NCBI GenBank assembly: GCA_964416765.1
Contig: CAYQEU010000001.1
Location: forward strand, 340,480 to 404,479
Direction of reading: 5' to 3'
Length of the DNA: 64,000 nt
From: an uncultured Candidatus Saccharibacteria bacterium
Lineage (GTDB): Bacteria > Patescibacteriota > Doudnabacteria > UBA920
Shown here piece by piece: positions 1 through 64,000 of this stretch. Made by a program: the position numbers and the translations under genes. How positions within the stretch are numbered: the first letter of the stretch is position 1; each line of letters begins with the position of its first letter. The notes under the pieces were generated by a model that was given only the letters and a program-made list of their open reading frames with translations, searched no databases and was not told the DNA's origin.

Positions 1-153
1 TTGTCCAACATCAAAGCCCCGAGAATTGATTGCTCGGCTTCCAGGTTCTGCGGTGGCATGCGGTCGACAGAGGATTTTGTTAACGATTGCATTGGTTTCT
101 GTTCGTTTTGGGCTATTACGCGGCTATTAAGTGGTCATTTAATCTTAGCATAA
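1..153 (+). CDS. Possible 3' end of a gene entering from upstream (50 codons open in frame 1, stop TAA at 151-153); Cys-rich tail
   Basis: Only reading frame open from position 1; no other support, could be chance. Confidence 0.15.
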   Translation: MSNIKAPRIDCSASRFCGGMRSTEDFVNDCIGFCSFWAITRLLSGHLILA

Positions 154-235
154 ATTAACTTAGCCAATAACCCTCTAGGCGGTGCAAAAGGTGGGGATTT
201 TAGGTTGAAAACTTGGCTTGTTTAAGCTCAGAGTA

Positions 236-264
236 TTGACAAAAATGCCAATTTGCGGTATAAT
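236..264 (+). promoter_or_regulatory. Sigma-70 type promoter TTGACA(236-241)-17 bp-TATAAT(259-264)
   Basis: Perfect consensus hexamers with 17-bp spacer read directly in the sequence; about 120 nt upstream of the ATG at 385. Confidence 0.7.
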
Positions 265-384
265 TGGCGACATAAACGTAAAAATTGGTTTTTGAACCTT
301 CTTTTGGGTTTATAAAGTTTCGAAACTTTTGGCGTACCGCAAGGTACATAGGAATAAGGACAACGATAGTTGGAGGACTATTTA

Positions 385-780
385 ATGAAAAAGAGAAAGC
401 CCGTGACCCTGGCTGAATGGGTCAGACGTTACGCGGATTCCCAGAATCCGCAAATGCTGACGGAAATTGAGCGTCAGCTTCGCGGGGCATACCCGAATTT
501 GCCCCGTCTGTCGAAAGATGACCGGCAGATGTTCATCGCCGCCGGCTTTAACCACGAACTGCTCGTGGAAGCCGAAAAGCTAAAGACCGAAAAGCGTCCG
601 GTATTACACCCGACGTTTTTGAAGTCTTTCCCGCTGACGTGGCTTTGGGTGAACCCCAAAGACATCGAAGTGGTGAAGATGAACATTCCCACCCACATCG
701 TCATCCTCGGACTTAACTGCAACCAGCTTGCTAAGGACGTTCCACTCGAACAACGTCCGTCGTCTCGGATGATGTATTAG
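385..780 (+). CDS. Hypothetical protein (131 aa from the ATG at 385; the ORF track starts at a TTG at 370)
   Basis: GGAGGA RBS at 373-378, 6 nt before ATG 385; consensus promoter upstream and hairpin terminator downstream; no recognisable domain. Confidence 0.6.
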   Translation: MKKRKPVTLAEWVRRYADSQNPQMLTEIERQLRGAYPNLPRLSKDDRQMFIAAGFNHELLVEAEKLKTEKRPVLHPTFLKSFPLTWLWVNPKDIEVVKMNIPTHIVILGLNCNQLAKDVPLEQRPSSRMMY

Positions 781-808
781 CAAATTTCTCTCCCACAACC
801 GCCGAAAA

Positions 809-845
809 GGGCCCGCTGACGCAAGTCTGCCGGGTCCTTTTTTCA
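809..845. terminator. Rho-independent terminator hairpin between convergent genes (GGGCCCG..GAC-GCAA-GTC..CGGGTCC then TTTTTT)
   Basis: Long imperfect stem with GNRA-like loop followed by T6 on the + strand; lies between the hypothetical gene (+) and cysS (-). Confidence 0.6.
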
Positions 846-868
846 TGTTATGCAGTTGCCCTATTTGC

Positions 869-2248
869 CTATTTCTTTTTGGCGACTTGACCCTCTGATG
901 TGTCTCGAACCTCGTAGCCCTGTTCTTCAATTTGCTGACGGAGGCTGTCTGATAAAGCAAAATCTTTGGTCTTTTTTGCTTCCTCGCGGCGGTCTAGCAA
1001 TTCCTGGATGTTCTGTGGGATATCAATGGCTTCGCTTTTTTCCAGGCTAAGTCCGAATACTCGATCGAAATCTTTTAGCGTTGTAATTTTATCTTCTAAC
1101 TCTATTTGTTGGTCTTTCATCAGTTCCCAAGCTAAAGCCACCGCTTTCGGAGCGTTCAAGTCGTCATTAATGAATTCGGTAAACTTTTCTTTGTAAGCTG
1201 GGACAATGTTGCCGCTCCTAGCATTTTGGGATACAAAGTCATTTAATTTAAGGCGTGCCTGGCGGGCGGCCTGCAGGCTTTCCCAGGTAAAGTTAAGCTG
1301 GGTGCGCCAGTTGGCGGTAAGGCACAAATAACGGAAATCCAATGGAGAGAACCCTTTTTCAATTAAAGTATCTAAGGTGTATGCGTTCCCTTCGCTTTTG
1401 CCCATGCGACCTTCGTCTATGAGCAGGAACTCACCATGCATCCAGCGGTTGGCTAGTGGCAGTTCGTAAGCCGCTTCGCTTTGGGCAATTTCGTTGGTGT
1501 GGTGGGTGCCAATGTGGTCCACTCCGCCGGTATGGATATCAAACGGCTGGCCGAGGATCTTTCGTGATATTGCGGAACATTCAATGTGCCAGCCAGGAAA
1601 ACCATCACCCCAGGGTGATGGCCAGCGCAGGACATGGTCTTTGTATCGCCCGGCCAGGAAAAACCAAAGCGCGAAGTCGGCGGGGTTCTTCTTTCCGGTG
1701 TCTACCACCACCTCGTCGCGGGCGCCCGTCTTCTTGTCTTCCAGTTTTTGCCCCGAAAGTTTTCCGTAATCGGAGAGTTTGCTGGTATCAAAGTAAATGG
1801 CGAATTCGTCGCGGTAAGTGAAGCCCTTTTCTTCCAGGAGCTTTATAATCTCAATTTGCTCAGGTACGGTTTCGGTGGCGCGCAACACCCGGTGCGCCCG
1901 CTCAATATTGAGCTGGTCGGTGTCCTCAAAAAACTTTTGTTCATAAAATTGGGCGACTTCCAAGGGATGTTTGCCTTCGCGGGCCGCGCCTACCTCCATT
2001 TTGTCCTCGCCTTCGTCACCGTCGCCAACCAAATGGCCCACGTCGGTAATGTTCATGCCGTGGACTACTTCAAAGCCGTCATATTCCAAAACGCGGCGAA
2101 GCAAGTCGCTAAAAATGTAGGTTCGCAAATTTCCGATATGGGCAAAGTGGTATACCGTGGGTCCGCAGGTGTAAATCCTTACTTTGTTCCGGTGGATGGT
2201 GAGGAGTTCAGAAACCGAGCGGGTAAGGGTGTCGTAGAGTTTAGGCAT
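869..2248 (-). CDS. cysS: Cysteinyl-tRNA synthetase
   Basis: Class I aaRS with HIGH motif (HFAHIGN) and KMSKS variant (KMGKSEGN); N-terminus MPKLYDTLTRS.. typical of CysRS. Confidence 0.93.
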   Translation of the reverse strand: MPKLYDTLTRSVSELLTIHRNKVRIYTCGPTVYHFAHIGNLRTYIFSDLLRRVLEYDGFEVVHGMNITDVGHLVGDGDEGEDKMEVGAAREGKHPLEVAQFYEQKFFEDTDQLNIERAHRVLRATETVPEQIEIIKLLEEKGFTYRDEFAIYFDTSKLSDYGKLSGQKLEDKKTGARDEVVVDTGKKNPADFALWFFLAGRYKDHVLRWPSPWGDGFPGWHIECSAISRKILGQPFDIHTGGVDHIGTHHTNEIAQSEAAYELPLANRWMHGEFLLIDEGRMGKSEGNAYTLDTLIEKGFSPLDFRYLCLTANWRTQLNFTWESLQAARQARLKLNDFVSQNARSGNIVPAYKEKFTEFINDDLNAPKAVALAWELMKDQQIELEDKITTLKDFDRVFGLSLEKSEAIDIPQNIQELLDRREEAKKTKDFALSDSLRQQIEEQGYEVRDTSEGQVAKKK

Positions 2249-2280
2249 GCGGAAATTATACCATTATATATTCCGAACCG

Positions 2281-3975
2281 CTAAGTGTTGCCGCGCAGGG
2301 TTTTGATGTGCTTTTCCTTCAGTTTGCGCAGGTGCTGGCCGATTTTCTCGTGCTTTAGGATATGGGCAATGTGCTGGCCGCCAACAAAGTGGGGCAGCAG
2401 GGCATAATCAATTTTTTTGTTATATAGCTCAATCGCGTCGTCTTCATCCAACGCCGTCATAATAATTTTTGCTTTGACGTTTTCTTTTTTGAGGGCTTCG
2501 AGCAGGGTAGCGTTGTCGTGCGCGTCGGGAACGGTTGAGATTATTAACCGGGCCTTGTGCATGCCGGCGAGTTGCTGAATATGGCTGTCTGTTATGTCAC
2601 CACAAATCGCGTTTAGTCCTTGGCGGCGGTACCGCTCAACAACCTCGGGGTCATGATCCACTATCATGAAGGGGAGCTTTAGCTTTTCCGCAGCCTCAAC
2701 CACATGGTGTCCCAGGCGGTGGGCACCGGCAATTATGATATGGTTCTTTAAGTTTAACTCGGTAATTCCCTTTTCCGCTTCACCTCCGCGCCAGTCGAAC
2801 CAGGACAACAGCCCCTTAAGGTGGTTATACAAGAATTCTGATTCAACTATGAAGTAAGAAGAAATTGCCATGGTAATAATGGCGGTCAAAGTGAGGAGGC
2901 TAGCCGTGTCTTGGTCAATGATTCCGGCTTTGAGGCCGAGCGCCATGAGAATCAAGCTAAACTCCGAAACCTGGCTCGTGGTAAGCGAAGTGAAAAAAGA
3001 CGTTCGGGGCTTGAACCCCAGACCACTCATCACCAACAATGAGACCAGGGGTTTTGCTATTAGAACGAAAGCGGTCAAAATGAGCGCGGGGATTATCACG
3101 GCGCCAGGATTACTGAATACAAGGGAAGAGCCCAGGGTGATAAAGAAGATGATAATGAAAAAGTCGCGGAGCGATTTTATCTTCGAACTAATTTCATAAT
3201 GGACCGCGCTGCTGGCCAGGGCCAGCCCGGCGAGGAACCCTCCGATTTCCACGTTGAATCCGATAAAGGGGAGGGACACTAGCGCGGCCAGGCCAAAAGC
3301 CCAAGCAAGCGAAAGGACCATCAATAATTCCTCCGATTTCCCTACCACCCGAAGGACAGCTGGAATGATGTACTTGCTGTGCCAGTGGATGAGCCACACC
3401 AGTACGCCTGCCTTGGCGATTGTGATCAGGATGTTTTGCCAGGGCGGCAAGCCCCCAAGGACCGGGGAAGTGCTTCCGGAAAAAAATATCAACAAAATGA
3501 TGGCGGCGAAATCCTGGAGCAGCAGCATGCTGACGGCAATCTTGCCGTAAAGGCTGTGCAGGTCTCTCTTTTCATTGAGTAGTTTGACTACGATGACCGT
3601 GGAGGAAAAGGTAAGAGCCGCGGCAATCAGACCGGCCGCGGGATTACCCAAACCAAGAATTTTAAGGAAGATAAAAGATAATGTGGCCGTGCCGATAACT
3701 TGTCCGAACGCGGCGAACATGGCGCTCTTGCCAATCTTTTTTAAGTTGGAAATATCGAGTTCGAGCCCGACCAAAAACAAAAGCAGGGTGATGCCGATTT
3801 CGGACAATCCTTGGAGGAGTTCATTGTGTTGGATGGTGTAATACCCAATGGGGCCAATTATCAACCCGGTAATAAGGTAGGCGATAATGGCTGGCTGGCG
3901 CAGGAAACTCATGAGAGTTGCCAGAACCCCGGCCGCGATAAACACCACGGTAAGTTCTATAAAAATATTACTCAA
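2281..3975 (-). CDS. CPA2-family monovalent cation:proton antiporter (KefB/KefC-like) with C-terminal RCK/TrkA-N domain
   Basis: About 12 TM segments followed by a Rossmann-like IIAGAHRLG..VVE..IVDHDPE segment characteristic of TrkA-N. Confidence 0.85.
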   Translation of the reverse strand: MSNIFIELTVVFIAAGVLATLMSFLRQPAIIAYLITGLIIGPIGYYTIQHNELLQGLSEIGITLLLFLVGLELDISNLKKIGKSAMFAAFGQVIGTATLSFIFLKILGLGNPAAGLIAAALTFSSTVIVVKLLNEKRDLHSLYGKIAVSMLLLQDFAAIILLIFFSGSTSPVLGGLPPWQNILITIAKAGVLVWLIHWHSKYIIPAVLRVVGKSEELLMVLSLAWAFGLAALVSLPFIGFNVEIGGFLAGLALASSAVHYEISSKIKSLRDFFIIIFFITLGSSLVFSNPGAVIIPALILTAFVLIAKPLVSLLVMSGLGFKPRTSFFTSLTTSQVSEFSLILMALGLKAGIIDQDTASLLTLTAIITMAISSYFIVESEFLYNHLKGLLSWFDWRGGEAEKGITELNLKNHIIIAGAHRLGHHVVEAAEKLKLPFMIVDHDPEVVERYRRQGLNAICGDITDSHIQQLAGMHKARLIISTVPDAHDNATLLEALKKENVKAKIIMTALDEDDAIELYNKKIDYALLPHFVGGQHIAHILKHEKIGQHLRKLKEKHIKTLRGNT

Positions 3976-4104
3976 TTTTGTCTTTGACTACTTTTGTTTC
4001 AGTTCTTTTGTCTCGCAAACTGTTACCCATATTGTACCAGAAAAACAGGCAAAATTGAACTTCATGCCCTTTTCTAAAGGGCTAAAAATCTGTACAATAC
4101 CTCT

Positions 4105-4689
4105 ATGAACTTAGACGCAATTTTTTTAATCGGCCCGCAAGGTTCGGGCAAGGGAACCCAGGGTAAACTCCTAGCCGAAAAGCATGGGATGTTTTATTGG
4201 GAGATGGGAAAGATTTTCCGCGATATCACCCAGGAAGACACCCCACTCGGACGGGAGCTGAAGGATTTGGTCAACCGGGGCGTACTGCTAAGCGACGAAA
4301 TCATTATGCAAGTGTTTAAAGACCGCTTTGCCAGCATTCCCAAAGACCAAGCTGTAATTTTTGATGGGGTACCACGACGGGTGGGGCAGGCTCAATTTGT
4401 ACTGGACGCGCTGCTGGAAAACGGGCGCACCAAATTTGTCACTCTCTTTGTGGATTTGCCCCGTGAAGAATCTCTCAACCGGCTCCTGCTCCGCGCGGAA
4501 AAGGAAGGGCGCAAAGACGACACCCGGGACGCGATTGAATACCGTCTACAACAGTATGAACAAGATACTCTCCCAGTTTTGGATTTCCTGAAATTGCACA
4601 GCGACTTCATCGAAATAGACGGTCGACCCCCGATTGAGGAGGTAACGGACGAGGTAGATCAAGCGTTAAAAAAGTATGTCCAATCATAA
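4105..4689 (+). CDS. adk: Adenylate kinase
   Basis: P-loop GPQGSGKGTQ at the N-terminus, NMP-binding and LID-like segments; ends 14 nt into the next gene. Confidence 0.85.
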   Translation: MNLDAIFLIGPQGSGKGTQGKLLAEKHGMFYWEMGKIFRDITQEDTPLGRELKDLVNRGVLLSDEIIMQVFKDRFASIPKDQAVIFDGVPRRVGQAQFVLDALLENGRTKFVTLFVDLPREESLNRLLLRAEKEGRKDDTRDAIEYRLQQYEQDTLPVLDFLKLHSDFIEIDGRPPIEEVTDEVDQALKKYVQS

Positions 4690-5314
4690 AAAGACTCCTC
4701 CATTTACCGTAGTATTGTTGGGAGATCCTGCGGCCGGTAAGGCCACCCAGGCGGAGTATCTTTCGGAGCAGTATAACCTGTACGATTTCGATATGGGTAA
4801 AGAGCTCGCGAAATTGCGCCGTCGCGATAAAGAGATAAACCACAATCTCAAAGCCAACAATGATAAAGGTAAAATGACCCCTACAAAGATCGCGCGGGGT
4901 ATCCTGAAAGAAACTATCGAAAAGGTACCGATGAGCAAGGGGATTCTATTTGATGGCCACCCGAAGATGCTGGGTGAAGCAAAAATGGCCAGCCGTCTCC
5001 TCAAGGCACATAAGCGCTTGCCGCCAGTGGTTATCTATATCTCCATACCAATTGAGGAAACAGTCAAGCGCATGGCTGATCGCGTAGGATATTTCGCGGG
5101 AAAGTATGGCAAGCGTGCTGATGATAATAACCAAGCCCTCAAGAACCGGGTTAAATATTACCGCACCAACATTGCCGACGTGGTTAACTTTTTTTCTTCA
5201 GTGTATGAATTCCATAAGATCAGCGGAATGGGCAGCAGGCTGCAGGTTAGGCAGGAGATCAACCGAATCATAAAAAACTATTTAAAAAAAATTGAGAATG
5301 GGGAAGTACGTTAA
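4676..5314 (+). CDS. Adenylate kinase family paralog (nucleoside monophosphate kinase)
   Basis: GDPAAGKATQ P-loop and FDGHPK motif; second tandem member of the Adk family immediately upstream of map. Confidence 0.7.
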   Translation: MSNHKKTPPFTVVLLGDPAAGKATQAEYLSEQYNLYDFDMGKELAKLRRRDKEINHNLKANNDKGKMTPTKIARGILKETIEKVPMSKGILFDGHPKMLGEAKMASRLLKAHKRLPPVVIYISIPIEETVKRMADRVGYFAGKYGKRADDNNQALKNRVKYYRTNIADVVNFFSSVYEFHKISGMGSRLQVRQEINRIIKNYLKKIENGEVR

Positions 5315-6056
5315 ATCCGAAGAAGAGATTCGGTTAATCGCCGAAGGCGGCAAGATAATGCAGCGAATCCTGGGCGACCTTGCCCGCATGGCAAAGCCGG
5401 GAGTAAGTACGGCCGAATTAAATCAATACGCTGAAGCGGAAATCATTAAAGCCGGGGGCCGCCCCAGTTTTATTAATTATGGGCCGAAAAACAACGCATT
5501 TCCCGCGGGGCTCTGCACGTCCCTTAACGACATTGTGGTGCATGGTATCCCCTCTCCTGAGGAAATTTTGAAAGAGGGCGATATCCTAGGGTTGGATATA
5601 GGGATGGAATATAAGAAACTTTATACTGACACGGCCATAACAGTTCCGGTAGGCAAAGTCTCCCCCGTCGCGGCAAAATTAATTTCGGTGACAAAAAAGT
5701 GTTTGGATGAGGCTTTGAAAGTTGCCGTCGTTGGAAACAAAATCGGCGACATTGGCGCGACCGTGCAGAAGGTTGCCGAGGCGGAAGGCTTCTCTGTCGT
5801 GCGCGATTTGGTGGGCCACGGGGTCGGTTATGACGTGCACGAAGACCCCATGGTACCGAACTACGGGAAAGCGGGGACAGGACTTACTTTGGAAGAAGGC
5901 ATGGTTCTCGCCATTGAACCAATGATTTGTGAAAAAGATTACCACGTGTTCGTGGATGAAGACGGCTGGACCATTCGTACCGAAGACGGCGGTTTAGCCG
6001 CGCACTTTGAACATACTGTCGCCGTCCGTCCGGACAAAGCGGAATTACTCACCTGA
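5298..6056 (+). CDS. map: Methionine aminopeptidase type I
   Basis: VVHGIP, GLDIGMEY, VGHGVG.DVHE, LAIEPMI, FEHTVAV metal-ligand blocks; ATG 5298 chosen over the TTG at 5292. Confidence 0.9.
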   Translation: MGKYVKSEEEIRLIAEGGKIMQRILGDLARMAKPGVSTAELNQYAEAEIIKAGGRPSFINYGPKNNAFPAGLCTSLNDIVVHGIPSPEEILKEGDILGLDIGMEYKKLYTDTAITVPVGKVSPVAAKLISVTKKCLDEALKVAVVGNKIGDIGATVQKVAEAEGFSVVRDLVGHGVGYDVHEDPMVPNYGKAGTGLTLEEGMVLAIEPMICEKDYHVFVDEDGWTIRTEDGGLAAHFEHTVAVRPDKAELLT

Positions 6057-6058
6057 TC

Positions 6059-7216
6059 ATGGAACCACTCGCCTCTCGAATCAGACCGAAAACACTGGAG
6101 GGATTCGTGGGCCAGACTCATTTGGTTGGGCCGGGCAAGCCACTTCGAATTGCCATAGAGAAAAAACAGATTTTCTCGTTTTTGCTTTGGGGTCCACCAG
6201 GGGTAGGCAAGACAACCCTAGCCAGAATTTATGCTAATGCCCTTGGCGCTGAATTTCATGAACTGTCCGCGGTGTCCGCGGGAAAAGAAGACATCAGGAA
6301 AATTGTTAGCGGGCACCAGCAAACCCTGCGACCGGTAGTCTTATTTTTGGATGAAATTCACCGCTTTAACAAAGCCCAGCAAGATTATCTGTTGCCTTTT
6401 GTGGAAAGCGGCCGGCTAATTTTGGTTGGCGCGACCACCGAAAACCCCAGCTTTGAAGTCATTCCCGCCTTGCTGTCGCGCCTGCGCGTATTTGTGCTGG
6501 AAGAGCTGAAGCCAAAAGAAATGGAGAAGATTGTTAAGCAGTCAGGATTTAAGCTAGACAAGAAAGCTTGCGAATGGCTCATCGAAATGGCAAACGGAGA
6601 CGCCCGCCAGGCCATTACCATGATTGAAAATACCGCTAACTTATATGACGGCAAAATCACCGTCGAAACCCTGACCGATACGCTGCAGTCGAAGTTCCTC
6701 AGGTACGACAAGAAAGGGGAAGAGCACTACAATACTATCAGCGCTTACATTAAAAGCATGCGCGCGAGCCAGCCTGACGCGGCGTTGTACTACCTGGGGC
6801 GCTTAATTGAATCAGGAGAAGATCCAAAATTCATCGCGCGGCGCATGGTTATTTTTGCCTCCGAGGATATTGGCATGGCGCAGCCCACCGCGCTAGTGGT
6901 TGCCAATGAAGTATTTAAAGCAGTGGAAACAATTGGGTTGCCGGAGTGCGCCATCAATCTCGCCCATGGAACCGTTTATATGTGTTCCTGCCCCAAGGAC
7001 AAGAGCGCTTACGAGGCGTACTACGCTGCTCTGGAAGATGTTCAAAAACATGGGAACTTGCCTATCCCCATGCGCGTCAGAAATGCCCCCACCAAGTTGA
7101 TGAAAGAATTGGGTTATGGCAGGGGCTATGAGAGGTATCCCAAGGAAGATTTGCTTCCCGAAAAAATTAGGGGAACAAAGTATTACAAACCCAAGAAAAA
7201 ACCCGCGAAAGATTAG
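6059..7216 (+). CDS. rarA: Replication-associated recombination protein A (AAA+ ATPase RarA/MgsA)
   Basis: LWGPPGVGKTTLA Walker A, GATTENPSFE, NGDARQA, SGEDP, NAPTKLMKELGYG blocks align along the whole length with RarA. Confidence 0.9.
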   Translation: MEPLASRIRPKTLEGFVGQTHLVGPGKPLRIAIEKKQIFSFLLWGPPGVGKTTLARIYANALGAEFHELSAVSAGKEDIRKIVSGHQQTLRPVVLFLDEIHRFNKAQQDYLLPFVESGRLILVGATTENPSFEVIPALLSRLRVFVLEELKPKEMEKIVKQSGFKLDKKACEWLIEMANGDARQAITMIENTANLYDGKITVETLTDTLQSKFLRYDKKGEEHYNTISAYIKSMRASQPDAALYYLGRLIESGEDPKFIARRMVIFASEDIGMAQPTALVVANEVFKAVETIGLPECAINLAHGTVYMCSCPKDKSAYEAYYAALEDVQKHGNLPIPMRVRNAPTKLMKELGYGRGYERYPKEDLLPEKIRGTKYYKPKKKPAKD

Positions 7217-7268
7217 CCATTTTTATAATAACTGTTATAATTAAAGCAAATAATTATTATCCACTCAT

Positions 7269-8102
7269 ATGGAAAATTCACAAACCTATTCAGGCGGCGC
7301 TCCGATTGCAGAAAGACCCCGGATGAAAAAAGCTACCCAGCTTGTTAAGGAAAGTTGGGCAATCTACAAGGGGGACTTTAAGAATTTTGCCTACTTGGCG
7401 TTGCTCATCGGTTTATTCAGTTTTCTTACCTCGCTATTTTCAGTTTTTAACCCGGAAGGCAAGCAGGACGTAAACCCTGCCTGGTGGATCTATATTGTTG
7501 TCGTCGTCCTTGCGTATATTGTGATTTCTATTTGGGGAGGGGTAGCCCTGGTTTACAAGGCAGTTCACAACCCTGAGAAATTAACCGTGGGACAGGCCTT
7601 TAACCACTCCAAATCTAAAGTAGCTCCAGTGTTTTGGACTGGCATCCTGTCCGGCCTTATCATCCTCGGCGGTTTTATCCTGTTGATAATCCCGGGTATA
7701 ATTTTTGCGATCTGGTATTCGCTTGCGGAAAATGTTGTCATAGCCGAAGGGCTCAAGGGATGGGCCGCGCTAAAGCGAAGCAAATTTTACGTGAAAGGAT
7801 ATGCCGGAAGTATTGTGGCCCGCGGCCTCGTGGCCGGTCTGATGGTAGGTTTGCCTATCTGGATTATTGAAGTAATTATTAGTGCTTTAATTCCAGCCGT
7901 AATTCCAGGCAGTGCCGGTCTTATTATTACCCTGTTTTTGACCATAACCCTGAGCTCCCTGGCCGCCCCGATGGGGATCCTGGTTTCTTACCTGATCTAT
8001 GACAACATGGTGCAGATAAAGTCTCCCGGAGCAACCGGCGAAGCTCCTCAGCAATCTTACGTTCAGCATCAACCTCCAGTCGTCCCCAACCCAATTTCGT
8101 AG
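7269..8102 (+). CDS. Hypothetical polytopic membrane protein
   Basis: Multiple hydrophobic TM segments; no catalytic motif recognised; true start may be the internal Met (MKKATQL). Confidence 0.5.
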   Translation: MENSQTYSGGAPIAERPRMKKATQLVKESWAIYKGDFKNFAYLALLIGLFSFLTSLFSVFNPEGKQDVNPAWWIYIVVVVLAYIVISIWGGVALVYKAVHNPEKLTVGQAFNHSKSKVAPVFWTGILSGLIILGGFILLIIPGIIFAIWYSLAENVVIAEGLKGWAALKRSKFYVKGYAGSIVARGLVAGLMVGLPIWIIEVIISALIPAVIPGSAGLIITLFLTITLSSLAAPMGILVSYLIYDNMVQIKSPGATGEAPQQSYVQHQPPVVPNPIS

Positions 8103-8107
8103 CTTTT

Positions 8108-8135
8108 AAAACAGCGCCCGGCGAGGCGCTGTTTT
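8108..8135. terminator. Bidirectional rho-independent terminator (AACAGCGCC-CGGCGA-GGCGCTGTT then T-run)
   Basis: Perfect 9-bp stem followed by TTTTTTAT; located between the convergent membrane-protein gene and thrS. Confidence 0.75.
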
Positions 8136-9950
8136 TTATTGCTTGTTTTGAATTTCTTCCGCTAGTCGTTTAGCGAAATCTTCGACAGATATTGCTCCCA
8201 AATCCAGGTCATTCCTTCCCCGTACGGCAACGGCGGAAGCTTCCATCTCCTTGTCGCCAATAACCGCCTGGTAAGGCACTTTTTCGGTCGCTGCATCACG
8301 AATCTTTTTGCCCACGCTTTCGGCTCGGTCATCAATTTCAATTCTTAATGCAGGATTCAGTTCCTGCAGCTTTTTCTTAACGCTTACCGCGTATTCTATG
8401 TGCCGATCGGCAATGGGCAGCAGCTTTACCTGGACAGGAGAGAGCCATAAAGGGAACGCGCCAGCGTAATGCTCTATTAAGATGCCGATGAAGCGCTCGA
8501 GTGAACCGTAAATTACCCGGTGGACCACGACCGGGGTTTTGCGGCTACCGTCAGCGGTGGAGTATTCCAGTTCAAACCGGCGTGGTTGCTGGAAATCCAG
8601 CTGAATTGTTCCCATTTGCCATTCACGGCCGAGCACGTCGTTCATCAAAATATCTATCTTTGGGCCGTAAAAAGCGCCGTCGCCTTCTTCGATATAATAT
8701 TCACGGCCGCTTTTTTCGAGTATTTCTTTTAGGGAACTTTCCGCCCTGTCCCACGTTTCGACGTCACCCAGGAATTTTTCCGGACGGGTGCCCAAACGGA
8801 ATTTGTAACTAAGGTTGAATATTCCGTAGAAACGCTCGGTGATTTCGAAGATGCGCGCGAATTCTTCGCCGATCTGCTCTTCGGTAATGAAGTTATGGGA
8901 GTCATCCTGGCGGAACGAGCGGACCCGGAACAAGCCATTTAAAGCCCCCGCCAACTCATAACGGTGAAGGGTGTCGGTATCGGAAAGCCTCAAAGGCAGG
9001 TCACGGTAACTGCGGCTTTTGGAGCCGAACACCAGCATTGCGTTCGGACAGTTCATTGCCTTGATGCCGTATACTTCATGCTCGCCTTTATCCACGACAA
9101 ACATATTTTCCTGGTAATGGTCCCAGTGACCTGACGTTTCCCATAATTCTTTTTTGTTAACTAGGGGAGCTGATATTTCATGATAATCCCGCTGACGGTG
9201 TTCGGTGCGCCAGAAGTCGATAAGCTCATTCATGATGATCATCCCTTTTGGCAGCCAGTAAGGCATGCCCGGGGCGGTAGGGTGGAACATGAACAGGTCG
9301 AGCGCCGGACCAAGTTTTTTATGGTCCCGTTTTTCCGCTTCGGTCAGGAGCTCCAAATATTTATCCAATTCTTCTTTGGTTTCAAAAGCCAGACCGTAAA
9401 CGCGCTGCAATTGCGGGTTGGCCTGGTCGCCCCTCCAGTACGCGCCGGAAATTTTATCCAGCTTAAAGGCGTCGATGGAAATTTCACTGGTGTTTTCGAC
9501 GTGGCCGCCACGGCAAAGGTCGATGAACTCACCGGTCTTGTAGAGACTGACGGCAGTGTCTCCCGCGCTCGCTTCGCTACCGCTGTTGACGGCGCCGTCG
9601 GTGTTTAAAATTTCGTCAGCCTTCGTGGTGCCAAACTTTTCTATGTCAGAAATCAACTCAACCTTAAACGGTTGTTTGCGTGCTTCGAAAAACTTTTTTG
9701 CCTCTCCGGAGCTCATCTCCTGACGTTCGAAATCCAATTTGCTCTTGGCTAATGCTTTCATCCGTTTTTCTAGCTTGGGCAAGTCCTCCGGAGTCAAAGC
9801 TCGGGGTAAGAGGAAATCGTAGTAAAACCCATTTTCAATAACAGGGCCCACGCCCAGCTGGGCATCGGGGAACTGTTCCAGAACAGCGCTGGCCAGCAGG
9901 TGGGCGAGCGAGTGCCTGATACCATGAAGATTTTCGCTTATGTTAGACAT
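8136..9950 (-). CDS. thrS: Threonyl-tRNA synthetase
   Basis: Class II aaRS with editing-domain HSLAHLLA motif near the N-terminus, catalytic core and C-terminal anticodon-binding domain. Confidence 0.92.
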   Translation of the reverse strand: MSNISENLHGIRHSLAHLLASAVLEQFPDAQLGVGPVIENGFYYDFLLPRALTPEDLPKLEKRMKALAKSKLDFERQEMSSGEAKKFFEARKQPFKVELISDIEKFGTTKADEILNTDGAVNSGSEASAGDTAVSLYKTGEFIDLCRGGHVENTSEISIDAFKLDKISGAYWRGDQANPQLQRVYGLAFETKEELDKYLELLTEAEKRDHKKLGPALDLFMFHPTAPGMPYWLPKGMIIMNELIDFWRTEHRQRDYHEISAPLVNKKELWETSGHWDHYQENMFVVDKGEHEVYGIKAMNCPNAMLVFGSKSRSYRDLPLRLSDTDTLHRYELAGALNGLFRVRSFRQDDSHNFITEEQIGEEFARIFEITERFYGIFNLSYKFRLGTRPEKFLGDVETWDRAESSLKEILEKSGREYYIEEGDGAFYGPKIDILMNDVLGREWQMGTIQLDFQQPRRFELEYSTADGSRKTPVVVHRVIYGSLERFIGILIEHYAGAFPLWLSPVQVKLLPIADRHIEYAVSVKKKLQELNPALRIEIDDRAESVGKKIRDAATEKVPYQAVIGDKEMEASAVAVRGRNDLDLGAISVEDFAKRLAEEIQNKQ

Positions 9951-9959
9951 ATTTTAAGT

Positions 9960-10080
9960 TAAAATTAATAAATCCCAGGACCAATCTTTCGCTACGGCAA
10001 AAGAACAATCCTGGGGTCATTTATTTATAGATGACGTTTCCGTCCCAGTTTGCGGCGATTTTAGCGCCGCCTTTTTATGA
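9960..10080 (-). promoter_or_regulatory. Structured thrS 5' leader region with three hairpins
   Basis: Minus-strand hairpin CCCAGGA..TCCTGGG followed by AUUUAUUAAUUUU within 25 nt of the thrS start; a second stem GTCAT-TTATTTATAG-ATGAC; a GC stem GCGGCG-ATTTTAG-CGCCGCC followed on the + strand by TTTTTAT. Confidence 0.35.
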
Positions 10081-10153
10081 AACTTGCTTGGCTTCCCCGG
10101 TTGGTAGCCGGATCACAAGCCAAAGGAACCTAAATAACTATAAAGATATTATA

Positions 10154-13100
10154 TCACTGGCCGCCAACCTTGGCAATTTGGGGCAACGAACGAAGGGACT
10201 GAACCAGTTCCGCGCTCACCCGTACCTGGGAATTGGTTTTCAGTTTCTTTTCCCCTCCCGGTCCGGTAATGCGGAGGTAAACTTGGGCATACCCCGGTGC
10301 TGCTTCAATAATATCCTTGATCTTGAGCAGAGTATCCTGGGAACTGTCGTTGAGGTAAATCACCACTTCTTTGGTTTTTTCCATTTCATCCAAAGCCATG
10401 GTGTAAAGCTCGTCATTGGGCAGCTGAGAAATTTCATCCGCAATTATTTTGAATTCACCATCCTTGTCGGAAACTTTTCCCTTTACCTGGATAATGCGGT
10501 CGAGATCCAGATAGGGAACCGCTACCGCCATGAGTTTAGGGAATACCAAAACTTCAATATCGCCGGATAAATCCTGCAGCGTAAAGAACGCCATGGGATC
10601 GTTCTTTTTGGTGAGTGTGCGCTTGAATTTGGAAATGAGCCCGCCTAGGGTCACCTGTGTACCGGCGGATAAACCCGGGAGTTTGATAATTTCAGTATAG
10701 CTGGATAAAACCTGCTTATAGCTGTCTAGTGGATGGGCTGACACATAAAGCCCCAGATGTTCTTTCTCCCACAGGAGCATTTGTTCCATTGTTGCGGGGT
10801 CCGCGTCAGTCAGAACTACTTTTCCGAACCGGACGTCGCTGCCAAACAGGGAAGCCTGGGTACTCTTGCTGTCATTGGTTTGCTCTCGGATGAACGCGAG
10901 AACTTTTTCCGTGTTGGACAGCAACATGTTCCGTTCGCCAAATTTATCAAGGGCGCCTGACTTTACCAGCGCTTCCCAGGATTTTTTGTTCAGGTTCTTG
11001 GTTTGGCAATGGATAAGGAAGTCGTGGAGCGACTCGAATTTTTGGCCAGCCTTGTGGCACTCAATTATCTTGTCGACCACGTCAGAACCCAAGTTTTTAA
11101 TTGCCTTAAGCCCAAACCGGATTGTTTTTTCGTCTATAACAGTGAAGTTGTCCCAACTCTCGGTAACATCCGGTGGCAGCACCGTGATCCCGAGGTTGCC
11201 GCACTCTTCCACGGCGGCATAGATTTTCTCTTCATCGCCGGACTCTGCTGTCATGACGGCGGCCATAAATTCTACCGGATAGTTCGCTTTCATGTAGGCG
11301 GTCTGATAGGAAACTACGGCGTAAGAAGCAGAATGGGACTTGTTGAAACCGTAAGCCGCGAATGGCTCAATCCAGTTCCAGATTTCACTGGCTTTTTCGT
11401 AACTCCACCCTGAAGTGTCCTGGCACCCTTGGATGAACTTAATTTTTTGCTTGGCCATCTCGGCCGGGATCTTTTTTCCTACAGCTTTGCGGAATTTATC
11501 GACTTCTTCGAAGGTGTAACCGGCCAAGTCATGCGCGATAGTAAGCAAATCATCTTGGTATACCAAAATACCGTAAGTCCGGTGCAGGATCTTTTCCAGA
11601 GCGGGGTCCTGGTAACGGACCAGTTCGGGGTTGTGTTTGCGCCTAATGTAATCAGGCAAGAATTGCATTGGACCCGGTCGGTACAACGCGATCATGGCCA
11701 TGATGTCGAATATGGTGTTTGGCTTGAGGTCACGCAGGTAGTGGGTCATTCCGGACGAACCAAGCTGGAACACACCGAAAGTTAACCCATCAGACAACAG
11801 TTTGAAAGTTTTGGGATCGGGGTGGGGGAGGTTATAAATATCAACTTCTATCCCGTGCCGGATTTTTACCAGCTTCACCGCTTCTTCCAATATGGAAAGG
11901 TTGCGGATACCCAGAAGGTCCAGTTTGATTGCCCCAATGGCATCGCCCTTGGCGTTAACGTCCAGCGAGTACATGTCATATTGGGTGATCATGCGGTTGC
12001 CATCCGGTTCACGCTGCAGCGGCATGTAGTGGGTGAGCGGCTCGGGGGTAATAACAATTCCGGCGGCGTGGATGGAAGCGTGGCGTGCGCACCCTTCAAG
12101 TTTCCGCGCGATGGTCAAAATTTTATGCGTTTCCGGGTCTGAGCTGTAGATCTGGTTGAGTTCTGGGTTCATCCCCAGGGCTTTGTCCAGAGTCATGTCG
12201 AACCCCTGTTTGCCGAGCGGGATCATTTTCGCGATGCGGTCACACTTGCCGTAAGAGATGCCCAACGCTCTGCCGACATCACGCACCGCGGCGCGGGCCT
12301 TCATGGTTCCGAAGGTGATAATTTGCGCCACTTTGTCGCGGCCAAACTCTTCGGTCATCCACTCGATGACTTCATCGCGCCGGTTGTCCGCGATATCCAA
12401 ATCAATATCCGGCGGCGTGGGACGGTGCATGGTAAGGAAACGCTCAAACGGCAGTTCATAATATAGAGGATCAACGTTAGTAATGCCAAGAATTTTGCCA
12501 ACAATACTGCCAGCCGCTGAACCCCTGGTGTTAGTAATCGCTTTGAGTTCGTGGGCACCTTCCACCACACGCGCCACCATGAGGAAGTAAGGGGCAAAGC
12601 CCTTACTGCAAATGATATCCAGTTCATAATCAATGCGCTCCATGATATCAACCGGTACGTGGCCCTGGTCATTGCCGTAGCTGTCTTTAGCTTGGTCCAG
12701 CACAATTTCCTTTAGGTAACTTTCGTAAGTGTGCCCGGATGGAATATTAACGCGAGGGAAGTAGCGCTGGTTAACAGGAATTTCCAAGTCGCATCGTTCC
12801 GCGATTGCTTCAGTGTTGGTTACCGCTTCCGGGATATCAGCGAACAGAGCTTCCATTTCCTGGCTATTACGGAAGGATAGGTTATGGCTGCGCATGTCCA
12901 ATCGGTTGGCGTCGTCCACGGTGCGCCCGGTCCCAATACAGACCATGATATCCTGCGCTTCGGCGTCGTCAGTGTGAATGTAGTGGCTGTCGGCGGTGGC
13001 GACGATGCCAACCCCGGTGGCTTTGCCTAATTTAATCAGGTTATCGTTGAGCTTGTTTTGGACGGTGATGTCCCCGTCAATTAGAGCATTGCGTTGGATT

Positions 13101-13615
13101 TCCAGGAAAAAGTTTTCCGCCCCGAAAATGTTTATGTACTCTTGGAGTTTTGCCGCTGCTTTGTCATCGGATTCATCAAAGGCTCGGGCGATTTCCCCGC
13201 GTTGGCAGCCGGATAATGCTATGAGCCCTTCACTATATTTAGCTAGGACCTCACGATCGATACGCGGCTTATAGTAAAACCCTTCGGTACTGCCGACTGT
13301 GGCTAGCTCCATAAGGTTTAAATACCCCTGATAATTTTGCGCCAGCAGGGTAAGGTGGTAATAGTCAGCGTCGAGCCGGCCTTCCTTGTCGGTCATGCGG
13401 CGCGGCGCTATGTAAGCCTCCATCCCGATGATCGGTTTTATTCCCGTGGCTTTGCAGGCGTTGTAAAATTCGACTGCGCCATACATAACCCCGTGGTCCG
13501 TTATGGCGACCGCTTTCATGTCACGCTCCAGGGCAGCATTAACTATGTCATCGATTTTCGATAACCCATCAAGGAGGGAGTAGTGGCTGTGGCAATGGAG
13601 GTGAACAAATGACAT
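10154..13615 (-). CDS. dnaE: DNA polymerase III alpha subunit
   Basis: N-terminal PHP domain HLHCHSHYSLLDG, polymerase core and OB fold; 1153 aa. Confidence 0.95.
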   Translation of the reverse strand: MSFVHLHCHSHYSLLDGLSKIDDIVNAALERDMKAVAITDHGVMYGAVEFYNACKATGIKPIIGMEAYIAPRRMTDKEGRLDADYYHLTLLAQNYQGYLNLMELATVGSTEGFYYKPRIDREVLAKYSEGLIALSGCQRGEIARAFDESDDKAAAKLQEYINIFGAENFFLEIQRNALIDGDITVQNKLNDNLIKLGKATGVGIVATADSHYIHTDDAEAQDIMVCIGTGRTVDDANRLDMRSHNLSFRNSQEMEALFADIPEAVTNTEAIAERCDLEIPVNQRYFPRVNIPSGHTYESYLKEIVLDQAKDSYGNDQGHVPVDIMERIDYELDIICSKGFAPYFLMVARVVEGAHELKAITNTRGSAAGSIVGKILGITNVDPLYYELPFERFLTMHRPTPPDIDLDIADNRRDEVIEWMTEEFGRDKVAQIITFGTMKARAAVRDVGRALGISYGKCDRIAKMIPLGKQGFDMTLDKALGMNPELNQIYSSDPETHKILTIARKLEGCARHASIHAAGIVITPEPLTHYMPLQREPDGNRMITQYDMYSLDVNAKGDAIGAIKLDLLGIRNLSILEEAVKLVKIRHGIEVDIYNLPHPDPKTFKLLSDGLTFGVFQLGSSGMTHYLRDLKPNTIFDIMAMIALYRPGPMQFLPDYIRRKHNPELVRYQDPALEKILHRTYGILVYQDDLLTIAHDLAGYTFEEVDKFRKAVGKKIPAEMAKQKIKFIQGCQDTSGWSYEKASEIWNWIEPFAAYGFNKSHSASYAVVSYQTAYMKANYPVEFMAAVMTAESGDEEKIYAAVEECGNLGITVLPPDVTESWDNFTVIDEKTIRFGLKAIKNLGSDVVDKIIECHKAGQKFESLHDFLIHCQTKNLNKKSWEALVKSGALDKFGERNMLLSNTEKVLAFIREQTNDSKSTQASLFGSDVRFGKVVLTDADPATMEQMLLWEKEHLGLYVSAHPLDSYKQVLSSYTEIIKLPGLSAGTQVTLGGLISKFKRTLTKKNDPMAFFTLQDLSGDIEVLVFPKLMAVAVPYLDLDRIIQVKGKVSDKDGEFKIIADEISQLPNDELYTMALDEMEKTKEVVIYLNDSSQDTLLKIKDIIEAAPGYAQVYLRITGPGGEKKLKTNSQVRVSAELVQSLRSLPQIAKVGGQ

Positions 13616-13638
13616 TCGGCCTTGTTTTTTGCTATAAT
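13610..13638 (+). promoter_or_regulatory. Promoter TGACAT-17-TATAAT upstream of the 13661 gene
   Basis: -35-like TGACA at 13610-13614, TATAAT at 13633-13638, 17-bp spacer. Confidence 0.5.
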
Positions 13639-13660
13639 ATATTCATCATAACATAATCAG

Positions 13661-14539
13661 ATGGCCAAAATACAAGAACAAATAGAGGTCATAAAAGGCA
13701 CCGCGGTAATTGCCGCTGAAGAGTCCGGCCTGTCAGCGAAGCGTTTTTTCTCCTCAATGTCAAAGTGGCAGAAATTGGCGTTTTTTATTTGCGCCGTGTT
13801 GATCATTCCCGGTTACTTTGCCAGTTTTTACGTGGCCAAGACCATAACCGCCGCCAAATATAAGAACGGTTTGCTTGCGGCCCATCCCGCTTTTGCCGAA
13901 TCCAAGCCAATTAGCGCTACCCCGGTAAAAGTTTTCAAAATCTCCGAAAACCAGTTTACCGCTTATTTCCAAGTGACCAACAACAACCTCGATCTTGTAG
14001 CGCCGGAAATACCTTATTCTGTGGACTTTTATAATGCTGCCAGCGAAAAGGTTTCTTCTTACAACGCCACTTTTTTCCTTCTGCCTGACCAGAAGAAATT
14101 CATTATAGTGCCCCGCGTCAGCAGTACCGATGAAATCGTTTCCGCAAAGCTCAATATAACCCAAGCGAAATGGCAAAAACGCCTAAATATTCCGGATGTG
14201 TCGTTTACCACTCCTACCCCTGATGTTTATGATGACGACGCCTTACCGCAGCTGGTGGTAGAAGGTTCGGTAATAAATAAAAGCGCTTACGCGATACAAA
14301 ATATCCAAATTGTGTTTGTCCTGTTTGATAAATCGGGCAACGTTTCCACCGTTAGTGCCCGTTCCGAAAATAATATCGCCGCGTTCGGCCGCCGCGCTTA
14401 CAAACAGCTGTGGCCGGGCCTGCAGGCCAGCCAAATTTCTAAAGTCCAAGTTTTCGTCGATGTTAATACTTTAGATACCAGCAACTTACACTATGAACCT
14501 GCAGGCAGCTCCTCAGCCGATAATCCTGAACTGCAATAA
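13661..14539 (+). CDS. Hypothetical membrane-anchored protein (single N-terminal TM, large extracytoplasmic part)
   Basis: TM segment at residues ~40-60; stop overlaps the ftsW/rodA start (TAATG); no known domain recognised. Confidence 0.55.
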   Translation: MAKIQEQIEVIKGTAVIAAEESGLSAKRFFSSMSKWQKLAFFICAVLIIPGYFASFYVAKTITAAKYKNGLLAAHPAFAESKPISATPVKVFKISENQFTAYFQVTNNNLDLVAPEIPYSVDFYNAASEKVSSYNATFFLLPDQKKFIIVPRVSSTDEIVSAKLNITQAKWQKRLNIPDVSFTTPTPDVYDDDALPQLVVEGSVINKSAYAIQNIQIVFVLFDKSGNVSTVSARSENNIAAFGRRAYKQLWPGLQASQISKVQVFVDVNTLDTSNLHYEPAGSSSADNPELQ

Positions 14540-15639
14540 TGAAACCATTTTTTGATAGATTTAAGTACTTTGATACTCCGCTGCTAATTATCAGCGGATT
14601 ATTAATCTTGGTTGGTGTGGTGCTTATTTATGGCACGTCTCGGTCAGGGGATACCATGAGCGTGTTTTACCGCCAGGGGATTTATGTCCTTATCGGAATC
14701 CCAATCTTCTTGGGCTTTGCCTGGTCTAACTACCAGCAGTTGGCGAAAATAAACCGAACGGTATATGTTGTGCTTCTTCTGTTCCTGCTTTACCTTTTAA
14801 TTTTTGGTGATCCGATTCGGGGTTCGGCGCGATGGATTGACTTTGGGGTATTCAACCTCCAGCCAGCGGAGTTTGCCAAAATCTCCGTGATCCTTGGATT
14901 GTCACGGTGGCTCTACCTAAGACGGGGGCAAATTAACTCTTTGTCTAATATCATTTTAACTTTTGTGTACGCTGCAGCCCCAGCGGTATTGATTTTGAAA
15001 CAACCCGACTTGGGATCCGCTTCGGTAATTATGGTGATTTGGTTCGGCTTGCTTTTGGTGAGCCAAATCCAGAAACGCTATCTGGTCGGTGTGGTGCTAG
15101 TCGCGATTGTTTTGTCTTTGTTTGGCTGGAAATTCGTTCTGCATGACTACCAAAAAAAGCGCGTGGAAGTATTTCTTAACCCTTCCCTGGATTTACGCAG
15201 TACCGGTTATAATGTTCGCCAGGCTACTATTGCCGTGGGAAGCGGTGGTTTGTTTGGGAGGGGACTCGGACACGGACTACAAAGCGAGCTGAAGTTCTTA
15301 CCGGAACGGCAGACAGACTTTATTTTCGCCTCGGCATCCGAAGAAATCGGCTTTGTAGGCTGTATATCTCTGCTGGTGTTATATTACTTATTCGCGTGGC
15401 GATTAATATTGATAATGCGCCAGGCCAAAGACGACCTGGGGTATTATATTGTAGCGGGGGTGCTGTTTATGTTCTTTACCCAAGTCACAGTTAATATCGG
15501 CATTAACATCGGGCTTTTGCCGGTTACCGGGATTCCGCTACCGTTCCTGAGTTATGGGGGAAGTTCCTTGCTGGTTTTGATGGCCGCGCTCGGCATTGTC
15601 CAAAGCGTTTCCCGGCAGTCCAGAATTCTCCGGTTCTAA
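14539..15639 (+). CDS. SEDS-family peptidoglycan polymerase (FtsW/RodA)
   Basis: Ten-TM SEDS topology with the conserved C-terminal GIPLPFLSYGGSS motif. Confidence 0.88.
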   Translation: MKPFFDRFKYFDTPLLIISGLLILVGVVLIYGTSRSGDTMSVFYRQGIYVLIGIPIFLGFAWSNYQQLAKINRTVYVVLLLFLLYLLIFGDPIRGSARWIDFGVFNLQPAEFAKISVILGLSRWLYLRRGQINSLSNIILTFVYAAAPAVLILKQPDLGSASVIMVIWFGLLLVSQIQKRYLVGVVLVAIVLSLFGWKFVLHDYQKKRVEVFLNPSLDLRSTGYNVRQATIAVGSGGLFGRGLGHGLQSELKFLPERQTDFIFASASEEIGFVGCISLLVLYYLFAWRLILIMRQAKDDLGYYIVAGVLFMFFTQVTVNIGINIGLLPVTGIPLPFLSYGGSSLLVLMAALGIVQSVSRQSRILRF

Positions 15640-15681
15640 TTTTACCCTCTGACTTGCTAATGATATAATCAAGGTAGAAAT

Positions 15682-16038
15682 ATGAAAAATATGGACTTTA
15701 AAAAAGTTATGGCTTGGTTAGGGCTAATCCTGCGCTGCCCGGTTTGTAACCATAAATACGATTTAGGGAAAATTGACCTGCTCGACAGTGAAAACGGAGA
15801 TGAAGGGGATACTCATTTGCTCATCCATTCCGACTGCAGCCGCTGCAAAAGTTCAGTTATGTTTAGTATTGATATCAATGGTCCGGAAATATACAGCGTT
15901 GGAATTATCACCGACCTGACCAGTAAAGATAGCGCTAAATTCAGCAAGTTTGGACCGATTGAAGTCGACGAAGTTATTGGAATTCATAGGGATTTAAAGA
16001 ACTTTAAGGGCGACCTGGTTAAAGCTCTCGGCAAGTAA
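15682..16038 (+). CDS. Hypothetical small protein with split zinc-ribbon (CPVC....CSRC)
   Basis: Two CxxC pairs; followed by a strong terminator. Confidence 0.5.
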   Translation: MKNMDFKKVMAWLGLILRCPVCNHKYDLGKIDLLDSENGDEGDTHLLIHSDCSRCKSSVMFSIDINGPEIYSVGIITDLTSKDSAKFSKFGPIEVDEVIGIHRDLKNFKGDLVKALGK

Positions 16039-16057
16039 ATATCGCAGGTTAAGACAA

Positions 16058-16086
16058 AGTCCCTTATTTAAGGGACTTTTTTGTTA
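16058..16086 (+). terminator. Rho-independent terminator (AAGTCCCTTA-TT-TAAGGGACTT then TTTTTTG)
   Basis: Perfect 10-bp stem and T-run. Confidence 0.8.
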
Positions 16087-16157
16087 CTATAGTATGTCAG
16101 GCTTGCTTATTTCAACGAAATTTGGTAAAATATCGCAGTATACTAATTACTTTACAG

Positions 16158-16817
16158 ATGGACAAAATTCAACTCGAAAGCAAAGCCCGCGATATTCAGA
16201 CTGATGTCGTCAGCAAACTCCGGAAGGAAGGGTTTATCCCAGCCGAATTGTACGGCCACAACGTACCCAACATTCACCTGGCAATCAGCCAAAATGTTTT
16301 TGAAAAGGTATTCCGCAAGGCGGGTGAAAGTACTATTATCGAACTGCTGGACCCGTCCGGCAAGGTTCATAATGTCCTGATCCAGGACGTGCAAAAGCAC
16401 TACCTGACCAGCGAACCTATTCACGTGGATTTCTACGAAGTTAAGATGACCGAAAAGCTGACCGCTACTGTTGAACTGGAATTCGTTGGTGAAGCTAAGG
16501 CAGTTCGCGAATTGGGCGGTACTCTCTTGAAAGTTCTCACCCAGGTTGACGTTCAGTGTTTGCCCGCCGACCTCCCAAGTGTAATCGAAGTTGATATTGC
16601 CTCATTGAACAATTTTGATGACGTAATTGCCATCAAAGATTTGAAAGTTTCGGACAAGGTCGAAGTACTGGGCGAACCTGAAGAAGTTGTTGCCAAGGTA
16701 CAGGCACCTCGTGACGTTGAAGCTGAACTGGCTGAACCCGTCGGCGAAGTGGACGTTACTCAGGTTGAAGGCGTGGCCGACGCTCCGACTCCGGAAGCCG
16801 GCGAAGCCAAGGAATAA
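16158..16817 (+). CDS. rplY: 50S ribosomal protein L25 / general stress protein Ctc
   Basis: N-terminal L25 fold (KARDIQTDVVSKLRKEGFIPAELYG) plus acidic C-terminal extension; ATG 16158 preceded by a TATACT -10; the ORF track begins at an upstream TTG. Confidence 0.85.
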   Translation: MDKIQLESKARDIQTDVVSKLRKEGFIPAELYGHNVPNIHLAISQNVFEKVFRKAGESTIIELLDPSGKVHNVLIQDVQKHYLTSEPIHVDFYEVKMTEKLTATVELEFVGEAKAVRELGGTLLKVLTQVDVQCLPADLPSVIEVDIASLNNFDDVIAIKDLKVSDKVEVLGEPEEVVAKVQAPRDVEAELAEPVGEVDVTQVEGVADAPTPEAGEAKE

Positions 16818-16832
16818 TCTCAATTTTAAAAA

Positions 16833-16858
16833 CTCCCGCAGACGCGGGAGTTTTTTAT
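16833..16858. terminator. Bidirectional terminator (CTCCCGC-AGAC-GCGGGAG then TTTTTTATTT)
   Basis: Perfect 7-bp GC-rich stem flanked by A-run and T-run; between rplY (+) and prmC (-). Confidence 0.8.
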
Positions 16859-17646
16859 TTCCAATTTATTTCCGCGTAGCGGATCAACCCGCGGAAATCC
16901 TTAAAGAATTTAACGGATTGTTGTTTTGTAAGGGCGCTTTGGATGGGTGTTTTGGATGCCGGATCAATTTCTAACAGCATGGTCCCTTTTGGCGCCAGGT
17001 GAGATTCGGCTTCTTTAAGAAATATTGCAATTAGGCGGGAGTTATCACTGCCGTCCGTCAGCGCCAATTTGGGTTCGTACTTTAAATTTTGTTGTAGTTT
17101 TTTGTAATCAGTGAGGGGGACGTAGGGGAGATTGGCGATAATCAAATCAAATTGGCCTTTTATTCTGGATAGCAAGTTGGAATGTACAAAGTTTACTTTC
17201 GTCTTAAGGGCTCGATTATTAGCGCGGGCAACTGCTAAAGCCTTAGGAGAAATATCGCTGGCCATAACAGGGATTTTTGCGGACTTTGATAGCGCTACCG
17301 CGATGACCCCGGAACCCGTACCAACATCCAGTACCTTTGGAGTCCGGTAATGCTTTAAATGATGCAACGCCCGGTCCACTAGCCACTCGCTTTCCGGGCG
17401 GGGGATTAATACATCACGATTAACTTTAAATTTTAGACCGTAAAAATATTTGTAACCTAGGAGATAAGCAGCCGGTTCTCCTCGGGATCTCCGTTTACAT
17501 AAATCCTTAAACTTCTTTTCTTGCGCTTGGGTTATATTTTTGGCTGGATTCATTAACAAAAACTCCTTGGATTTGTTTAACACATGCCCAAGGAGGAGGT
17601 CAGTTTCTATAGCGCTTTTATGGGAAAGAGCTTCGTGGATGGTCAT
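16855..17646 (-). CDS. prmC: Release factor glutamine N5-methyltransferase
   Basis: SAM-binding VLDVGTGSG and catalytic NLPY (NPPY variant) motifs; overlaps the prfA stop by 4 nt. Confidence 0.88.
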
Positions 17647-18713
17647 TCTGCCAGGCTTTCTTTTTTGAGGTTTAATTCTGCCAGCTTCAGAGCGTTTACT
17701 ATATCATCAAGCTTTCCTTCCATAATCAGGTATATCTGGTTGAAGTTTTGGTTGATGCGGTGGTCGGTGATGCGGTCCTGAGGGAAGTTGTAGGTGCGGA
17801 TCTTTTCGCTGCGGTCACCGGTACCAATTTGTCCACGGCGCTGTGCTTTGAGCTTGCTCTCTTCAATTTCCCGGTAGTGAGCGGAAACGCGGGCGCGGAT
17901 AACTTCCAAAGCCTTTTCTTTGTTTTGGGCCTGGCTTCGTTCGTCTTGGCACTGCGCGGTTATTCCCGTTGGGATGTGGACAATGCGGATAGCGGAGTAT
18001 GTAGTGTTAACGCTTTGCCCGCCATGTCCCGAAGATGTGGTCGCTTCAATTTTTAGATCTTTCGGGTCAATCTGGAAATCTTTTTCCTCCACTTCCGGCA
18101 AAACCGCGACGGTAATGGTAGAGGTGTGGACGCGGCCGGCTTTTTCGGTTTCCGGTACTCTTTGCACGCGATGCACCCCGGATTCATATTTAAAGTAGCT
18201 GTATGGTCCATTGGCGGAACGTCCTTTGCCGTTGACTTCAAATACAATTTCCTTAAAACCGCCTACTTCGCTTTTGGAAGAAGAAACTACGTGGACGGAC
18301 AGGCCCAGGCTTTCTGCATACTTACCGTAGGCGCGGAACAGTTCCGCGGCAAACAAAGTGGATTCGTCGCCTCCGGCTCCGGCGCGCATCTCAATGATAA
18401 TGTTATTCCCATCCAGCGGGTCTTTCGGAAGCAGGTCAGTTTCGATTTCTTCTTCCAGATTCGCTGCTTCCAGTTCCTGGGTTTTTAATTCCTCTTCGGC
18501 CATGCTTCGCAATTCCGCGTCGTCGCCCGCGGCAATTTCTTTATTTCCTGCAATGTTCTTTTCCAGCTTTTGCAGGCGTTCTATTTTGGAAACGGCATCC
18601 TGAATTTCTGACTGCCGTTTGCCTAATTGGCTAAGTTGATCCGGGCTGGCGGAGGACAAGGCCTCAGACAGTTCATGGTATTCCTTTAAAACTTTTTCAA
18701 AAGCAGGTTTCAT
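17643..18713 (-). CDS. prfA: Peptide chain release factor 1
   Basis: GGQ motif (SGHGGQSVN) and RF1-type P-x-T tripeptide context (RVQRVPETE); start set at ATG 18713 because the rpmE terminator hairpin (18733-18757) overlaps the upstream GTG extension. Confidence 0.9.
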
Positions 18714-18732
18714 AACGTTATTAGTATAATAC

Positions 18733-18757
18733 AAAACCACCCATTACGGGCGGTTTT
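18733..18757. terminator. Hairpin AAAACCACCC-ATTAC-GGGCGGTTTT downstream of rpmE
   Basis: 9-bp stem with one mismatch flanked by A4 and T4, so it can act in either orientation; separates rpmE from prfA. Confidence 0.6.
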
Positions 18758-18776
18758 GGTCGAAGGCAATAAGAAG

Positions 18777-19034
18777 TTAAGCGCGAGGAGAACGGGTTTT
18801 GCGGACCTTTTTTTCGGTCTTTACTGTCGCTGCAGCTGCAGCCAGGCGCTTCTTGAAACGGTCAACGTTTCCGGTCGAGTCAATAAGCTTCTGTTTTCCT
18901 GTGAAAAACGGGTGGCAGGCGCTGCAAATTTCAGTGTAAATGCTCTCGCTCGTCGAACCAGTAACAAAAGAATTACCGCAAGCGCAGGTAACTGTTACAG
19001 CCGTATTGTATTGTGGGTGGATACCTGATTTCAT
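18777..19034 (-). CDS. rpmE: 50S ribosomal protein L31 with Lys/Ala-rich C-terminal extension
   Basis: MKSGIHPQY start and CxxC...C..H zinc motif; AAGGA RBS 9 nt upstream and TATAAT -10 further upstream on the minus strand; the ORF-track N-terminal extension is rejected. Confidence 0.85.
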
Positions 19035-19228
19035 TATCGAAAATCCTTGTTTTAAGACTTGTTTGTATATTATAGAGAGATTTGCATTTTTAGTCAAGGT
19101 AGTGTATAATCACATAGTTATTAATCTAACATATTCCGCAGGTTTTCCTGTCCTAAATTCTCGCTTTAGCAAGCCTAAAGGAGCAAATATAGGATCCGCG
19201 GGATAGAAGCAGAAAGGAAGCATATAAT

Positions 19229-19966
19229 ATGCAAGATTTAAGTCTTTTGGACTTGCTCCAAAGCGGGGCTCATTTTGGGCATAAAACCTCAAGATGGAAC
19301 CCGAAAATGAAGCCGTATATTTTTACGACTCGCAACGACATCCACATTTTGGATCTGGAAAAGACCAAGCGTGGATTAGTTAAGGCCGCCAACGCGGCCG
19401 CAGAAGTGGTTTCTAAGGGCGGTACAGTACTGTTTATTGGCACCAAGCGCCAGGCCCGGGACATAGTGAAGAAGTACGCCCTTGAGGCAACCATGCCTTT
19501 CGTAAACGTCCGCTGGCTCGGCGGCACCTTTACCAACTTCAAGACTATCCAGAAAACAGTACGCAAGCTGGAAAAGTTAAATGACCTGAAAGCTTCCGGC
19601 GAATTGGAAACCCGTTACACCAAGAAAGAGCGTTTGCTCATCGAACGGGAAATCGAAAAGCTCGAAAAGTTGTTTGAAGGCATTAAGGGAATGCGCAAGA
19701 TTCCCGAAGCGGTTTTCATCGCTGACGTGAACTATGATGACATTGCCCTTACCGAAGCCCGCAAAGCTGGCGTGAAAATTATCGCCATCGCCGACAGCAA
19801 CAGCAATCCGGAAAACATTGATTATGTTATCCCTTGCAACGACGACGCTACTCAGGCTCTTGAGCTGGTAGTCGGCTATGTAGCGCAGGCCATCAAGGAA
19901 GCAAAAGCCACCCAGGTTTCAACCGCTCCGGCACCAGACGCAAAAGCGGAAACCAAGGAAGCATAA
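19229..19966 (+). CDS. rpsB: 30S ribosomal protein S2
   Basis: LLQSGAHFGHKTSRWNPKM signature N-terminus; conserved rpsB-tsf pair. Confidence 0.93.
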   Translation: MQDLSLLDLLQSGAHFGHKTSRWNPKMKPYIFTTRNDIHILDLEKTKRGLVKAANAAAEVVSKGGTVLFIGTKRQARDIVKKYALEATMPFVNVRWLGGTFTNFKTIQKTVRKLEKLNDLKASGELETRYTKKERLLIEREIEKLEKLFEGIKGMRKIPEAVFIADVNYDDIALTEARKAGVKIIAIADSNSNPENIDYVIPCNDDATQALELVVGYVAQAIKEAKATQVSTAPAPDAKAETKEA

Positions 19967-19987
19967 AAATAAATTAAGATATTTCTC

Positions 19988-20575
19988 ATGAACCAAAGTG
20001 AACTCATAAAAGAACTGCGGGAAATGACCGGAGTCGGCATTTCCGACATCAAGACCGCTCTGACGGAAAGCGGCGGAGACAAGGATAAAGCCTTGGAAAT
20101 TCTGCGCAAGAGCGGCGCCGCAAAGCTGGCAAAGAAAGCGGACCGGGTAGCCAAAGAAGGATTAGTTGAAAGCTATATCCATGCTGGCGGAAGAGTCGGA
20201 GTACTGGTAGAATTAAATTGTGAGACCGACTTTGTGGCTCGCACAGATGACTTCAAAGATTTAGCCAAGGAACTCGCTCTGCATATTGCCGCAGCTAACC
20301 CGTTGTATATCGCTAAAGAAGATGTTCCGGAAGAAGTACTGGAAAAGGAACGCGAAATCTATAAGGAACAGTCCAAGGACAAACCCGCGGATGTTGCTGA
20401 CAAAATGGTAGAAGGCAAAGTCCAGAAGTATTTTGAAGAAGCCTGCTTGCTTGAACAGCCCTACGTTAAGGACCAGGGCGTGAAGATTTCCCAGTTGATT
20501 GCAGACCGCGCCGCTAAGATGGGCGAGAACATCCAAGTCGGCCGCTTCGTCCGCTACGTACTGGGCAACCAGTAG
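19988..20575 (+). CDS. tsf: Elongation factor Ts
   Basis: UBA-like N-terminus ELREMTGVGISDIKTAL and dimerisation core LVELNCETDFVA. Confidence 0.92.
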   Translation: MNQSELIKELREMTGVGISDIKTALTESGGDKDKALEILRKSGAAKLAKKADRVAKEGLVESYIHAGGRVGVLVELNCETDFVARTDDFKDLAKELALHIAAANPLYIAKEDVPEEVLEKEREIYKEQSKDKPADVADKMVEGKVQKYFEEACLLEQPYVKDQGVKISQLIADRAAKMGENIQVGRFVRYVLGNQ

Positions 20576-20619
20576 GCAGTCGAAAGCGCCTCATAAACCC
20601 AAATATTAAACATACAAAT

Positions 20620-21372
20620 TTGTCTTTCCAGGTGCTACCCAACTTAATCTTTCTGTTCTCCCTAGTCGGGATTATAGTTTTGATTTTACGCCGGGTACCA
20701 CAGGCGACGGGAGTGAATTCGCTTCACGCCTTGAAGTCAGAAGAAGCTCCCGCGCCGGAAGAGCAACTGCGAGAAAAGGGTGTCCCGGCAGTTACTTTGT
20801 CGGAATCGCGCAAGGTAGTGAATGCCGCTGGGAAGAAAGTTTGGAAGTTTATGCTTGAGGCCAAGGGGTTGTCACACACCGCTACCGTCAACCACCGCAT
20901 CAAGAAGTTTTTGCATATTTCGCGCAAGAAGGAGTTACCCCCGGCAGAGTCCATTTTTATGGATGAAAAATACTACATTGAGCAGATTAAGCGTTTTCCG
21001 AAGGACTGGCAGCAATACAATAATTTGGGCCAGTACTACATAGAACACCACAACTATGAGGACGCGCTCGGAGTGTATGAGTATTTAACCCAGCAGGACC
21101 CGCTAAACGACGCGTTTTGGGCAAAACTCGGGTATGTTAAGATGCGAAAGTCGGATTTCACCGGCGCGGCGGAGAGTTATGAAAAGTCCGTCGGACTTGA
21201 TTCTAGTCACCCAAACCGCTATTATAATCTGGCTCTGGCTGACATTGAAACTGAGAAGTTTTCAGAAGCACAGGATGCTTTGAAAAAAGCGCTGCAACTG
21301 GAACCGGAAAACCAAAAGTACAAAGATGCTTTGGATGAGGTGAAAAACAGGTCAGCGATAGCACAAAATTGA
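20620..21372 (+). CDS. Membrane-anchored TPR-repeat protein
   Basis: N-terminal TM (LPNLIFLFSLVGIIVLIL), C-terminal TPR-like repeats (YYNLG.YY.E..NYEDAL, YYNLALADIETEKFSEAQDALKKALQLEP); start codon uncertain (TTG in track). Confidence 0.6.
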   Translation: MSFQVLPNLIFLFSLVGIIVLILRRVPQATGVNSLHALKSEEAPAPEEQLREKGVPAVTLSESRKVVNAAGKKVWKFMLEAKGLSHTATVNHRIKKFLHISRKKELPPAESIFMDEKYYIEQIKRFPKDWQQYNNLGQYYIEHHNYEDALGVYEYLTQQDPLNDAFWAKLGYVKMRKSDFTGAAESYEKSVGLDSSHPNRYYNLALADIETEKFSEAQDALKKALQLEPENQKYKDALDEVKNRSAIAQN

Positions 21373-21378
21373 TATTAT

Positions 21379-21454
21379 GCCGTTGTAGCTCAGTAGGTAG
21401 AGCATCTCCATGGTAAGGAGAAGGTCTCCGGTTCGATCCCGGACAACGGCTCCA
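21379..21454 (+). tRNA. tRNA-Thr (anticodon GGT)
   Basis: Cloverleaf read by hand: acceptor GCCGTTG/CAACGGC, D arm GCTCAGTAGGTAGAGC, anticodon loop AUGGUAA, T loop TTCGATC, encoded CCA. Confidence 0.9.
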
Positions 21455-21459
21455 GAGAA

Positions 21460-21488
21460 AGGCACCTAGGCGATTGGGTGCCTTTTTC
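21460..21488 (+). terminator. Terminator after tRNA-Thr (AGGCACC-TAGGCGATT-GGGTGCCT then TTTTC)
   Basis: GC-rich stem and T-run directly 3' of the tRNA. Confidence 0.7.
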
Positions 21489-21523
21489 TTGTCCGCAAAA
21501 ATATTTGGGTTTATTATAAACAT

Positions 21524-22573
21524 ATGTCTAAATATTCACCGGAATTCGGCTTGGGATTATCCAAGGATTATAGCCCTGACGCTTCGCCTGCCGACGGAAA
21601 CCGCTGGGAGCAGTTTTTCAAGCGCAATAAAGAGGCAATACAAAAATCACTGGTTAAGATTGTAGGGGCTAGTGTATTTTTGAGCGCGAGTATTATTGAA
21701 CCATATAAAGCTGTCGCCCAACAAATGTCTTTCACCAAAGAGAGCGTCGCGAGCAGAAGTATAGAGAATTCCGGCCGGAAGCAGGAAAGACAAATTCAGC
21801 GGGAAATATTGACAGACGAAAGAGAACGAGTTTTTGTGGAATTGGATGAGGAGTTTTATGAGCTAAATGAAGGCAAGGCCCGTAACGCCTTTATTGACTA
21901 CGAAGACCTGTATGATTTTATGGAAGCCCATAGTGCCAGGCATGCTTATATAGCGCACACCCATCCAAAGGAGACCTACATCGATCCATTAAAAAAACTT
22001 TCGTATTCCCAAGAGAGGATTGATGGCATCCTAAGCGCTCATGAACTTCCTCCAGAGCCGCCGAGTATGATGGATTTTAGCGCCCAGTATGGAATACAAA
22101 ACCACTTTAAACCCAAAGGTATGGATTTAAGGGGAAAGGTAATTGACCCGGAAGGAAATTGGGTATTTACGGTTGCGGACAATAACCATTTGTTTGAAAG
22201 ATTGCAAGAGGTCGGGTCAGTAATGCAACAATCACTGGTAAAAAACCTAACTAAAGGAGAGTGGAATACTATTAGAAAGGTAATGGAAACCGGAACAGTG
22301 GACCCGCGGGAATTAAGCAGCTATCTGCAATCACTGCCCAAAGAAGAAGACCGATTGGGGGAGAAGAAGAAATTGGGCCAAAAACTAGATAATTTAGAAA
22401 AAGAGGTTATGCAAGGCTTTAACCAGGAAATGGATGTATATGAAAAAGTTGAGAAATTAGCTTTGGCCGTGATGACAAGTCCATTAGGACCAGAAAGAGA
22501 AAAGGCGATTGCTGATTACGTCGGCTATTGTTCCCGTAACGGGATAAACGTCTCTTATAATAAAGCGAATTAA
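21524..22573 (+). CDS. Hypothetical protein, 349 aa, no recognisable domain
   Basis: Long uninterrupted ORF between two tRNA loci; sequence shows no motif I can assign. Confidence 0.55.
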   Translation: MSKYSPEFGLGLSKDYSPDASPADGNRWEQFFKRNKEAIQKSLVKIVGASVFLSASIIEPYKAVAQQMSFTKESVASRSIENSGRKQERQIQREILTDERERVFVELDEEFYELNEGKARNAFIDYEDLYDFMEAHSARHAYIAHTHPKETYIDPLKKLSYSQERIDGILSAHELPPEPPSMMDFSAQYGIQNHFKPKGMDLRGKVIDPEGNWVFTVADNNHLFERLQEVGSVMQQSLVKNLTKGEWNTIRKVMETGTVDPRELSSYLQSLPKEEDRLGEKKKLGQKLDNLEKEVMQGFNQEMDVYEKVEKLALAVMTSPLGPEREKAIADYVGYCSRNGINVSYNKAN

Positions 22574-22637
22574 GGGCTAGGCTTGCTTTTTTTGCCAAAA
22601 TCCAGTAAAATTATCTCTGTACTTTGCTAATTTTTAA

Positions 22638-22723
22638 GGGTAGGTACCCAAGTGGTCAACGGGGGCTGACTGTAAATCAGCTGGCTTTAGCCTTCAGAGG
22701 TTCGAATCCTCTCCTGCCCACCA
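22638..22723 (+). tRNA. tRNA-Tyr (anticodon GTA), long variable arm
   Basis: Acceptor GGGTAGG/CCTGCCC (one G-U pair), anticodon loop CUGUAAA, 14-nt variable arm, T loop TTCGAAT, encoded CCA. Confidence 0.88.
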
Positions 22724-22733
22724 GATAATAATT

Positions 22734-22809
22734 GCCGGCTTAGCTCATCTGGTAGAGCAACGGTTTTGTAAACCGTAGGTGGTCGGTTCGAGCCCGACAG
22801 CCGGCTCCA
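22734..22809 (+). tRNA. tRNA-Thr (anticodon TGT)
   Basis: Acceptor GCCGGCT/AGCCGGC, D arm TAGCTCATCTGGTAGAGC, anticodon loop UUUGUAA, T loop TTCGAGC, encoded CCA. Confidence 0.9.
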
Positions 22810-22826
22810 TAATTGAAAGGAAATGT

Positions 22827-22982
22827 ATGTCACAGGACAACCGGATTGATATGGAATGCACCGAATGCAAGCGCATTACCCATCAAACCAACAAGAATAA
22901 AAAGAATACCCCGAAGCGCTTAGAACTGTCCAAGTTCTGCAAGTTCTGCAAGAAGAAGACTCTTCACCGGGAAACCAAGTAA
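22827..22982 (+). CDS. rpmG: 50S ribosomal protein L33
   Basis: [41 protein letters not shown] matches the L33 zinc-ribbon family; AAAGGAAA RBS; the track ORF is extended upstream across the tRNA and that extension is rejected. Confidence 0.88.
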
Positions 22983-23008
22983 ACCTCGCGCAAACCGCGA
23001 GGTTTGCT
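22981..23008 (+). terminator. Hairpin after rpmG (AACCTCGCG-CAAAC-CGCGAGGTT then TTGCTAT)
   Basis: 9-bp stem; weak T-run, may be a partial terminator before tRNA-Trp. Confidence 0.5.
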
Positions 23009-23034
23009 ATAATATAGGCTGTTTGGGAATAGAA

Positions 23035-23108
23035 TTGATGCCGTGGGGGCGTCGTATAATGGTAGTACAGCGGTCTCCAAAACCGCTTGCGTGGGTTCGA
23101 TTCCTACC
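23035..23108 (+). tRNA. tRNA-Trp (anticodon CCA)
   Basis: Near-identical architecture to E. coli tRNA-Trp (GGGGCG..GGTCTCCAAAACC..TTCGATTCC..CGCCCCTGCCA); anticodon loop CUCCAAA. Confidence 0.9.
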
Positions 23109-23126
23109 GCCCCTGCCAGGACTTTA

Positions 23127-23151
23127 TAAAAGTGCGAAAATCGCCGTGAAG
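23127..23151 (+). terminator. Terminator after tRNA-Trp (AAAATCGCC-GTGAA-GGCGGTTTT then TTG)
   Basis: Stem plus T6. Confidence 0.7.
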
Positions 23152-23178
23152 GCGGTTTTTTGTTATCATTTACACACT

Positions 23179-23802
23179 ATGGCAAACAGAAAGCTTGTTA
23201 TTTGGGATTTTGACGGTCCAATTGTTGATTCGAGAGCCCTGGCTCTAGAGCTAACTCAGGTTGGATATCATGACGTCGATGAACATGTTCACCGCAATCT
23301 TTTTAATGGAAATGTTTATGTTGAACTTTCTAAATTGAGAAAGAGAGAATTGAGCGAAGAGAAGCAAGCTGAATTTTTAGAAAAGAGCTACTGGCCAAGG
23401 AAATTAGAAATTGTCCCTGTCCCTGGAATAACCGAAGTTGTAAAGGAGCTTGCACGGGATTTTGATATGACTATTAATTCATCAAGCAGTACAGCCGTAA
23501 TTCTTAATTATTTAGTCAAAAATAATTTGTCTGCCTATTTCTCAAGAATTTACGGCAACGAAATCAAAAGTAAAGAAGAAAAGTTTGAAATGATTCTCCA
23601 AGACTTTAACTTGCTGGCCCAGGACTGTGTTTTGATAACTGATACCCTGGGCGATGTCCTTGAAGCAAAAACTTTAGCAATTCCTTCCATAGTAGTGCTA
23701 TGGGGTTATCAATTTAAGGAGCACTTCGACTCAGTACAAAATGAAGTAGTATTTGTTGAGGATGCGGGCCAGCTTATTAGTGCGGTTCGAGGCCACTTTT
23801 AA
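23179..23802 (+). CDS. HAD-superfamily hydrolase (phosphatase-like)
   Basis: Motif I WDFDGPIVDS near the N-terminus; start set at ATG 23179 downstream of tRNA-Trp, because the longer track ORF overlaps the tRNA. Confidence 0.7.
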   Translation: MANRKLVIWDFDGPIVDSRALALELTQVGYHDVDEHVHRNLFNGNVYVELSKLRKRELSEEKQAEFLEKSYWPRKLEIVPVPGITEVVKELARDFDMTINSSSSTAVILNYLVKNNLSAYFSRIYGNEIKSKEEKFEMILQDFNLLAQDCVLITDTLGDVLEAKTLAIPSIVVLWGYQFKEHFDSVQNEVVFVEDAGQLISAVRGHF

Positions 23803-23842
23803 AAGCATCGTCCGAACAGCGTTTTTTTGATATCATTTAATC

Positions 23843-24277
23843 ATGCAACAAGAAATATTAGATTATCTTAGCAGTCAGCGAATTGGAGTGTTGGCACTTG
23901 AAATGTCGGACGGCTCACCGCACGCCGCAACTCTTCACTACGCTAATAATGAAAGCGGGGAGATGTTCTTCTTTAAAACCGACCGTGCGTACCGCAAAAG
24001 CGAGGCCCTTTTGTCCAGAGGAATCGTGCGGGCATCCCTGGTAATTGGTTTTAGTGAAAGCGAGATGAAAACCTTGCAGTTGGACGGCGAAGCACGTCTT
24101 CTTGAAGAGGGCACTCAAGGACTTTTTGAGAGCGTGTACTTTGGCAAGTTTCCCGAAAAGCGAAAACCCGAACCGGATCCCAATGCTGTGTGTTTTGTGT
24201 TTACGCCCAACTGGTGGAGATTCACAGATTGGACTAAGCCAAAAGGGAAAAGCATCATTTTATCCACGGATAAATAA
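23843..24277 (+). CDS. Pyridoxamine 5'-phosphate oxidase-like FMN-binding split-barrel protein (putative)
   Basis: Size and hydrophobic pattern consistent with the PNPOx-like fold; no decisive motif. Confidence 0.4.
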   Translation: MQQEILDYLSSQRIGVLALEMSDGSPHAATLHYANNESGEMFFFKTDRAYRKSEALLSRGIVRASLVIGFSESEMKTLQLDGEARLLEEGTQGLFESVYFGKFPEKRKPEPDPNAVCFVFTPNWWRFTDWTKPKGKSIILSTDK

Positions 24278-24279
24278 AC

Positions 24280-24783
24280 GTGCTGATAATAATCACAGGG
24301 CCACCGGGGGCGGGCAAAAGTACCATGTCCCAGGCATTGGCTCTAAAACTTAAGAAGACCGTTTATTTGCCTACGGATATCATCCGCAGCTTCTTCGTTA
24401 ACGGTAGTTATGTTCCGTGGGATACTTCACCGAAAGCCAAGAAACAGCACCTGCTGTTCGAAGAAATTGTTACCCGCATGGCAGAACAATACATTGCCAA
24501 TGGATATAACGTGATCTTAGATGGAATTTATGATGACCAGGATGTAATTAAGCTCAGCAAGGTATCAAAAAAAGTGAAGGCCTTTATCTTGTTGCCGACT
24601 CTGCAGGTAACCCGCGCGAGGGATCGAGGACGGGAAAAGGCAAAACAGATAGCACATAGAGTAAAGCCTTTACATGATTACTTCAGCAAAGCCAGTTTAA
24701 AGCGTTTCGAGCTGATCGACTCAAGCGAGTTAGACGCTAAACAAACCCTTCGTAAAATTATATCTAAGTCAAAACTGAAATAA
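24280..24783 (+). CDS. P-loop NTPase / small-molecule or polynucleotide kinase-like protein
   Basis: Walker A ITGPPGAGKST at the N-terminus, DG..DD Walker B-like segment; 167 aa. Confidence 0.6.
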   Translation: MLIIITGPPGAGKSTMSQALALKLKKTVYLPTDIIRSFFVNGSYVPWDTSPKAKKQHLLFEEIVTRMAEQYIANGYNVILDGIYDDQDVIKLSKVSKKVKAFILLPTLQVTRARDRGREKAKQIAHRVKPLHDYFSKASLKRFELIDSSELDAKQTLRKIISKSKLK

Positions 24784-24785
24784 AA

Positions 24786-24808
24786 AACCGCCGGACAGGC
24801 GGTTTTTA
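24786..24808. terminator. Bidirectional terminator (AACCGCC-GGACA-GGCGGTT then TTTAC)
   Basis: Perfect stem between convergent kinase (+) and DEAD-box helicase (-) genes. Confidence 0.75.
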
Positions 24809-24809
24809 C

Positions 24810-26159
24810 TTATATATCAAATCCTCTACTGCGAGCCGAATGGTCGAAGCTCTTCCTCCCTTGCGGTCTGCCCCCACTGGAGCGGCGAGATGAAGAGTAT
24901 CCGCGGCGTGCTGGCCTGTTAGAGTCTTGGGATCCGCGCTGGCCACTACGACTGCGCCCAAAACTATGGCTTGACTTGGTACTTCTGGCGGCGCGACCCT
25001 CATGTGGTTTTTTTCGGTCGTACGAAGCCGGGGCAGTTGTTACCGCTTTACCGCTAACAGATTTTTTGTTCAGCGTCTTCTTAATTAAGCGCTCGATTTC
25101 CCGAATATCAGAATGCTGGTCGGTAGTTGCGAATGAAATTGCGTGCCCGCTTTTGCCTGCCCGGGCCGTGCGGCCAATTCGGTGCACGTAATCCTCAGCC
25201 TGTTCCGGCAAGTCATAATTAATTACGAGTTCAATGTTGGTCACATCAATTCCCCGCGCGGCGATATCAGTTGCAACCAATACCCGGTACTTTCCGATCT
25301 TAAAACCGTTCAATGCCTCAAGCCTTTGATTCAAAGAACGGTTAGAATGTATTTCCGCGGAAGTGTAGCCTTGCTGGCGGAGGGTGGCAGCGATTTTTTT
25401 AGCGCCAAATTTTGTACGGCAGAACACCAGGGTGCTCCCGTTGTATTCTGTCAGAATCTTTTTCAAGAGATTAGGTTTCTCTGACTTTTCCACCATAATG
25501 ATTTCCTGCGTAATTTGAGTTGCGGTGGAACCGGCCGGGGCCACTTCAATTCTAGTAGGAAGTTTCAGAAAAGCGTTGGCAATCTCCGAAATGGATTGGT
25601 CCATGGTTGCTGAAAAGAGCAGAGTTTGGCGGTTGGAAGGCAGGTGGGGGAGGATTTGCTTAAGCTGTGGGGCGAAACCCATGTCTAGCATCCGGTCGGC
25701 TTCGTCCAAAATAAGAATTCCGGTATGTGACAAGTTAACTTTTTTGGAGCCAAGCAGGTCAATCAACCTTCCTGGTGTGGCTATCACAATGTGGGGACCC
25801 TGCTTCAAAGCGGAAATCTGCCGGTTCATTGATTCGCCGCCGATTACCACCGCGGTTTTTAACCCAAGTGAGCGCCCAATTTGCTTTAATGATTCATTAA
25901 CCTGTACAGCCAGTTCCCGTGTTGGTACCAGAACCAGCCCTTTGGATTTAGTTATTACCAGGCGTTGCAGCATGGGAATACCGAACGCAAGAGTTTTACC
26001 GGTACCAGTTTGGGCTATGCCAATCATGTCTTTGCCCGCGATGGCAACAGGTATGGACTGGCGCTGAATCGGGGTGGGAGTTTCGAAACCTTGTTTGGAG
26101 ATGACCTCCATTAATTTCGGTGCGATCCCTAAACCACTAAAGTTGTTTTCGTTGTTCAT
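24810..26159 (-). CDS. DEAD-box ATP-dependent RNA helicase with Arg/Gly/Ser-rich C-terminal tail
   Basis: Q motif, AQTGTGKT, DEAD, SAT, HRIGRTARAG motifs all present. Confidence 0.92.
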   Translation of the reverse strand: MNNENNFSGLGIAPKLMEVISKQGFETPTPIQRQSIPVAIAGKDMIGIAQTGTGKTLAFGIPMLQRLVITKSKGLVLVPTRELAVQVNESLKQIGRSLGLKTAVVIGGESMNRQISALKQGPHIVIATPGRLIDLLGSKKVNLSHTGILILDEADRMLDMGFAPQLKQILPHLPSNRQTLLFSATMDQSISEIANAFLKLPTRIEVAPAGSTATQITQEIIMVEKSEKPNLLKKILTEYNGSTLVFCRTKFGAKKIAATLRQQGYTSAEIHSNRSLNQRLEALNGFKIGKYRVLVATDIAARGIDVTNIELVINYDLPEQAEDYVHRIGRTARAGKSGHAISFATTDQHSDIREIERLIKKTLNKKSVSGKAVTTAPASYDRKKPHEGRAARSTKSSHSFGRSRSGQRGSQDSNRPARRGYSSSRRSSGGRPQGRKSFDHSARSRGFDI

Positions 26160-26207
26160 AATGCTTGTATTATAGCAGTGATGCGAGTTTTTTGATAACC
26201 TTTCAAT

Positions 26208-26750
26208 ATGATTGAATCAGAGATGCAGGCACTATATGAAGAGGCTATGGAGCATGTGGAACTTCACCACTGCAGCGCCAAACCTTATGGGTACGGCAAA
26301 CAGTTGTATGAATTGGCAGTGGAGCAGAGGGGCCAAAGCATGTTAGAAATCGGCACAGGGATTGGCTATACCACTGTCCTTTTAGCCAAAGCCAGACCGG
26401 AGGCAAGGATTCAGACAATTGAACGGAACATGGAGCACGTGGAAGCTGCGACTAAATTTTTGGCGGGTCACCTTAATAACCATAGAATAGAAATAATTGA
26501 AGGGATTGCAGAAGAAATTTTGCCGGAACTGCCGAACCCTTATGATTTAATTTTCTTTGACGGGTTTGGTATCCATTACGAATTTTTGCCCCAGTACCAA
26601 CGACTGTTGTTGCCAGGAGGCCTGGCGGTAATTGCCAATAACCATCTAAAAAGTAAAACCAGCGATAAATTTTTCCATGAATTACACCACTCATCCGCGT
26701 GGAAAATTATTGAACAATATGGAGACACTACTGTGGCGAGGAAATTGTAA
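26208..26750 (+). CDS. Class I SAM-dependent O-methyltransferase (family 3 / YrrM-like)
   Basis: SAM-binding LEIGTGIGYTT and DLIFFDG motifs. Confidence 0.65.
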   Translation: MIESEMQALYEEAMEHVELHHCSAKPYGYGKQLYELAVEQRGQSMLEIGTGIGYTTVLLAKARPEARIQTIERNMEHVEAATKFLAGHLNNHRIEIIEGIAEEILPELPNPYDLIFFDGFGIHYEFLPQYQRLLLPGGLAVIANNHLKSKTSDKFFHELHHSSAWKIIEQYGDTTVARKL

Positions 26751-26811
26751 ATTATTTTTTGTCCCCGGTTTGGCCGTTCGTGATACAATATAAGATATTA
26801 AGCGAACAAAT

Positions 26812-27009
26812 ATGAAAACATTAGTAAGCATAGTGCTTTTGCTCCTCGGCGTTTATTGGCTGCTTGACCATCACGCCCCATTGCCCTTAAACCATGATTC
26901 ACTTGGACTCCATAACCACACAATCCATGAGATAATTGGAGTGGTACTACTGGGGATCGGCATTTTCTTCTCCTGGCGTTGGAACCGCAAGCCCCAGCCC
27001 AATATGTAG
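26812..27009 (+). CDS. Small two-TM membrane protein, hypothetical
   Basis: Two hydrophobic helices separated by a His-rich loop; followed by a terminator. Confidence 0.45.
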   Translation: MKTLVSIVLLLLGVYWLLDHHAPLPLNHDSLGLHNHTIHEIIGVVLLGIGIFFSWRWNRKPQPNM

Positions 27010-27016
27010 TTAAAAT

Positions 27017-27040
27017 AAAACCGCCCCCGGGGCGGTTTTA
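27017..27040. terminator. Bidirectional terminator (AAAACCGCCC-CCG-GGGCGGTTTT)
   Basis: 10-bp stem flanked by A and T runs between convergent genes. Confidence 0.8.
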
Positions 27041-27049
27041 TCATTGAAA

Positions 27050-27583
27050 TTATTTTATGCAAACATAACCTTCGGTGGTTTCCAGGTGGTAACCCATATT
27101 CATCGCGGCATCCCGCTCGCTTGCACTGGTAGTGTAAAGGTGGTCACCATTGCCGTTATCGTAGCGGTACAGCCGATAAAGTGGGGTAGAGCCCGGTACC
27201 GTTGATGGGAATATAAACCCGATCATGCCTTCGCTAACATAACCATTTGGTGTCGCGGCAGTAGTAGAGTAGAAATGGTCTGTATCTGAATTGCTGTAGA
27301 ACCGGTACAGCGGAATAGTGTTATCGAGCTGGGTATTTTCCACTCCCCAGGTTGTTTGTTCATCGGAATACCCGATACCCGTTTCTTGGGGGTTGTTGGT
27401 ATAGAAGTGGTCTACTAGATTAGGATTCCACCTGCGGTATACCGTGTTCATAGCTGCTATATAATTTGGGTCTGAGCAGGAACTGTTGGTGGTAACCTGC
27501 GCGGCGGCCAAGGTAGGGAAAATACTTGCTACTCCCAAAGCCATCATAGCCATGCTCGACAAGTACCTCAATATTGTTTTCAT
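27050..27583 (-). CDS. Secreted repeat protein with three LYR.Y...DH.YT-type repeats (DUF5648-like)
   Basis: Signal peptide MKTILRYLSSMAMMALGVASIFPTLAAA; three about 40-aa repeats VYRRWNPNLVDHFYT / PLYRFYSNSDTDHFYST / PLYRLYRYDNGNGDHLYTTSASERDAA..GY..EG. Confidence 0.7.
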   Translation of the reverse strand: MKTILRYLSSMAMMALGVASIFPTLAAAQVTTNSSCSDPNYIAAMNTVYRRWNPNLVDHFYTNNPQETGIGYSDEQTTWGVENTQLDNTIPLYRFYSNSDTDHFYSTTAATPNGYVSEGMIGFIFPSTVPGSTPLYRLYRYDNGNGDHLYTTSASERDAAMNMGYHLETTEGYVCIK

Positions 27584-27610
27584 ATTTGCGTTTTTAATTA
27601 TCAGACTGAA

Positions 27611-27628
27611 AATTTACGCGCGTAAATT
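27611..27628. promoter_or_regulatory. 18-bp perfect palindrome AATTTACGCGCGTAAATT, candidate operator
   Basis: Perfect inverted repeat 28 nt upstream of the start codon of the secreted repeat-protein gene. Confidence 0.45.
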
Positions 27629-27692
27629 CTTCTTTAAATACAACGCTTTTTCTGCGAAATAGTTACTATTTTATGTAGCATGAAAATAAATG

Positions 27693-27716
27693 AAGCCTGT
27701 TCCGAAAAACAGGCCC
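27693..27716 (-). terminator. Terminator for the SixA-like gene (GCCTGTT-TTTCGG-AACAGGC then U-rich, minus strand)
   Basis: Perfect 7-bp stem followed on the minus strand by TTCATTTATTTTCAT. Confidence 0.6.
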
Positions 27717-27725
27717 CAAGTCCTT

Positions 27726-28181
27726 TTAGTAGCTGATGTTATGAATAGTTTGGTTTCGACAGTCAACCAGGACCGCTTCTCCAGTGGACAGAGTCCGACT
27801 TTGCCGGTATTTGCTGCAGTATAAACCGCAGAAATGCGCCGGAAACTTTTCCGCCCAATCGAGATGCACCACCAAAACCATGTTTCTGGCGTTCTTCTCA
27901 TGGTGCCGGAGCACCTTGTATCCGTCGTACATGCGGCTTGTAGTGCAGGGGCCGCCAAAGGCATGAAAAACCTCCACCTCCGTATTCAGCCGTGTCGCAA
28001 TGATTCCCGCTCCCTCGATGACTGTTTCCGTGGGGCAACAGAAAACCTTCGTCTTCTCCCTCCCAAACATCTCATATACTATCGCCGCCATTTCTTCATA
28101 TTGCCGTTTGCCGGCTTCCGATACTCCTCTGCGGTCAACAGTTGTTTCCGCCTGTCTCATGATTACCAAATTATGAATCAC
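27726..28181 (-). CDS. Histidine-phosphatase superfamily (SixA-like) protein with RHG changed to RQA
   Basis: Collinear with SixA (LVIMRQAET.. / ..MVLVVHLDW..); GTG start with GAGGAGG RBS 9 nt upstream; the competing + strand ORF 27834-28343 looks like antisense noise. Confidence 0.5.
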   Translation of the reverse strand: MIHNLVIMRQAETTVDRRGVSEAGKRQYEEMAAIVYEMFGREKTKVFCCPTETVIEGAGIIATRLNTEVEVFHAFGGPCTTSRMYDGYKVLRHHEKNARNMVLVVHLDWAEKFPAHFCGLYCSKYRQSRTLSTGEAVLVDCRNQTIHNISY

Positions 28182-28225
28182 AACCCATTTCCTCCTCGAA
28201 TTGCTGTTGTGTTATTTAACCATTT

Positions 28226-28786
28226 TTATGATGGCCTGGCAAACTTTAGGAGATGGTTGACTTGGTCTTCTGTAATGGGGGCGATCGCGGCGAAAACTTT
28301 GCGTTTTGAAAAATCTATTGGCGTGCTCTTACTCTGCATATAAGCTACCGCGCAGCAGCGATGCCCGCCTTCAATGTGCACAAAACTACCGTCGGGTTTT
28401 TCCAGGAGGATTAACGTGGTGGACTCAGGGAAATCCCGAGCAATCGGAATAATCCGGTCGTGTGAAGCGCACCACTTCATAGCCTCATCTATTTGTAAGA
28501 GATCGTGAAAACTTGTGGCTAAGTTGTTCTCAAAAAAAATGGACCAACCTTTGTAAGGGCCAATTAGAATTTTTGGCAAGACAGAACCAGGATCGTGGAT
28601 TTCCTCATACCGCCATGTTAGTTTGTCGAGACCAAATTTTAGCGCCATGTCCAGGCGCCATTCGGAAATAGAGTTAAATCCCTTACCACGCACGAAATCC
28701 AGGTAGTGCTCCAAACCCGGCTTTCGGGTTTCCGCCCCAAGCCAGATGTTAAAAACTTGGTCAAAAATGAGTTCTTTTGGGTTCAT
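28226..28786 (-). CDS. Hypothetical protein (186 aa)
   Basis: Co-directional with and 45 bp upstream of the SixA-like gene; no domain recognised. Confidence 0.5.
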   Translation of the reverse strand: MNPKELIFDQVFNIWLGAETRKPGLEHYLDFVRGKGFNSISEWRLDMALKFGLDKLTWRYEEIHDPGSVLPKILIGPYKGWSIFFENNLATSFHDLLQIDEAMKWCASHDRIIPIARDFPESTTLILLEKPDGSFVHIEGGHRCCAVAYMQSKSTPIDFSKRKVFAAIAPITEDQVNHLLKFARPS

Positions 28787-28851
28787 AATCCCAGCATAGC
28801 AAAAAATGAAGAAAATTTGGAAATCCGGCTTTCACCTGATATAGTTAAACA

Positions 28852-29571
28852 ATGGAAAACACAAACAATATACCTCAAAACGATTCAGGCCACATGCACG
28901 AAAATGGCATGTCTGAAGCGACTTCGTCCGCCAATATGCCGGGAGAAGTACAAGATGACTCCGGTCGTTACCGAATAATTAAAATCGCCCTGATCGTGGC
29001 AATTTTACTGGTCGTGGCGGGATTGCTCTATACCTTTAAAGGCCTCTTTGTGGCTGCCATAGTAAATGGTCACCCCATTACCCGCTACACCGTTATCAAG
29101 GAACTCGAACGCCAGGGCGGTAAAGATGCCCTAGAAAACCTCATTGATAGACAACTGATCAAGCAGGAAGCTGCCGCTCAGCATATCACCATATCGGATG
29201 ATGACGTTAACAAGCAAATTAAGAATTTTGAAGACCAGTATAACACCGGCGGGCAAACTTTGGACAGCGCCCTTGAAGCAGAAAACCTGACGCGGGATGA
29301 CCTGCGCCAGCAAATCATAATCCGTTTGGAAATAGAAAAGATGCTTGGCGATAAAGCCAACGTCACTGACGAGGAAGTTAATAAGTATATTACCGATAAC
29401 AAAGTTGCCATTCAGCAGGGCCAGGAAGATGAAACCAAAGCGGCGATCAAAGACCAGCTTCACCAGCAGAAACTGGCGGACCAGTCGCAACAATTGTTAA
29501 ACGACCTAAGAACCAAAGCAAAAATCAGAGATTTTGTTAACTACAAAGGCGGCTCGGCGCAGGGCAGCTAA
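28852..29571 (+). CDS. Membrane-anchored SurA-N/PrsA-like chaperone domain protein
   Basis: N-terminal TM then Gln/Lys/Asp-rich helical domain resembling the SurA N-terminal chaperone module; promoter TTGGAA-17-TATAGT upstream. Confidence 0.5.
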   Translation: MENTNNIPQNDSGHMHENGMSEATSSANMPGEVQDDSGRYRIIKIALIVAILLVVAGLLYTFKGLFVAAIVNGHPITRYTVIKELERQGGKDALENLIDRQLIKQEAAAQHITISDDDVNKQIKNFEDQYNTGGQTLDSALEAENLTRDDLRQQIIIRLEIEKMLGDKANVTDEEVNKYITDNKVAIQQGQEDETKAAIKDQLHQQKLADQSQQLLNDLRTKAKIRDFVNYKGGSAQGS

Positions 29572-29575
29572 CTCA

Positions 29576-29596
29576 TGACCGCCCGCAAGGGCGGTT
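29576..29596 (+). terminator. Terminator (ACCGCCC-GCAA-GGGCGGT then TTTAAG)
   Basis: Perfect 7-bp stem with GNRA loop. Confidence 0.7.
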
Positions 29597-29624
29597 TTAA
29601 GTCTGAGTAATCTATCTAAAAACT

Positions 29625-29999
29625 ATGGACGATTCACGTCTTCAGGAGCAAGTTGAGCAATACGCGAAGCTTGCCAAAGAAAATAAAGACATAGACGTTG
29701 CGGCGCTAATGGTTAGCGCCCTTCAGCACCAGGAAGAAAACAAAGTATCAGGCAAAGCCAAGAAATGGGTCTATTTTATTTCCATTAGCCTGCCGCCAAT
29801 CGGCATACTGATTGCTTTGTTTTACTATTTTAGCGATGAGTCGGATGCCAAAACCGTCGCCAATATTTGCATCCTGCTAACAGTGGTTTCGCTGGCTGGA
29901 TTTCTCCTTTTAGGTAAAGTGTTTCTGTCTTCTTCAGGAACCAACGTCCAGCAGATTGAACAGATCAACGTAAATGACATCCGTCAACTGAGCCAATAA
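29625..29999 (+). CDS. Hypothetical two-TM membrane protein
   Basis: Hydrophobic helices at residues ~50-70 and ~85-105. Confidence 0.5.
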   Translation: MDDSRLQEQVEQYAKLAKENKDIDVAALMVSALQHQEENKVSGKAKKWVYFISISLPPIGILIALFYYFSDESDAKTVANICILLTVVSLAGFLLLGKVFLSSSGTNVQQIEQINVNDIRQLSQ

Positions 30000-30619
30000 T
30001 GGAATTAATTGACCTGACCCATACAATTGAAATACCGATGCCCGTGTACCCGGGCGACGAGGAACCCACGGTTACCCAGACCGCTTTTTTGAAACAAGAC
30101 GGTTACAATGATTTTTCTCTTTCCAGCGGCATGCACGTTGGTACGCACATCGACGCGCCCCTGCACTTCCTGGCAAAAGGGGTAAAGATATCTGAGACAC
30201 CGGTGCAGGACTTTTTTGGCAGGGGCCGATTAATTGATGCCAGAAAACAGCTGACTATTCACGAAGGTCTTCTGAAAGGAATGGACATAAAAGCGCATGA
30301 CACTGTTTTGATCCTGACCGGGATGGATAAGCAATACCGGAAACATGGATATTTTGAAAATTATCCTGAAGTAACCGAAGGATTTGCTCAGACATTGATA
30401 GATAAAAAAGTCGGCATGCTGGGTGTTGACAGCTGCAGCCCAGACAAAGAACCTTACGAAATTCATAAAATGCTTTTAGGGGAGAATATTCTTATCGCGG
30501 AAAACCTGACGCGCTTGGACAAGCTCGTGGGCAAAAATTTCAGCGTAATCGCTTTGCCAATAAAAATTAAAGCGGAGGCGGGTCTTGCGCGGATTGTAGC
30601 CGGAGTAGAAGACAAATGA
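29999..30619 (+). CDS. Cyclase-family protein (kynurenine formamidase-like)
   Basis: HVGTHIDAPLH metal-binding motif typical of the putative cyclase family. Confidence 0.75.
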   Translation: MELIDLTHTIEIPMPVYPGDEEPTVTQTAFLKQDGYNDFSLSSGMHVGTHIDAPLHFLAKGVKISETPVQDFFGRGRLIDARKQLTIHEGLLKGMDIKAHDTVLILTGMDKQYRKHGYFENYPEVTEGFAQTLIDKKVGMLGVDSCSPDKEPYEIHKMLLGENILIAENLTRLDKLVGKNFSVIALPIKIKAEAGLARIVAGVEDK

Positions 30620-31269
30620 AGTACCACACGGTAATTTTTGATATGGATGGCGTGGTAATAGACAGTGCAATGCTTTGGAATAATTCCACCACCCAGCTCT
30701 TGGCCAGCCACGGCATTGAATATAATTTCGCAGAGGTCAGGCCCAAGGTTGCCGGTACCAGCCTAAAGGACAGTACCGAGATAATTCGGGAACATTATAA
30801 ACTGGCTATCGCGCCCGAGGACTTTCTTAACCAGAGAAAAAGTTTTATTGAGAAAGAGTTTGAAAATAGTATGGAATTTATCCCCGGGTTTTTAAACTTC
30901 CACCAACAGCTATTGGGGCTGGGGATAAAAACAGGGATTGCCACTTCCGCGTATGATGATTTGGTCAATTTTGCCATCCGAAAGCTGGGACTAATGGAAA
31001 TTTTCTCGGGCCATCTCTACAAAGCCTCGGACGTGGGGGATAAGTCAAAGCCTGACCCTGCGGTATATCTGCACGCCGCCCAAATGCTGCAAAGCCCCCC
31101 GGAACAATGCATCGTGGTGGAAGATGCCCCCAAAGGGATAGATGCCGCCCATAATGCCGGTATGAAGTGCATTGGCATTACCACCACCTTCCCCAGAGAA
31201 CTCATAGCCCACGCGGACTGGGTAGTGGACCGCTATGAGGAAGTGCAACTTCCCCAGGTACTTAATTAG
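30616..31269 (+). CDS. HAD-IA hydrolase (beta-phosphoglucomutase-like)
   Basis: Motif I VIFDMDGVVIDS, motif III K....D and C-terminal EDAPKGIDAAHNAGM. Confidence 0.8.
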   Translation: MKYHTVIFDMDGVVIDSAMLWNNSTTQLLASHGIEYNFAEVRPKVAGTSLKDSTEIIREHYKLAIAPEDFLNQRKSFIEKEFENSMEFIPGFLNFHQQLLGLGIKTGIATSAYDDLVNFAIRKLGLMEIFSGHLYKASDVGDKSKPDPAVYLHAAQMLQSPPEQCIVVEDAPKGIDAAHNAGMKCIGITTTFPRELIAHADWVVDRYEEVQLPQVLN

Positions 31270-31301
31270 AAACTTTTAGTACGACTTGATATAATAATTT
31301 T

Positions 31302-31727
31302 ATGAAAAACTTTTTTAGACAATATAGTCTTTTATTGGCCTGGGCTACTTCATTAGTGGCTACCTTGGGGAGTCTCTACTATAGTAATGTTTTAAACTTA
31401 CCGCCCTGCGTGTTGTGCTGGTACCAGCGCATTGCTATTTATCCGCTGGTTATTTTCCTCGCCGTAGCGATCCAACAAAAGAACAAAAGGATTCATTTGT
31501 ATGTTTTGCCGCTGACCCTGATTGGCATGGCCATTTCCATTTACCATAACCTGTTGTACTACAATATAATCCCGGAAAGTCTCGCACCGTGTGTTAGTGG
31601 GGTATCATGCACTACACGGTTATTGGAATTGTTTGGTTTCTTGACCATACCAACCCAGGCGCTAATTGGTTTTGTTTTAATTAACTTGTTCTTAATTATT
31701 CATGGGAGACTAAATAAAGATGTCTAA
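31302..31727 (+). CDS. dsbB: Disulfide bond formation protein B (BdbC-type)
   Basis: Four TM helices with PCVLCWYQR and second Cys pair (APCVSGVSC). Confidence 0.8.
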   Translation: MKNFFRQYSLLLAWATSLVATLGSLYYSNVLNLPPCVLCWYQRIAIYPLVIFLAVAIQQKNKRIHLYVLPLTLIGMAISIYHNLLYYNIIPESLAPCVSGVSCTTRLLELFGFLTIPTQALIGFVLINLFLIIHGRLNKDV

Positions 31728-32373
31728 AGAAACGAAGATTATGATCGCGGTCGCGGTTCTGATACTGGCGGCCGGAATTATACTGTTTATAAAAGCCGGG
31801 CCCGGCAGCCAGCCACAGGCCGGGCAAGCGGTTGATGCTAACTCGCTTGTACGGGATACCAGCCACATGACCGGTAAAAAGGAAGCTAAAGTGACATTGG
31901 TGGAATTTGGGGATTTCCAGTGTCCCGCTTGTGCTCTGGCCGAACCGAAAGTTGAAGAAATCCTGAACGCATATAAGGATGACCCAGATTTTAACTTCGT
32001 GTTCCGCAATTTCCCATTAAGCCAGCACCAGAATGCGCAGATTGCGGCAGAAGCAGCGGAAGCCGCCGGCGCGCAAAATAAATATTGGGAAATGCATAAT
32101 AAGCTATATGCAACCCAGCCGGAATGGGAAACCAGCCCTAATCCATTGGATCTTTACGTAAAGTACGCGACGGAGCTCGGGCTCAATGTGGACCAATTTA
32201 AGTCTGAAGTTAGCAGCTCAAAATACAAAGACATAATCAGCGCTGATATGTCTGACGGGAACAACCTGGCCGTAAATGCCACCCCCACTTTTTACCTCAA
32301 CGGTGTTAAGCTTGATTCCATGCCAGACTTAAATTCCTTTAAGTCCAAAGTAGAAGAGCTTAAGCAAAAATAA
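31720..32373 (+). CDS. Membrane-anchored DsbA/BdbD-like thiol:disulfide oxidoreductase
   Basis: Thioredoxin fold with CPAC active site (FGDFQCPACA); start overlaps the dsbB stop. Confidence 0.82.
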   Translation: MSKETKIMIAVAVLILAAGIILFIKAGPGSQPQAGQAVDANSLVRDTSHMTGKKEAKVTLVEFGDFQCPACALAEPKVEEILNAYKDDPDFNFVFRNFPLSQHQNAQIAAEAAEAAGAQNKYWEMHNKLYATQPEWETSPNPLDLYVKYATELGLNVDQFKSEVSSSKYKDIISADMSDGNNLAVNATPTFYLNGVKLDSMPDLNSFKSKVEELKQK

Positions 32374-32933
32374 TGCTTCCATCGGGTCACATCGCGGCCG
32401 GTTACCTGGTGGCCGAAGCAATTTTACGGATAGCAAAACCAGCTTTGAGTCACAGCCAAAACGTTCACCTGCTCTGGTGGGGAGCGTTTTTTGGTTTCAC
32501 CCCGGATCTCGATATGTTCTACGCCTTCTGGCGGGCGAAGGGTTTTACTTTGCCACGCAAAGAAGTTAATCACCGGTTTTACCTGACACACCGGCCCATG
32601 GTTTGGCTGGCTGCCAGCTTATTAATTTGGCTATTTGCCACTTCGCCTTTCTGGAAAACATTCGCCTTGGTGATGTGGCTTGGGTCTTGGAGTCATTTTA
32701 TACTCGATTCCTTGCGGGTCGGGGTAATGTGGTTGTGGCCGTTTTCCAATAAGTTTTACGCGTTGTACAAGCCAGGGGAGAGGGAAGGGACTTCACGCAA
32801 AAGTTTTTACGATTATTGGATGTGGTTTTTAAATTTTTACACTACCGACCACCCGGTAACTTTCTACCTCGAAATATTGGTTCTTGTAGCGGCGGCGGCA
32901 GTATGGGGCTTGTCCCAGAAAGGAATATTGTGA
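32373..32933 (+). CDS. Membrane-bound metal-dependent hydrolase (YdjM/DUF457-like)
   Basis: His-rich polytopic membrane protein; TAATG overlap with the upstream gene. Confidence 0.55.
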   Translation: MLPSGHIAAGYLVAEAILRIAKPALSHSQNVHLLWWGAFFGFTPDLDMFYAFWRAKGFTLPRKEVNHRFYLTHRPMVWLAASLLIWLFATSPFWKTFALVMWLGSWSHFILDSLRVGVMWLWPFSNKFYALYKPGEREGTSRKSFYDYWMWFLNFYTTDHPVTFYLEILVLVAAAAVWGLSQKGIL

Positions 32934-33643
32934 AATACCCAAAGCTTGTAGTTCTTCCGCTCGCGGCTTTGCTCGCCGCGGCCGTGTATTGCTATTTAAC
33001 TTCGCAGCTAGGCCATACCACCCTTTTATTAGTGAGGCTTGCTGACTGGTATGCTTTGCTCGCGCTGGCTTTCCTGTATGTCACTTTATTGGGCACCCCA
33101 TTGTGGTCGGCGCTCCCAAATTTGCCAGGGAAAGACGAATTCAACCATTTACGCGGCGCTTTAGGACTTTCCAGCTTGCTGTTTGCCTTGCTCCACGGCT
33201 CAATTGCCTTTTTTGGGCTGTTACAAGGGTTTGATGGGTTAAGTTTCCTCCCCGCAGGCTATCGTCAGGTGGTGGGTTTGGGGTTTGCCGCACTTACAAT
33301 ATTATTGCTCTGCGCGGGTCCGTCCTTCCCGTTTATCCGTGACCGGCTCCAGGGAAGTTTCCAAGCGCTTAAATGGTTTTTATACACCACGGGAATTATC
33401 ATCATCGTGCACGCTACTTTGATAGGCTCGCATTTTGTGGAATTGGGCCGAACGGTTCCTCAGCTAGTTTATCTTTTTTGCTTCTTGTTATTATTCCTGG
33501 AGACCGTTCGCATCAAAAATGGCCTGCTCGCTAGAATAGGGAACTATGCTTACGCGGTTTGGCTGGCGCTGTTAGTGATTTTGCTTTGGGGATATTATTT
33601 TTTCATATTTGCTAATGTCCATTCCTACCATGTCCACGGCTAG
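32903..33643 (+). CDS. Ferric-reductase-like transmembrane heme-binding protein (MsrQ/YedZ-like)
   Basis: Six TM helices with spaced His residues (LLHGSIAFFG, IVHATLIGSHF); start could alternatively be the GTG at 32930 overlapping the upstream stop. Confidence 0.6.
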   Translation: MGLVPERNIVKYPKLVVLPLAALLAAAVYCYLTSQLGHTTLLLVRLADWYALLALAFLYVTLLGTPLWSALPNLPGKDEFNHLRGALGLSSLLFALLHGSIAFFGLLQGFDGLSFLPAGYRQVVGLGFAALTILLLCAGPSFPFIRDRLQGSFQALKWFLYTTGIIIIVHATLIGSHFVELGRTVPQLVYLFCFLLLFLETVRIKNGLLARIGNYAYAVWLALLVILLWGYYFFIFANVHSYHVHG

Positions 33644-34163
33644 ATTGTTCGGAATTACTTTGTTGGCGGGCTTTTTCTTCCTGAGCTGTCCTTCACCTTC
33701 CCTCGCGCACACCCTAAAAACAGATGGGAACATCGGCGGTCTCCTGCACGTTGACCCTACCGATGAACCGTTTGCCAACTCGGCGGCGACAATATACTTT
33801 GAACTCACCGACAAGACTGCCCGAATCTCCCCGGCAAACTGTGAATGCGAGATGACAGTGGAACGGGAGGGGAATCAGCTATCCACTCAGGCGCTCTACA
33901 CCCAGGACTCCAGCTCGCTGGAAACAAAAATTACATATACTTTTCCCGAACCCGGGGTTTACCAACTCAAGTTTTTAGGAAGGGTCGGCCCGGAGCAGTT
34001 TAATCTCTCTTTTGATGTGAGGGTGCAGCCCGCGGCGCAGTTAACTAATAATGGTGAAAGTGAAAACCATACCGGACATTACATAATATTCGGCGCGGGC
34101 GGTCTGGTACTGATGGGATATCTTCTTTATAGTTATAAACGAAAGCCATCTGCAGCAAGATAA
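33630..34163 (+). CDS. Secreted protein with C-terminal TM anchor; mature N-terminus predicted to be His
   Basis: Signal peptide ending SPSLA then HTLKTDGN; C-terminal hydrophobic anchor GHYIIFGAGGLVLMGYLLY; start ATG 33630 (the track begins at an upstream TTG). Confidence 0.55.
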   Translation: MSTARLFGITLLAGFFFLSCPSPSLAHTLKTDGNIGGLLHVDPTDEPFANSAATIYFELTDKTARISPANCECEMTVEREGNQLSTQALYTQDSSSLETKITYTFPEPGVYQLKFLGRVGPEQFNLSFDVRVQPAAQLTNNGESENHTGHYIIFGAGGLVLMGYLLYSYKRKPSAAR

Positions 34164-34765
34164 TGGAACTAATGAAAAGCATTAATGCATCGATTATGAA
34201 AAAATTCGTCTTTATCACATTCCTAGCCATCGCGTTGTTAATCCCTCTCACAGCTTCCGCCCATGTCGTGGTAAAACCGGATAGCGTCGGGGTAGCCAAG
34301 TACCAGACGTTTACCGTGAGCGTACCCAATGAAAAAGAAGTTCCAACCATAGCCCTAAAGCTTGTTGTACCCGATTCTGTGGACTCTGTTACTCCCACAG
34401 TAAAACCAGGATGGAAGATTGAAGTCAGTGGAAAGGAAGTGACCTGGACTGGCGGCTCCATTCCCCCTGGCGAGCGTGATGACTTTAGTTTTAGTACCAA
34501 AGCCCCGGCCCAACCAACTGAGCTTGCCTGGAAGGCATATCAAACATACGCGGATGGAACGATAGTACCATGGGACCAAAATCCAGCAGATGGCAATAGC
34601 TCAGAAAAAGCCACTCCCTACTCAATCACTAAAGTGGTAAACGACCTGACCCCCGGGCCGACAAACCAGGCTACAGACAAAACTTCCCGGAATATCTCTT
34701 ACTTGGCTTTAGCTTTGAGTCTTATCGCTTTTGTTACGGCAGTCAGAGCAAAAGCCCAAAAATAG
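34163..34765 (+). CDS. YcnI-like (DUF1775) copper-binding protein with C-terminal TM anchor
   Basis: Collinear with B. subtilis YcnI: signal peptide then AHVVVKPD..Y.TFTVSVPNEKEVPT, AWKAYQTYADGTIVPW, PYSIT, C-terminal anchor. Confidence 0.8.
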   Translation: MELMKSINASIMKKFVFITFLAIALLIPLTASAHVVVKPDSVGVAKYQTFTVSVPNEKEVPTIALKLVVPDSVDSVTPTVKPGWKIEVSGKEVTWTGGSIPPGERDDFSFSTKAPAQPTELAWKAYQTYADGTIVPWDQNPADGNSSEKATPYSITKVVNDLTPGPTNQATDKTSRNISYLALALSLIAFVTAVRAKAQK

Positions 34766-34772
34766 GCCAGTA

Positions 34773-34801
34773 TTGACACTTTGCCCATTTTGTGCTATAC
34801 T
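34773..34801 (+). promoter_or_regulatory. Promoter TTGACA(34773-34778)-17-TATACT(34796-34801) driving RNase P RNA
   Basis: Consensus -35 and near-consensus -10 with 17-bp spacer immediately upstream of the rnpB conserved core. Confidence 0.65.
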
Positions 34802-34807
34802 AAGGTG

Positions 34808-35140
34808 CAATTTAAGGAAACCGAATAATCGCCCCTACAAGCAATTGCAGGGGAGGAAAGTCCGAACACTCATTTGATGCCTTCTATAGGGTCATCAAAA
34901 AGGTAGTGGGTAACGCCCGCCGGGAGTAATCCTAGAGATGCGAACAGTGACGCCGCTACTGGAAACAGTACGGCCCCAGGCCTTTGGCCCGGGTGAACTT
35001 TGGCGGCAACGCCAAGGGTGAAACGGCTAAATTCTTACCTGAGTGCAAAGCCAAATTTGGTAGGCTGCACGAGCTTTTCAGCAATGAAAAGACTAGATAG
35101 ATGATTATTTAGAAACAGAATTCGGCTTACGAGTTTGCTT
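34808..35140 (+). ncRNA. rnpB: RNase P RNA (bacterial type)
   Basis: Universally conserved P4 strands GGAGGAAAGTCCG (34850-34862) and ACAGAAUUCGGCUUA (35116-35130), P3 hairpin CCCCT..AGGGG, AAGGGTGAAACGG module; ends are approximate. Confidence 0.75.
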
Positions 35141-35149
35141 GAATGGCAT

Positions 35150-35175
35150 AAAGGCCGCCCTTTTCGGCGGCCTTT
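35150..35175. terminator. Hairpin AAAGGCCGCC-CTTTTC-GGCGGCCTTT at the 3' end of rnpB
   Basis: Perfect 10-bp stem; the T-run is limited to the stem end, so its strength as a terminator is uncertain. Confidence 0.5.
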
Positions 35176-35199
35176 AAAAATGGTATAATTTGGTATATT

Positions 35200-36636
35200 A
35201 TGAAGCGTTCCGAACTGGTTTTCAACTTAGTCAGCATACCGGTTGATGCAGTCGCACTTCTTGCTGCTGGGGTCATTTCTTTTTATTTGCGCGGACATAC
35301 TTTGGCTGTGGTCCGTCCGGTCGCGTACTACATGCGCGGCTCGGACTTTGTGCTGATTCTGGCGAAGATCGTTCCTGTTTTACTATTGATTTTTGTCCTG
35401 CTCGGTTTGTACAACTTGCGCGGCACCCGCCGCTTCGTTCATGAATTCAATCGCGTGATAGTCGGGATTTCTCTCGGCTTGATGGCGATTTTTGTTTTGT
35501 TCTTTTTCAACCAGACAATTTTCCCTTCCCGGTTCATTATTTTGGCCGGCTGGGGCCTGGCGGTGATTCTAGTTATGACAGGCCGCTTGCTGCTGCGCTT
35601 AGTCCAACAATTTACTTTTTCCCGCGGTTACGGTTTGCATCGTCTGGTAATTGTTAACGGACAAGGCATGGAAGCGGAGACTATCCAGCAAATTTTGAAG
35701 AACCGAGCTTATGGATATGAGGTCGTGGCGGATTTGGCATATGGTGATGGCACTCTGGCTAAGCTTGAACAGCTATACCACAGTGAAAGGATTGATGAAA
35801 TCATCCAGGCCAATACCCACCTGTCGGATGAAGTTAATTACCAATTGGTGGAGTTCGCGCGGAACAAAGGGCTGCAGTTTAGTTTCGTGCCCAATCTTTT
35901 TGACGTACAGCGAAACGCGATTGAACTAAACAACTTAAAAGGCATCCCGGTTATCAGTCTAAAGAATACCCCGCTCGACGGCTGGGGGCGCGTAGCTAAA
36001 CGTATTATGGATATCATTTTAAGTTTGATTTGCCTGCTGATAACCCTGCCATTGTTTATTATCATCGCCATCGCGATCCGTTTGGACAGCCCGGGGCGCG
36101 CGGTTTATTCGGCGCTGCGCGGCGGCCGGGGCCGCGACTTCAAATTCTATAAGTTCCGTTCCATGTACCGGCATTTAAGCGTTGGCGACCAGTATGGCGG
36201 CAAGGAAGCAGAGTCGGTGCGCCAGGAGCTATGGAAAAAGTCGGCGCGAGGCGGGGCCGACGGCGCTTTCCTCAAAATCAAGGACGACCCGCGCGTTACC
36301 AAAGTGGGCCGGTTTATCCGCCGCACCAAGCTCGACGAATTGCCCCAGTTTTGGAACGTATTGAAAGGGGACATGAGCATGGTTGGACCGCGGGCCCATG
36401 TTCTGGATGAAGTCGAGCGCTACCGTAACCGTTACCGGCGCATGTTCAGTATTAAGCCCGGGATATTCGGTTTGTCACAGCTTTCTCAATTGACCTGGCC
36501 AGATCTGCCCTTTGAGGAAGAAATCCGCCTAAACACATACTATATTGAGAATTGGAGTTTGTGGTGGGACTTAAAAATACTAATCAAAACTTTTTACGCC
36601 CTCTTCTTCGTGAAGAAGCCAAATGAGGATTACTAA
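35200..36636 (+). CDS. Undecaprenyl-phosphate sugar phosphotransferase (WbaP/EpsL-like bacterial sugar transferase)
   Basis: N-terminal TM bundle, CoA-binding-like linker, C-terminal catalytic domain with RDFKFYKFRSM and DELPQFWNVLKGDMSMVGPR; TGGTATAAT extended -10 only 10 nt upstream of the ATG. Confidence 0.88.
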   Translation: MKRSELVFNLVSIPVDAVALLAAGVISFYLRGHTLAVVRPVAYYMRGSDFVLILAKIVPVLLLIFVLLGLYNLRGTRRFVHEFNRVIVGISLGLMAIFVLFFFNQTIFPSRFIILAGWGLAVILVMTGRLLLRLVQQFTFSRGYGLHRLVIVNGQGMEAETIQQILKNRAYGYEVVADLAYGDGTLAKLEQLYHSERIDEIIQANTHLSDEVNYQLVEFARNKGLQFSFVPNLFDVQRNAIELNNLKGIPVISLKNTPLDGWGRVAKRIMDIILSLICLLITLPLFIIIAIAIRLDSPGRAVYSALRGGRGRDFKFYKFRSMYRHLSVGDQYGGKEAESVRQELWKKSARGGADGAFLKIKDDPRVTKVGRFIRRTKLDELPQFWNVLKGDMSMVGPRAHVLDEVERYRNRYRRMFSIKPGIFGLSQLSQLTWPDLPFEEEIRLNTYYIENWSLWWDLKILIKTFYALFFVKKPNEDY

Positions 36637-37719
36637 ATGAAAATTGTCCTGGCACAAGATTCCTTTACCCAAATTGGCGGGGCTGAACGCCTGCTGGCCG
36701 CGGTACACGAAATATACCCTTCCGCTCCAGTCTATACCACCGTTTTGGACAAAAGGCTCACAAATGAATTTAAAGGCTGGAACATTATTACCAGCAAACT
36801 GCAGGGGATATACAATAGGTATCCCCGTTTTCAGCATTTATTTCCTTTGGTGCCAGTTGTCTTGCGGTATTTGAAGGTAGAGCAGACAGACATGCTGTTT
36901 AGTTTTAGCTCTTCGTACATAAAGGGACTACGGAAGCCGGCTGGGGCGGTGCATATCAATTATTGTCATACGCCGACGCGGTTTATATGGACCGACGCCG
37001 ATTATGCCTTGGGTGAAGTGTATCCGTTGCTGCGCCCGCTGGCCCGTCTTTATTTTGTGTGGCTTCGTCGCTGGGATAAGCGCGTTGCCGCGCGAGTGGA
37101 TTATTTCATCGCCAACTCTCATGAAGTGCAAAAGCGGATCAAAAATATTTATGGCCGCGACAGTCAGGTCGTTTACCCTTTTGTAGATACCAATTTTTGG
37201 AAACCGACACGGGCTAAGCAGGGTTACTTCTTAATCGGCGGGCGGCTACAGCCGCATAAAAACAACGAAACAGTCATTAAGCTGTTTAATGAAAATGGGC
37301 TGCCACTTCACGTGTTCGGTACCGGCCGGCAAGAGCCATACCTACGCTCAATCGCAAAAAACAATATCACGTTCTTGGGACGAATTACTGATGAACAGTT
37401 ACGGGATGAATATAGCGGCGCTCAGGCATTGATTTACCCGCCTTACGAAGACTTTGGTTTGATGTCAGTTGAGGCTGCCGCTTGCGGAACTCCGACAATC
37501 GGCCTGGGGCAGGCGGGGATTTTGGAAACCGTAGTGCCGGGGAAAACTGGCGAACTGTTCCCTGAGGCCACTGCGGCAGAAATAGGTAAAATTATTTCCG
37601 GATGGAACGGTTCGCGTTATTCTCAGGGAGACTTGGTATCACACGCCCGATCCTTCAATAAAGAAAAGTTCCAGCAACAAATTAAAGATTTTGTGGAGGC
37701 CCATGAAAATAGCGATTGA
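36637..37719 (+). CDS. GT4-family glycosyltransferase
   Basis: C-terminal GT-B nucleotide-binding half with E..G..P.. signature (EDFGLMSVEAAACGTP). Confidence 0.8.
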   Translation: MKIVLAQDSFTQIGGAERLLAAVHEIYPSAPVYTTVLDKRLTNEFKGWNIITSKLQGIYNRYPRFQHLFPLVPVVLRYLKVEQTDMLFSFSSSYIKGLRKPAGAVHINYCHTPTRFIWTDADYALGEVYPLLRPLARLYFVWLRRWDKRVAARVDYFIANSHEVQKRIKNIYGRDSQVVYPFVDTNFWKPTRAKQGYFLIGGRLQPHKNNETVIKLFNENGLPLHVFGTGRQEPYLRSIAKNNITFLGRITDEQLRDEYSGAQALIYPPYEDFGLMSVEAAACGTPTIGLGQAGILETVVPGKTGELFPEATAAEIGKIISGWNGSRYSQGDLVSHARSFNKEKFQQQIKDFVEAHENSD

Positions 37720-38821
37720 TCTCCGCAGCCTGCAGCATGGCTCCATTAGCGGAGTGGAGAATTATATTTTGAATCTGCTGGAACACTTAATCCCGGCCGA
37801 TTCTTCCAATTCTTACACGCTGTTTTCCAACTCTTACCGCGCCCATGACATTGGCCATTTAAAGTTCATTAATACCACCACGGTATCCGGAAGGTTGCCG
37901 AACCGTTTATTGAACTTGTCGCTGAAGTTATTTAATTACCCCAAGTTTGAAAAGATGTTTGGTGATTTTGACTGCCTCTTTTTGCCGAATTTCAACCAGT
38001 TTGCCATCAACCCCCGGACCAAATTAGTGATCACCGTGCACGATATGTCGCCGATTGTAACTCCCGAATTCTATGACCTGCGCCGCCGCTTGTGGCACCG
38101 CTTCGTTAACATACGCAAGTCCCTGCACCGCGCTGACAGGATTTTAGCGGTATCGGGGTTTACTAAAAACGAGTTAATTAGATTATATGGATTGCCGGCG
38201 GATAAGATTTCGGTCACACATCTGGCAGTTAACCAGCGGTTGTTCCATCCTAATCTTGATGTTTATAAGCTTCGGGAAACAAGGAATGTTTACGGACTAC
38301 CCGGAAAGTTTTTCCTTTATCTCGGAACGTTGGAGCCCAGGAAAAACATCCCTTCCATAATCAAGGCCTTTGAAAGGCAGGATACTGACGCAGACTTGGT
38401 AATAGCCGGACGCCCTGGGTGGAAGTACGAACCCATATTTGACCTGATCAGCAAGAGCCCCAAGAGAAGGCAAATTAAATACATTGGATATATTGAAGAG
38501 GATTACAAGCCGTCTTTATTAAAATTAGCACACGCGCTCGTGTGGCCGAGTTTTTATGAGGGATTCGGTTTGCCCCCGCTCGAAGCCATGGCCGTTGGCA
38601 CTCCCGTGATTACCTCACAGGTTGCCTCTCTACCGGAAACAGTTGGTGATGCGGCCTTGATGATAAACCCTTATAATATAGAAGACCTGTCCCACGCCAT
38701 GGAAGCCATAGGCCAGGAAGAAACCAGGCAGCAGCTGATTGCCCGCGGTTTTGACCAGGTAAAGAAATATTCCTGGGATGCCACGGCCGCAAAAACATTA
38801 GAAGCATTCAAAAAACTTTAA
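37703..38821 (+). CDS. GT4-family glycosyltransferase
   Basis: [18 protein letters not shown] signature; GGAGG RBS before ATG 37703. Confidence 0.8.
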
Positions 38822-39975
38822 TGCGCATAGGATTTGATTTCAGAATGGGTGGCAGTGTGAATTCCGGAATTGGCCGGTATGTTTTTGAATTGCTTACCCA
38901 TATTTTGGAACAAGACCGTGTTAACCAGTACGTGATTTTCTTCCACCCGCAAAATAGCGCGCCCGCTGACATTGAAAAGCTAAAAAAGTTTACCAACACG
39001 GAACTAGTTCCGGCTCCTTATCGTCATTACTCGCTAAGTGAGCAGCTCTTCTTTCCTCGCCTGCTTAAGAAACATAATTTAGATCTTGTTCATTTCCCAA
39101 ATTTCAACGTACCGGTTTTTTACCGCAAACCTTTTGTAGTGACTATTCACGATATGGTCCATCACAAGATTAGCGGCCATAAGAAAAGCCACTTACTCCA
39201 CTTCTATGGATACAAATATGTCATAAACCGGGCGGCGCATAAGTCGCAAGCCATTATTACGGTCTCAGAAGCGGCGAAGAAAGACATAGTGGAACTTTTG
39301 GGAGTCCCTGAAGAAAAGGTGAAGGTGATTTATGAAGCGCCCTTCCTGCCGGTGGCGGCTGACCTGGACGCCGAATCCATAAAAAAACGTTACCTGATCA
39401 ACAAACCTTATTTTTTCTTTGTGGGCACGCTGGAAAGAAAAAAGAATATTATCGGCCTGGCAAAGGGTTTTCAGAAATTTTTGGATAAATATAAACTGGA
39501 TATGGATTTGGTTATAGCGGGCAAAGCCGATAAGCATTACCCGGAAATTAAGTTTGAAGCGCTGCAGCAAGTCAACCCAAAACATGTGGTGTTTACCGAT
39601 TTTGTAAGCGACGAGACTCTGGCCGGCTTGTACCGCGGGGCGTTTGCTTTTATTACCGCGTCCCTTCACGAAGGGTTTGGCCTGCCTGGAGTTGAGGCAA
39701 TGCAATTTGGCCTGCCTGTGCTGGCATCTGACACTGCCGTGTTAAATGAAGTATATGATAACGCGGCCATCTATTTTGACCCTTTAAACCCTGACGACAT
39801 AGCCGAAAAAATGAAACTTCTCGCCCAGGACGAACAGTTTTATCAGCGCATGCAGGAACGAAGCATTGAACGTTACCGTTTGTTTGACTGGGAAGAGACC
39901 GCCAAACACACCTTGTCTATTTACCGCGTAGCGGTGGGCAAGAAGAATTTTGAACCTGAGGAGGAACCTGTATGA
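38821..39975 (+). CDS. GT4-family glycosyltransferase
   Basis: EGFGLPGVEAMQFGLPVL signature; TAATG overlap with the upstream gene. Confidence 0.8.
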   Translation: MRIGFDFRMGGSVNSGIGRYVFELLTHILEQDRVNQYVIFFHPQNSAPADIEKLKKFTNTELVPAPYRHYSLSEQLFFPRLLKKHNLDLVHFPNFNVPVFYRKPFVVTIHDMVHHKISGHKKSHLLHFYGYKYVINRAAHKSQAIITVSEAAKKDIVELLGVPEEKVKVIYEAPFLPVAADLDAESIKKRYLINKPYFFFVGTLERKKNIIGLAKGFQKFLDKYKLDMDLVIAGKADKHYPEIKFEALQQVNPKHVVFTDFVSDETLAGLYRGAFAFITASLHEGFGLPGVEAMQFGLPVLASDTAVLNEVYDNAAIYFDPLNPDDIAEKMKLLAQDEQFYQRMQERSIERYRLFDWEETAKHTLSIYRVAVGKKNFEPEEEPV

Positions 39976-41069
39976 AGATTGCAATCGCCGGAGGCCAGAC
40001 AGGCGGACCAATAGTTCCTTTGCTTGCAATTGTGCAGGAACTCAAAGATATGGGAAAACGAACTTCCGTTTTGGTTTTTGATGTACCTAAGGGAGCCGGC
40101 CACCACCTCGCCCAAAAGAATAGTTTCCATTTTAAGCCACTACATACCGGAAAATTGCGCCGATATTGGTCTTGGCGTACCCTGCTTTCTCCTTTCGCTG
40201 TTGCCTGGGGAGTGATAGAAGCGCTCTATTATTTGGGCTCCTTTCGGCCTGATCTGGTATTGGGCGCCGGTGGTTTCGTCCAGGCTCCCGTAGTACTGGC
40301 AGCCTGGTTTTTGCACATCCCGGTGCTAATCCACCAACAAGATGTGCGCCCGTCCTTGTCTAACATCCTTTCCGCGCCAATTGCAAAGCGCATAACGACA
40401 ACTTTTGAGGAATCGATTCGGACGTTCTCCACGGGTACGGGATTCTTTAGGAGAAAAAAACATATCCAGAAAGTTTTATGGACGGGCAATCCGTTTCGGG
40501 AAAGTTTGCAAAACGGTAAAGTCACGGAGGCCCGGAAGCACTTTAAATTGGACGGCGACCTGCCAATTATTTTTATTACCGGGGGAGGAAGCGGTGCAAC
40601 TGCCCTTAACAGTTTGGTATACCAAGCTTTGCCCCAGCTAAAAAACACAGTGCAGGTCATTCACGGTACCGGACCAGGCAAAATGGTTCACAGAGAATCT
40701 GAAAATTATCATCCTTTCGAGTTTATTGACCGCATGGATCTGGCCTACGCCGCAGCCGACTTAGTTGTGAGCCGCGCTGGGATTTCGACCATTACGGAAT
40801 TGGCTAATCTGGGAAAAGTCAGTATAATAATCCCCATGCCCAAAACCCATCAGGAAGAAAACGCTATGCTGTTGTTCAGACATAAGGCGGCCATTATCCT
40901 TAAGCAGGAATCAACCACTGCCGACGAATTGTCGAACCTGGTTAGAAGGTTGTTGCTAGACGGCGACAGCCAAAAGTTTCTTAAGCAAAACATTTCTGGT
41001 TTAATGCCAAAACAATCGGCAAAAAAGATCGCTAAAATCGCCCTTGAAATTACCGGACATGACCACTAA
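39972..41069 (+). CDS. murG: UDP-GlcNAc:lipid I N-acetylglucosaminyltransferase MurG (GT28)
   Basis: N-terminal GGQTGGPIVP glycine-rich loop, C-terminal ISTITELANLG.V.IIIP; located upstream of murC and murB. Confidence 0.8.
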   Translation: MKIAIAGGQTGGPIVPLLAIVQELKDMGKRTSVLVFDVPKGAGHHLAQKNSFHFKPLHTGKLRRYWSWRTLLSPFAVAWGVIEALYYLGSFRPDLVLGAGGFVQAPVVLAAWFLHIPVLIHQQDVRPSLSNILSAPIAKRITTTFEESIRTFSTGTGFFRRKKHIQKVLWTGNPFRESLQNGKVTEARKHFKLDGDLPIIFITGGGSGATALNSLVYQALPQLKNTVQVIHGTGPGKMVHRESENYHPFEFIDRMDLAYAAADLVVSRAGISTITELANLGKVSIIIPMPKTHQEENAMLLFRHKAAIILKQESTTADELSNLVRRLLLDGDSQKFLKQNISGLMPKQSAKKIAKIALEITGHDH

Positions 41070-42051
41070 ATACCGTCCAAAAGTTGGTTTGGCTTTGGCG
41101 GGCGCCTCCTCGCGCTCGGTCTTTTATATTGGCTTTCTTGAAGTCCTCAAGGAAGAAGGCTTTGACATCGATTATATTTCAACCTTGTCCGGCGGCTCTA
41201 TTATTGCCGCCGCGTATTCCTGCGGCACTTTGCCGGAACTGAAAAAGAGGGCGCTCAAGATAGACAAGGAACTGGTTTTTAGCATAATCGAAAAAAGCAA
41301 AGGCAAAAGCGGATTGTACCAGCTCGACAAGGTGGAAGAAATCATGCAAACCTACACGAAAAATTTGCGTTTTGAGGACGTACACCCTCGCTTGGGAATC
41401 GTCGCCACTGACATTACCGCGGGCGAAGCGGTAGTTTTGGAAATCGGGGACCTGGCCCGGGCCATCTGCGCCTCTTGCGCGCTTCCGTTTATTTTTGAAC
41501 CCATTCCCTGGGGGAATCGCTTATTAGTTGATGGGGGAGTCGCCGGTGTAGTTCCGGGGTCGGCCGCGCGTAAAGCCGGGATGGATATAGTTATCGGCGT
41601 TGACCTGAGCGCCAAGACCTACGTGTTTAGCTGGTGGCAGGTGTTAGCTGGTCGCCTGGTGAAATCGTTGAAGAAAATTTTTCTTGTCGACCACGCCTCG
41701 CTTCTTTGGGATAGGATTTCGGCTTACGCCAGCAGTCTTGACTCTTACGACACATATTCTTCTTTGATTAATGAGGCCACGGTAAAACGGCCGGGGATGT
41801 TTTCGGTGCTTGGCCGCTCCGTCGACATTGCCCTGGCTGCCCAAAAAATTGAGGACCCCCGCAAAACGGATTATAATTGTGACTTGTTAATTGCGCCGCC
41901 TTTAAAGATCCCATGGTGGAAGCGGCACCTGTTCTTTTTGTTTACTGACTTTTCCAATATTGAAGAAATGTATGAGCTTGGCCGGGAAACGGCACGGGAA
42001 TATTTACCCAAGATGAGACAATTAATTGATGACTTCAATGAACCTAGATAA
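41059..42051 (+). CDS. Patatin-like phospholipase
   Basis: Oxyanion-hole-type GLALAGASSRS, nucleophile GGS (LSGGS) and catalytic DGG (VDGGVAG) motifs. Confidence 0.75.
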   Translation: MTTKYRPKVGLALAGASSRSVFYIGFLEVLKEEGFDIDYISTLSGGSIIAAAYSCGTLPELKKRALKIDKELVFSIIEKSKGKSGLYQLDKVEEIMQTYTKNLRFEDVHPRLGIVATDITAGEAVVLEIGDLARAICASCALPFIFEPIPWGNRLLVDGGVAGVVPGSAARKAGMDIVIGVDLSAKTYVFSWWQVLAGRLVKSLKKIFLVDHASLLWDRISAYASSLDSYDTYSSLINEATVKRPGMFSVLGRSVDIALAAQKIEDPRKTDYNCDLLIAPPLKIPWWKRHLFFLFTDFSNIEEMYELGRETAREYLPKMRQLIDDFNEPR

Positions 42052-43441
42052 AGTACACAGTATTTATTTTGTGGGAATCGGCGGCATTGCGATGTCAGCG
42101 GCCGCGGGTCTTGCCCGTGACCTGCAGTTTGAAGTTTCGGGCAGCGACAGCAACGCCATCTACGCCCCTGCCAAGGATGTGTTGGACAAATTTGAAATTC
42201 CTTACACGGTCGGTTACAACAAAAATAATATTGAGGACGCGAAAGCGGACCTTTATATCGTGTCAGCCGGTGAAGGTCCAGAAAATCCCGAAGTGTCTTA
42301 TCTAGAGGAACAGGAAATACCATACTATTCCTTTAGCGAACTCCTGGGAGAGTTGGCCCAGGATAAATTGCGCATTGTGGTGGCAGGGACGAATGGGAAA
42401 TCAACCACGGCGGGATTGCTTGGGCATGTAATGTCCGATTTGGATGACAGCTCTTTTATGACAGGCGCGGTGCTGCAACAATACGGTAGCAATTTCCATT
42501 CCGGCAGCGGCCATTACTTCGTGTTTGAAGGGGATGAATATAAGGCCTTGGCGTCCGACCCAACGCCCAAATTCCATTTTTACCGCCCCGACATTCTGGT
42601 ACTGACCAATCTCGAATATGACCATCCGGACATGTACCACTCTTTGGACGAAATTCGTGATGAATTTCGGCTCCTGATAGCCAACCTCCCCGAAGACGGA
42701 CTGATCATATACAACGCCGATGACCCAAATCTGGCGCCGCTAGTCCACGAGAGTAACGTGGCTTCGTTTAGTTACGGGATTGCTAACAGCGCTGATTATG
42801 CCGTAAGCGACATTGTATTTAATCAAAAAACCACCTCATTCAATGTAAACAATGCCCGATGGGAAAAGCCCGAACAGTATGAAATTGCCCTGGCTGGCCA
42901 ACTGAATATCTACAACGCCCTAGGGCCTATCGCTTTACTCCGGTCATTGGGTTTTTCCCGCGATCAGATACATCCGGTAATTCAGACTTACTGGGGCGTG
43001 AAAAGGCGTTTTGAATTTGTAGGCAACCGTGGCGGAGTGGATGTGTACGATGATTACGCCCACTTTCCCACTGCCGTTGCGGAAACCCTGGCGGCCGCTA
43101 AAACCCGATACCCAAACGGACGCATCATTGCCGTGTTTGAACCGCACACATACAGCCGTACGGAAATGACCTTGCCTGATTTGGCCAAAAGTTTTTCCGC
43201 GGCTGATAAGGTTTACATCGCCGAAATTTATCCCGCCAGGGAGGTCAAGAATGACGCCAGTATTACCGCGGAGCAAGTGGTAAAAGAAATTAAAGATAAT
43301 CAGCCTAATGTAGAAGTGGTCGCTGACAAAACCGAAGCGCTGGCGAAACTTAAAAATGAACTTAAGCCGGGCGACGCTGTAATAATTATGGCGGTTGGCA
43401 GTTTTAATACCTTAGCTTACGATCTAATGGAACAACTCTAA
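42038..43441 (+). CDS. murC: UDP-N-acetylmuramate--L-alanine ligase
   Basis: IYFVGIGGIAMS N-terminal Rossmann motif and GTNGKSTT P-loop. Confidence 0.9.
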   Translation: MNLDKVHSIYFVGIGGIAMSAAAGLARDLQFEVSGSDSNAIYAPAKDVLDKFEIPYTVGYNKNNIEDAKADLYIVSAGEGPENPEVSYLEEQEIPYYSFSELLGELAQDKLRIVVAGTNGKSTTAGLLGHVMSDLDDSSFMTGAVLQQYGSNFHSGSGHYFVFEGDEYKALASDPTPKFHFYRPDILVLTNLEYDHPDMYHSLDEIRDEFRLLIANLPEDGLIIYNADDPNLAPLVHESNVASFSYGIANSADYAVSDIVFNQKTTSFNVNNARWEKPEQYEIALAGQLNIYNALGPIALLRSLGFSRDQIHPVIQTYWGVKRRFEFVGNRGGVDVYDDYAHFPTAVAETLAAAKTRYPNGRIIAVFEPHTYSRTEMTLPDLAKSFSAADKVYIAEIYPAREVKNDASITAEQVVKEIKDNQPNVEVVADKTEALAKLKNELKPGDAVIIMAVGSFNTLAYDLMEQL

Positions 43442-44544
43442 TGGAATTTATTGAGAACTACCCCTTACAGCCACTAACTTCATTCAAAATTGGCGGACCC
43501 GCCAAGTTCTTTTGCGCGCCCGTTACACCTGAAGAAATCACGGAAGCGCTTGCTTTTGCAATAGAGAAACACGTGAGCACTTTCGTTTTGGGCGGTGGCA
43601 GTAACGTGGTAATTAGTGATGACGGACTAGATGCGCTCGTAATTAACCCGGTTAAGCGAGGGAGAAGAGTTGAGAAAGAAACCAACGAAGAAGTGCTGAT
43701 TGAAGTTTGCGCTGGGGAAAACTGGGATGAGTTCGTACAGTACGCTATCGAAAACAACTGGTGGGGGATTGAAAACCTTTCCTATGTTCCCGGTAGCGCC
43801 GGTGCTTTCGCGGTTCAAAACGTGGGCGCTTATGGACAAGAGGCGAGCGATGTCGTGGTTTCAGTGGAGGCGTATGAAGTAAAGTCCGGTAAGGTGGTCA
43901 ATCTCAGCAATGAAGAATGCGGATTCTACTATCGCCACAGCATTTTTAACACAACCCAAAAAGGTGAGTACATAATTTTAAGCACCACTTTGCGGTTGAG
44001 TAAGGACGGCAGACCAAATCTGTCCTACCCTGACCTGGTCAAAAAGTTTGGCAACTCTACTCCAACTTTATCGGAGATTCGTGAAGCGATAATTGAGATT
44101 AGGAACAGGAAATACCCGTTTCCGAGAACCGCGATAGGGGGTAGTGTCGGTTCATTTTTCCAAAACCCAATCCTGGATGATGAGCAAGTCAGCAAACTTC
44201 GCGGACAAATCCAGGAAGAATTTGGTCCAGATGTCTCCGAAAAGTTTGCCGAGCTGGAAGAGAAATTCAGCTCCAAAAAAATTGGGCTTAAGGCCAGCGC
44301 CTTCTTAATAGATATCTGCGGCCTTAAGGGTTTGGAAGTCGGGGGCGTTAAGGTAAATGAAAATCAACCACTGGTGCTGTTGAACAAAGGGAATGCAACC
44401 TCGCGCGACGTGCTGGAAATAGCCCACAAAGTACGCTCGGTGGTTTACGCAAAAACAGGTGTGGTTATACCCATCGAACCGGAATTAGTTGGCTTTTCTA
44501 AGGCAGATTTTGATCAGTTTCTAACTATGCCGACACATCATTAA
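43441..44544 (+). CDS. murB: UDP-N-acetylenolpyruvoylglucosamine reductase with extended C-terminus
   Basis: FAD-binding N-terminal domain (LTSFKIGGPA, GGGSN); TAATG overlap with murC. Confidence 0.85.
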   Translation: MEFIENYPLQPLTSFKIGGPAKFFCAPVTPEEITEALAFAIEKHVSTFVLGGGSNVVISDDGLDALVINPVKRGRRVEKETNEEVLIEVCAGENWDEFVQYAIENNWWGIENLSYVPGSAGAFAVQNVGAYGQEASDVVVSVEAYEVKSGKVVNLSNEECGFYYRHSIFNTTQKGEYIILSTTLRLSKDGRPNLSYPDLVKKFGNSTPTLSEIREAIIEIRNRKYPFPRTAIGGSVGSFFQNPILDDEQVSKLRGQIQEEFGPDVSEKFAELEEKFSSKKIGLKASAFLIDICGLKGLEVGGVKVNENQPLVLLNKGNATSRDVLEIAHKVRSVVYAKTGVVIPIEPELVGFSKADFDQFLTMPTHH

Positions 44545-44579
44545 ATGTTATAATTAACTACCTAACACAAAATAAATAT

Positions 44580-44915
44580 ATGAATATCAATATCAAAGCC
44601 ACTAACACAACCCTTACCCCATCAATCAGGCAGAGCATTGAAGATAAACTGGCTAACCTAGAAGGATTTATGCGACCTGAGGATATTATCCAAGTAGAAC
44701 TGGAAGAAATTACCAGGCACAAAAATGGTATGACCAGCAGGGTTGAAGTCCATATTCGCCCTCATGGCCAGTATGCCGAAGGCTTTGGCAACGATTTCCA
44801 TGAAGCATTAGATTTAGTAATACCGAAAATTAGAGAACAACTCTCGCGCAATAAAGACAAACGTGTCAGTTTGCGCCGCCGCCTGGGCTCTATTTTCAAG
44901 AGAAACCGAAGTTAA
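44580..44915 (+). CDS. hpf: Ribosome hibernation promoting factor (short form, RaiA/YfiA-like)
   Basis: MNINIKATN..LTPSIRQSIEDKL start typical of the S30AE family; classical hpf-secA arrangement. Confidence 0.85.
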   Translation: MNINIKATNTTLTPSIRQSIEDKLANLEGFMRPEDIIQVELEEITRHKNGMTSRVEVHIRPHGQYAEGFGNDFHEALDLVIPKIREQLSRNKDKRVSLRRRLGSIFKRNRS

Positions 44916-44918
44916 CAC

Positions 44919-47669
44919 ATGTCTTTTTTATCCCGAATATTCAATTTTAGCAACAACCCGTTAGATACTTACGCCAGTGAGTTAGCACAGATAAACAGCT
45001 TTCGCGACGAAGTGGCGGCCCTGACCCAGGACCAGATCCAGGAAGAGATGAAGAACTACCGTTCTGAGCTGGGCGAAATGGATGAAGCGGCTATATTAAA
45101 AAAACTTGGGGAAATTCGTCCCCGGGTTTTTGCTCTTACCAGAGAAGCGGCCAAGCGAAGCATCGGGCAATTCCACTATGACGTCCAAATCGTGGGCGGC
45201 ATTGTTTTATCTGAAGGCAAAATTGCTGAAATGAGGACAGGTGAGGGTAAAACCCTTACCGCCACTTTGCCTTTAAGTCTATACGCGCTGGCCGGCAAGG
45301 GCTCTCATCTAGTCACGGTTAACGACTATCTGGCCAGATGGAACGCCAGCTCCATGGCGCCCATTTACCACTACCTCGGTTTGTCCGTCGCCAGCATTCA
45401 GCACGAGGCATCCTTTTTGTATGACCCTACTTACCAGCCTGAGCAGGAAGAAATTTCGGAAATTGAAAGCGGCACGCAAGGGTTGGTTTTAGATGTTAAA
45501 CATATGCGCCCGGTCGCCCGGCGCGAGGCGTATGCTGCCGACATAACCTACGGCACCAACAATGAATATGGGTTTGACTACCTGCGCGATAACATGGCCC
45601 AAACCGCGGCCCAGCTGGTGCAACGCGACCTTTTTTATTCAATCGTGGACGAAGTAGACAGTATCTTGATTGATGAAGCCCGCACGCCGTTGATTATCAG
45701 CCAGCCTGACACGGACCCTACCGAAAAGTACAACCAGTTCGCGCGCATAGTGGACCGTCTTCAGGAAGGCGAGGAGAACAAGGATACCGGCGAAAGCACG
45801 GGCGATTATGTTGTTGATGAAAAACATAAATCCGCCAACCTTACCGATGAAGGCATTAACAAGATAGAAAAGATCCTGAACATCGGGAACATTTATGACA
45901 CAACGAATGGTGTAACCACTCTCCACCACATTGTCCAAGCGCTCCGGGCCAAGACTTTGTATAAGAAAGACCGTGATTATGTGATTCGTGATGGTGAAGT
46001 TATTATTGTCGATGAGTTTACCGGGCGTTTAATGTTCGGCCGCCGCTACTCTGAAGGGCTGCACCAGGCCATTGAAGCGAAAGAAGGGGTAAAAATCCAG
46101 CAAGAAAGCAAAACTCTTGCCACTATTACTTTCCAAAACCTATTTCGGTTGTACAGCAAGCTATCGGGCATGACCGGTACAGCCAAAACTGAAGAGGAAG
46201 AATTCTTCAAGATTTACCGGCTGCACGTTGTTACTATCCCGACTAACATGCCCATGGTTCGTGAAGATAAGTCGGACATGATTTATAAAACCGAGAAAGC
46301 CAAGTTTGAAGCAATCGCCCAGGAGGTAAAACTCCGGCACGCTGAAGGGCAGCCAATCCTAATTGGTACTGTTAGCATTGCCAAAAACGAAATGCTTGCT
46401 GAAGTATTGAAGAGAACCGGCGTAAACTTCGAGGTTTTGAACGCGAAGAACCATGAACGCGAAGCGCATATTATTTCCCAAGCCGGCCGTTTTGGCGCCG
46501 TCACGGTAGCTACTAATATTGCCGGCCGTGGTGTAGACATCTTGCTGGGCGGAAACCCGGTCGACAAAGATGAGGCCGAATCCGTGAAGAAAGCCGGCGG
46601 GCTGTACGTTATCGGAACAGAGCGTCATGAATCACGCCGCATAGACAACCAGTTGCGCGGACGTTCCGGCCGACAAGGCGACCCTGGCATGTCCCAATTC
46701 TATGTATCCATGGAAGATGATTTGATGAGACTGTTTGGTGGAGAACGCATGAAGAACATGATGGGCCGGTTGGGAATTCCCGATGACCAGCCAATTGAAG
46801 CAGGGCTGGTATCCCGGTCTATTGAGCAGGCCCAAAAGAAAATTGAAGGTTTAAACTTCGACACAAGAAAACACGTGCTGGAGTTTGACGATGTCCTTAA
46901 CCACCAACGCACTGTTATTTACAAACAGCGCCGCCGCTATTTGACCATGGAATTGAACGAGGAAGCGGCTGCCGGTTTGAAGGCGGAAATACTTGAATTG
47001 ATCGCAAAAGAGATCGAAGAGATTGTCATAAATGCCACGGAGGTTAACGAAGAGCCAGAAGCGGCATTAAAACAAATCATTGAAAACGCGGGTACGGTTG
47101 TACCGCTACCAGGAAATATCGCAGAAACCTTGCGCGACGCAGGCAGTAACGCGGCCAATCGGGAGTTTGCCATCACTGATGAGTTGGTAAAAATCGCAAC
47201 CGCAGAACTGGAAAAGAAAGAGCAGGAAATTACCGCTCCCGTTTATAGTCAGATTCAAAGGGCCATAATTTTGCAGTCAATTGATACTTTGTGGATGGAA
47301 CACCTCGATACTATGGATCACCTGCGTGATTCGGTAAGACTCCGTGGATATGGACAGCGTGACCCGCTAGTTGAATATAAACGAGAGGGGCATATTATGT
47401 TCCAGCGCCTGCAGGCAGAAATTAACCGTCAAATTGCATACGCTATTTTGAAGGTTACCATTCAGGCCCAGCCGCCTCAGCAGACCACGCTAAGTAACGT
47501 GACCTTAAGCGCCGGAGGGCAGGAAACGTCATCTAATTCGACCGCCCCTGATTCCAACACAAATAATGTCGGACGGAATGACCCTTGCCCTTGCGGCAGC
47601 GGAAAAAAATTCAAGAAGTGCGGTTTGTTAAACACCCCCGAGCACCAAAAGTTACTCGCCCAAAAGTAA
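44919..47669 (+). CDS. secA: Preprotein translocase ATPase SecA
   Basis: DEAD-like motor motifs, preprotein cross-linking domain, C-terminal zinc finger CPCGSGKKFKKC. Confidence 0.95.
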   Translation: MSFLSRIFNFSNNPLDTYASELAQINSFRDEVAALTQDQIQEEMKNYRSELGEMDEAAILKKLGEIRPRVFALTREAAKRSIGQFHYDVQIVGGIVLSEGKIAEMRTGEGKTLTATLPLSLYALAGKGSHLVTVNDYLARWNASSMAPIYHYLGLSVASIQHEASFLYDPTYQPEQEEISEIESGTQGLVLDVKHMRPVARREAYAADITYGTNNEYGFDYLRDNMAQTAAQLVQRDLFYSIVDEVDSILIDEARTPLIISQPDTDPTEKYNQFARIVDRLQEGEENKDTGESTGDYVVDEKHKSANLTDEGINKIEKILNIGNIYDTTNGVTTLHHIVQALRAKTLYKKDRDYVIRDGEVIIVDEFTGRLMFGRRYSEGLHQAIEAKEGVKIQQESKTLATITFQNLFRLYSKLSGMTGTAKTEEEEFFKIYRLHVVTIPTNMPMVREDKSDMIYKTEKAKFEAIAQEVKLRHAEGQPILIGTVSIAKNEMLAEVLKRTGVNFEVLNAKNHEREAHIISQAGRFGAVTVATNIAGRGVDILLGGNPVDKDEAESVKKAGGLYVIGTERHESRRIDNQLRGRSGRQGDPGMSQFYVSMEDDLMRLFGGERMKNMMGRLGIPDDQPIEAGLVSRSIEQAQKKIEGLNFDTRKHVLEFDDVLNHQRTVIYKQRRRYLTMELNEEAAAGLKAEILELIAKEIEEIVINATEVNEEPEAALKQIIENAGTVVPLPGNIAETLRDAGSNAANREFAITDELVKIATAELEKKEQEITAPVYSQIQRAIILQSIDTLWMEHLDTMDHLRDSVRLRGYGQRDPLVEYKREGHIMFQRLQAEINRQIAYAILKVTIQAQPPQQTTLSNVTLSAGGQETSSNSTAPDSNTNNVGRNDPCPCGSGKKFKKCGLLNTPEHQKLLAQK

Positions 47670-48568
47670 TGGATTTAACAATTCAGAGAAAGATTGCATT
47701 AGTACTTGTAGCGGTACTGTTTGTTTTAGCGGGGTTCGGTTTATTGAAAACAACTTCAGCAGGTGAAGACCATCAGACTAGCCTTACGGTTTCAGAGCTG
47801 TTCACCGCTTTTCCCAAAAAACCCAATCAGGCGCCGGTTTCGGCGGCAACAGTAGCTTCAGGAAAGACCGTTAATGTCCCGATACTAATGTATCACCACG
47901 TTGGAGGACTCCCAACTGGGGCAGACGCAATTACGACTGACCTAACCGTTCCAGCTTCAGCATTTGCCGAGCAGGTAAATTGGATAAAGTCGCAGGGCTT
48001 TAATACCATCACCTTGCATGATTTATTTGAATTCAGTCTAGGTAAATTCAAAATGCCCGCCAAGCCGTTGATTTTTACTTTCGACGATGGCTACTCCGAT
48101 GTATTCGAGAACGCTATTCCCACCTTAACGCAGTATGGATATGTTGGAAGTTTTGGAATCATCACCGGGAAGGTCGGCCATGTTGAAGGCAACAATACCT
48201 ATGCAACCTGGGACCAAATTAAGTCGGCTTCAGATTCCGGGATGGAGATAGTGTCCCACACTAACAGTCACTTTGATGGAACAACCCCGAAATACAGCCT
48301 AGACTATGAGCGCGACGATATCGCCCAATCCCTAAAAGAGCTAAAATCACATCTCAACACGTCAACTAACATTCTCATTTACCCGTACGGCCATTACAAT
48401 GAACAATACCGCCAAGCCATGCACGCGGCAGGGGTGGTAATGGGAGTTACTGAAATTCACAGCGCTGACGTGAATTTAAGCGATCTTGATGAGGTACCCC
48501 GTCTGCGAGTCCATGGCCGGGAGAGCTTAACCACTTTTGAAAAAGTGATTAGTGATAAGGTAAAATAA
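47669..48568 (+). CDS. Membrane-anchored polysaccharide deacetylase (NodB homology domain)
   Basis: TFDDGYSD motif 1 and His-containing motifs; N-terminal TM; TAATG overlap with the secA stop. Confidence 0.82.
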   Translation: MDLTIQRKIALVLVAVLFVLAGFGLLKTTSAGEDHQTSLTVSELFTAFPKKPNQAPVSAATVASGKTVNVPILMYHHVGGLPTGADAITTDLTVPASAFAEQVNWIKSQGFNTITLHDLFEFSLGKFKMPAKPLIFTFDDGYSDVFENAIPTLTQYGYVGSFGIITGKVGHVEGNNTYATWDQIKSASDSGMEIVSHTNSHFDGTTPKYSLDYERDDIAQSLKELKSHLNTSTNILIYPYGHYNEQYRQAMHAAGVVMGVTEIHSADVNLSDLDEVPRLRVHGRESLTTFEKVISDKVK

Positions 48569-48572
48569 TAAT

Positions 48573-49106
48573 ATGCTGAAATTTATCACGGGAAATAACG
48601 ATAAAGTTAATGAGTTTCGGGGAATCCTCCCGGAAATTGAAATTGAGCAGCTCAGCATAGATATACCGGAGATACAAAGCATGGATCCCAAAGAAATAAT
48701 TTTGGGAAAGCTTGATTTTGCCTCTAAACATTATGAAGGTGCTTTTGTAGTTGAAGACGTATCTCTGGGGTTTGAAGCTCTGAATGGATTTCCTGGGCCG
48801 CTCATAAAGTGGCTGGAAAAAAGCGTAAGCTTGGAAGACCTAGCCCGCTTAGCCAATTCCCTGGGCAATAACAGGGCTGAGCACAAAATTACATATGGGC
48901 TTTCCTTGCCCGGCCAGCCGGTAAAGTTTTTTGAAGGTATTACTTTGGGTCAAATTGTGAGCCCACGAGGAACGGGAGATTTCGGATGGGGTCCCACTTT
49001 TATTCCCGATGGCAGCGACCAGACTTACGGCGAAATGGGTCCCGAAGGCAAATACCAATACAGTCCGCGCAAAAAAGCTTTAGAATTACTAAAACAGCAC
49101 TTATGA
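48573..49106 (+). CDS. rdgB: Non-canonical purine NTP pyrophosphatase (RdgB/Ham1 family)
   Basis: ITGNNDKVNEF and EDVSLGFEALNGFPG signature blocks. Confidence 0.8.
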   Translation: MLKFITGNNDKVNEFRGILPEIEIEQLSIDIPEIQSMDPKEIILGKLDFASKHYEGAFVVEDVSLGFEALNGFPGPLIKWLEKSVSLEDLARLANSLGNNRAEHKITYGLSLPGQPVKFFEGITLGQIVSPRGTGDFGWGPTFIPDGSDQTYGEMGPEGKYQYSPRKKALELLKQHL

Positions 49107-49753
49107 AGATAACTAAGTATGGTCATGCCTGCCTTTTAGTAGAAGAAGGTGGCAAAAAACTTTTGATCGATCCTGGCTCATATACTTTTGATAGAGATGT
49201 TACTCCAAAATTAGTGGGGCCGGTTGACGTCATTGTTATTACCCACCACCACGCGGACCATATGGATGCCGGAGCGATAAAACAGTTTTTGAACATGCAC
49301 CCGGCGGTAGTCATTGGCAGCCAACAAATTAGGCATGATTTAGAGACCGAAGGAATTGAGGCAGTAACATTGGAGCCCGGATCACAACAAGTTGCCGGAT
49401 TTACCGTGGAAGCATTGGAAGCGATTCATGAGCTAATTCCTGGACCCACTCCAGAAAACTATGCCTATTTAATAAATGACATTTTGCTTCACCCAGGTGA
49501 TTCATACGATATTTCCCATTTGCCGCAGGGAATTAAAGTGTTAGCTCTTCCAACACAGGGTCCCTGGGCAAAAGCGGTGGAATCGATCGAAATGGCGGCT
49601 AAGTTAAAGCCGGAATATGTAATTCCAATTCATAACGCTATATACAAAGACGCCATTGGAGAGAAGTTTGACGACCGAATTGCTACGGCCAATGAACAGT
49701 CTGGAACGCATGCTAAGCTACTCAAGATTGGCGAGTCATGGGAGCTAAGTTAA
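49103..49753 (+). CDS. MBL-fold metal-dependent hydrolase
   Basis: ITHHHADH motif; ATGA overlap with rdgB; the upstream part of the track ORF lies in a different gene and is rejected. Confidence 0.8.
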   Translation: MKITKYGHACLLVEEGGKKLLIDPGSYTFDRDVTPKLVGPVDVIVITHHHADHMDAGAIKQFLNMHPAVVIGSQQIRHDLETEGIEAVTLEPGSQQVAGFTVEALEAIHELIPGPTPENYAYLINDILLHPGDSYDISHLPQGIKVLALPTQGPWAKAVESIEMAAKLKPEYVIPIHNAIYKDAIGEKFDDRIATANEQSGTHAKLLKIGESWELS

Positions 49754-50316
49754 ACAGGGCTAAGAAGCAAGCACTGTTGGACGAGGTTGCCGAAACAATC
49801 CGCCAATGCAGAATTTGCAAACGCGGCAAGATCGGCGTTGCCGTACCCGGTGAGGGTAACCCCGACGCTAATATAGTATTCCTCGGTGAAGCGCCCGGTA
49901 AGAAAGAGGCTCAAACCGGACGGCCGTTCATCGGTCCAGCGGGTAAACTGTTGCGGCAACTCCTGGACTCCATCGGGCTTGATGCCGCGGACGCTTTTAT
50001 AACCAGCCCGGTCAAATATCTGCCCGAATACGTAACTCCGACCTTGGACGACATTGAACATGGGTCAGTTCACCTTAACCGGCAGCTGGATATTATCCAC
50101 CCCAAAGTGATTGTTTTAATGGGCAATACGGCGGCTCTGGCTATGCTTCACCGTAAGTATTCAATCGCCAAAGATCATGGTAAAATAATCAAACAAGACG
50201 GCAGGACATATTTCCTCGGTTACCACCCCGCGGCTCCGCTATACTCGCCAAGCTTGCGGGAAGTACTACGGAAAGATTTCCGAAAGTTGAAACGAATAAT
50301 TAACACGCACAAGTAG
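49738..50316 (+). CDS. Uracil-DNA glycosylase, family 4
   Basis: GEAPG motif, Cys cluster near the N-terminus (CRICKRGK), HPAAPLY C-terminal motif. Confidence 0.82.
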   Translation: MGAKLNRAKKQALLDEVAETIRQCRICKRGKIGVAVPGEGNPDANIVFLGEAPGKKEAQTGRPFIGPAGKLLRQLLDSIGLDAADAFITSPVKYLPEYVTPTLDDIEHGSVHLNRQLDIIHPKVIVLMGNTAALAMLHRKYSIAKDHGKIIKQDGRTYFLGYHPAAPLYSPSLREVLRKDFRKLKRIINTHK

Positions 50317-50327
50317 AAAGGAAAACA

Positions 50328-50639
50328 GTGAAAGACTTCCAAAGAAAAGAACCGACCAAAAACGAAAAAATGTTGTTTGAAGTGGCAATGCACCAGCAAA
50401 TGCTGGAACGCAACCTAGCGACCAATTCAGCTTTCATCGCCGCAGTGGCCTTAATGCAGGACATCGATCCCAAAAAAGTAGCTCAGTTCCTCACCACTGA
50501 CCACGCTAAAATCAAAGATTACAGCGATAAGATTAACGAGTCTATTGCCGAAATTGAAAAAGCTGAGAAAGCCCAGGCAGAACAAAATAAAACCCAAACC
50601 GACGACGGCGCAAAGCCAGAAAGCACAAATAATGCCTAA
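50328..50639 (+). CDS. Hypothetical small protein (103 aa) with Lys/Glu-rich C-terminus
   Basis: GTG start preceded by AAAGGAAAA; overlaps the pepN start by 8 nt. Confidence 0.45.
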   Translation: MKDFQRKEPTKNEKMLFEVAMHQQMLERNLATNSAFIAAVALMQDIDPKKVAQFLTTDHAKIKDYSDKINESIAEIEKAEKAQAEQNKTQTDDGAKPESTNNA

Positions 50640-53205
50640 AACAAACAAGGAAGCACAATCTGTCCGTTTACCCAACCACGTTAAGCCAGAACATTACTGG
50701 CTTTCTTTGGTGCCTGATTTCAACAAGTTTACTTTTTCAGGTGAAGAAATCATTACCTTAGAGTTAACCAAGCCGGAATCAACTATTCAGCTGCACGCCA
50801 AAGAGTTAAAAATTTCAGAGGCTTTTATAACAGATGGAGATTCACAGTGGTCCGCCAGAGTAACTCTTGACCAGGAAAATGAACAAGCTTCTTTTGAGTT
50901 TGAAAGCCAGCTAAAAAAAGGAACTTATAACCTCAACTTAAAATTTTCTGGCGCGCTCACTGACAACATGCGCGGCTTTTACCGCAGCCAATTCCAGGTT
51001 AAGGGCAAAATGGGATACATGGCCGTGACCCAGTTTGAACCAACGGATGCGAGACGAGCTTTCCCATGTTTTGATGAACCCGCTCAAAAGGCTACCTTCA
51101 CCGTTGAACTTACCGTACCGCCGGGAATGGAAGCGATTTCTAATACCGTAGTCACGAACAAAACCAGAACAAAAAACGGTTGGCAAAAAATTCAGTTTGC
51201 GCCGACCCCGAAAATGTCGACATATCTACTGGCTTTCATTATTGGAAAGTTTGAATTCATTGAAGACTTAACCGAGGATGGGGTGACCGTGAGGGTTTAC
51301 GTTACGCCCGGCAAAAAGTCCCAGGCCAAGTTCGCCCTTGAAGCGGGCAAGCAGATCCTCACATTTTATAACCGGTACTTTAAAATAAAATACCCTCTGC
51401 CGACCATGGACATGATCGCGGTCCCTGATTTTGCCGCCGGCGCCATGGAAAATTGGGGAGCCGTAACCTACCGCGAAACGGCGATTCTGGTGGACCCCAA
51501 AAATTCATCTACCCTAAGCAAACAATGGGTCGCTCTAGTCATCGCCCATGAATTGGCCCACCAATGGTTCGGGAACCTTGTTACCATGGAATGGTGGACC
51601 CATCTTTGGCTGAATGAGGGGTTTGCTTCCTATATTTCTTACCTGGCCGTCGACGACGCGTTCCCGGAGTGGAATATGTGGAGCCAGTTCATGAACGCCG
51701 AGTTGGGGCCTGCGTTGGAATTAGATAGCTTAAAGAATACCCATCCAATTCAGGTTGAAGTGCACCACCCCAATGAAATAAATGAAATTTTTGATGAAGT
51801 CAGCTATGCCAAAGGTGCCAGTGTCTTGCGCATGCTCGCATCGTATTTGGGACCTGTAAAGTTCCGCGACGGCTTACGGCACTACCTAAAGACGTATCAA
51901 TACTCCAATGCCCGAACCGAGGACTTATGGCGTTCTTTGGAAATAGTTTCGCGGAAGCCAGTGCGCAAAGTTATGCAAAACTGGACCGCTGAACCGGGAT
52001 ACCCTCTCGTAACGGTGTCAGAATCGGGTGCCAGGCTGAAACTATCCCAGAAGCGTTTCTACGGCGACCATAAAGAAAACAAAAAGCCAAACCGAACCGC
52101 GTGGTCGATTCCAGTTAGTGTTGGGGACAATAAAGTTAAGAAGCAGGTGTTATTCGACCGCAAAAGCTCCGCTTTAAGTAAGCCATCGGGCAGCTATACC
52201 AAGATTAATGTCGGTGAAACCGCCGTATTCCGCACAATGTACAGCGCGGGGCTGCTAAACCGCATGCTGCCCGCCATACGGGAACAAAAGATGCCCACAC
52301 CGGACCGCCTAGGAATAATCCGCGACAGCCTCGCTTTGGCCCGGGGCGGACAAATGCCCACCGATAAAGTGTTGGACATTCTTTCCAATTATTCTAACGA
52401 GACCAAGTACACAGTTTGGGTCGAAATGGGGATCACGCTGGGGATGGCAAACCGACTGTTTCGTAATGAAAAGTTTAATCCGCAACTGCGCAAATTCATC
52501 TGCAGCGTGTACGCACCGATGGCCGAAAGTATTGGGTGGGAACCCAAACCCAAAGAAAGCCACAGCCAGGGACTGCTGCGCGGTTTCATCCTCCAGCGCG
52601 CCGGTCAGTATGGGCATAAACCGACTGTTGAACGCGCCCAAAGATTATTCACCGACTATGTTACTAAAAAGACCGTAATACCGGCCGATCTCCGCAGTGT
52701 CGTGTATAACACGGTAGCTGAGCACGGAACGGAAAAAGATTTCAACCAGATCATGTCACTTTATCGCAAAGAGACACTGCAGGAAGAAAAAAACCGATTG
52801 GCTCGTGCCTTAGCCCTTTTCCCAAACGAAAAGTTGCTCAAGCGCTTCCTAAACTTTGCCTTATCCAAAGACGTAAGGCCCCAGGACGCGCCGCTCTTAA
52901 TCATTTCCGCCTGGACTAATCGCGCCGCCAAACAGCATGTTTGGAAATTTATTACCGCCAATTGGGCCAAAATCGTAAAACGATATGGAGAAGGCGGGCA
53001 TCTTTTGGTTAGGTTTATTGATCCGGCATCGAACTTTACCACCGAAAAGGAAGCCAAGATGGTAGCGGACTTTTTCCGCAAGCATCCCGCCCCGGGAGGG
53101 GAGAGGACCGTTCGCCAAACAGTCGAAGAAATCCGCATCCAGGCGGCCTGGGCCAACCGGGACCGGCAAAAAGTCCAAAAATTCCTGGGGAAACTGAGGG
53201 TTTAG
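50632..53205 (+). CDS. pepN: Aminopeptidase N (M1 family zinc metallopeptidase)
   Basis: GAMEN exopeptidase motif and HELAHQWFGNLVTMEWW(x)LWLNEGFA zinc-binding HExxH-(x18)-E. Confidence 0.92.
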   Translation: MPKTNKEAQSVRLPNHVKPEHYWLSLVPDFNKFTFSGEEIITLELTKPESTIQLHAKELKISEAFITDGDSQWSARVTLDQENEQASFEFESQLKKGTYNLNLKFSGALTDNMRGFYRSQFQVKGKMGYMAVTQFEPTDARRAFPCFDEPAQKATFTVELTVPPGMEAISNTVVTNKTRTKNGWQKIQFAPTPKMSTYLLAFIIGKFEFIEDLTEDGVTVRVYVTPGKKSQAKFALEAGKQILTFYNRYFKIKYPLPTMDMIAVPDFAAGAMENWGAVTYRETAILVDPKNSSTLSKQWVALVIAHELAHQWFGNLVTMEWWTHLWLNEGFASYISYLAVDDAFPEWNMWSQFMNAELGPALELDSLKNTHPIQVEVHHPNEINEIFDEVSYAKGASVLRMLASYLGPVKFRDGLRHYLKTYQYSNARTEDLWRSLEIVSRKPVRKVMQNWTAEPGYPLVTVSESGARLKLSQKRFYGDHKENKKPNRTAWSIPVSVGDNKVKKQVLFDRKSSALSKPSGSYTKINVGETAVFRTMYSAGLLNRMLPAIREQKMPTPDRLGIIRDSLALARGGQMPTDKVLDILSNYSNETKYTVWVEMGITLGMANRLFRNEKFNPQLRKFICSVYAPMAESIGWEPKPKESHSQGLLRGFILQRAGQYGHKPTVERAQRLFTDYVTKKTVIPADLRSVVYNTVAEHGTEKDFNQIMSLYRKETLQEEKNRLARALALFPNEKLLKRFLNFALSKDVRPQDAPLLIISAWTNRAAKQHVWKFITANWAKIVKRYGEGGHLLVRFIDPASNFTTEKEAKMVADFFRKHPAPGGERTVRQTVEEIRIQAAWANRDRQKVQKFLGKLRV

Positions 53206-53210
53206 TCTCC

Positions 53211-53239
53211 TTGGCAAAAATGCCAAAAGCCCTTATAAT
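53211..53239 (+). promoter_or_regulatory. Promoter TTGGCA-17-TATAAT upstream of secD
   Basis: Hexamers at 53211-53216 and 53234-53239. Confidence 0.6.
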
Positions 53240-53272
53240 TTCATAGTATATTAACTTAATCCATAGGAATTC

Positions 53273-54775
53273 ATGAGACCACTTTATAGGAACCTGATCT
53301 CCCTAGTTTTCATACTTCTTTTGGCTGCCGGAGCGGCTTGGATAGTCTGGCCCGGCGGTAGCCGCATTAACCTCAGCAAGAATGACGGTCCTCTCCACCA
53401 GACCTTCACCACTCACTTAGGCTTAGACCTCCAGGGCGGGTCCTATTTGGTATACCAGGCTGACTTTAAGGATATTCCTAAGGAACAGCAACGGGACGCT
53501 TTAAACGCGGCGCGCGACACCGTAGAACGCCGGGTGAATGCTTTTGGCGTTTCTGAACCCGTAGTACAGATCCAGGGCCAAAACAAATTGGTAGTAGAAC
53601 TCCCCGGCATCAAAAACATTGATGACGCGATTAACCAGATTGGCCAAACCCCATTTGTGGAATTCCGCCTTGAAGACCCGTCAGCCGCGCAAAACCTAAC
53701 CCCTGATGCCAACGGCCAAATCTCGGTCGATCCTGATTCTATTTACAAGCCCACCGGTCTTTCCGGCAAGCACTTGAAGCGCGCAACCGCTGACTTCCAA
53801 TCTTCCGGCAGCGGTCGCAGCCTGACCAACCAACCAATCGTACGCTTGGAATTCAACGATGAAGGGAAAAAGCTGTTCTCCGACATCACCACTCAGAACG
53901 TTAACAAAAAATTGGCTATGTTTCTTGATGGCCAAGTCATTTCCGACCCGGTAATCCAGCAGCCTATTACTGATGGCGTGGCTATCATTTCCGGGAACTT
54001 TAGCGTGCAGGACGCTCAAGGTTTAGCCACACGGCTCAATTCCGGTGCCTTGCCAGTCCCAATCAAACTGGTTTCCCAACAGAACGTTGGAGCGACATTA
54101 GGTCAGGACTCCATTCATAAGTCCATCATCGCCGGTATTATCGGCTTGCTTTTGATCGCATTGTTTATGATTATTTACTACCGCCTTCCTGGCCTCATGG
54201 CTGTGCTGGCCCTTGCCATTTATGCTTTGCTGTCCTTCGCCATCTTTAAGATTGGTATTTCTATCTTGGCGGTAATCCTGGTCGGCATATTCTTCTTCAT
54301 TGGTTTAACTGTTTCGGGATGGTTCGGCCTGCTTGCCCTGGTAAGCTACCTCTTGTTGATTTTGCTTCGCGGCCTGTCCCCGGTAACCTTAACCTTGGCA
54401 GGTATCGCCGGTTTCATCCTTTCCATTGGTATGGCGGTAGACGCAAACATCCTTATTTTCGAACGCTTTAAAGAAGAAGTCCGCGCCGGAAAGGCCGTGG
54501 GCAAAGCCCTTGAAGATGGGTTTGACCGAGCCTGGAACTCAATCCGCGACTCAAACGTTTCTAGCTTAATTACTGTGGCCATCCTGTATTTCTTCGGCAC
54601 TCCCGCCATCAAAGGATTCGCCATTACCCTTGGTATCGGTATTTTGATCTCAATGTTCACCGCCATTACAATCTCCCGCACATTCCTGCGGCTGCTTGTC
54701 ACGGGTTCATGGCTCTCGCGCCATAACTGGCTGTTCGGGGCGAGTAAGAAGGAAGTAACAGAAAAGGGGATATAA
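53273..54775 (+). CDS. secD: Protein translocase subunit SecD
   Basis: N-terminal TM, large periplasmic domain, C-terminal six-TM RND-like bundle; followed by secF. Confidence 0.9.
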   Translation: MRPLYRNLISLVFILLLAAGAAWIVWPGGSRINLSKNDGPLHQTFTTHLGLDLQGGSYLVYQADFKDIPKEQQRDALNAARDTVERRVNAFGVSEPVVQIQGQNKLVVELPGIKNIDDAINQIGQTPFVEFRLEDPSAAQNLTPDANGQISVDPDSIYKPTGLSGKHLKRATADFQSSGSGRSLTNQPIVRLEFNDEGKKLFSDITTQNVNKKLAMFLDGQVISDPVIQQPITDGVAIISGNFSVQDAQGLATRLNSGALPVPIKLVSQQNVGATLGQDSIHKSIIAGIIGLLLIALFMIIYYRLPGLMAVLALAIYALLSFAIFKIGISILAVILVGIFFFIGLTVSGWFGLLALVSYLLLILLRGLSPVTLTLAGIAGFILSIGMAVDANILIFERFKEEVRAGKAVGKALEDGFDRAWNSIRDSNVSSLITVAILYFFGTPAIKGFAITLGIGILISMFTAITISRTFLRLLVTGSWLSRHNWLFGASKKEVTEKGI

Positions 54776-54779
54776 AACA

Positions 54780-55670
54780 ATGAAACTGATTCAATACTAC
54801 AAATACTTATTCGCTCTTTCCGGCGTCATCCTTATCCTGGGAATTATTTCCCTGGCCGTGTATGGCCTGAAGCTTGGCATCGACTTTAAGGGCGGAACTA
54901 TCGCCCAACTGCAGTTTGAACAAGCCGTTGACCTGGGGAAAGTCAAAGATGTCGTTGCCTCTCAGGGGGTCAAAGATGTCACCGTACAGAATAGCGGCAC
55001 TAACGGAGTTATTATCCGCACCGAAGCCATTGAAAAAGACCAGCACGATAAGGTTAATGAAGCCCTAAAAACCCAGATCGGCAACTTCCAGGAAACCGAA
55101 TATGACTCTATTGGGCCGGTCATTGGCCAGGAGCTCAAGCAAAAAGCTCTATACCAGCTGATTTTGGTCTCTATTGGTATTATTTTCTACATTGCCTATG
55201 CTTTCCGCCGGGTTGCTCGTCCAATTACCCCTTGGCAGTTTGGTATTGCCGCGGTTATCGCTTTGCTCCATGACTTACTCATCGTTCTTGGGATCTTTTC
55301 GTTCTTGGGACATTACCACGGCATAGAAATTGATAGCTTGTTTGTTACCGCCATGCTTACCGTGCTTGGCTTCTCGGTTCACGATACTATTGTTGTTTTT
55401 GACCGTATCCGCGAAAACCTCAAGATCTACGCGGGGCAGAGCATTGACTTCGTGGTTAACCACAGCATTTCGCAGACTTTAGTTCGTTCCCTTAACACCA
55501 GCCTCACCGTACTGTTCGTTTTGTTGGCTCTGTTATTGTTTGGCGGCGTAACTATAAGGAATTTTGTTCTCGCGCTGTTTGTCGGTGTAATTACCGGAAC
55601 ATATTCTTCCATCTTTGTGGCCAGCCCGATTCTTTTGCTGTGGCAAAGACGACGCCAAAAGAAATCTTAA
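54780..55670 (+). CDS. secF: Protein translocase subunit SecF
   Basis: Six-TM SecF architecture with conserved GIDFKGG region. Confidence 0.9.
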   Translation: MKLIQYYKYLFALSGVILILGIISLAVYGLKLGIDFKGGTIAQLQFEQAVDLGKVKDVVASQGVKDVTVQNSGTNGVIIRTEAIEKDQHDKVNEALKTQIGNFQETEYDSIGPVIGQELKQKALYQLILVSIGIIFYIAYAFRRVARPITPWQFGIAAVIALLHDLLIVLGIFSFLGHYHGIEIDSLFVTAMLTVLGFSVHDTIVVFDRIRENLKIYAGQSIDFVVNHSISQTLVRSLNTSLTVLFVLLALLLFGGVTIRNFVLALFVGVITGTYSSIFVASPILLLWQRRRQKKS

Positions 55671-55724
55671 GGCAAACATAGCACCACATTTAATTTAGCC
55701 CGTCAAACTATAATTCTGGCACAG

Positions 55725-55754
55725 AAACCTCCCTTGTTTAAGGGGGGTTTTCTT
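55725..55754 (+). terminator. Terminator (CCTCCCTT-GTTT-AAGGGGGG then TTTTCTTAATT)
   Basis: 8-bp stem with one G-U pair plus T-run after secF. Confidence 0.75.
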
Positions 55755-55772
55755 AATTAAAACATAAATCTA

Positions 55773-55801
55773 TTGACAGAGATATGGTTTTATGATATAA
55801 T
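55773..55801 (+). promoter_or_regulatory. Perfect consensus promoter TTGACA(55773-55778)-17-TATAAT(55796-55801)
   Basis: Read directly in the sequence; precedes the three-gene module 55851-60216. Confidence 0.7.
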
Positions 55802-55850
55802 TAGGCCAACGTTTTGAAGACGTATCTATTCCTAAAGTAATCCCACCGTT

Positions 55851-56936
55851 ATGGGGATCTTAGACACAATCATCACAACCAACCAACAAGAGTCCTTACA
55901 GCAATTTGAATTGGGCTTAATTGTCAGCAAAATTATTGAACCGTTACGCGAACGCGAGCAAGCGATTTTAAAACAGCGTTACGGACTTCATGGACACAAG
56001 ATCGAAACCCTCAAAACAGTAGGGGAAGAACAGGGTTTAACACGCGAACGTGTTCGTCAGATTGAAAAAGAACTTTTAAAGAACTTAAAGCGCGGTGTCC
56101 AGGAGCTGGAAGCTTTTGTAACTGCCCGTGACCTATTACTTACCACCATTTCTGAACACGGCGGTATTATGGCTGAGCACCGTTTAATGAAGCACCTTGG
56201 CGCTGAAGACGAAACCGACGTAAACGCCTTGCGTTTCCTGTTAAATTTAATAGTAGAACTTGAACTCCACAACGAAGACAAGCATATCCGCCATTCCTGG
56301 TCTAAACTTGGCTTTGACAAGAAGTTTTTGACCGAATTTATAGTGGAAACCAAGAAAATCCTGTCTGCCCACGGCAAGCCGGTCAGCGAAAAGGAATTTT
56401 TGGATAAGTTTATGGAATCCGAATTCTACAAGCAGAACAAGGAAGCTTTGCCTGAGCACGTCATGATGAACTACATCCACACGGCGACCGGCGTCCATAA
56501 GAACTCCTTTGGCGAGTTTGGGCTCCAGGGCTGGAGCGAAATCAAGCCCAAGGACGTTGGTGACAAGGCTTATTTGGTCATGAAGCACCACGGCAAACCC
56601 GAACATTACTCTGTTATTACCGATTTGATCAACAAGCACGCTTTGGACAAGCGCACCGCTTACAAGGAAACCGTGCACAACAAGCTTATTAAGGACAGCC
56701 GTTTCGTTTTGGTGGGCCGCGGCATTTACGCTTTAACCGAATGGGGTTACAAGCCTGGTGTGGTGTCTGATATACTGACAGAGGTGATGAAAGAAGCCCA
56801 GCACCCCATGAGCCGTGATGAAATTATTGATGAAGTCATGAAGCGCCGCATGGTAAAGAAAAATACCATCCTCGTCGGCCTTTCTAACCGAAAATTATTT
56901 AAAAAAGTAGGCAAGAACTTATACGATTTGGCCTAA
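55851..56936 (+). CDS. Sigma-70 region-4-like HTH domain protein with large C-terminal domain of unknown function
   Basis: N-terminal about 90 aa resemble sigma-70 region 4 (EREQAILKQRYGL..KTVGEEQGLTRERVRQIEKELLKNL); no region 2, so not a complete sigma factor. Confidence 0.6.
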   Translation: MGILDTIITTNQQESLQQFELGLIVSKIIEPLREREQAILKQRYGLHGHKIETLKTVGEEQGLTRERVRQIEKELLKNLKRGVQELEAFVTARDLLLTTISEHGGIMAEHRLMKHLGAEDETDVNALRFLLNLIVELELHNEDKHIRHSWSKLGFDKKFLTEFIVETKKILSAHGKPVSEKEFLDKFMESEFYKQNKEALPEHVMMNYIHTATGVHKNSFGEFGLQGWSEIKPKDVGDKAYLVMKHHGKPEHYSVITDLINKHALDKRTAYKETVHNKLIKDSRFVLVGRGIYALTEWGYKPGVVSDILTEVMKEAQHPMSRDEIIDEVMKRRMVKKNTILVGLSNRKLFKKVGKNLYDLA

Positions 56937-56965
56937 TCTAAGGCAAGGCTGAAACTAAAACAAAA

Positions 56966-58309
56966 ATGAGCTTACTACCAGAACTCTTTCCTCAACTTGG
57001 CCCAGCCTTGGTAGGTTTTTGGGTGTTTTTCAAAGATGGTGGCTTCTTGATATTTATCATTTTAGCCGTCTTTTTGCTGTACCAGTACTACATGATCACC
57101 ATCATTGGGCACTGGAAGTCCAACTTGAAATGGGTTTACATCAACGTCAAAATGCCCAGGGAAAACCTAACTTCACTTTTGGCGGTTGAGCAGATCTACT
57201 CCCAGCTCCACGCCGCCCACCGCAGTATGACCATGGCGGAAAAGTATATTGAAGGGCGCGTCCAGCTGTGGTACTCATTCGAAATTATTTCCTTCGGCGG
57301 GAAAATCAATTATATAGTGCGCGTGCCCGAAAAATTCCGTGATACCGCCGAAGCCGCTTTTTACGCTGTCTATCCCGAAGCTGAAATTACCCAGGTCAAC
57401 GATTACCTGGAGAATTTTGAGTTTCACCCGGGACATAGCGACTATGAAATCTTTGGCACTGAGCTTAAAATGCGTACCTCCGATGTTTTGCCCATCAAAA
57501 CTTACCGGGACTTGGAGCACCCAACGGCGGAGGTAAAAATCGTTGACCCGACCGCGCCGCTAATTGAAGCGTTAACGAAAATTGACCCGGATGAGTTTTT
57601 GGGTGTGCAGATTATTGCCCAGCCATTGGCTGACAATGAATGGCAGGATAAAGCCAAGAATAAAGCCAAAGAACTGCTCGGCGAACATGTGGACCACCAC
57701 GAAAGCATATTGACCAAGGTGTTTAACTTTTTTGCAATATTTGCCCCGCATAATGTATTCAAGGCATTCTTCGGTATTGGCGGCGGAGGCCATGATGACC
57801 ATGGCGGCCATAAGGACGCCGGCGCGCCGAAAAACAACTTATTGCAAATGACCGAAGTGGAAAAAGACCAGGTTAATGCCATCCAGACCAAGGCCAGCAA
57901 ACCCGGTTACCTTTGCAAAATCCGGTACATGTATCTTTCTCCCAAGGAGAAATTTGACCGGTCCAAGCGCGTTGCTTTGATCGGGGCGTTCCGTACTTTA
58001 AGTGACGCCAACAAGAATGGTCTTAAGCCCGATTCGAAACTGGTGTCTACCCGTGTTAAGTACCGTATTTCGAAAACATTGGAAGGTCCATATATCCAGC
58101 ATCTTTCGGATTTCAGAAAACACCACTTCTTTGAGGGCTGGAAAAGCCGTAGCTACTATATTGGCATGCCTCAATTCATCTTAAACACTGAAGAACTAGC
58201 CACTTTATTCCATTTGCCTTTGACCGATATTCCACAGGCCGCTGATGTCGCCAAAATTGAAAGCAAGAAGTCCCAGGCGCCGGCGAACCTTCCTACCGGA
58301 ACATTCTAA
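56966..58309 (+). CDS. Membrane-anchored hypothetical protein (two N-terminal TM helices, Gly/His-rich internal segment)
   Basis: TM helices at the N-terminus; GGGGHDDHGGHKD low-complexity stretch; immediately upstream of the VirD4-like ATPase. Confidence 0.55.
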   Translation: MSLLPELFPQLGPALVGFWVFFKDGGFLIFIILAVFLLYQYYMITIIGHWKSNLKWVYINVKMPRENLTSLLAVEQIYSQLHAAHRSMTMAEKYIEGRVQLWYSFEIISFGGKINYIVRVPEKFRDTAEAAFYAVYPEAEITQVNDYLENFEFHPGHSDYEIFGTELKMRTSDVLPIKTYRDLEHPTAEVKIVDPTAPLIEALTKIDPDEFLGVQIIAQPLADNEWQDKAKNKAKELLGEHVDHHESILTKVFNFFAIFAPHNVFKAFFGIGGGGHDDHGGHKDAGAPKNNLLQMTEVEKDQVNAIQTKASKPGYLCKIRYMYLSPKEKFDRSKRVALIGAFRTLSDANKNGLKPDSKLVSTRVKYRISKTLEGPYIQHLSDFRKHHFFEGWKSRSYYIGMPQFILNTEELATLFHLPLTDIPQAADVAKIESKKSQAPANLPTGTF

Positions 58310-58329
58310 CTACCTGTATACTGAAATAA

Positions 58330-60216
58330 ATGCCAGAAAACCAAGACGAAATTAATTTTTTTGCCAAGACTAACTACCGGAATCGGGAAGTGCCTTTTGG
58401 CATAAAAGCCGACGACCGCCGCCGCCACATGTACATTATCGGAAAGACGGGTATGGGCAAAACGACCATGATGGAAAACATGGTTATTCAGGATATCCGG
58501 AATGGCCATGGCGTTTGTTTTATCGACCCGCACGGGGACTCCGTAGCCAAAATCCTAGATTATATCCCAAGCAGTCGTGTTAACGACGTCGTCTATTTCA
58601 ACCCGGCGGACATTGAACACCCTATCGCGTTTAATATTCTGGAAACCGTGGACAGTAAGTATAAACATTTGGTTGCTTCCGGTCTTATGGGCGTGTTCAC
58701 GAAAATCTGGGCTAACCTCTGGTCTGCCCGAATGGAATACATTTTGAACAACACCATCTTGGCGCTTCTGGACAGCCCGGGTAACACCATGATGGGCATC
58801 GCGCGCATGTATATCGACAAAAAGTACCGCAAGCGCATTGTCGATAATATCAAAGACCCTATGGTTAAAGCCTTTTGGGTTGATGAGTTCGCGCAGTACA
58901 GCGAAAAGTACCGTACCGAAGCTATTGCGCCGATTCAAAACAAAGTTGGGCAGTTCTTGTCTTCCGGAATTATCCGCAACATTGTAGGCCAGCCGCGCTC
59001 CACTATAGATTTGCGTTCCATTATGGACAACCAAAAAATTCTTTTGATGGACTTGTCCAAAGGCAAAGTGGGAGAAGATAATTCGGCTTTGCTGGGCGCT
59101 ATGGTTATTACCAAACTGCAACTGGCCGCTTTGTCACGCGTGGATATTCCGGAACATGACCGAAAAGACTTTTTCCTGTACGTGGATGAGTTCCAAAACT
59201 TTGTCACTGAAAGCTTCGCCACTATTTTGAGCGAGGCGCGCAAATACCGCTTAAATCTTACCATTGGCCACCAATATATAGGTCAGCTTGCTCCCGACCG
59301 CAACAACACTAAAGTGCGGGACGCAGTGTTCGGCAACGTCGGGACTATGGTTTGCTTTCGGGTCGGTGCGGCTGACGCGGAATTTTTGGAAACTGAATTT
59401 GACCCAACCTTCACTCCTAATGACATAGTAAACCTGCCCAAATACAATATTATTTTGCGGCTCATGATTAATGGCGTTGCTTCCGACCCGTTTTCCGCCG
59501 TTACCATGCCAGTTAGGGAAGATTGGGCTACGGGTAACGGTGAAAAAGTTATTAAAGTATCCCGGGAGCGATACGCCAACCCGGTTATTGAGGTTGAAGA
59601 AAAGATCATGCGCTGGATGGGAGCCGAAACCCACCAGGAAATCGGCTTAATAGTCGGACGTGATGAAGATGAAAATCCGGCGGAACAGATTGCGGAGGCT
59701 GTGCAGGAAAAGACAGCAGAAACAGTAAAGAAAGTCTTGGCGGAAGCAATGGGGGAACAATCACCCGTACCTGCAACGGAAGCTGTAAATACATCCACAG
59801 AGACTCCCCAAACCATACCAGAACCCCCGGCCGAAATCGAGCACGTCCCCGAACCTGACGTTGTAAAAGAGCCTGAGATAGTGGTTGAGGCTCCTAAACA
59901 CGAGATAAAGCCACAGACCCAGCAGCGCCACAGGCCGGAACTTCAAAATAGAAGCGGCAATCAAAGCAAGGGCCAAAAATTCTCTCAACAGCGAAAAAAG
60001 AACAAGCCCAACAAAAACAAGCAAAACGCCCGCGACGTTAACCCCATATGGAAAACCGTGGAATCTTTAAATGATGAGCGCGCGGCCGCTGACCTGCAAA
60101 AGGCCCAGCGAGTCCACGAACCCGCCGCCGTACCGGAAAGTTCCCACCCCGACAACAACAGCCAAAGCGACTCCGGCGCAAAGATAATCCGCCCCGGAAT
60201 AGTTCACAAATTCTAA
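58330..60216 (+). CDS. VirD4/TraG/TraD-like (type IV coupling protein family) P-loop ATPase lacking the N-terminal TM, with Gln/Lys/Asn-rich C-terminal tail
   Basis: Walker A IIGKTGMGKTT, Walker B FLYVDEFQNF, TraG-family motif LTIGHQYIGQL and FGNVGTMVCFRVG; last about 120 aa low complexity. Confidence 0.7.
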   Translation: MPENQDEINFFAKTNYRNREVPFGIKADDRRRHMYIIGKTGMGKTTMMENMVIQDIRNGHGVCFIDPHGDSVAKILDYIPSSRVNDVVYFNPADIEHPIAFNILETVDSKYKHLVASGLMGVFTKIWANLWSARMEYILNNTILALLDSPGNTMMGIARMYIDKKYRKRIVDNIKDPMVKAFWVDEFAQYSEKYRTEAIAPIQNKVGQFLSSGIIRNIVGQPRSTIDLRSIMDNQKILLMDLSKGKVGEDNSALLGAMVITKLQLAALSRVDIPEHDRKDFFLYVDEFQNFVTESFATILSEARKYRLNLTIGHQYIGQLAPDRNNTKVRDAVFGNVGTMVCFRVGAADAEFLETEFDPTFTPNDIVNLPKYNIILRLMINGVASDPFSAVTMPVREDWATGNGEKVIKVSRERYANPVIEVEEKIMRWMGAETHQEIGLIVGRDEDENPAEQIAEAVQEKTAETVKKVLAEAMGEQSPVPATEAVNTSTETPQTIPEPPAEIEHVPEPDVVKEPEIVVEAPKHEIKPQTQQRHRPELQNRSGNQSKGQKFSQQRKKNKPNKNKQNARDVNPIWKTVESLNDERAAADLQKAQRVHEPAAVPESSHPDNNSQSDSGAKIIRPGIVHKF

Positions 60217-60217
60217 C

Positions 60218-60248
60218 AAAAACCCCCTCAGTTGAGGGGGTTTAATTT
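60218..60248. terminator. Bidirectional terminator (AAACCCCCTC-AGTT-GAGGGGGTTT)
   Basis: Perfect 10-bp stem between the ATPase gene (+) and trxA (-). Confidence 0.8.
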
Positions 60249-60255
60249 ATTGAGC

Positions 60256-60576
60256 TTAGATGTGGCGCTTAATTTCCGCTTCGATTGTTGATTTAGGAGC
60301 GGCACCTACTAATTCTCCCACGATCTGGCCGTTTTTGAAGAATTTAAGGGTTGGGATGCTCATCACGCCATAATGAGTAGACAGGCTTCCTTGCTCATCG
60401 ACGTTAACCTTACCGACTTTGAGCTTACCTTCATACTCCTTGGCCAATTCATCAACAGTAGGGCTAAGTATTTTGCAGGGACCGCACCATTCTGCCCAAA
60501 AGTCTATTAAAACCGGCATATCTGACTTAAGTACTTCGTTTTCGAAATTTTGTTCTGTAATTTCTAATTCTGCCAT
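60256..60576 (-). CDS. trxA: Thioredoxin
   Basis: WCGPC active site, 106 aa. Confidence 0.93.
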   Translation of the reverse strand: MAELEITEQNFENEVLKSDMPVLIDFWAEWCGPCKILSPTVDELAKEYEGKLKVGKVNVDEQGSLSTHYGVMSIPTLKFFKNGQIVGELVGAAPKSTIEAEIKRHI

Positions 60577-60625
60577 TTGTGTATTTAATTAGTTTGCTTA
60601 TGAATTCTATAGCCGGTGGCAGGCT

Positions 60626-60654
60626 TTGTCAATAAACCTAAAATTCCTTATAAT
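60626..60654 (+). promoter_or_regulatory. Promoter TTGTCA-17-TATAAT upstream of the D,D-carboxypeptidase gene
   Basis: Hexamers at 60626-60631 and 60649-60654. Confidence 0.6.
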
Positions 60655-60664
60655 TTCAAGAGTT

Positions 60665-61621
60665 ATGGGAAAGACCGAAATTAAATGGAAACCAATCACT
60701 GCCGGAGCAGGGCTGACCTTGCTTGTTTTTTTGTACCCGCTGTTAGCAGTTGCCCCGCTATCTCTACCTACGGGTGACCCCAGAGTGGAAGGAGCCGCCA
60801 CTATCAGCCCCTTGGGAATGCCAAATAATAAGGGTTCAGACAACATTGCAAAGCCCAAGCTCATAGGATCAATTGATTTAACAACCGTGCAGGCCAGAAG
60901 TTTTTTGGTGTTCGATTCAGGCACAGGGGAAACCTTAGCGGAAAAGAATCCCAAACAACCGGTGGCTATTGCCAGCCTTACTAAGTTGATGACCGGGCTT
61001 GTGGCCTACAACCATATCTCATCTTTCAGGCAAACCATTATGGTCCAATCCGCTGATCAGTTTAACGTTGATCCGGTACTGGGCCTGAAGACGGGAGATG
61101 AGGTTTCCGTAAGCGACTTATTTTATTCCATGCTAATCGGCTCAGCGAACGACGCGGCACTCACCCTAGCGAACCACACTGAGCAAACTACCGGCAAAAA
61201 TTTTGTCGATTTGATGAACGACCAGGCCAAAAGCTTAGGCATGGAGGATACTCATTTCAGTAACCCTTTAGGTTTCGACAGTGAAGCCAACTTTTCCACG
61301 GCTGCGGACTTAGCCCAATTGATAAATAAAGTTCGGGAGTACCAGGCCTTTAACTTATCCGGCAAAGAACAGTCATACGCGTTCACTTCCAGCTCGGGAT
61401 CCCGCTATGGCGTAAAAGCAACTAACAAGCTTACCGCCTCCTACCCCGATTTATTCGCTGTTAAGACCGGCTTTACCAACCAGGCTCAGGGAGCAATGGT
61501 GACGGAAGTTAAAGATAAGCAGGTTGCTTTCACCATAATAATATTGGATTCACCTAACCGGGAAAATGACACTCTTAACCTCCGCTCCCAAATCCTTAAA
61601 AATTACTCTTGGGGGCCATAA
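60665..61621 (+). CDS. D-alanyl-D-alanine carboxypeptidase (S11, PBP5/DacA-like)
   Basis: SxxK (ASLTK), SxN (SAND) and KTG motifs in the correct order and spacing; signal/TM N-terminus. Confidence 0.85.
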   Translation: MGKTEIKWKPITAGAGLTLLVFLYPLLAVAPLSLPTGDPRVEGAATISPLGMPNNKGSDNIAKPKLIGSIDLTTVQARSFLVFDSGTGETLAEKNPKQPVAIASLTKLMTGLVAYNHISSFRQTIMVQSADQFNVDPVLGLKTGDEVSVSDLFYSMLIGSANDAALTLANHTEQTTGKNFVDLMNDQAKSLGMEDTHFSNPLGFDSEANFSTAADLAQLINKVREYQAFNLSGKEQSYAFTSSSGSRYGVKATNKLTASYPDLFAVKTGFTNQAQGAMVTEVKDKQVAFTIIILDSPNRENDTLNLRSQILKNYSWGP

Positions 61622-61641
61622 TATGGTATAATTAAGGCCAT

Positions 61642-62682
61642 ATGGACACCGACGCACTAACTAAAATATTCAGTCTGACCTCCGCTGCTTTTTTGGTTAC
61701 TGTCTTGGCCACACCGTTAGTCAGCAATTTTCTTTACCGGTTTCGGCTTACCAAAAACATCCGCAATGACGGCAGTACCCCAATATTTAGCGAGCTCCAT
61801 GCTGGCAAACAAGGGACACCGACCATGGGCGGTATTTTAATTTGGGGAACTGTTTTAGTCCTGGCTGGTATTTTCTGGTTCTTGGACAGGATCTTAGGCC
61901 AGCATTCTTTCCACATCTTAAATTTCTTGACCCGACGCGACACGCTATTGCCCCTGGGCGCCATGGTGGGCGCGGCATGCGTGGGAATGGCGGATGATTT
62001 CCTGGATATTCAGCAATCCGGACATAAAGGCCGGGGATTCCGTTTCCGTTTTAAAGTTATTATTTATGCTTTGGTTGCATTGATTGGCGCGTTTTGGTTC
62101 TACTCTAAGTTAGGTTTTGACAGCGTCAGTGTTCCTTTCTTTGGCATGTATCACCTCGGAGTCTGGTTCATCCCGTTTTTTGTTTTGATTGTGGTCGGAA
62201 CATCGTTTTCCGTTAACCAAACTGACGGTTTGGACGGTCTGGCCGGTGGAGTGCTTTCCATGTCCTTTCTTGCCTACGCAATAATTGCATTCATGCAGGG
62301 TAATACCAACCTGGCCGCATTGCTGGGGGTAGCTACCGGTTCTCTACTGGCTTTCTTATGGTTTAACGTTTACCCGGCTCGCTTTTTTATGGGAGATACT
62401 GGATCCATGGGATTAGGCATGCTTTTAGCTATAGTGGCATTCCTTACTGGAGAGGTGTTCTTATTGCCTATTATCGGAATAATTTTTGTATTAGAAGCAC
62501 TAAGCTTTTTTCTCCAAATGTTTTGGCGCGCCGCTTTCGGCAAAAAATTATTCCTGTCGTCGCCCTTACACCATCACTTTGAAGCCGCTGGCTGGCCTGA
62601 AACCAAAGTCACCATGCGTTTTTGGATCTTGGCGGCTATAAGCTCTATATTGGGCGTTATTATTTATTTGATCGCACACTAA
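61642..62682 (+). CDS. mraY: Phospho-N-acetylmuramoyl-pentapeptide transferase
   Basis: Ten-TM PNPT family with MraY-type cytoplasmic loop KQGTPTMGG and DD..D motifs; TGGTATAAT extended -10 only 9 nt upstream of the ATG. Confidence 0.85.
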   Translation: MDTDALTKIFSLTSAAFLVTVLATPLVSNFLYRFRLTKNIRNDGSTPIFSELHAGKQGTPTMGGILIWGTVLVLAGIFWFLDRILGQHSFHILNFLTRRDTLLPLGAMVGAACVGMADDFLDIQQSGHKGRGFRFRFKVIIYALVALIGAFWFYSKLGFDSVSVPFFGMYHLGVWFIPFFVLIVVGTSFSVNQTDGLDGLAGGVLSMSFLAYAIIAFMQGNTNLAALLGVATGSLLAFLWFNVYPARFFMGDTGSMGLGMLLAIVAFLTGEVFLLPIIGIIFVLEALSFFLQMFWRAAFGKKLFLSSPLHHHFEAAGWPETKVTMRFWILAAISSILGVIIYLIAH

Positions 62683-64000
62683 TGTATTCAGTCTTAATAA
62701 AAAAAGCCCGCCTGATAGACGGCACCGGGGCTCCCGAAAAAATTTGCGACATCGCCATAGAGGGCGAAGAAATCGTCGCGGTTAACCCTGAAATCACCAC
62801 CGGCGCCACACAAACCATAAACGCGGAAGGGAAAATTGTCGCCCCGGGATTTGTTGATGCCCAAAACCATAGCGATAGCTATTGGCAGCTGTTTGATAAC
62901 CCGGAACTTGAGAGCATGGTGGCCCAGGGCTACACAACTATCTTGGTGGGAAATTGCGGAGGCAGTTTGGCACCCCTGCTTTCACCTCCTGCTTTATTGG
63001 CTTTACAGAAATGGCACACAACCGATGGCTGGAACGTGGACTGGCAAAGCTTTGGTGAATTCCGCAACACAATGACAGCGCGCCGATTCGGTTGCAACGT
63101 TGCCTCGCTGGTTGGTTACTCCACGCTTCGGCGGGGCATAGTGGGAGATTCGCCAAGACCACTGACCCCCGACGAATTAGAAATTATGAGGATTGCCCTC
63201 GAACAGGCCATTGAACAGGGCGGATTCGGCCTATCTATCGGCTTAGCTTACAGCCACGAAATGCAAACGTCGGAATTGGAGCTATACCAAATTGCACAGG
63301 TAGTAAAAAAATACGACGCTCTGCTTTCGGTTCACTTGAGGAATGAAAGCGATCGGGTGGTGGAAAGCGTGCGCGAAGTAGTAGACCTGGCCCGCATTTC
63401 CGGCCTCAATATGAAGATTTCGCACTTGAAAGTACGCAACCAGGCTAACTGGGATAAGGCGGCTGAAGTAATTGAACAACTGGAGCTTGCTTGGCATCAG
63501 GGAGTAAATATCCATTATGACGTTTATCCATACACCACCATTTGGCAAATGCTTTATAGCTATTTGCCGGGTTGGGCTATTCAGGGCGGCCGCACTCACT
63601 TGCTGCGTGAATTAAGCAATCCCGTCCAAAGAAACAAGATTCTTACCGAACTTAATAATAGCCAGGCAAAACTTCGAGACCTCATCGTCACTTCAACTTC
63701 GGGGCGGTTAAGTGTGATAGGAAAGACTATCGCCAGTATTGCCAAGGATATGGAAATTTCCAGCGAGGCCGCAGTCCTTAAGCTAATCGAAAACGGCGGT
63801 AGTGAAGTATTGGTGTTCGATGAAGCTCTCAGCCAGGAAAACGTTACGGAGTTTTTGCATCACCCGCTGGCCATGGTGGCTTCGGACGGTGGCGGCTTTG
63901 ATACTAAAACCAATACCCGACTGGTCCACCCCCGATGCTTTGGTACCGCGCCTCGTTTTCTGAACCAGGTCATAACAAGCAAGACCATGGAACTCCCGGA
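62682..64000 (+). CDS. N-acyl-D-amino-acid deacylase / D-aminoacylase family amidohydrolase (3' partial, runs off the window)
   Basis: Hand-translated open frame from ATG 62682 to the window end with no stop; PGFVDAQNHSD metal-binding motif of the amidohydrolase superfamily; not in the ORF track because it has no stop codon. Confidence 0.75.
   Translation, partial: MYSVLIKKARLIDGTGAPEKICDIAIEGEEIVAVNPEITTGATQTINAEGKIVAPGFVDAQNHSDSYWQLFDNPELESMVAQGYTTILVGNCGGSLAPLLSPPALLALQKWHTTDGWNVDWQSFGEFRNTMTARRFGCNVASLVGYSTLRRGIVGDSPRPLTPDELEIMRIALEQAIEQGGFGLSIGLAYSHEMQTSELELYQIAQVVKKYDALLSVHLRNESDRVVESVREVVDLARISGLNMKISHLKVRNQANWDKAAEVIEQLELAWHQGVNIHYDVYPYTTIWQMLYSYLPGWAIQGGRTHLLRELSNPVQRNKILTELNNSQAKLRDLIVTSTSGRLSVIGKTIASIAKDMEISSEAAVLKLIENGGSEVLVFDEALSQENVTEFLHHPLAMVASDGGGFDTKTNTRLVHPRCFGTAPRFLNQVITSKTMELP

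Follow-up and report, generated by a model that had tools for sequence, protein, structure and literature searches.

A widely conserved gene trio of heme reductase, His-first protein and YcnI with a possible role in extracytoplasmic copper handling

Organization of the gene cluster

Six open reading frames lie on the forward strand at positions 31302-34765 of the window (the whole stretch of DNA that was analysed, 64 kb), and all six were confirmed to be present. Together with a promoter-like site, they are:

31267..31295, + strand: promoter-like site, TAGAAA-17-TATAAT with TG (consensus scan only)
31302..31727, + strand: g1, BdbC-type DsbB, 141 aa (PF02600, PRK03113)
31720..32373, + strand: g2, membrane-anchored DsbA/BdbD-like thiol oxidase, 217 aa (Thioredoxin_4, DSBA)
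32373..32933, + strand: g3, YdjM/YbcI (DUF457) polytopic membrane protein, 186 aa (PF04307)
32930..33643, + strand: g4, STEAP/MsrQ-like ferric-reductase-domain membrane protein, 237 aa (PF01794 below threshold, relatives, STEAP profile match)
33630..34163, + strand: g5, His-first protein of a new family, 177 aa from ATG 33630 (family conservation, AF2 model)
34163..34765, + strand: g6, YcnI (DUF1775) predicted Cu(II)-binding protein, 200 aa, or 189 aa from ATG 34196 (PF07987, 7me6)

The 3' end of the promoter-like site is located 7 nt upstream of the ATG of g1, and transcription of the unit may begin here. A 32-nt gap follows the upstream HAD gene and is the sole intergenic space preceding the cluster. 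The first two genes overlap by 8 nt (ATGTCTAA), the g2/g3 junction is TAATG, and the g3/g4 junction is GTGA, provided that g4 starts at GTG 32930. This start yields 237 aa, the same length as called in a JGI relative, and the alternative ATG 32903 yields the 246 aa called in Logan contigs. The overlap between g4 and g5 amounts to 14-35 nt, set by the choice of the g5 start (33609, 33615 or 33630), and a TAATG junction between g5 and g6 requires that g6 starts at 34163. Because the YcnI genes of relatives encode 189 aa and are preceded by a 30-nt gap, ATG 34196 is an equally possible start.

The earlier note had emphasized the tight packing of the six genes. The reading frames and overlapping junctions exist, but 21 of the 47 same-strand neighbour pairs in the window (45%) overlap or abut as well, 92% of the window is coding, and the unrelated cyclase and HAD genes upstream overlap in the same way. 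Tight packing is a style of the genome and not a mark of this cluster, and since stop/start overlaps are common across the window, they are by themselves no proof of functional coupling. The cluster is a single co-oriented unit, probably co-transcribed. The same figures favour the view that the six genes have no common function and are mere neighbours in a gene-dense genome, a view that we consider highly improbable given the conservation of gene order described below.

The DsbB-DsbA-YdjM genes

The identities proposed for the first three genes hold, with curated thresholds passed. The g1 product scores 51.6 bits against DsbB PF02600 (cut-off 22.1) and 131.8 bits against NCBIfam PRK03113 (cut-off 124), and its translation contains a CVLC motif (31407-31418) and a second Cys pair, C96/C102. 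The g2 product matches Thioredoxin_4 (106.7 bits, 1.9e-30) and DSBA (62.1 bits, 8.1e-17) and carries a CPAC motif at 31921-31932, and that of g3 matches YdjM PF04307 (55.9 bits, cut-off 29; 4.9e-15).

These genes are found next to g4-g6 within the lineage of the window, where the whole neighbourhood is syntenic, a confinement that again speaks for mere adjacency. Among distant loci, Dsb genes adjoin the module in only two unrelated ones, L022 and L046, and no homologue of g3 was detected in distant loci by phmmer. The association of the Dsb genes with the module is thus mostly lineage-specific. A single functional system comprising all six genes has little or no support, since g1-g3 accompany the module almost only in this lineage and overlaps are found window-wide. 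The cluster is composite, and consists of a lineage-specific layer (g1-g3) and a conserved extracytoplasmic module (g4-g6).

The heme membrane protein

The score of g4 against Ferric_reduct PF01794 is 24.2 bits, under the cut-off of 28. Its relatives reach 34-37 bits or have a precomputed PF01794 match, and because g4 itself is below the threshold, its family assignment depends on them; with this qualification, the ferric-reductase-like heme protein of the earlier note stands. A profile of 17 g4 sequences matched only STEAP2, STEAP1 and STEAP4 among PDB entries, with E values from 8.6e-5 to 5.5e-4. In the profile alignment, His89 (codon 33194-33196) and His161 (codon 33410-33412) align with the STEAP heme histidines. 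These candidate heme-b ligands are conserved in 34 of 34 and 35 of 36 family members, respectively. The AF2 model predicts seven helices with low confidence (pLDDT 58), and the match of this poor model to the STEAP1 fold is not significant (E 0.23). The C-terminal tail reads NVHSYHVHG. Most g4 relatives continue at the C-terminus into an outward-facing extension, which contains invariant HxHP motifs and repeatedly gives weak matches to YtkA, known from B. subtilis CtaK and YcnJ as a copper-chaperone domain (PMC13344008); no YtkA-like extension is present in the window g4.

The single heme B of STEAP1 sits between H175 and H268 at the extracellular leaflet, and STEAP2-4 act as reductases of Fe(III) and Cu(II) (PMC7363144). 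MsrQ-type proteins take up electrons from quinol or flavin reductases and deliver them to partners outside the cytoplasm (PMC8238504).

The two His-first proteins

The g5 family is large (1,607 representatives at 50% identity) and has no Pfam or NCBIfam match; none of 45 members matched CopC PF04234. The signal peptide of g5 extends up to Ala26, and the mature protein begins with His27 (codon 33708-33710), followed by His40 (33747-33749; position 14 of the mature protein), Asp45 (position 19) and C71xC73 (33840-33848). The prediction that g5 is a secreted His-first protein is upheld by the cleavage junction, with Ala at -1 in 233 of 239 relatives and His at +1 in 236 of 239, that is, in all 236 non-gap sequences. 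His40 and Asp45 are each conserved in 237 of 238 relatives, Cys71 in 236 of 237 and Cys73 in 235 of 237.

In the AF2 model (pLDDT 91), residues 28-133 of g5 adopt a beta-sandwich, and residues 148-171 (34071-34142) form a C-terminal membrane helix. Strands 28-32 and 35-42 make a hairpin that would bring His27 close to His40, a proximity deduced from the secondary-structure register only. The best fold match in the PDB is the CopC-family copper protein CrdA (E 2e-4, TM 0.68 on target). Judging by strand order, the CxC motif is probably located at the sandwich end opposite the His site, and it could be a mere structural disulfide. It is the sole extracytoplasmic Cys pair in g3-g6, and the Dsb pair may conceivably control its redox state.

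The assignment of the last protein as YcnI is borne out by its score against DUF1775 PF07987 (76.9 bits, cut-off 25; 2.6e-21). The signal peptide ends in TASA, and a C-terminal membrane anchor is present. Alignment with YcnI in PDB 7me6 (E 2.6e-17) superimposes His34 (34262-34264), Glu57 (34331-34333) and Trp137 (34571-34573) on His27, Glu50 and Trp137, so that besides the mature N-terminal His foreseen in the earlier note, Glu and Trp, which complete the Cu(II) site seen in the crystal structure (His/Glu/Trp; PMC8424229), are kept. The triad is invariant in the YcnI proteins of the module (His 49/49, Glu 49/49, Trp 45/45). Both the sequences and their conservation support His-first maturation of g5 and g6. 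YcnI has been characterised as a Cu(II) chaperone (PMC8424229), and in B. subtilis Cu(II) is exchanged between YcnI and a His-first CopC domain (PMC13344008).

The module could also serve another metal, for example as an assimilatory ferric reductase with Fe, Ni or Zn bound to its His-first proteins. Such a role has been proposed for PF01794 MsrQ-like clusters (PMC8238504), Fe(III) is reduced by STEAP proteins besides Cu(II) (PMC7363144), and proteins that begin with His can favour Ni or another metal (PMC12537917). The exact Cu(II) triad in every module YcnI sequence makes this unlikely, as do YtkA, a copper-chaperone domain, being the sole Pfam signal in the reductase extension and the absence of any iron transporter (VIT1, Ftr, Feo) that recurs near the module.

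Conservation of the reductase-g5-YcnI module

A reductase gene is directly upstream of the g5 homologue in 31 of 46 informative distant loci, and YcnI is directly downstream in 36 of 51. The order recurs on diverse metagenome and CPR-type contigs and in GTDB MAGs labelled Saccharimonadales and Curtissbacteria, and is retained in dozens of loci at 25-47% identity with otherwise unrelated neighbourhoods. The coupling of the heme protein to both His-first proteins is therefore conserved in distant genomes, as the earlier note had surmised, and the absence of a common function is refuted for g4-g6 and tenable for g1-g3 only. The trio is widely conserved and undescribed; because contigs of small-genome (CPR-type) bacteria commonly carry the module, its description as unexpected in a minimal genome has to be softened. 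Gene content, family memberships, residue conservation and gene order are all direct observations.

The composition of the module varies. Relatives about 50% identical to g4 retain DsbB-DsbA-YdjM-reductase-g5 but lack YcnI, which is therefore dispensable, and some g5 homologues are solitary among unrelated genes. Other electron donors are also met with in relatives: Pyr_redox_2 takes the place of the reductase in L061, and FMN_red adjoins it in L012. PKD-domain proteins, some of them His-first, neighbour the module in relatives, where up to three different His-first proteins occur.

Another reading is that g5 is itself a copper enzyme, e.g. LPMO-like, oxidising cell-wall or host-surface polymers, with g4 as its dedicated reductant, as MsrQ is for MsrP, and YcnI only loading copper. 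A beta-sandwich whose N-terminal His is joined by another invariant His corresponds to the LPMO/His-brace pattern (PMC10952591), the reductase and g5 genes are tightly coupled and overlap even in distant loci, a g5-PKD fusion occurs once (L057), and polysaccharide deacetylases are found near some loci and within the window. However, g5 has no sequence or fold match to any LPMO catalytic domain (LPMO fold entries were low-ranked and generic Ig-like), its domain is very small (~105 residues), and the invariant CxC is foreign to LPMOs; an enzymatic role is quite improbable.

No importer (CopD, CopA), cuproenzyme or other transporter recurs beside the module in distant loci. No copper oxidase that would require such a system was found within the 64 kb window, nor were CopA/CopZ, CopD or a cuproenzyme, so that gene context points to no destination for the copper.

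Proposed function

A role in copper handling, as initially suggested, is still the best reading. By analogy with YcnJ/YcnI, we propose with moderate confidence that the module is a membrane-tethered relay for Cu(II) capture and reduction in which a STEAP/MsrQ-like reductase replaces CopD. In this scheme, His89 and His161 of g4 would hold one b-type heme between them, close to the outer leaflet, and g4 would relay outward the electrons of a flavin reductase in the cytoplasm or of a quinol. Membrane-tethered g6 would bind Cu(II) with Glu57, Trp137 and the His at its mature N-terminus, and membrane-tethered g5 would do so at a site formed by the mature N-terminal His27, His40 and Asp45. The captured Cu(II) would be reduced to Cu(I) by the g4 heme protein, with C71xC73 of g5 as the likely acceptor, and would move onward to an importer or cuproprotein encoded elsewhere. 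What we infer here is the metal of g5, the His27/His40 geometry, which way the electrons flow and where the copper goes. A point against this mechanism is that heme and quinone synthesis are often missing in bacteria of this type.

The same components could form an electron sink or minimal extracytoplasmic oxidase, with electrons passing via the g4 heme and the copper of g5/YcnI to O2 or peroxide. The electrons would be released as disulfides form, passing from DsbA via DsbB to quinone, or would come from NAD(P)H in the cytoplasm through flavin reductases; the PKD His-first protein of relatives would also be a copper centre, and the function would be electron disposal or oxygen detoxification in an organism that has no respiratory chain. 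DsbB and DsbA adjoin the module in three separate contexts (the window lineage, L022 and L046), no recurrent transporter lies beside it, and up to three His-first proteins plus HxHP domains resemble a redox chain more than a single chaperone. MsrQ-type proteins do feed extracytoplasmic partners with electrons from quinol or flavin reductases (PMC8238504), and O2 reduction is possible at His-brace copper sites (PMC10952591). By contrast, Dsb genes are absent from most module loci and YcnI is a characterised Cu(II) chaperone, not an oxidase (PMC8424229), which leaves this alternative doubtful.

Comparison with known systems

The g1/g2 pair, like the BdbC-BdbD (DsbB-DsbA) pair of Gram-positives, reaches family thresholds and carries the catalytic CxxC; unlike described arrangements, it shares a unit with a heme reductase and copper-type proteins. 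The g4 protein has in common with STEAP and MsrQ (YedZ), the single-heme branch of PF01794, a transmembrane core whose third and fifth helices each bear a conserved His, and its heme is likewise predicted at the outer leaflet. Extracellular Cu(II) and Fe(III) reduction by STEAP2-4 and the feeding of a dedicated periplasmic partner by MsrQ are likenesses proposed for g4. It differs by the absence of the fused NADPH/FAD domain of STEAP and of the MsrP partner of MsrQ, by an extra seventh helix with the C-terminus outside, and by its score below the Pfam cut-off; its partners are instead His-first copper-type proteins.

CopC/PcoC/CrdA and the modelled g5 share a small Greek-key beta-sandwich and a mature N-terminal His, and separate Cu(II) and Cu(I) sites may exist in g5 too. 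However, no sequence relationship is detectable, the ligand positions are different, and g5 has a CxC instead of the Met-rich loop, plus a C-terminal membrane anchor. The 'signal-strapped' His-first metalloproteins (DUF4198, DUF6702, Ang-1/Ang-2; PMC12537917) also show an invariant His right after the signal peptide and an Ig-like beta-sandwich, and their mono- or bis-His brace copper binding and attachment to membrane components are likened to g5. Ang domains, found in Pseudomonadota and Actinomycetota, form fusions with HupE/UreJ permeases and have other conserved residues, whereas g5 is a separate gene beside a heme reductase.

With respect to B. subtilis YcnJ-YcnI (CopC-CopD-YtkA protein and DUF1775), the module has a heme ferric-reductase-domain protein in the place of CopD and no YcnK-type regulator, and g5 is not CopC by sequence, with its second His at position 14 and not near the C-terminus. 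Both systems include a membrane-tethered YcnI with the His/Glu/Trp site and a second extracytoplasmic beta-sandwich protein with a mature N-terminal His, and YtkA-like outward-facing domains are also present in most module reductase relatives, though not in the window g4. As in B. subtilis, the parts of the module are all membrane-anchored and encoded together.

Organization of the gene cluster

Six open reading frames, all on the forward strand, fill window positions 31302–34765, and the cluster is confirmed as the earlier note on this DNA had described it.

Genes of the cluster (window coordinates)
31302–31727, + strand: g1, DsbB of BdbC type (PF02600, 51.6 bits, cut-off 22.1; NCBIfam PRK03113, 131.8 bits, cut-off 124)
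31720–32373, + strand: g2, DsbA with a CPAC motif (Thioredoxin_4, 1.9e-30; DSBA, 8.1e-17; 106.7 bits to PF13462 and 62.1 bits to PF01323)
32373–32933, + strand: g3, YdjM (PF04307, 4.9e-15; 55.9 bits, cut-off 29, residues 1–182 of 186 covered)
32930–33643, + strand: g4, ferric-reductase-like heme membrane protein (Ferric_reduct PF01794, 24.2 bits, under the gathering cut-off of 28)
33630–34163, + strand: g5, His-first protein without a Pfam or NCBIfam family
34163–34765, + strand: g6, YcnI (DUF1775, 2.6e-21)

In the translated sequences, g1 contains the cysteine pairs C36VLC39 and C96/C102, which fit the loop 1/loop 2 pattern of DsbB, and the active site of g2 is C68PAC71. The g1/g2 junction reads ATGTCTAA, the g2/g3 junction reads TAATG, and g4 and g5 overlap by 14–35 nt. 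The g3/g4 junction is GTGA, provided that g4 starts at GTG 32930, and the g5/g6 junction is TAATG, provided that g6 starts at 34163. Not every start is certain: the annotation of a JGI relative gives g4 237 aa, the Logan assemblies give it 246 aa by starting at ATG 32903, and ATG 34196 is a possible start of g6 because relatives encode a protein of 189 aa with a 30-nt gap. The overlaps from which the earlier note argued for co-translation are present, but overlap or abutment is the norm in the window (21 of 47 same-strand neighbour pairs, with about 92% coding).

A promoter-like sequence, TAGAAA-17-TATAAT (31267–31295), ends 7 nt 5′ of the g1 ATG. A Shine–Dalgarno sequence is not visible here (31267–31302), and the unit led by g1 may be transcribed as a leaderless mRNA. 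No convincing terminator was found inside the cluster. The strong near-consensus promoter TTGACA-17-TATACT at 34773–34801 belongs to the RNase P RNA gene (bacterial class A, 121.8 bits; 34813–35145, + strand), which lies directly 3′ of g6.

The rest of the window has a housekeeping content: tRNA synthetases, DnaE, FtsW, RF1, S2, EF-Ts, SecA, SecD, SecF, MraY, Mur enzymes and glycosyltransferases. A search for copper enzymes that would need such a system, as the earlier note had suggested, came back empty within the 64-kb window, where neither a cuproenzyme nor CopA, CopZ or CopD is encoded. Among the housekeeping genes are two adjacent, overlapping adenylate kinase (ADK) genes (4105–4689 and 4676–5314, + strand), a protein with sigma-70 region 4 and HARE-HTH domains (55851–56936, + strand) and a TrwB/T4SS coupling-protein-like ATPase (58330–60216, + strand). 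Four tRNA genes cluster at 21379–23115; the longest reading of the ORF at 23023–23802 (+ strand) overlaps at its 5′ end the tRNA gene at 23045–23115, so that its true start, if it is a gene, must lie further downstream.

g6 is a YcnI protein

The identification of the last protein as YcnI holds. g6 scores 76.9 bits against DUF1775 (PF07987; cut-off 25) and matches the crystallised YcnI of B. subtilis (PDB code 7me6) with an E-value of 2.6e-17. In the alignment, His34 falls on the first residue of the mature protein that was crystallised, and Glu57 and Trp137 fall exactly on Glu50 and Trp137 of B. subtilis YcnI; the N-terminal His, Glu50 and Trp137 constitute the mono-histidine-brace Cu(II) site of that protein (PMC8424229). 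The predicted signal peptide ends in ASA immediately before the His, consistent with the −3/−1 rule, and a hydrophobic C-terminal segment in the translation would act as a membrane tether. Among 49 YcnI homologues encoded beside relatives of g5, Ala at −1, His at +1 and the Glu are each present in 49/49 and the Trp in 45/45.

g5 defines a large His-first family

A word-indexed search returned only six relatives of g5. When 1.84 billion cluster representatives were searched with a profile, 1,607 matched at E≤1e-3, 1,124 of them at E≤1e-10. They define a large protein family for which Pfam has no model, with about 1,600 representatives at the 50% identity level. Conservation was counted over 239 non-redundant members.

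Conservation in the g5 family (numbering from ATG 33630)
Ala directly before His: 233/239
His27: 236/236 (non-gap sequences)
His40: 237/238
Pro43: 238/238
Asp45: 237/238
Cys71: 236/237
Cys73: 235/237

The residues of the signal peptide ahead of the Ala-His junction vary freely, and a hydrophobic C-terminal anchor is present in 93% of the members. The His that the earlier note had placed after the signal peptide is invariant, and the protein it had called unrelated proves to be a member of this family. The CopC profile (PF04234) matched neither g5 at E≤1 nor 45 family members at E≤0.1; no CopC, DUF1775, PCuAC or other Pfam family exceeded threshold among the members tested, and the family profile had no meaningful match to PDB sequences.

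A lipoprotein reading of g5 (LSC) was rejected, since the Cys is not conserved and the preceding residues are unlike a lipobox. Three hhalign comparisons were not taken as homology either. A 100% match to the PKD-domain proteins arises from a fused ORF (L057) that the PKD alignment includes, and the two families are not homologous in general; homology to the YtkA-like extension of g4 relatives reached a probability of just 15%, and the alignment with YcnI covers only the signal peptide and first strand (36 columns).

The AlphaFold2 model of g5, built from a 45-sequence alignment, has a pLDDT of 91 and consists of a signal helix, an eight-stranded β-sandwich (residues 28–133) and a membrane helix (residues 148–171). 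Strands 28–32 and 35–42 are predicted to form a hairpin whose register, read from the DSSP string, would set His27 opposite His40. One report describes a copper histidine brace formed by designed β-hairpin peptides (PMC12462749), which makes such a geometry chemically reasonable. The top PDB fold match of the model is CrdA from H. pylori (E 2e-4, TM 0.68 on target), a CopC-family copper protein (PMC9182242); the other matches are generic Ig-like domains. With its predicted Greek-key β-sandwich and predicted mature N-terminal His, g5 agrees with a CopC-like description. By strand order, the CxC motif should sit at the end of the sandwich opposite the His site, an arrangement reminiscent of CopC, whose Cu(II) and Cu(I) sites are separate.

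In a subfamily (P0008, P0026, P0049, P0127 and about 30 of the best 150 members), the proteins are 250–290 aa long, and an extra region after the membrane helix, with a conserved H-x-C-C and a K-S-P-P end, may be a further metal-binding tail.

g4 resembles single-heme STEAP-type reductases

The ferric-reductase-like character that the earlier note gave to g4 falls short of the Pfam cut-off in the window protein itself, but emerges from its relatives. Homologues from distant loci, which g4 retrieves at E 1e-20 to 1e-36, reach 34.3 and 37.2 bits against PF01794, and relatives with 47–53% identity carry a precomputed PF01794 annotation and are named "YedYZ heme-binding membrane subunit" by JGI. 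Against the PDB, the only matches of a 17-sequence g4 profile were STEAP2, STEAP1 and STEAP4, with E-values of 8.6e-5 to 5.5e-4. These matches support assignment of g4 to the ferric reductase domain (STEAP/MsrQ branch), although the window protein is sub-threshold.

The candidate heme ligands of g4, His89 and His161 (numbered from GTG 32930), on the third and the fifth core helix, align with H316 and H409 of STEAP2 and with the equivalent residues of STEAP1, where H175 and H268 hold a single heme B in the extracellular leaflet (PMC7363144). His89 is conserved in 34/34, His161 in 35/36 and His168 in 30/36 sequences; since just one His is conserved on the third helix, g4 probably holds one heme. 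An outer loop, LxGFxGLxFL (residues 98–107), is nearly invariant. The AlphaFold2 model, built from six sequences, predicts seven helices with low confidence (pLDDT 58). With the positive N-terminus inside and seven helices, the C-terminal tail NVHSYHVHG would be outside. The top Foldseek match is STEAP1 with a non-significant E-value of 0.23, and it was not counted because the model is too poor. STEAP2–4 reduce both Fe(III) and Cu(II) (PMC7363144), so a module that handles a metal other than copper has to be weighed; the Cu(II)-site residues of the neighbouring YcnI proteins speak for copper, and we regard another metal as improbable.

Of the reductase-carrying loci, 22 extend 1,800 nt or more upstream, and in 16 of these the reductase is a protein of about 530 aa with a 270-residue, outward-facing C-terminal extension (e.g., L012:2171-3745, L009:5360-6952, L010:3795-5393, L013:1220-2803). 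Its invariant residues are His73, His86-x-His88-Pro, His200, Met203 and His213-x-His215-Pro, and it also carries an EQQ motif. Pfam YtkA (PF13115) is the top or only family in 5 of 9 extensions, at 16–22 bits, all under the cut-off of 25.9. In B. subtilis, YtkA is the domain that makes up the copper chaperone CtaK and is found at the C-terminus of YcnJ (PMC13344008). The window g4 lacks the extension and has just its short His-rich tail.

A conserved core within a composite cluster

Relatives with 74–95% g5 identity keep all six genes and the whole neighbourhood as well. In relatives with about 50% g4 identity (730- and 785-kb contigs; L092), the DsbB-DsbA-YdjM-reductase-g5 order is kept, YcnI is absent and rnpB directly follows g5; YcnI was therefore gained or lost at exactly that spot. 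More distant loci, with 25–47% g5 identity, were located with narrower g5 alignments, the 45-sequence one being too diverse; 75 of them come from metagenomes and six from GTDB MAGs. The MAG labels are Saccharimonadales, Curtissbacteria and "uncultured Gammaproteobacteria". Together with gene content and genome size, the labels of related MAGs suggest that the window is of CPR/Patescibacteria origin. Four module-carrying GTDB MAGs (L009–L012) bear the last title, which may be unreliable, since the module otherwise occurs in CPR-labelled MAGs.

In the distant set, 46 loci extend 900 nt or more upstream of g5, and in 31 of these the gene immediately upstream encodes the reductase; 51 extend 700 nt or more downstream, and in 36 of these YcnI follows immediately. 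At L007 the genes for the reductase and g5 share 16 nt. This pairing would also fit an LPMO-like g5 with its own dedicated reductase, a reading that we consider improbable.

DsbB and DsbA adjoin the module in two distant loci, in differing arrangements (L022, L046), and YdjM adjoins it in none. The distant loci thus keep reductase-g5(-YcnI), rarely Dsb and never YdjM, so the cluster is composite: a conserved core to which the Dsb pair and YdjM were joined in the window's lineage. YdjM and PAP2 were rejected as parts of the conserved module, PAP2 being upstream in just 1–2 loci and YdjM confined to that lineage. The copper acquisition or cuproprotein maturation role proposed in the earlier note is supported for the last three genes and only weakly for g1–g3. 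Mere adjacency without a common function is tenable for g1–g3 only, the core order recurring in distant loci, and as an account of the cluster it is very improbable.

When all neighbours within 5 kb were clustered, no transporter recurred, and the only further recurrent partner was a PKD-domain protein encoded after YcnI (L012:5002-5859, L040:7447-8418, L008:1329-2222, L043:9088-9948 and about 17 further loci). It is about 290 aa long, contains two PKD domains, ends in a membrane anchor and is predicted to mature with an N-terminal His (SA, then H-x-[IV]-GQPPFFKING); its gene is absent from the window. At L057:577-2028, one ORF encodes both a g5-type domain and the PKD protein with its N-terminal His; this is either a natural fusion that links the two or an artefact of assembly or of a frameshift. 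At L061:1406-2632, a Pyr_redox_2 flavoprotein takes the place of the reductase directly upstream of g5-YcnI, and at L012:1533-2135 (− strand) a divergent NADPH-dependent FMN reductase lies upstream, next to the reductase. Both are candidate electron donors. Together with the His-rich extensions and the PKD His-first protein, these flavoproteins point to electrons from cytoplasmic flavoproteins and metal handling at the outer face.

A possible copper capture-and-reduction relay

The best-supported reading is a membrane-tethered relay for copper capture and reduction, to which we give an even chance. YcnI and g5 would bind Cu(II) through their N-terminal His sites, and the single-heme STEAP/MsrQ-like protein would bring electrons to the outer face, where copper would be reduced. 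Cu(I) would then be accepted by the CxC motif of g5, or by the HxHP domains in relatives, and would pass to an importer or cuproprotein encoded elsewhere. The analysis establishes the family memberships, the conserved residues and the conservation of gene order; the metal of g5, the geometry of its site, the direction in which electrons flow and the destination of the copper are inferred.

Alternatively, the module may be an electron sink or a minimal oxidase. This would account for the Dsb linkage too, and we consider it unlikely. In a fuller form of this reading, the reductase, g5 and YcnI, with the PKD His-first protein in many relatives, would make up a copper-based redox chain outside the cytoplasm of small-genome (CPR-type) bacteria, of a kind not yet described. 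A conduit with one heme would supply up to three different copper proteins that begin with His. In cells without a respiratory chain, these proteins would form a minimal terminal oxidase or an electron sink, for example by reoxidising the DsbB/quinone pool or by dumping reducing power onto O2, and g5 would represent a new family of His-brace cuproproteins. This proposal is likewise speculative, and we rate its chances as low.

The literature searched contained no paper in which DUF1775 and "ferric reductase" both occur and nothing that joins "N-terminal histidine" with MsrQ, and a survey of MsrQ-like extracytosolic electron-transfer clusters leaves copper unmentioned (PMC8238504). From the invariant His-first/His/Asp/CxC signature of g5 and its fixed partners follows the prediction, open to test, of a new cuproprotein. 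Those partners, a STEAP-like reductase and YcnI, accompany the family across many small-genome bacteria, which goes beyond the first reading of the window. Bacteria with very small genomes are generally assumed to have no respiratory chain and little of the machinery for metal trafficking. The capture-and-reduction relay suggests that such bacteria handle copper at their surface via a STEAP-like reductase, a strategy known elsewhere from eukaryotes.

The core also ties YcnI to a membrane partner wholly unlike the CopC-CopD importer of B. subtilis, and so bears on the role of YcnI in the many genomes without YcnJ. At the level of domains, the CopC domain of the B. subtilis YcnJ/YcnI system corresponds to g5, its YtkA domain to the YtkA-like extension of g4 relatives and its YcnI to the YcnI of the module, whereas the place of CopD is taken by a heme reductase.

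Follow-up and report, generated by a model that had tools for sequence, protein, structure and literature searches.

In the pairs TraD-TraM, TrwB-TrwA and PcfC-PcfF, a hexameric coupling ATPase, with a disordered tail and a short conserved C-terminal peptide, is matched by a DNA-binding partner. The type IV coupling proteins (T4CPs) nearest to the locus described here are forms of ~800-900 aa from Actinomycetota plasmids (Embleya, NZ_CP108778) and Bacillus phages (G gp156, SPO1 gp27.4 and JL gp150). The Embleya gene lies in a cluster comprising PrgI, VirB4-like, T4CP, Replic_Relax and NlpC/P60 genes, and the fused protein of this actinomycete conjugative plasmid takes the coupling-protein position beside VirB3, VirB4 and Replic_Relax. 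Replic_Relax flanks the related T4CPs in SPO1, JL and Embleya, and VirB6-like and VirB4-like genes flank that of phage G.

Most Patescibacteria carry a T4SS, which is of the monoderm MPF-FATA type and whose TrsD, a protein of its own, bears a remote likeness to the N-terminus of VirB4 (PMC12102498). T4CP homologues were found in 2,918 of 3,035 genomes and VirB4 in only 2,417, only 148 of 5,713 T4CP homologues lie near virB4, and only 109 relaxases were counted across the phylum (PMC12102498); for t4cp, exaptation "cannot be ruled out" according to this 2025 paper (Quinonero-Coronel et al., PMC12102498). In the Tn-seq data of Southlakia epibionticum, SEML1_0294, the orthologue of gene 1 below, is essential (Wang et al. 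2023, PMC10633639), as are the T4SS genes, and SEML1_0293, a fused ATPase, is scored non-essential, although its normalised reads drop from 5817 to 1372 over passages (PMC10633639). Both were flagged as core, Patescibacteria-enriched families (PMC10633639). Neither PMC10633639 nor PMC12102498 describes the operon, the split, the VirB4-like N-terminal domain or the sigma-4 partner reported here.

A three-gene operon downstream of secDF

In the window (the whole stretch of DNA analysed, 64,000 nucleotides), three tightly packed plus-strand ORFs with intergenic gaps of 29 and 20 nt form one operon:

53273-55670, plus strand, secD-secF, upstream neighbours of the module (ORFs of the window and Pfam annotation of the relative L001)
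55729-55747, plus strand, terminator-like hairpin and T-run 3' of secF (7 pairs, 4 of them G-C; tail TTTTCTTAAT)
55773-55801, plus strand, operon promoter TTGACA-17-TATAAT with TG extension (score 12/12)
55851-56936, plus strand, gene 1, DNA-binding protein of 361 aa with sigma region 4 and a winged-helix array (Pfam, homologue alignment, structure model)
56966-58309, plus strand, gene 2, DUF8128 (PF26449) protein of 447 aa with anchor and cytoplasmic domain
58330-60216, plus strand, gene 3, soluble VirD4/TrwB-type (T4CP) P-loop ATPase of 628 aa
60220-60243, not assigned to one strand, bidirectional intrinsic terminator (hairpin of 10 pairs, 6 of them G-C)

A first-pass annotation had proposed a three-gene unit after secDF with its own perfect promoter and terminator in a mostly housekeeping window, and these elements are indeed present. 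The hairpin at 55729-55747 marks the boundary between secDF and the module, and the terminator at 60220-60243 is common to the operon and a convergent thioredoxin gene. The promoter is the sole 12/12 site between 54000 and 64000, a region with 16 promoter-like sites against 12.7 +/- 3.7 by chance, i.e. no excess. The large ORFs tested in the window are housekeeping genes (CysRS, ThrRS, DnaE, SecA, Mur ligase, FtsW and MgsA), and the ten large window ORFs scanned contain neither VirB4 nor VirB6, nor a relaxase. The base composition of the locus shows no anomaly.

Conservation across the Patescibacteria

The module is a core feature of the Patescibacteria, with vertical, phylum-wide synteny. The trio stands together in at least 56 of the 67 species-level loci with enough flank, across many classes of the ultra-small Patescibacteria (CPR), with median intergenic gaps of 49 and 20 nt; the first-pass annotation had staked its reading of the genes as a module on such joint conservation. 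Most loci carry their own promoter for the trio, and of 62 related loci, most have TTGACA-17-TATAxT at 35-60 nt 5' of their gene-1 orthologue. Gene 1 is missing from its usual position in some loci, e.g. those of Uhrbacteria (L049 and L058). In 42 of 51 loci, SecF precedes gene 1 at a distance of no more than 1.2 kb, and clustering of all neighbour ORFs leaves gene 1 and SecDF as the only conserved neighbours, the others being housekeeping genes and the downstream cell-wall and division genes being lineage-specific. We regard secD-secF as conserved neighbours of the operon and do not claim their membership in the module. The median identities to the proteins of the window are 62% (ATPase), 50% (SecD) and 46% (SecF). 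No other T4SS component was found within +/-6 kb of related loci; the earlier statement that other T4SS parts are absent thus holds for the window and these flanks but not for whole genomes, since most Patescibacteria have a T4SS elsewhere (PMC12102498).

By domain content and gene order, SEML1_0294/SEML1_0293 of Southlakia is the orthologous module: as in the window, a gene with Sigma70_r4 and HARE-HTH immediately precedes, in the same orientation, the gene for a TrwB_AAD_bind protein. In contrast to the window, a single gene there covers both gene 2 and gene 3, and secDF is not a neighbour.

Gene 1 joins sigma region 4 to a winged-helix array

55911-56105, plus strand, sigma region 4, residues ~21-85, including the recognition helix LTRERVRQIEK (residues 63-73)
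56109-56915, plus strand, four tandem winged-helix-like domains, residues ~87-152, 157-225, 236-295 and 305-355

In gene 1, a sigma region 4 whose -35 recognition helix is intact precedes four winged-helix domains. Pfam Sigma70_r4 matches residues 32-80 (37.7 bits, cut-off 24.1), in agreement with the first-pass annotation of the N-terminus, and the large remainder, formerly left uncharacterised, is made up of the four winged-helix domains, the third of which corresponds to the Pfam HARE-HTH match (residues 239-298, 53.3 bits, cut-off 25.9). Residues 10-82 align without gaps with RpoS region 4 and the linker before region 4.1, and the -35-reading recognition helix is identical to that of RpoS. 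The extreme N-terminus, MGILDxI, is invariant, yet disordered in the model. No hydrophobic segment was found in a Kyte-Doolittle scan. Length is near-fixed, and identity is 57-87% among 46 aligned homologues and 31-83% among 68 locus orthologues.

Region 4 and its recognition helix are like those of sigma-70 factors, but regions 1.2, 2 and 3 are missing; gene 1 therefore cannot melt promoters or serve as a sigma factor, and this role is rejected. Similarly, the HARE-HTH family is common to one gene 1 domain and the N-terminal domain of RNAP delta, whereas gene 1 has no acidic delta-type tail and has three further winged-helix domains, and the delta-subunit model scores 29.3 bits on it, below the cut-off of 42.

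Gene 2 is more than a membrane anchor

57005-57112, plus strand, hydrophobic membrane-anchor region, residues 14-49 (Kyte-Doolittle scan)
57131-58231, plus strand, alpha/beta domain with VirB4/TrwK N-terminal-domain fold, residues ~56-422
57773-57832, plus strand, Gly/His-rich stretch, residues 270-289 (pLDDT < 50)

Besides an anchor, gene 2 encodes a cytoplasmic domain that has the fold of the N-terminal domain of VirB4, and is more than an anchor. Of the two transmembrane helices described earlier, the hydrophobic region at residues 14-49 stands and the second helix is uncertain: a shorter hydrophobic stretch is followed by one full-length transmembrane helix, and the AF2 model places residues 11-52 in a helix. 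Because Lys/Arg follow the anchor (positive-inside rule), the large domain is predicted to be cytoplasmic. It terminates in the conserved motif ILNTEELATLFHLP. The Gly/His-rich stretch noticed at first pass is real; modelled with low confidence, it forms a variable, disordered linker that is absent from many homologues. It is preceded by a pair of hydrophobic helices (residues 247-272), and the fused phage proteins, which unlike gene 2 have no N-terminal anchor, carry a hydrophobic segment at a comparable position of their N-terminal domain.

Gene 3 is a coupling-protein ATPase without its own anchor

58441-58464, plus strand, Walker A GKTGMGKT, residues 38-45, aligned with the TrwB P-loop
59170-59190, plus strand, Walker B FFLYVDE, residues 281-287, aligned with TrwB LFIDE
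59650-60213, plus strand, low-complexity C-terminal tail, residues 441-628, rich in E, P, A, K, V and Q

The product of gene 3 is a P-loop ATPase of the VirD4/TrwB type, and a Kyte-Doolittle scan found no hydrophobic or membrane segment in it. The first-pass annotation of an anchorless ATPase with Walker A/B and T4CP signatures is borne out by profile HMM searches over 58330-60216: TrwB_AAD_bind (43.6 bits, cut-off 20.5), T4SS-DNA_transf (24.2, cut-off 20.1) and DUF87 (35.8, cut-off 23.2) all exceed their cut-offs, P-loop_TraG falls below its own, AAA_10 and CagE_TrbE_VirB do not match, and FtsK_SpoIIIE has no match at E < 0.1. Among solved structures, TrwB and DotL are closest to it in sequence. 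In an alignment of 30 homologues (A3), G38-K44 of Walker A are invariant and T45 nearly so, as are F281, L283, V285, D286 and E287 of Walker B, with Y284 nearly invariant.

The low-complexity tail, described at first as Gln/Lys/Asn-rich, contains a basic Q/K/N/R part of this kind; in order, it has an acidic part, this basic part, an NPIW motif and a terminal h-x-P-G-x-x-h-x-F (IIRPGIVHKF). A strict C-terminal PG-x(3-6)-F is found in 20 of 64 ATPase orthologues, several others ending in near variants, and a second class of orthologues ends in LRxALxEsL.

Genes 2 and 3 as two parts of one protein

Profile comparisons show genes 2 and 3 to be the N-terminal and C-terminal halves, respectively, of what is a single polypeptide in the Bacillus phages G and SPO1 and in an actinomycete conjugative plasmid. 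The PHROG profile phrog_5156 matches them in tandem, gene 2 at profile positions 49-358 and gene 3 at 395-806. The gene-2 profile matches residues 30-318 of phage G gp156 (probability 97%) and is colinear with residues 78-400 of the Embleya T4CP, including an E-L-A-x-L-x-H-L-P motif; it has no match in the N-terminal part of the VirB4-like gp155 of phage G. The ATPase profile matches residues 418-838 of SPO1 gp27.4 and residues 412-785 of the 812-aa Embleya plasmid T4CP (hhalign probability 100%, E 1.5e-40), and the nucleotide-binding domain is homologous over its full length to that of monoderm-type T4CPs (VirD4/TrwB/TraD/TraG; 33% identity, hhalign E 1.5e-40). SEML1_0293 has 921 aa, with an NTPase domain from ~residue 400 (PMC10633639); judged from the domain coordinates in the published table, genes 2 and 3 form one polypeptide in Saccharibacteria. 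The split device suggested at first pass, an anchorless T4CP-like motor with a separate membrane protein, thus gains support from phrog_5156 and the fused relatives.

The ~800-900-aa T4CPs share with the window a DUF8128-like N-terminal domain ending in E-L-A-x-L-x-H-(F/L)-P, and a gene for a DNA-binding partner adjoins in both. In the window, however, two genes share the protein between them, a sigma-4/winged-helix protein takes the place of Replic_Relax as the partner, genes for VirB3, VirB4, VirB6 or a cell-wall hydrolase are missing from the surroundings, and the locus belongs to the vertically inherited core of the chromosome rather than to a mobile element. VirB4 has the same layout, an N-terminal domain (in VirB4/TrwK, with the fold of the gene 2 cytoplasmic domain) and then an FtsK/HerA-superfamily ATPase, but the ATPase half here scores as T4CP and not as VirB4. 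Since TrsD of the Patescibacteria T4SS is separate and remotely like the VirB4 N-terminus, the TrsD and VirB4 pair gives the split arrangement a parallel within the phylum (PMC12102498).

A putative domesticated coupling module and its alternatives

We give a probability of roughly one half to the reading that the operon encodes a type IV coupling-protein module which has become a fixture of the chromosome ("domesticated") and has a new DNA-binding partner. Related T4CPs adjoin a DNA-processing partner or T4SS parts, which we count in its favor. Proteins 2 and 3 would form a membrane-tethered, hexameric, NTP-driven motor, and protein 1 would be its double-strand-DNA-binding partner, in the place held beside related T4CPs by relaxase or accessory DNA-binding proteins (Replic_Relax, TraM/TrwA-type). 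Protein 1 may recognise TTGACA-like sites, perhaps also the consensus -35 element of its own operon, and hand the nucleoprotein to the motor, perhaps docking via the conserved C-terminal peptide of the ATPase. By analogy, this would be the logic of TraD-TraM, TrwB-TrwA and PcfC-PcfF, with a sigma-4/winged-helix rather than a ribbon-helix-helix partner and with neither relaxase nor oriT.

The rarity of relaxases in the phylum makes canonical conjugative DNA export unlikely, and a channel made from one hydrophobic anchor per subunit alone is likewise unlikely. Several observations speak against a coupling module: an essential T4SS and a non-essential fused ATPase in Southlakia are a mismatch, T4CP homologues occur in more genomes than VirB4, gene 1 is sometimes absent from the locus (L049 and L058), and a simple adaptor role does not explain why the gene-1 orthologue is essential.

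An essential gene-1 orthologue beside a dispensable motor would fit an exapted, T4SS-independent, transcription-linked device with protein 1 as an essential RNAP-associated factor, which we consider unlikely but worth weighing. The sigma-4 domain would sit on the beta-flap and/or -35 elements, the HARE-HTH resembles that of the delta subunit, and the tethered motor would hold promoter/RNAP complexes near the Sec machinery, or strip and recycle them. Consistent with this are the RpoS likeness, which spans the linker before region 4.1 as well as the recognition helix, the invariance of the disordered MGILDxI, the HARE-HTH fold common to gene 1 and delta, the excess of T4CP homologues over VirB4 across genomes, the unusually strong ATPase conservation and the position of secDF directly upstream in 42 of 51 loci. 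In addition, SEML1_0294 is the sole HARE-HTH protein listed for Southlakia, in a table that mentions Sigma70_r4 (PF04545) thrice. However, the delta-subunit model stays below its cut-off, and RpoD of Southlakia is itself complete from region 1.2 to region 4, so that the holoenzyme misses no sigma-4. Moreover, the placeable relatives outside the phylum are all in conjugation-like or MOB-like contexts, and the SecDF adjacency, absent in Southlakia, could be inherited gene order.

It is rather improbable that protein 1 is a mere (auto)regulator of the operon, a sigma-4 mimic on the -35 element, and the motor an ordinary T4CP that serves T4SS protein substrates. Regulator/toxic-product pairs show a similar pattern, with an essential leading gene and a dispensable one behind it, the apparent essentiality of gene 1 then being toxic de-repression of the motor, and the perfect consensus promoter, its TTGACA retained in most orthologous loci, and a recognition helix identical to those of primary-like sigma factors agree with this. 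But TTGACA-17-TATAAT is the housekeeping promoter consensus, whose conservation needs no special binder, and 361 aa with four extra winged-helix domains, near-fixed length and high identity go far beyond a repressor's needs; the protein also belongs to a family flagged as core and Patescibacteria-enriched.

An FtsK/SpoIIIE- or HerA-like chromosome pump for segregation, dimer resolution or repair, raised as an alternative at first pass, is very improbable and already largely refuted. It would have the same modules (membrane anchor, motor and a winged-helix DNA reader in the role of the FtsK gamma domain), and the DUF87/HerA match, the downstream cell-wall and division genes in the window's lineage and a motor dispensable at a fitness cost, like FtsK-type motors, are compatible with it. 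Nevertheless, FtsK_SpoIIIE does not match, T4CP models score above DUF87/HerA, Southlakia encodes its own canonical, essential four-domain FtsK, NurA/HerA partner genes are absent, and the division genes are only lineage-specific neighbours. A mobile-element remnant or anti-phage defence system, e.g. related to MADS or MZA, is scarcely credible: in PADLOC the ATPase hits mad8 (E 3e-17) and gene 1 hits MzaA, and relatives occur on plasmids and phages, but the MzaA match is confined to the generic sigma region 4, the locus has housekeeping flanks and no compositional anomaly, integrases, transposases and further defence genes are missing from its vicinity, and its synteny is vertical and phylum-wide with very high sequence conservation.

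As a coupling module, the motor would hold its substrate at the membrane or pump it there, with the monoderm-type T4SS that most Patescibacteria encode elsewhere as the likeliest destination. In these bacteria, the operon looks like conjugation machinery turned housekeeping device.

A compact operon downstream of secDF

Three closely spaced genes on the + strand lie downstream of secF, together with their own expression signals:

55729-55747: terminator-like hairpin in the spacer downstream of secF
55773-55801: promoter, TTGACA-17-TATAAT with a TG extension, the sole 12/12 match in 54000-64000
55851-56936, + strand: gene 1, ORF of 361 aa (sigma-4/winged-helix protein)
56966-58309, + strand: gene 2, ORF of 447 aa (DUF8128 membrane-anchor protein)
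58330-60216, + strand: gene 3, ORF of 628 aa (ATPase)
60220-60243: terminator with a 10-bp stem, common to the operon and the convergent thioredoxin gene

The spacer between secF and gene 1 is 180 nt long and contains both the hairpin and the promoter, while the gaps within the trio are 29 nt (gene 1/gene 2) and 20 nt (gene 2/gene 3). These ORFs and signal positions confirm the first-pass annotation, which had described three genes with their own promoter and terminator. No anomaly is seen in base composition, the large window ORFs tested are housekeeping genes (CysRS, ThrRS, DnaE, DEAD-box helicase, SecA, Mur ligase, FtsW and MgsA), and the organism belongs to the Patescibacteria (CPR), the named relatives being either Candidatus Doudnabacteria or "Patescibacteria group" bacteria. 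An Rfam scan of 53000-62000 returned only Leu_leader, below threshold (29 bits vs a gathering score of 50); this match (60216-60317, - strand) overlies the terminator hairpin and is regarded as chance.

Across the window (1-64000), TTGACA is depleted about three-fold, with 10 occurrences seen vs 32.4 ± 5.7 expected from dinucleotide-preserving shuffles, none of which had fewer than 10. Two or more of these occurrences fall within promoter-like sites (55773 and 60627). Selection against spurious -35 elements would fit the depletion, which could also be relevant if the sigma-4 protein reads TTGACA. In addition, two near-consensus promoter-like sites (11/12 each) lie back to back at 60604-60654, between the thioredoxin gene (- strand) and a D-Ala-D-Ala carboxypeptidase gene (+ strand).

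Genes 2 and 3 match the two halves of a coupling protein

Gene 3 scores above cut-off with two models of type IV coupling proteins (T4CPs), TrwB_AAD_bind (43.6 bits, cut-off 20.5) and T4SS-DNA_transf (24.2 bits, cut-off 20.1), and its closest solved relative in the PDB by sequence is TrwB, DotL being the only other one. Walker A (GKTGMGKT, residues 38-45) stands nearly at the N-terminus, and Walker A and B are invariant or nearly so in 30 homologues that are 81-93% identical across the ATPase domain. With its TrwB homology and these two motifs, gene 3 has a P-loop nucleotide-binding domain of the T4CP type. As to the all-alpha domain that T4CPs insert between Walker A and Walker B, the TrwB-aligned stretches of gene 3 have a 176-residue spacing vs 154 in TrwB, and the Pfam match covers it. 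VirB4 has an AAA_10/P-loop_TraG/CagE_TrbE_VirB-type ATPase, whereas gene 3 has no AAA_10 or CagE match and scores below cut-off with the other VirB4 models (P-loop_TraG 14.3 bits vs a cut-off of 25.8; TIGR00929 VirB4_CagE 12.5 vs 643). Residues 441-628 form a low-complexity tail in which short motifs are conserved, namely NPIW and, at the terminus, h-x-P-G-x-x-h-x-F. A strict PG-x(3-6)-F end is found in 20 of 64 orthologues and near variants in several more, distant lineages included; in another class of orthologues the C-terminus reads LRxALxEsL. The distant orthologue at CPR locus L050 carries a CxxC...CxxC zinc-ribbon-like insert (CDNCGKDVKLNFKPRTDKPIYCRDC) within its disordered tail.

In canonical T4CPs the N-terminal transmembrane anchor is part of the same polypeptide, whereas the 628-aa gene 3 protein contains no hydrophobic segment and the anchor resides on the separate gene 2 protein. 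Gene 2 supplies both this anchor and a VirB4-like N-domain. It has the fold of the VirB4 N-terminal domain, a likeness that is structural only; its profile has no sequence similarity to the N-terminal part of the VirB4-like gp155 of phage G and no sequence match in the PDB. Gene 2 gave zero matches in a scan of the local Pfam copy, and the assignment to DUF8128 (PF26449) is the precomputed annotation of a protein identical to gene 2 and of most listed homologues. A pair of hydrophobic helices occupies gene 2 residues 247-272 (window 57704-57781), just before the Gly/His linker. Fused phage proteins, which hold the DUF8128 N-domain and the ATPase in one chain, have no N-terminal anchor and place a hydrophobic segment similarly in the N-domain (gp156 182-207, gp150 216-235). 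The helix pair and the phage segment may be a second membrane-contact element.

As fused proteins show, gene 2 and gene 3 are each homologous to one half of the single-chain coupling proteins in monoderm conjugation systems. Both genes fall on one PHROG family, phrog_5156 (824 positions), gene 2 at positions 49-358 (E 2e-12) and gene 3 at 395-806 (E 1e-61). The gene-2 profile aligns with residues 30-318 of Bacillus phage G gp156 (825 aa; probability 97%, E 2e-11), including the terminal motif (ALNVQEMSQFIHLP), and the gene-3 profile aligns with residues 418-838 of SPO1 gp27.4 (906 aa). Likewise, an 812-aa Embleya plasmid protein matches the gene-3 profile over residues 412-785 (hhalign, probability 100%, E 1.5e-40), and its N-terminal residues 78-400 are colinear with gene 2 (E 1e-3) through LLSVPELAALAHLP...VPPARIP. 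Judged from these fused homologues, genes 2 and 3 would be equivalent to one split polypeptide. The first-pass annotation had described a T4CP-type ATPase without an N-terminal anchor and with a low-complexity C-terminal tail, and had proposed a "split, non-canonical translocation device"; the description is confirmed and the proposal supported. Apparent gene 2-gene 3 fusions at CPR loci L026 and L050 are artefacts of 100-base masked N runs (about 6700-6850 and 6600-6750, respectively), which join neighbouring genes into false single ORFs of 856 and 1016 aa by ORF extension, or 862 and 1023 codons as stop-to-stop frames.

Relatives in plasmids and phages

By tblastn against plasmids, the DUF8128-T4CP family occurs mostly in Streptomyces, Bacillus, Staphylococcus, haloarchaea and Sulfolobus. 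The Embleya plasmid has the order PrgI (VirB3-like), XF1762, VirB4-like ATPase, fused protein, Replic_Relax and NlpC/P60; this cluster is a monoderm conjugation system, with the fused protein in the coupling-protein position. In phage G (L084 798-6362), the TrbL/VirB6-like gp153 and VirB4-like gp155 are followed by the fused T4CP-like gp156, so that this jumbo phage holds a minimal T4SS-like set. Phages SPO1 and JL share the order ParM/Alp7A-like actin, small ORFs, fused protein and Replic_Relax, a plasmid-like cluster in SPO1-like Bacillus phages:

SPO1 (L083 2774-8284): actin gp27.9, fused DUF8128-T4CP gp27.4, Replic_Relax gp27.3
JL (L085 1823-7314): actin StbA, fused DUF8128-T4CP gp150, Replic_Relax gp149

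Nearly all genes of these clusters are annotated as hypothetical or "MsbA-like" in the SPO1 and JL records. From these neighbourhoods, the family is therefore a T4CP subfamily with a DUF8128 N-domain of ~400 aa and usually an adjoining DNA-processing partner. The nearest relative on any plasmid lies in the alphaproteobacterium Sulfitobacter mediterraneus (L086 6938-8125; 39% identity, E 8e-97). It is a stand-alone 395-aa ATPase with transposase genes directly downstream and a recombinase gene upstream, and its lack of a DUF8128 or sigma-4 neighbour suggests an orphan acquired horizontally.

Canonical T4CPs are linked to type IV secretion system (T4SS) or relaxase genes, whereas here VirB4, other T4SS genes and relaxase were all missing from the ten large ORFs scanned in the 64-kb window, as the first-pass annotation had stated for VirB4, VirB6 and relaxase, and no T4SS gene or relaxase was found within ±6 kb of ~80 related loci. 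The module descends from conjugation machinery and is now outside mobile elements.

The operon is conserved across Patescibacteria

A gene-2 profile scan with one genome per species identified 80 loci in Doudna-, Komeili-, Buchanan-, Uhr-, Yanofsky-, Wildermuth- and Terrybacteria, Paceibacterota and Minisyncoccales. As the first-pass annotation had suggested checking, the trio does co-occur in relatives: gene 1-gene 2-gene 3 keep the same order and strand in at least 56 of the 67 loci whose flanks are long enough on either side, a lower bound because detection was by tblastn. Median gaps are 49 nt (gene 1-gene 2) and 20 nt (gene 2-gene 3), and TTGACA-17-TATAxT lies 35-60 nt upstream of gene 1 in most loci. 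Clustering of neighbouring ORFs revealed no other conserved partner, the rest being housekeeping genes (MnmA, PGK, EF-P, RuBisCO form III and DHH phosphoesterase). Compared with the window proteins, the ATPase has a median identity of 62%, followed by SecD with 50%, SecF with 46%, gene 1 with 36% and gene 2 with 31%. These data show an operon that is phylum-wide and vertically inherited; it is near-universal in the phylum, and its ATPase is more conserved than SecDF.

In 42 of 51 loci, secF is found upstream of the module at a distance of no more than 1.2 kb. This position of secD-secF (window 53273-55670) recurs across deeply divergent CPR classes and is not seen in Southlakia; it may be a gene order that was simply inherited, or the module may truly be associated with the Sec machinery. 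Many of the TPA_asm records (L003-L082) bear the title "uncultured Candidatus Saccharibacteria" or "uncultured Gammaproteobacteria", and these titles seem unreliable as taxonomy since the loci have typical non-Saccharibacteria CPR synteny.

T4CP homologues themselves are already in the literature. Among 3 035 Patescibacteria genomes, 5 713 VirD4-type homologues were counted in 2 918 (96%), just 148 of them near virB4, with VirB4 in 2 417 genomes and only 109 relaxases; the authors state that exaptation of t4cp "cannot be ruled out", and describe TrsD as a separate protein remotely resembling the VirB4 N-terminus (PMC12102498, Quinonero-Coronel et al. 2025). In the literature searched, we found no description of the operon, the split, the VirB4-like N-domain, the sigma-4 partner or the plasmid and phage links.

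Gene 1 and its counterpart in Southlakia

Gene 1 keeps the residues that read the -35 element. A Sigma70_r4 match upholds the first-pass view of its N-terminus as sigma-70 region 4-like, and the remainder consists of winged-helix domains. Sigma models match over their last 60-85 positions only, with scores far under the cut-offs. Gene 1 is not a sigma-70 family sigma factor, since Sigma70_r4 is the only sigma region found and region 2 is absent. Nor is it a split sigma supplying a missing region 4, given that RpoD of Southlakia has regions 1.2, 2, 3 and 4 and is itself essential (ES/ES/ES; PMC10633639, Wang et al. 2023). As an RNA polymerase delta subunit (RpoE) it falls short of TIGR04567 (29.3 bits vs a cut-off of 42), and compared with delta its HARE-HTH is internal and the acidic tail is missing. 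It also has no similarity to Replic_Relax (hhalign E 0.46).

The counterparts in Southlakia epibionticum ML1, taken as orthologues of the window genes from their domain content and gene order, are SEML1_0294 (gene 1) and, immediately downstream on the same strand, SEML1_0293 (genes 2 and 3 fused), both flagged as core, Patescibacteria-enriched families (Wang et al. 2023). SEML1_0294 (349 aa) has Sigma70_r4 at 27-72 and HARE-HTH at 225-283, with an ECOD tri-helical and three winged domains, and was scored ES/ES/ES by Tn-seq, its insertions falling from 24 in the input to 1 at T0 (Wang et al. 2023). SEML1_0293 (921 aa, TrwB_AAD_bind 402-719) was scored NE/NE/NE, with normalised reads declining from 5817 to 2939 and 1372 (Wang et al. 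2023). A second T4CP-like paralogue, SEML1_0142 (1019 aa, P-loop 381-800), was scored essential (Wang et al. 2023, Table S1). Hence the statement that the Southlakia t4cp is not essential (Quinonero-Coronel et al. 2025) holds for one of two paralogues only.

A proposed domesticated coupling protein and its possible roles

We read the module as a coupling protein that has been domesticated and split and has acquired a new partner. Proteins 2 and 3 would assemble as a membrane-tethered hexameric motor, and protein 1 would act as its double-strand-DNA-binding partner in place of Replic_Relax or TraM-type proteins, with the conserved C-terminal peptide of the ATPase as a putative docking site. The motor probably still delivers a nucleoprotein substrate to some channel; the most plausible one is a T4SS encoded elsewhere, to which the module would recruit the substrate.

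This adaptor/motor model leaves unexplained the Tn-seq pattern (gene 1 essential, motor dispensable, T4SS essential), the wider spread of T4CP homologues than of VirB4, the near-absence of relaxases, the extreme conservation of the ATPase and the adjoining secDF in most loci. These five points keep alive two alternatives, a T4SS-independent, transcription-linked role of the module and gene 1 as a pure autoregulator. It is improbable, in our estimation, that the sigma-4/winged-helix protein is an essential, phylum-specific binder of RNA polymerase (at the flap) and/or of the -35 element that couples promoters or transcribing polymerase to the secDF-adjacent, membrane-tethered motor.

An FtsK/HerA-like DNA pump, which the first-pass annotation had offered as an alternative, is poorly supported. 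DUF87 does match gene 3 (35.8 bits), but below the T4CP model score, PADLOC HerA models match the P-loop region only, and neighbour-ORF clustering of the related loci yielded no NurA-like gene. A replacement for FtsK fails on the lack of any FtsK_SpoIIIE match at E < 0.1 and on the complete, canonical and essential FtsK of Southlakia (SEML1_0096; Wang et al. 2023). A defence or mobile-element reading is likewise poorly supported, as the PADLOC matches are to generic domains (mad8 ATPase, MzaA sigma-4) and no defence genes adjoin.

In summary, the split of genes 2 and 3, the VirB4-like N-domain and the membership of gene 1 turn three hypothetical proteins into one defined machine, in which the partner protein borrows the promoter-reading module of the primary sigma factor. 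Patescibacteria account for much of bacterial diversity, and to our knowledge their cell biology is almost entirely unknown. Southlakia is, as far as we know, the one genetically manipulable species, and the gene 1 counterpart is essential there; the interfaces, DNA targets and phenotypes of the module are now open to testing in it. The joining of a VirB4-type N-domain and a VirD4-type motor in one machine bears on the kinship of both ATPase families. If the improbable coupling of transcription to the motor were true, ultra-small cells would have a previously unknown transcription-membrane link, or a motor that clears promoter complexes, made by recycling a conjugation ATPase.
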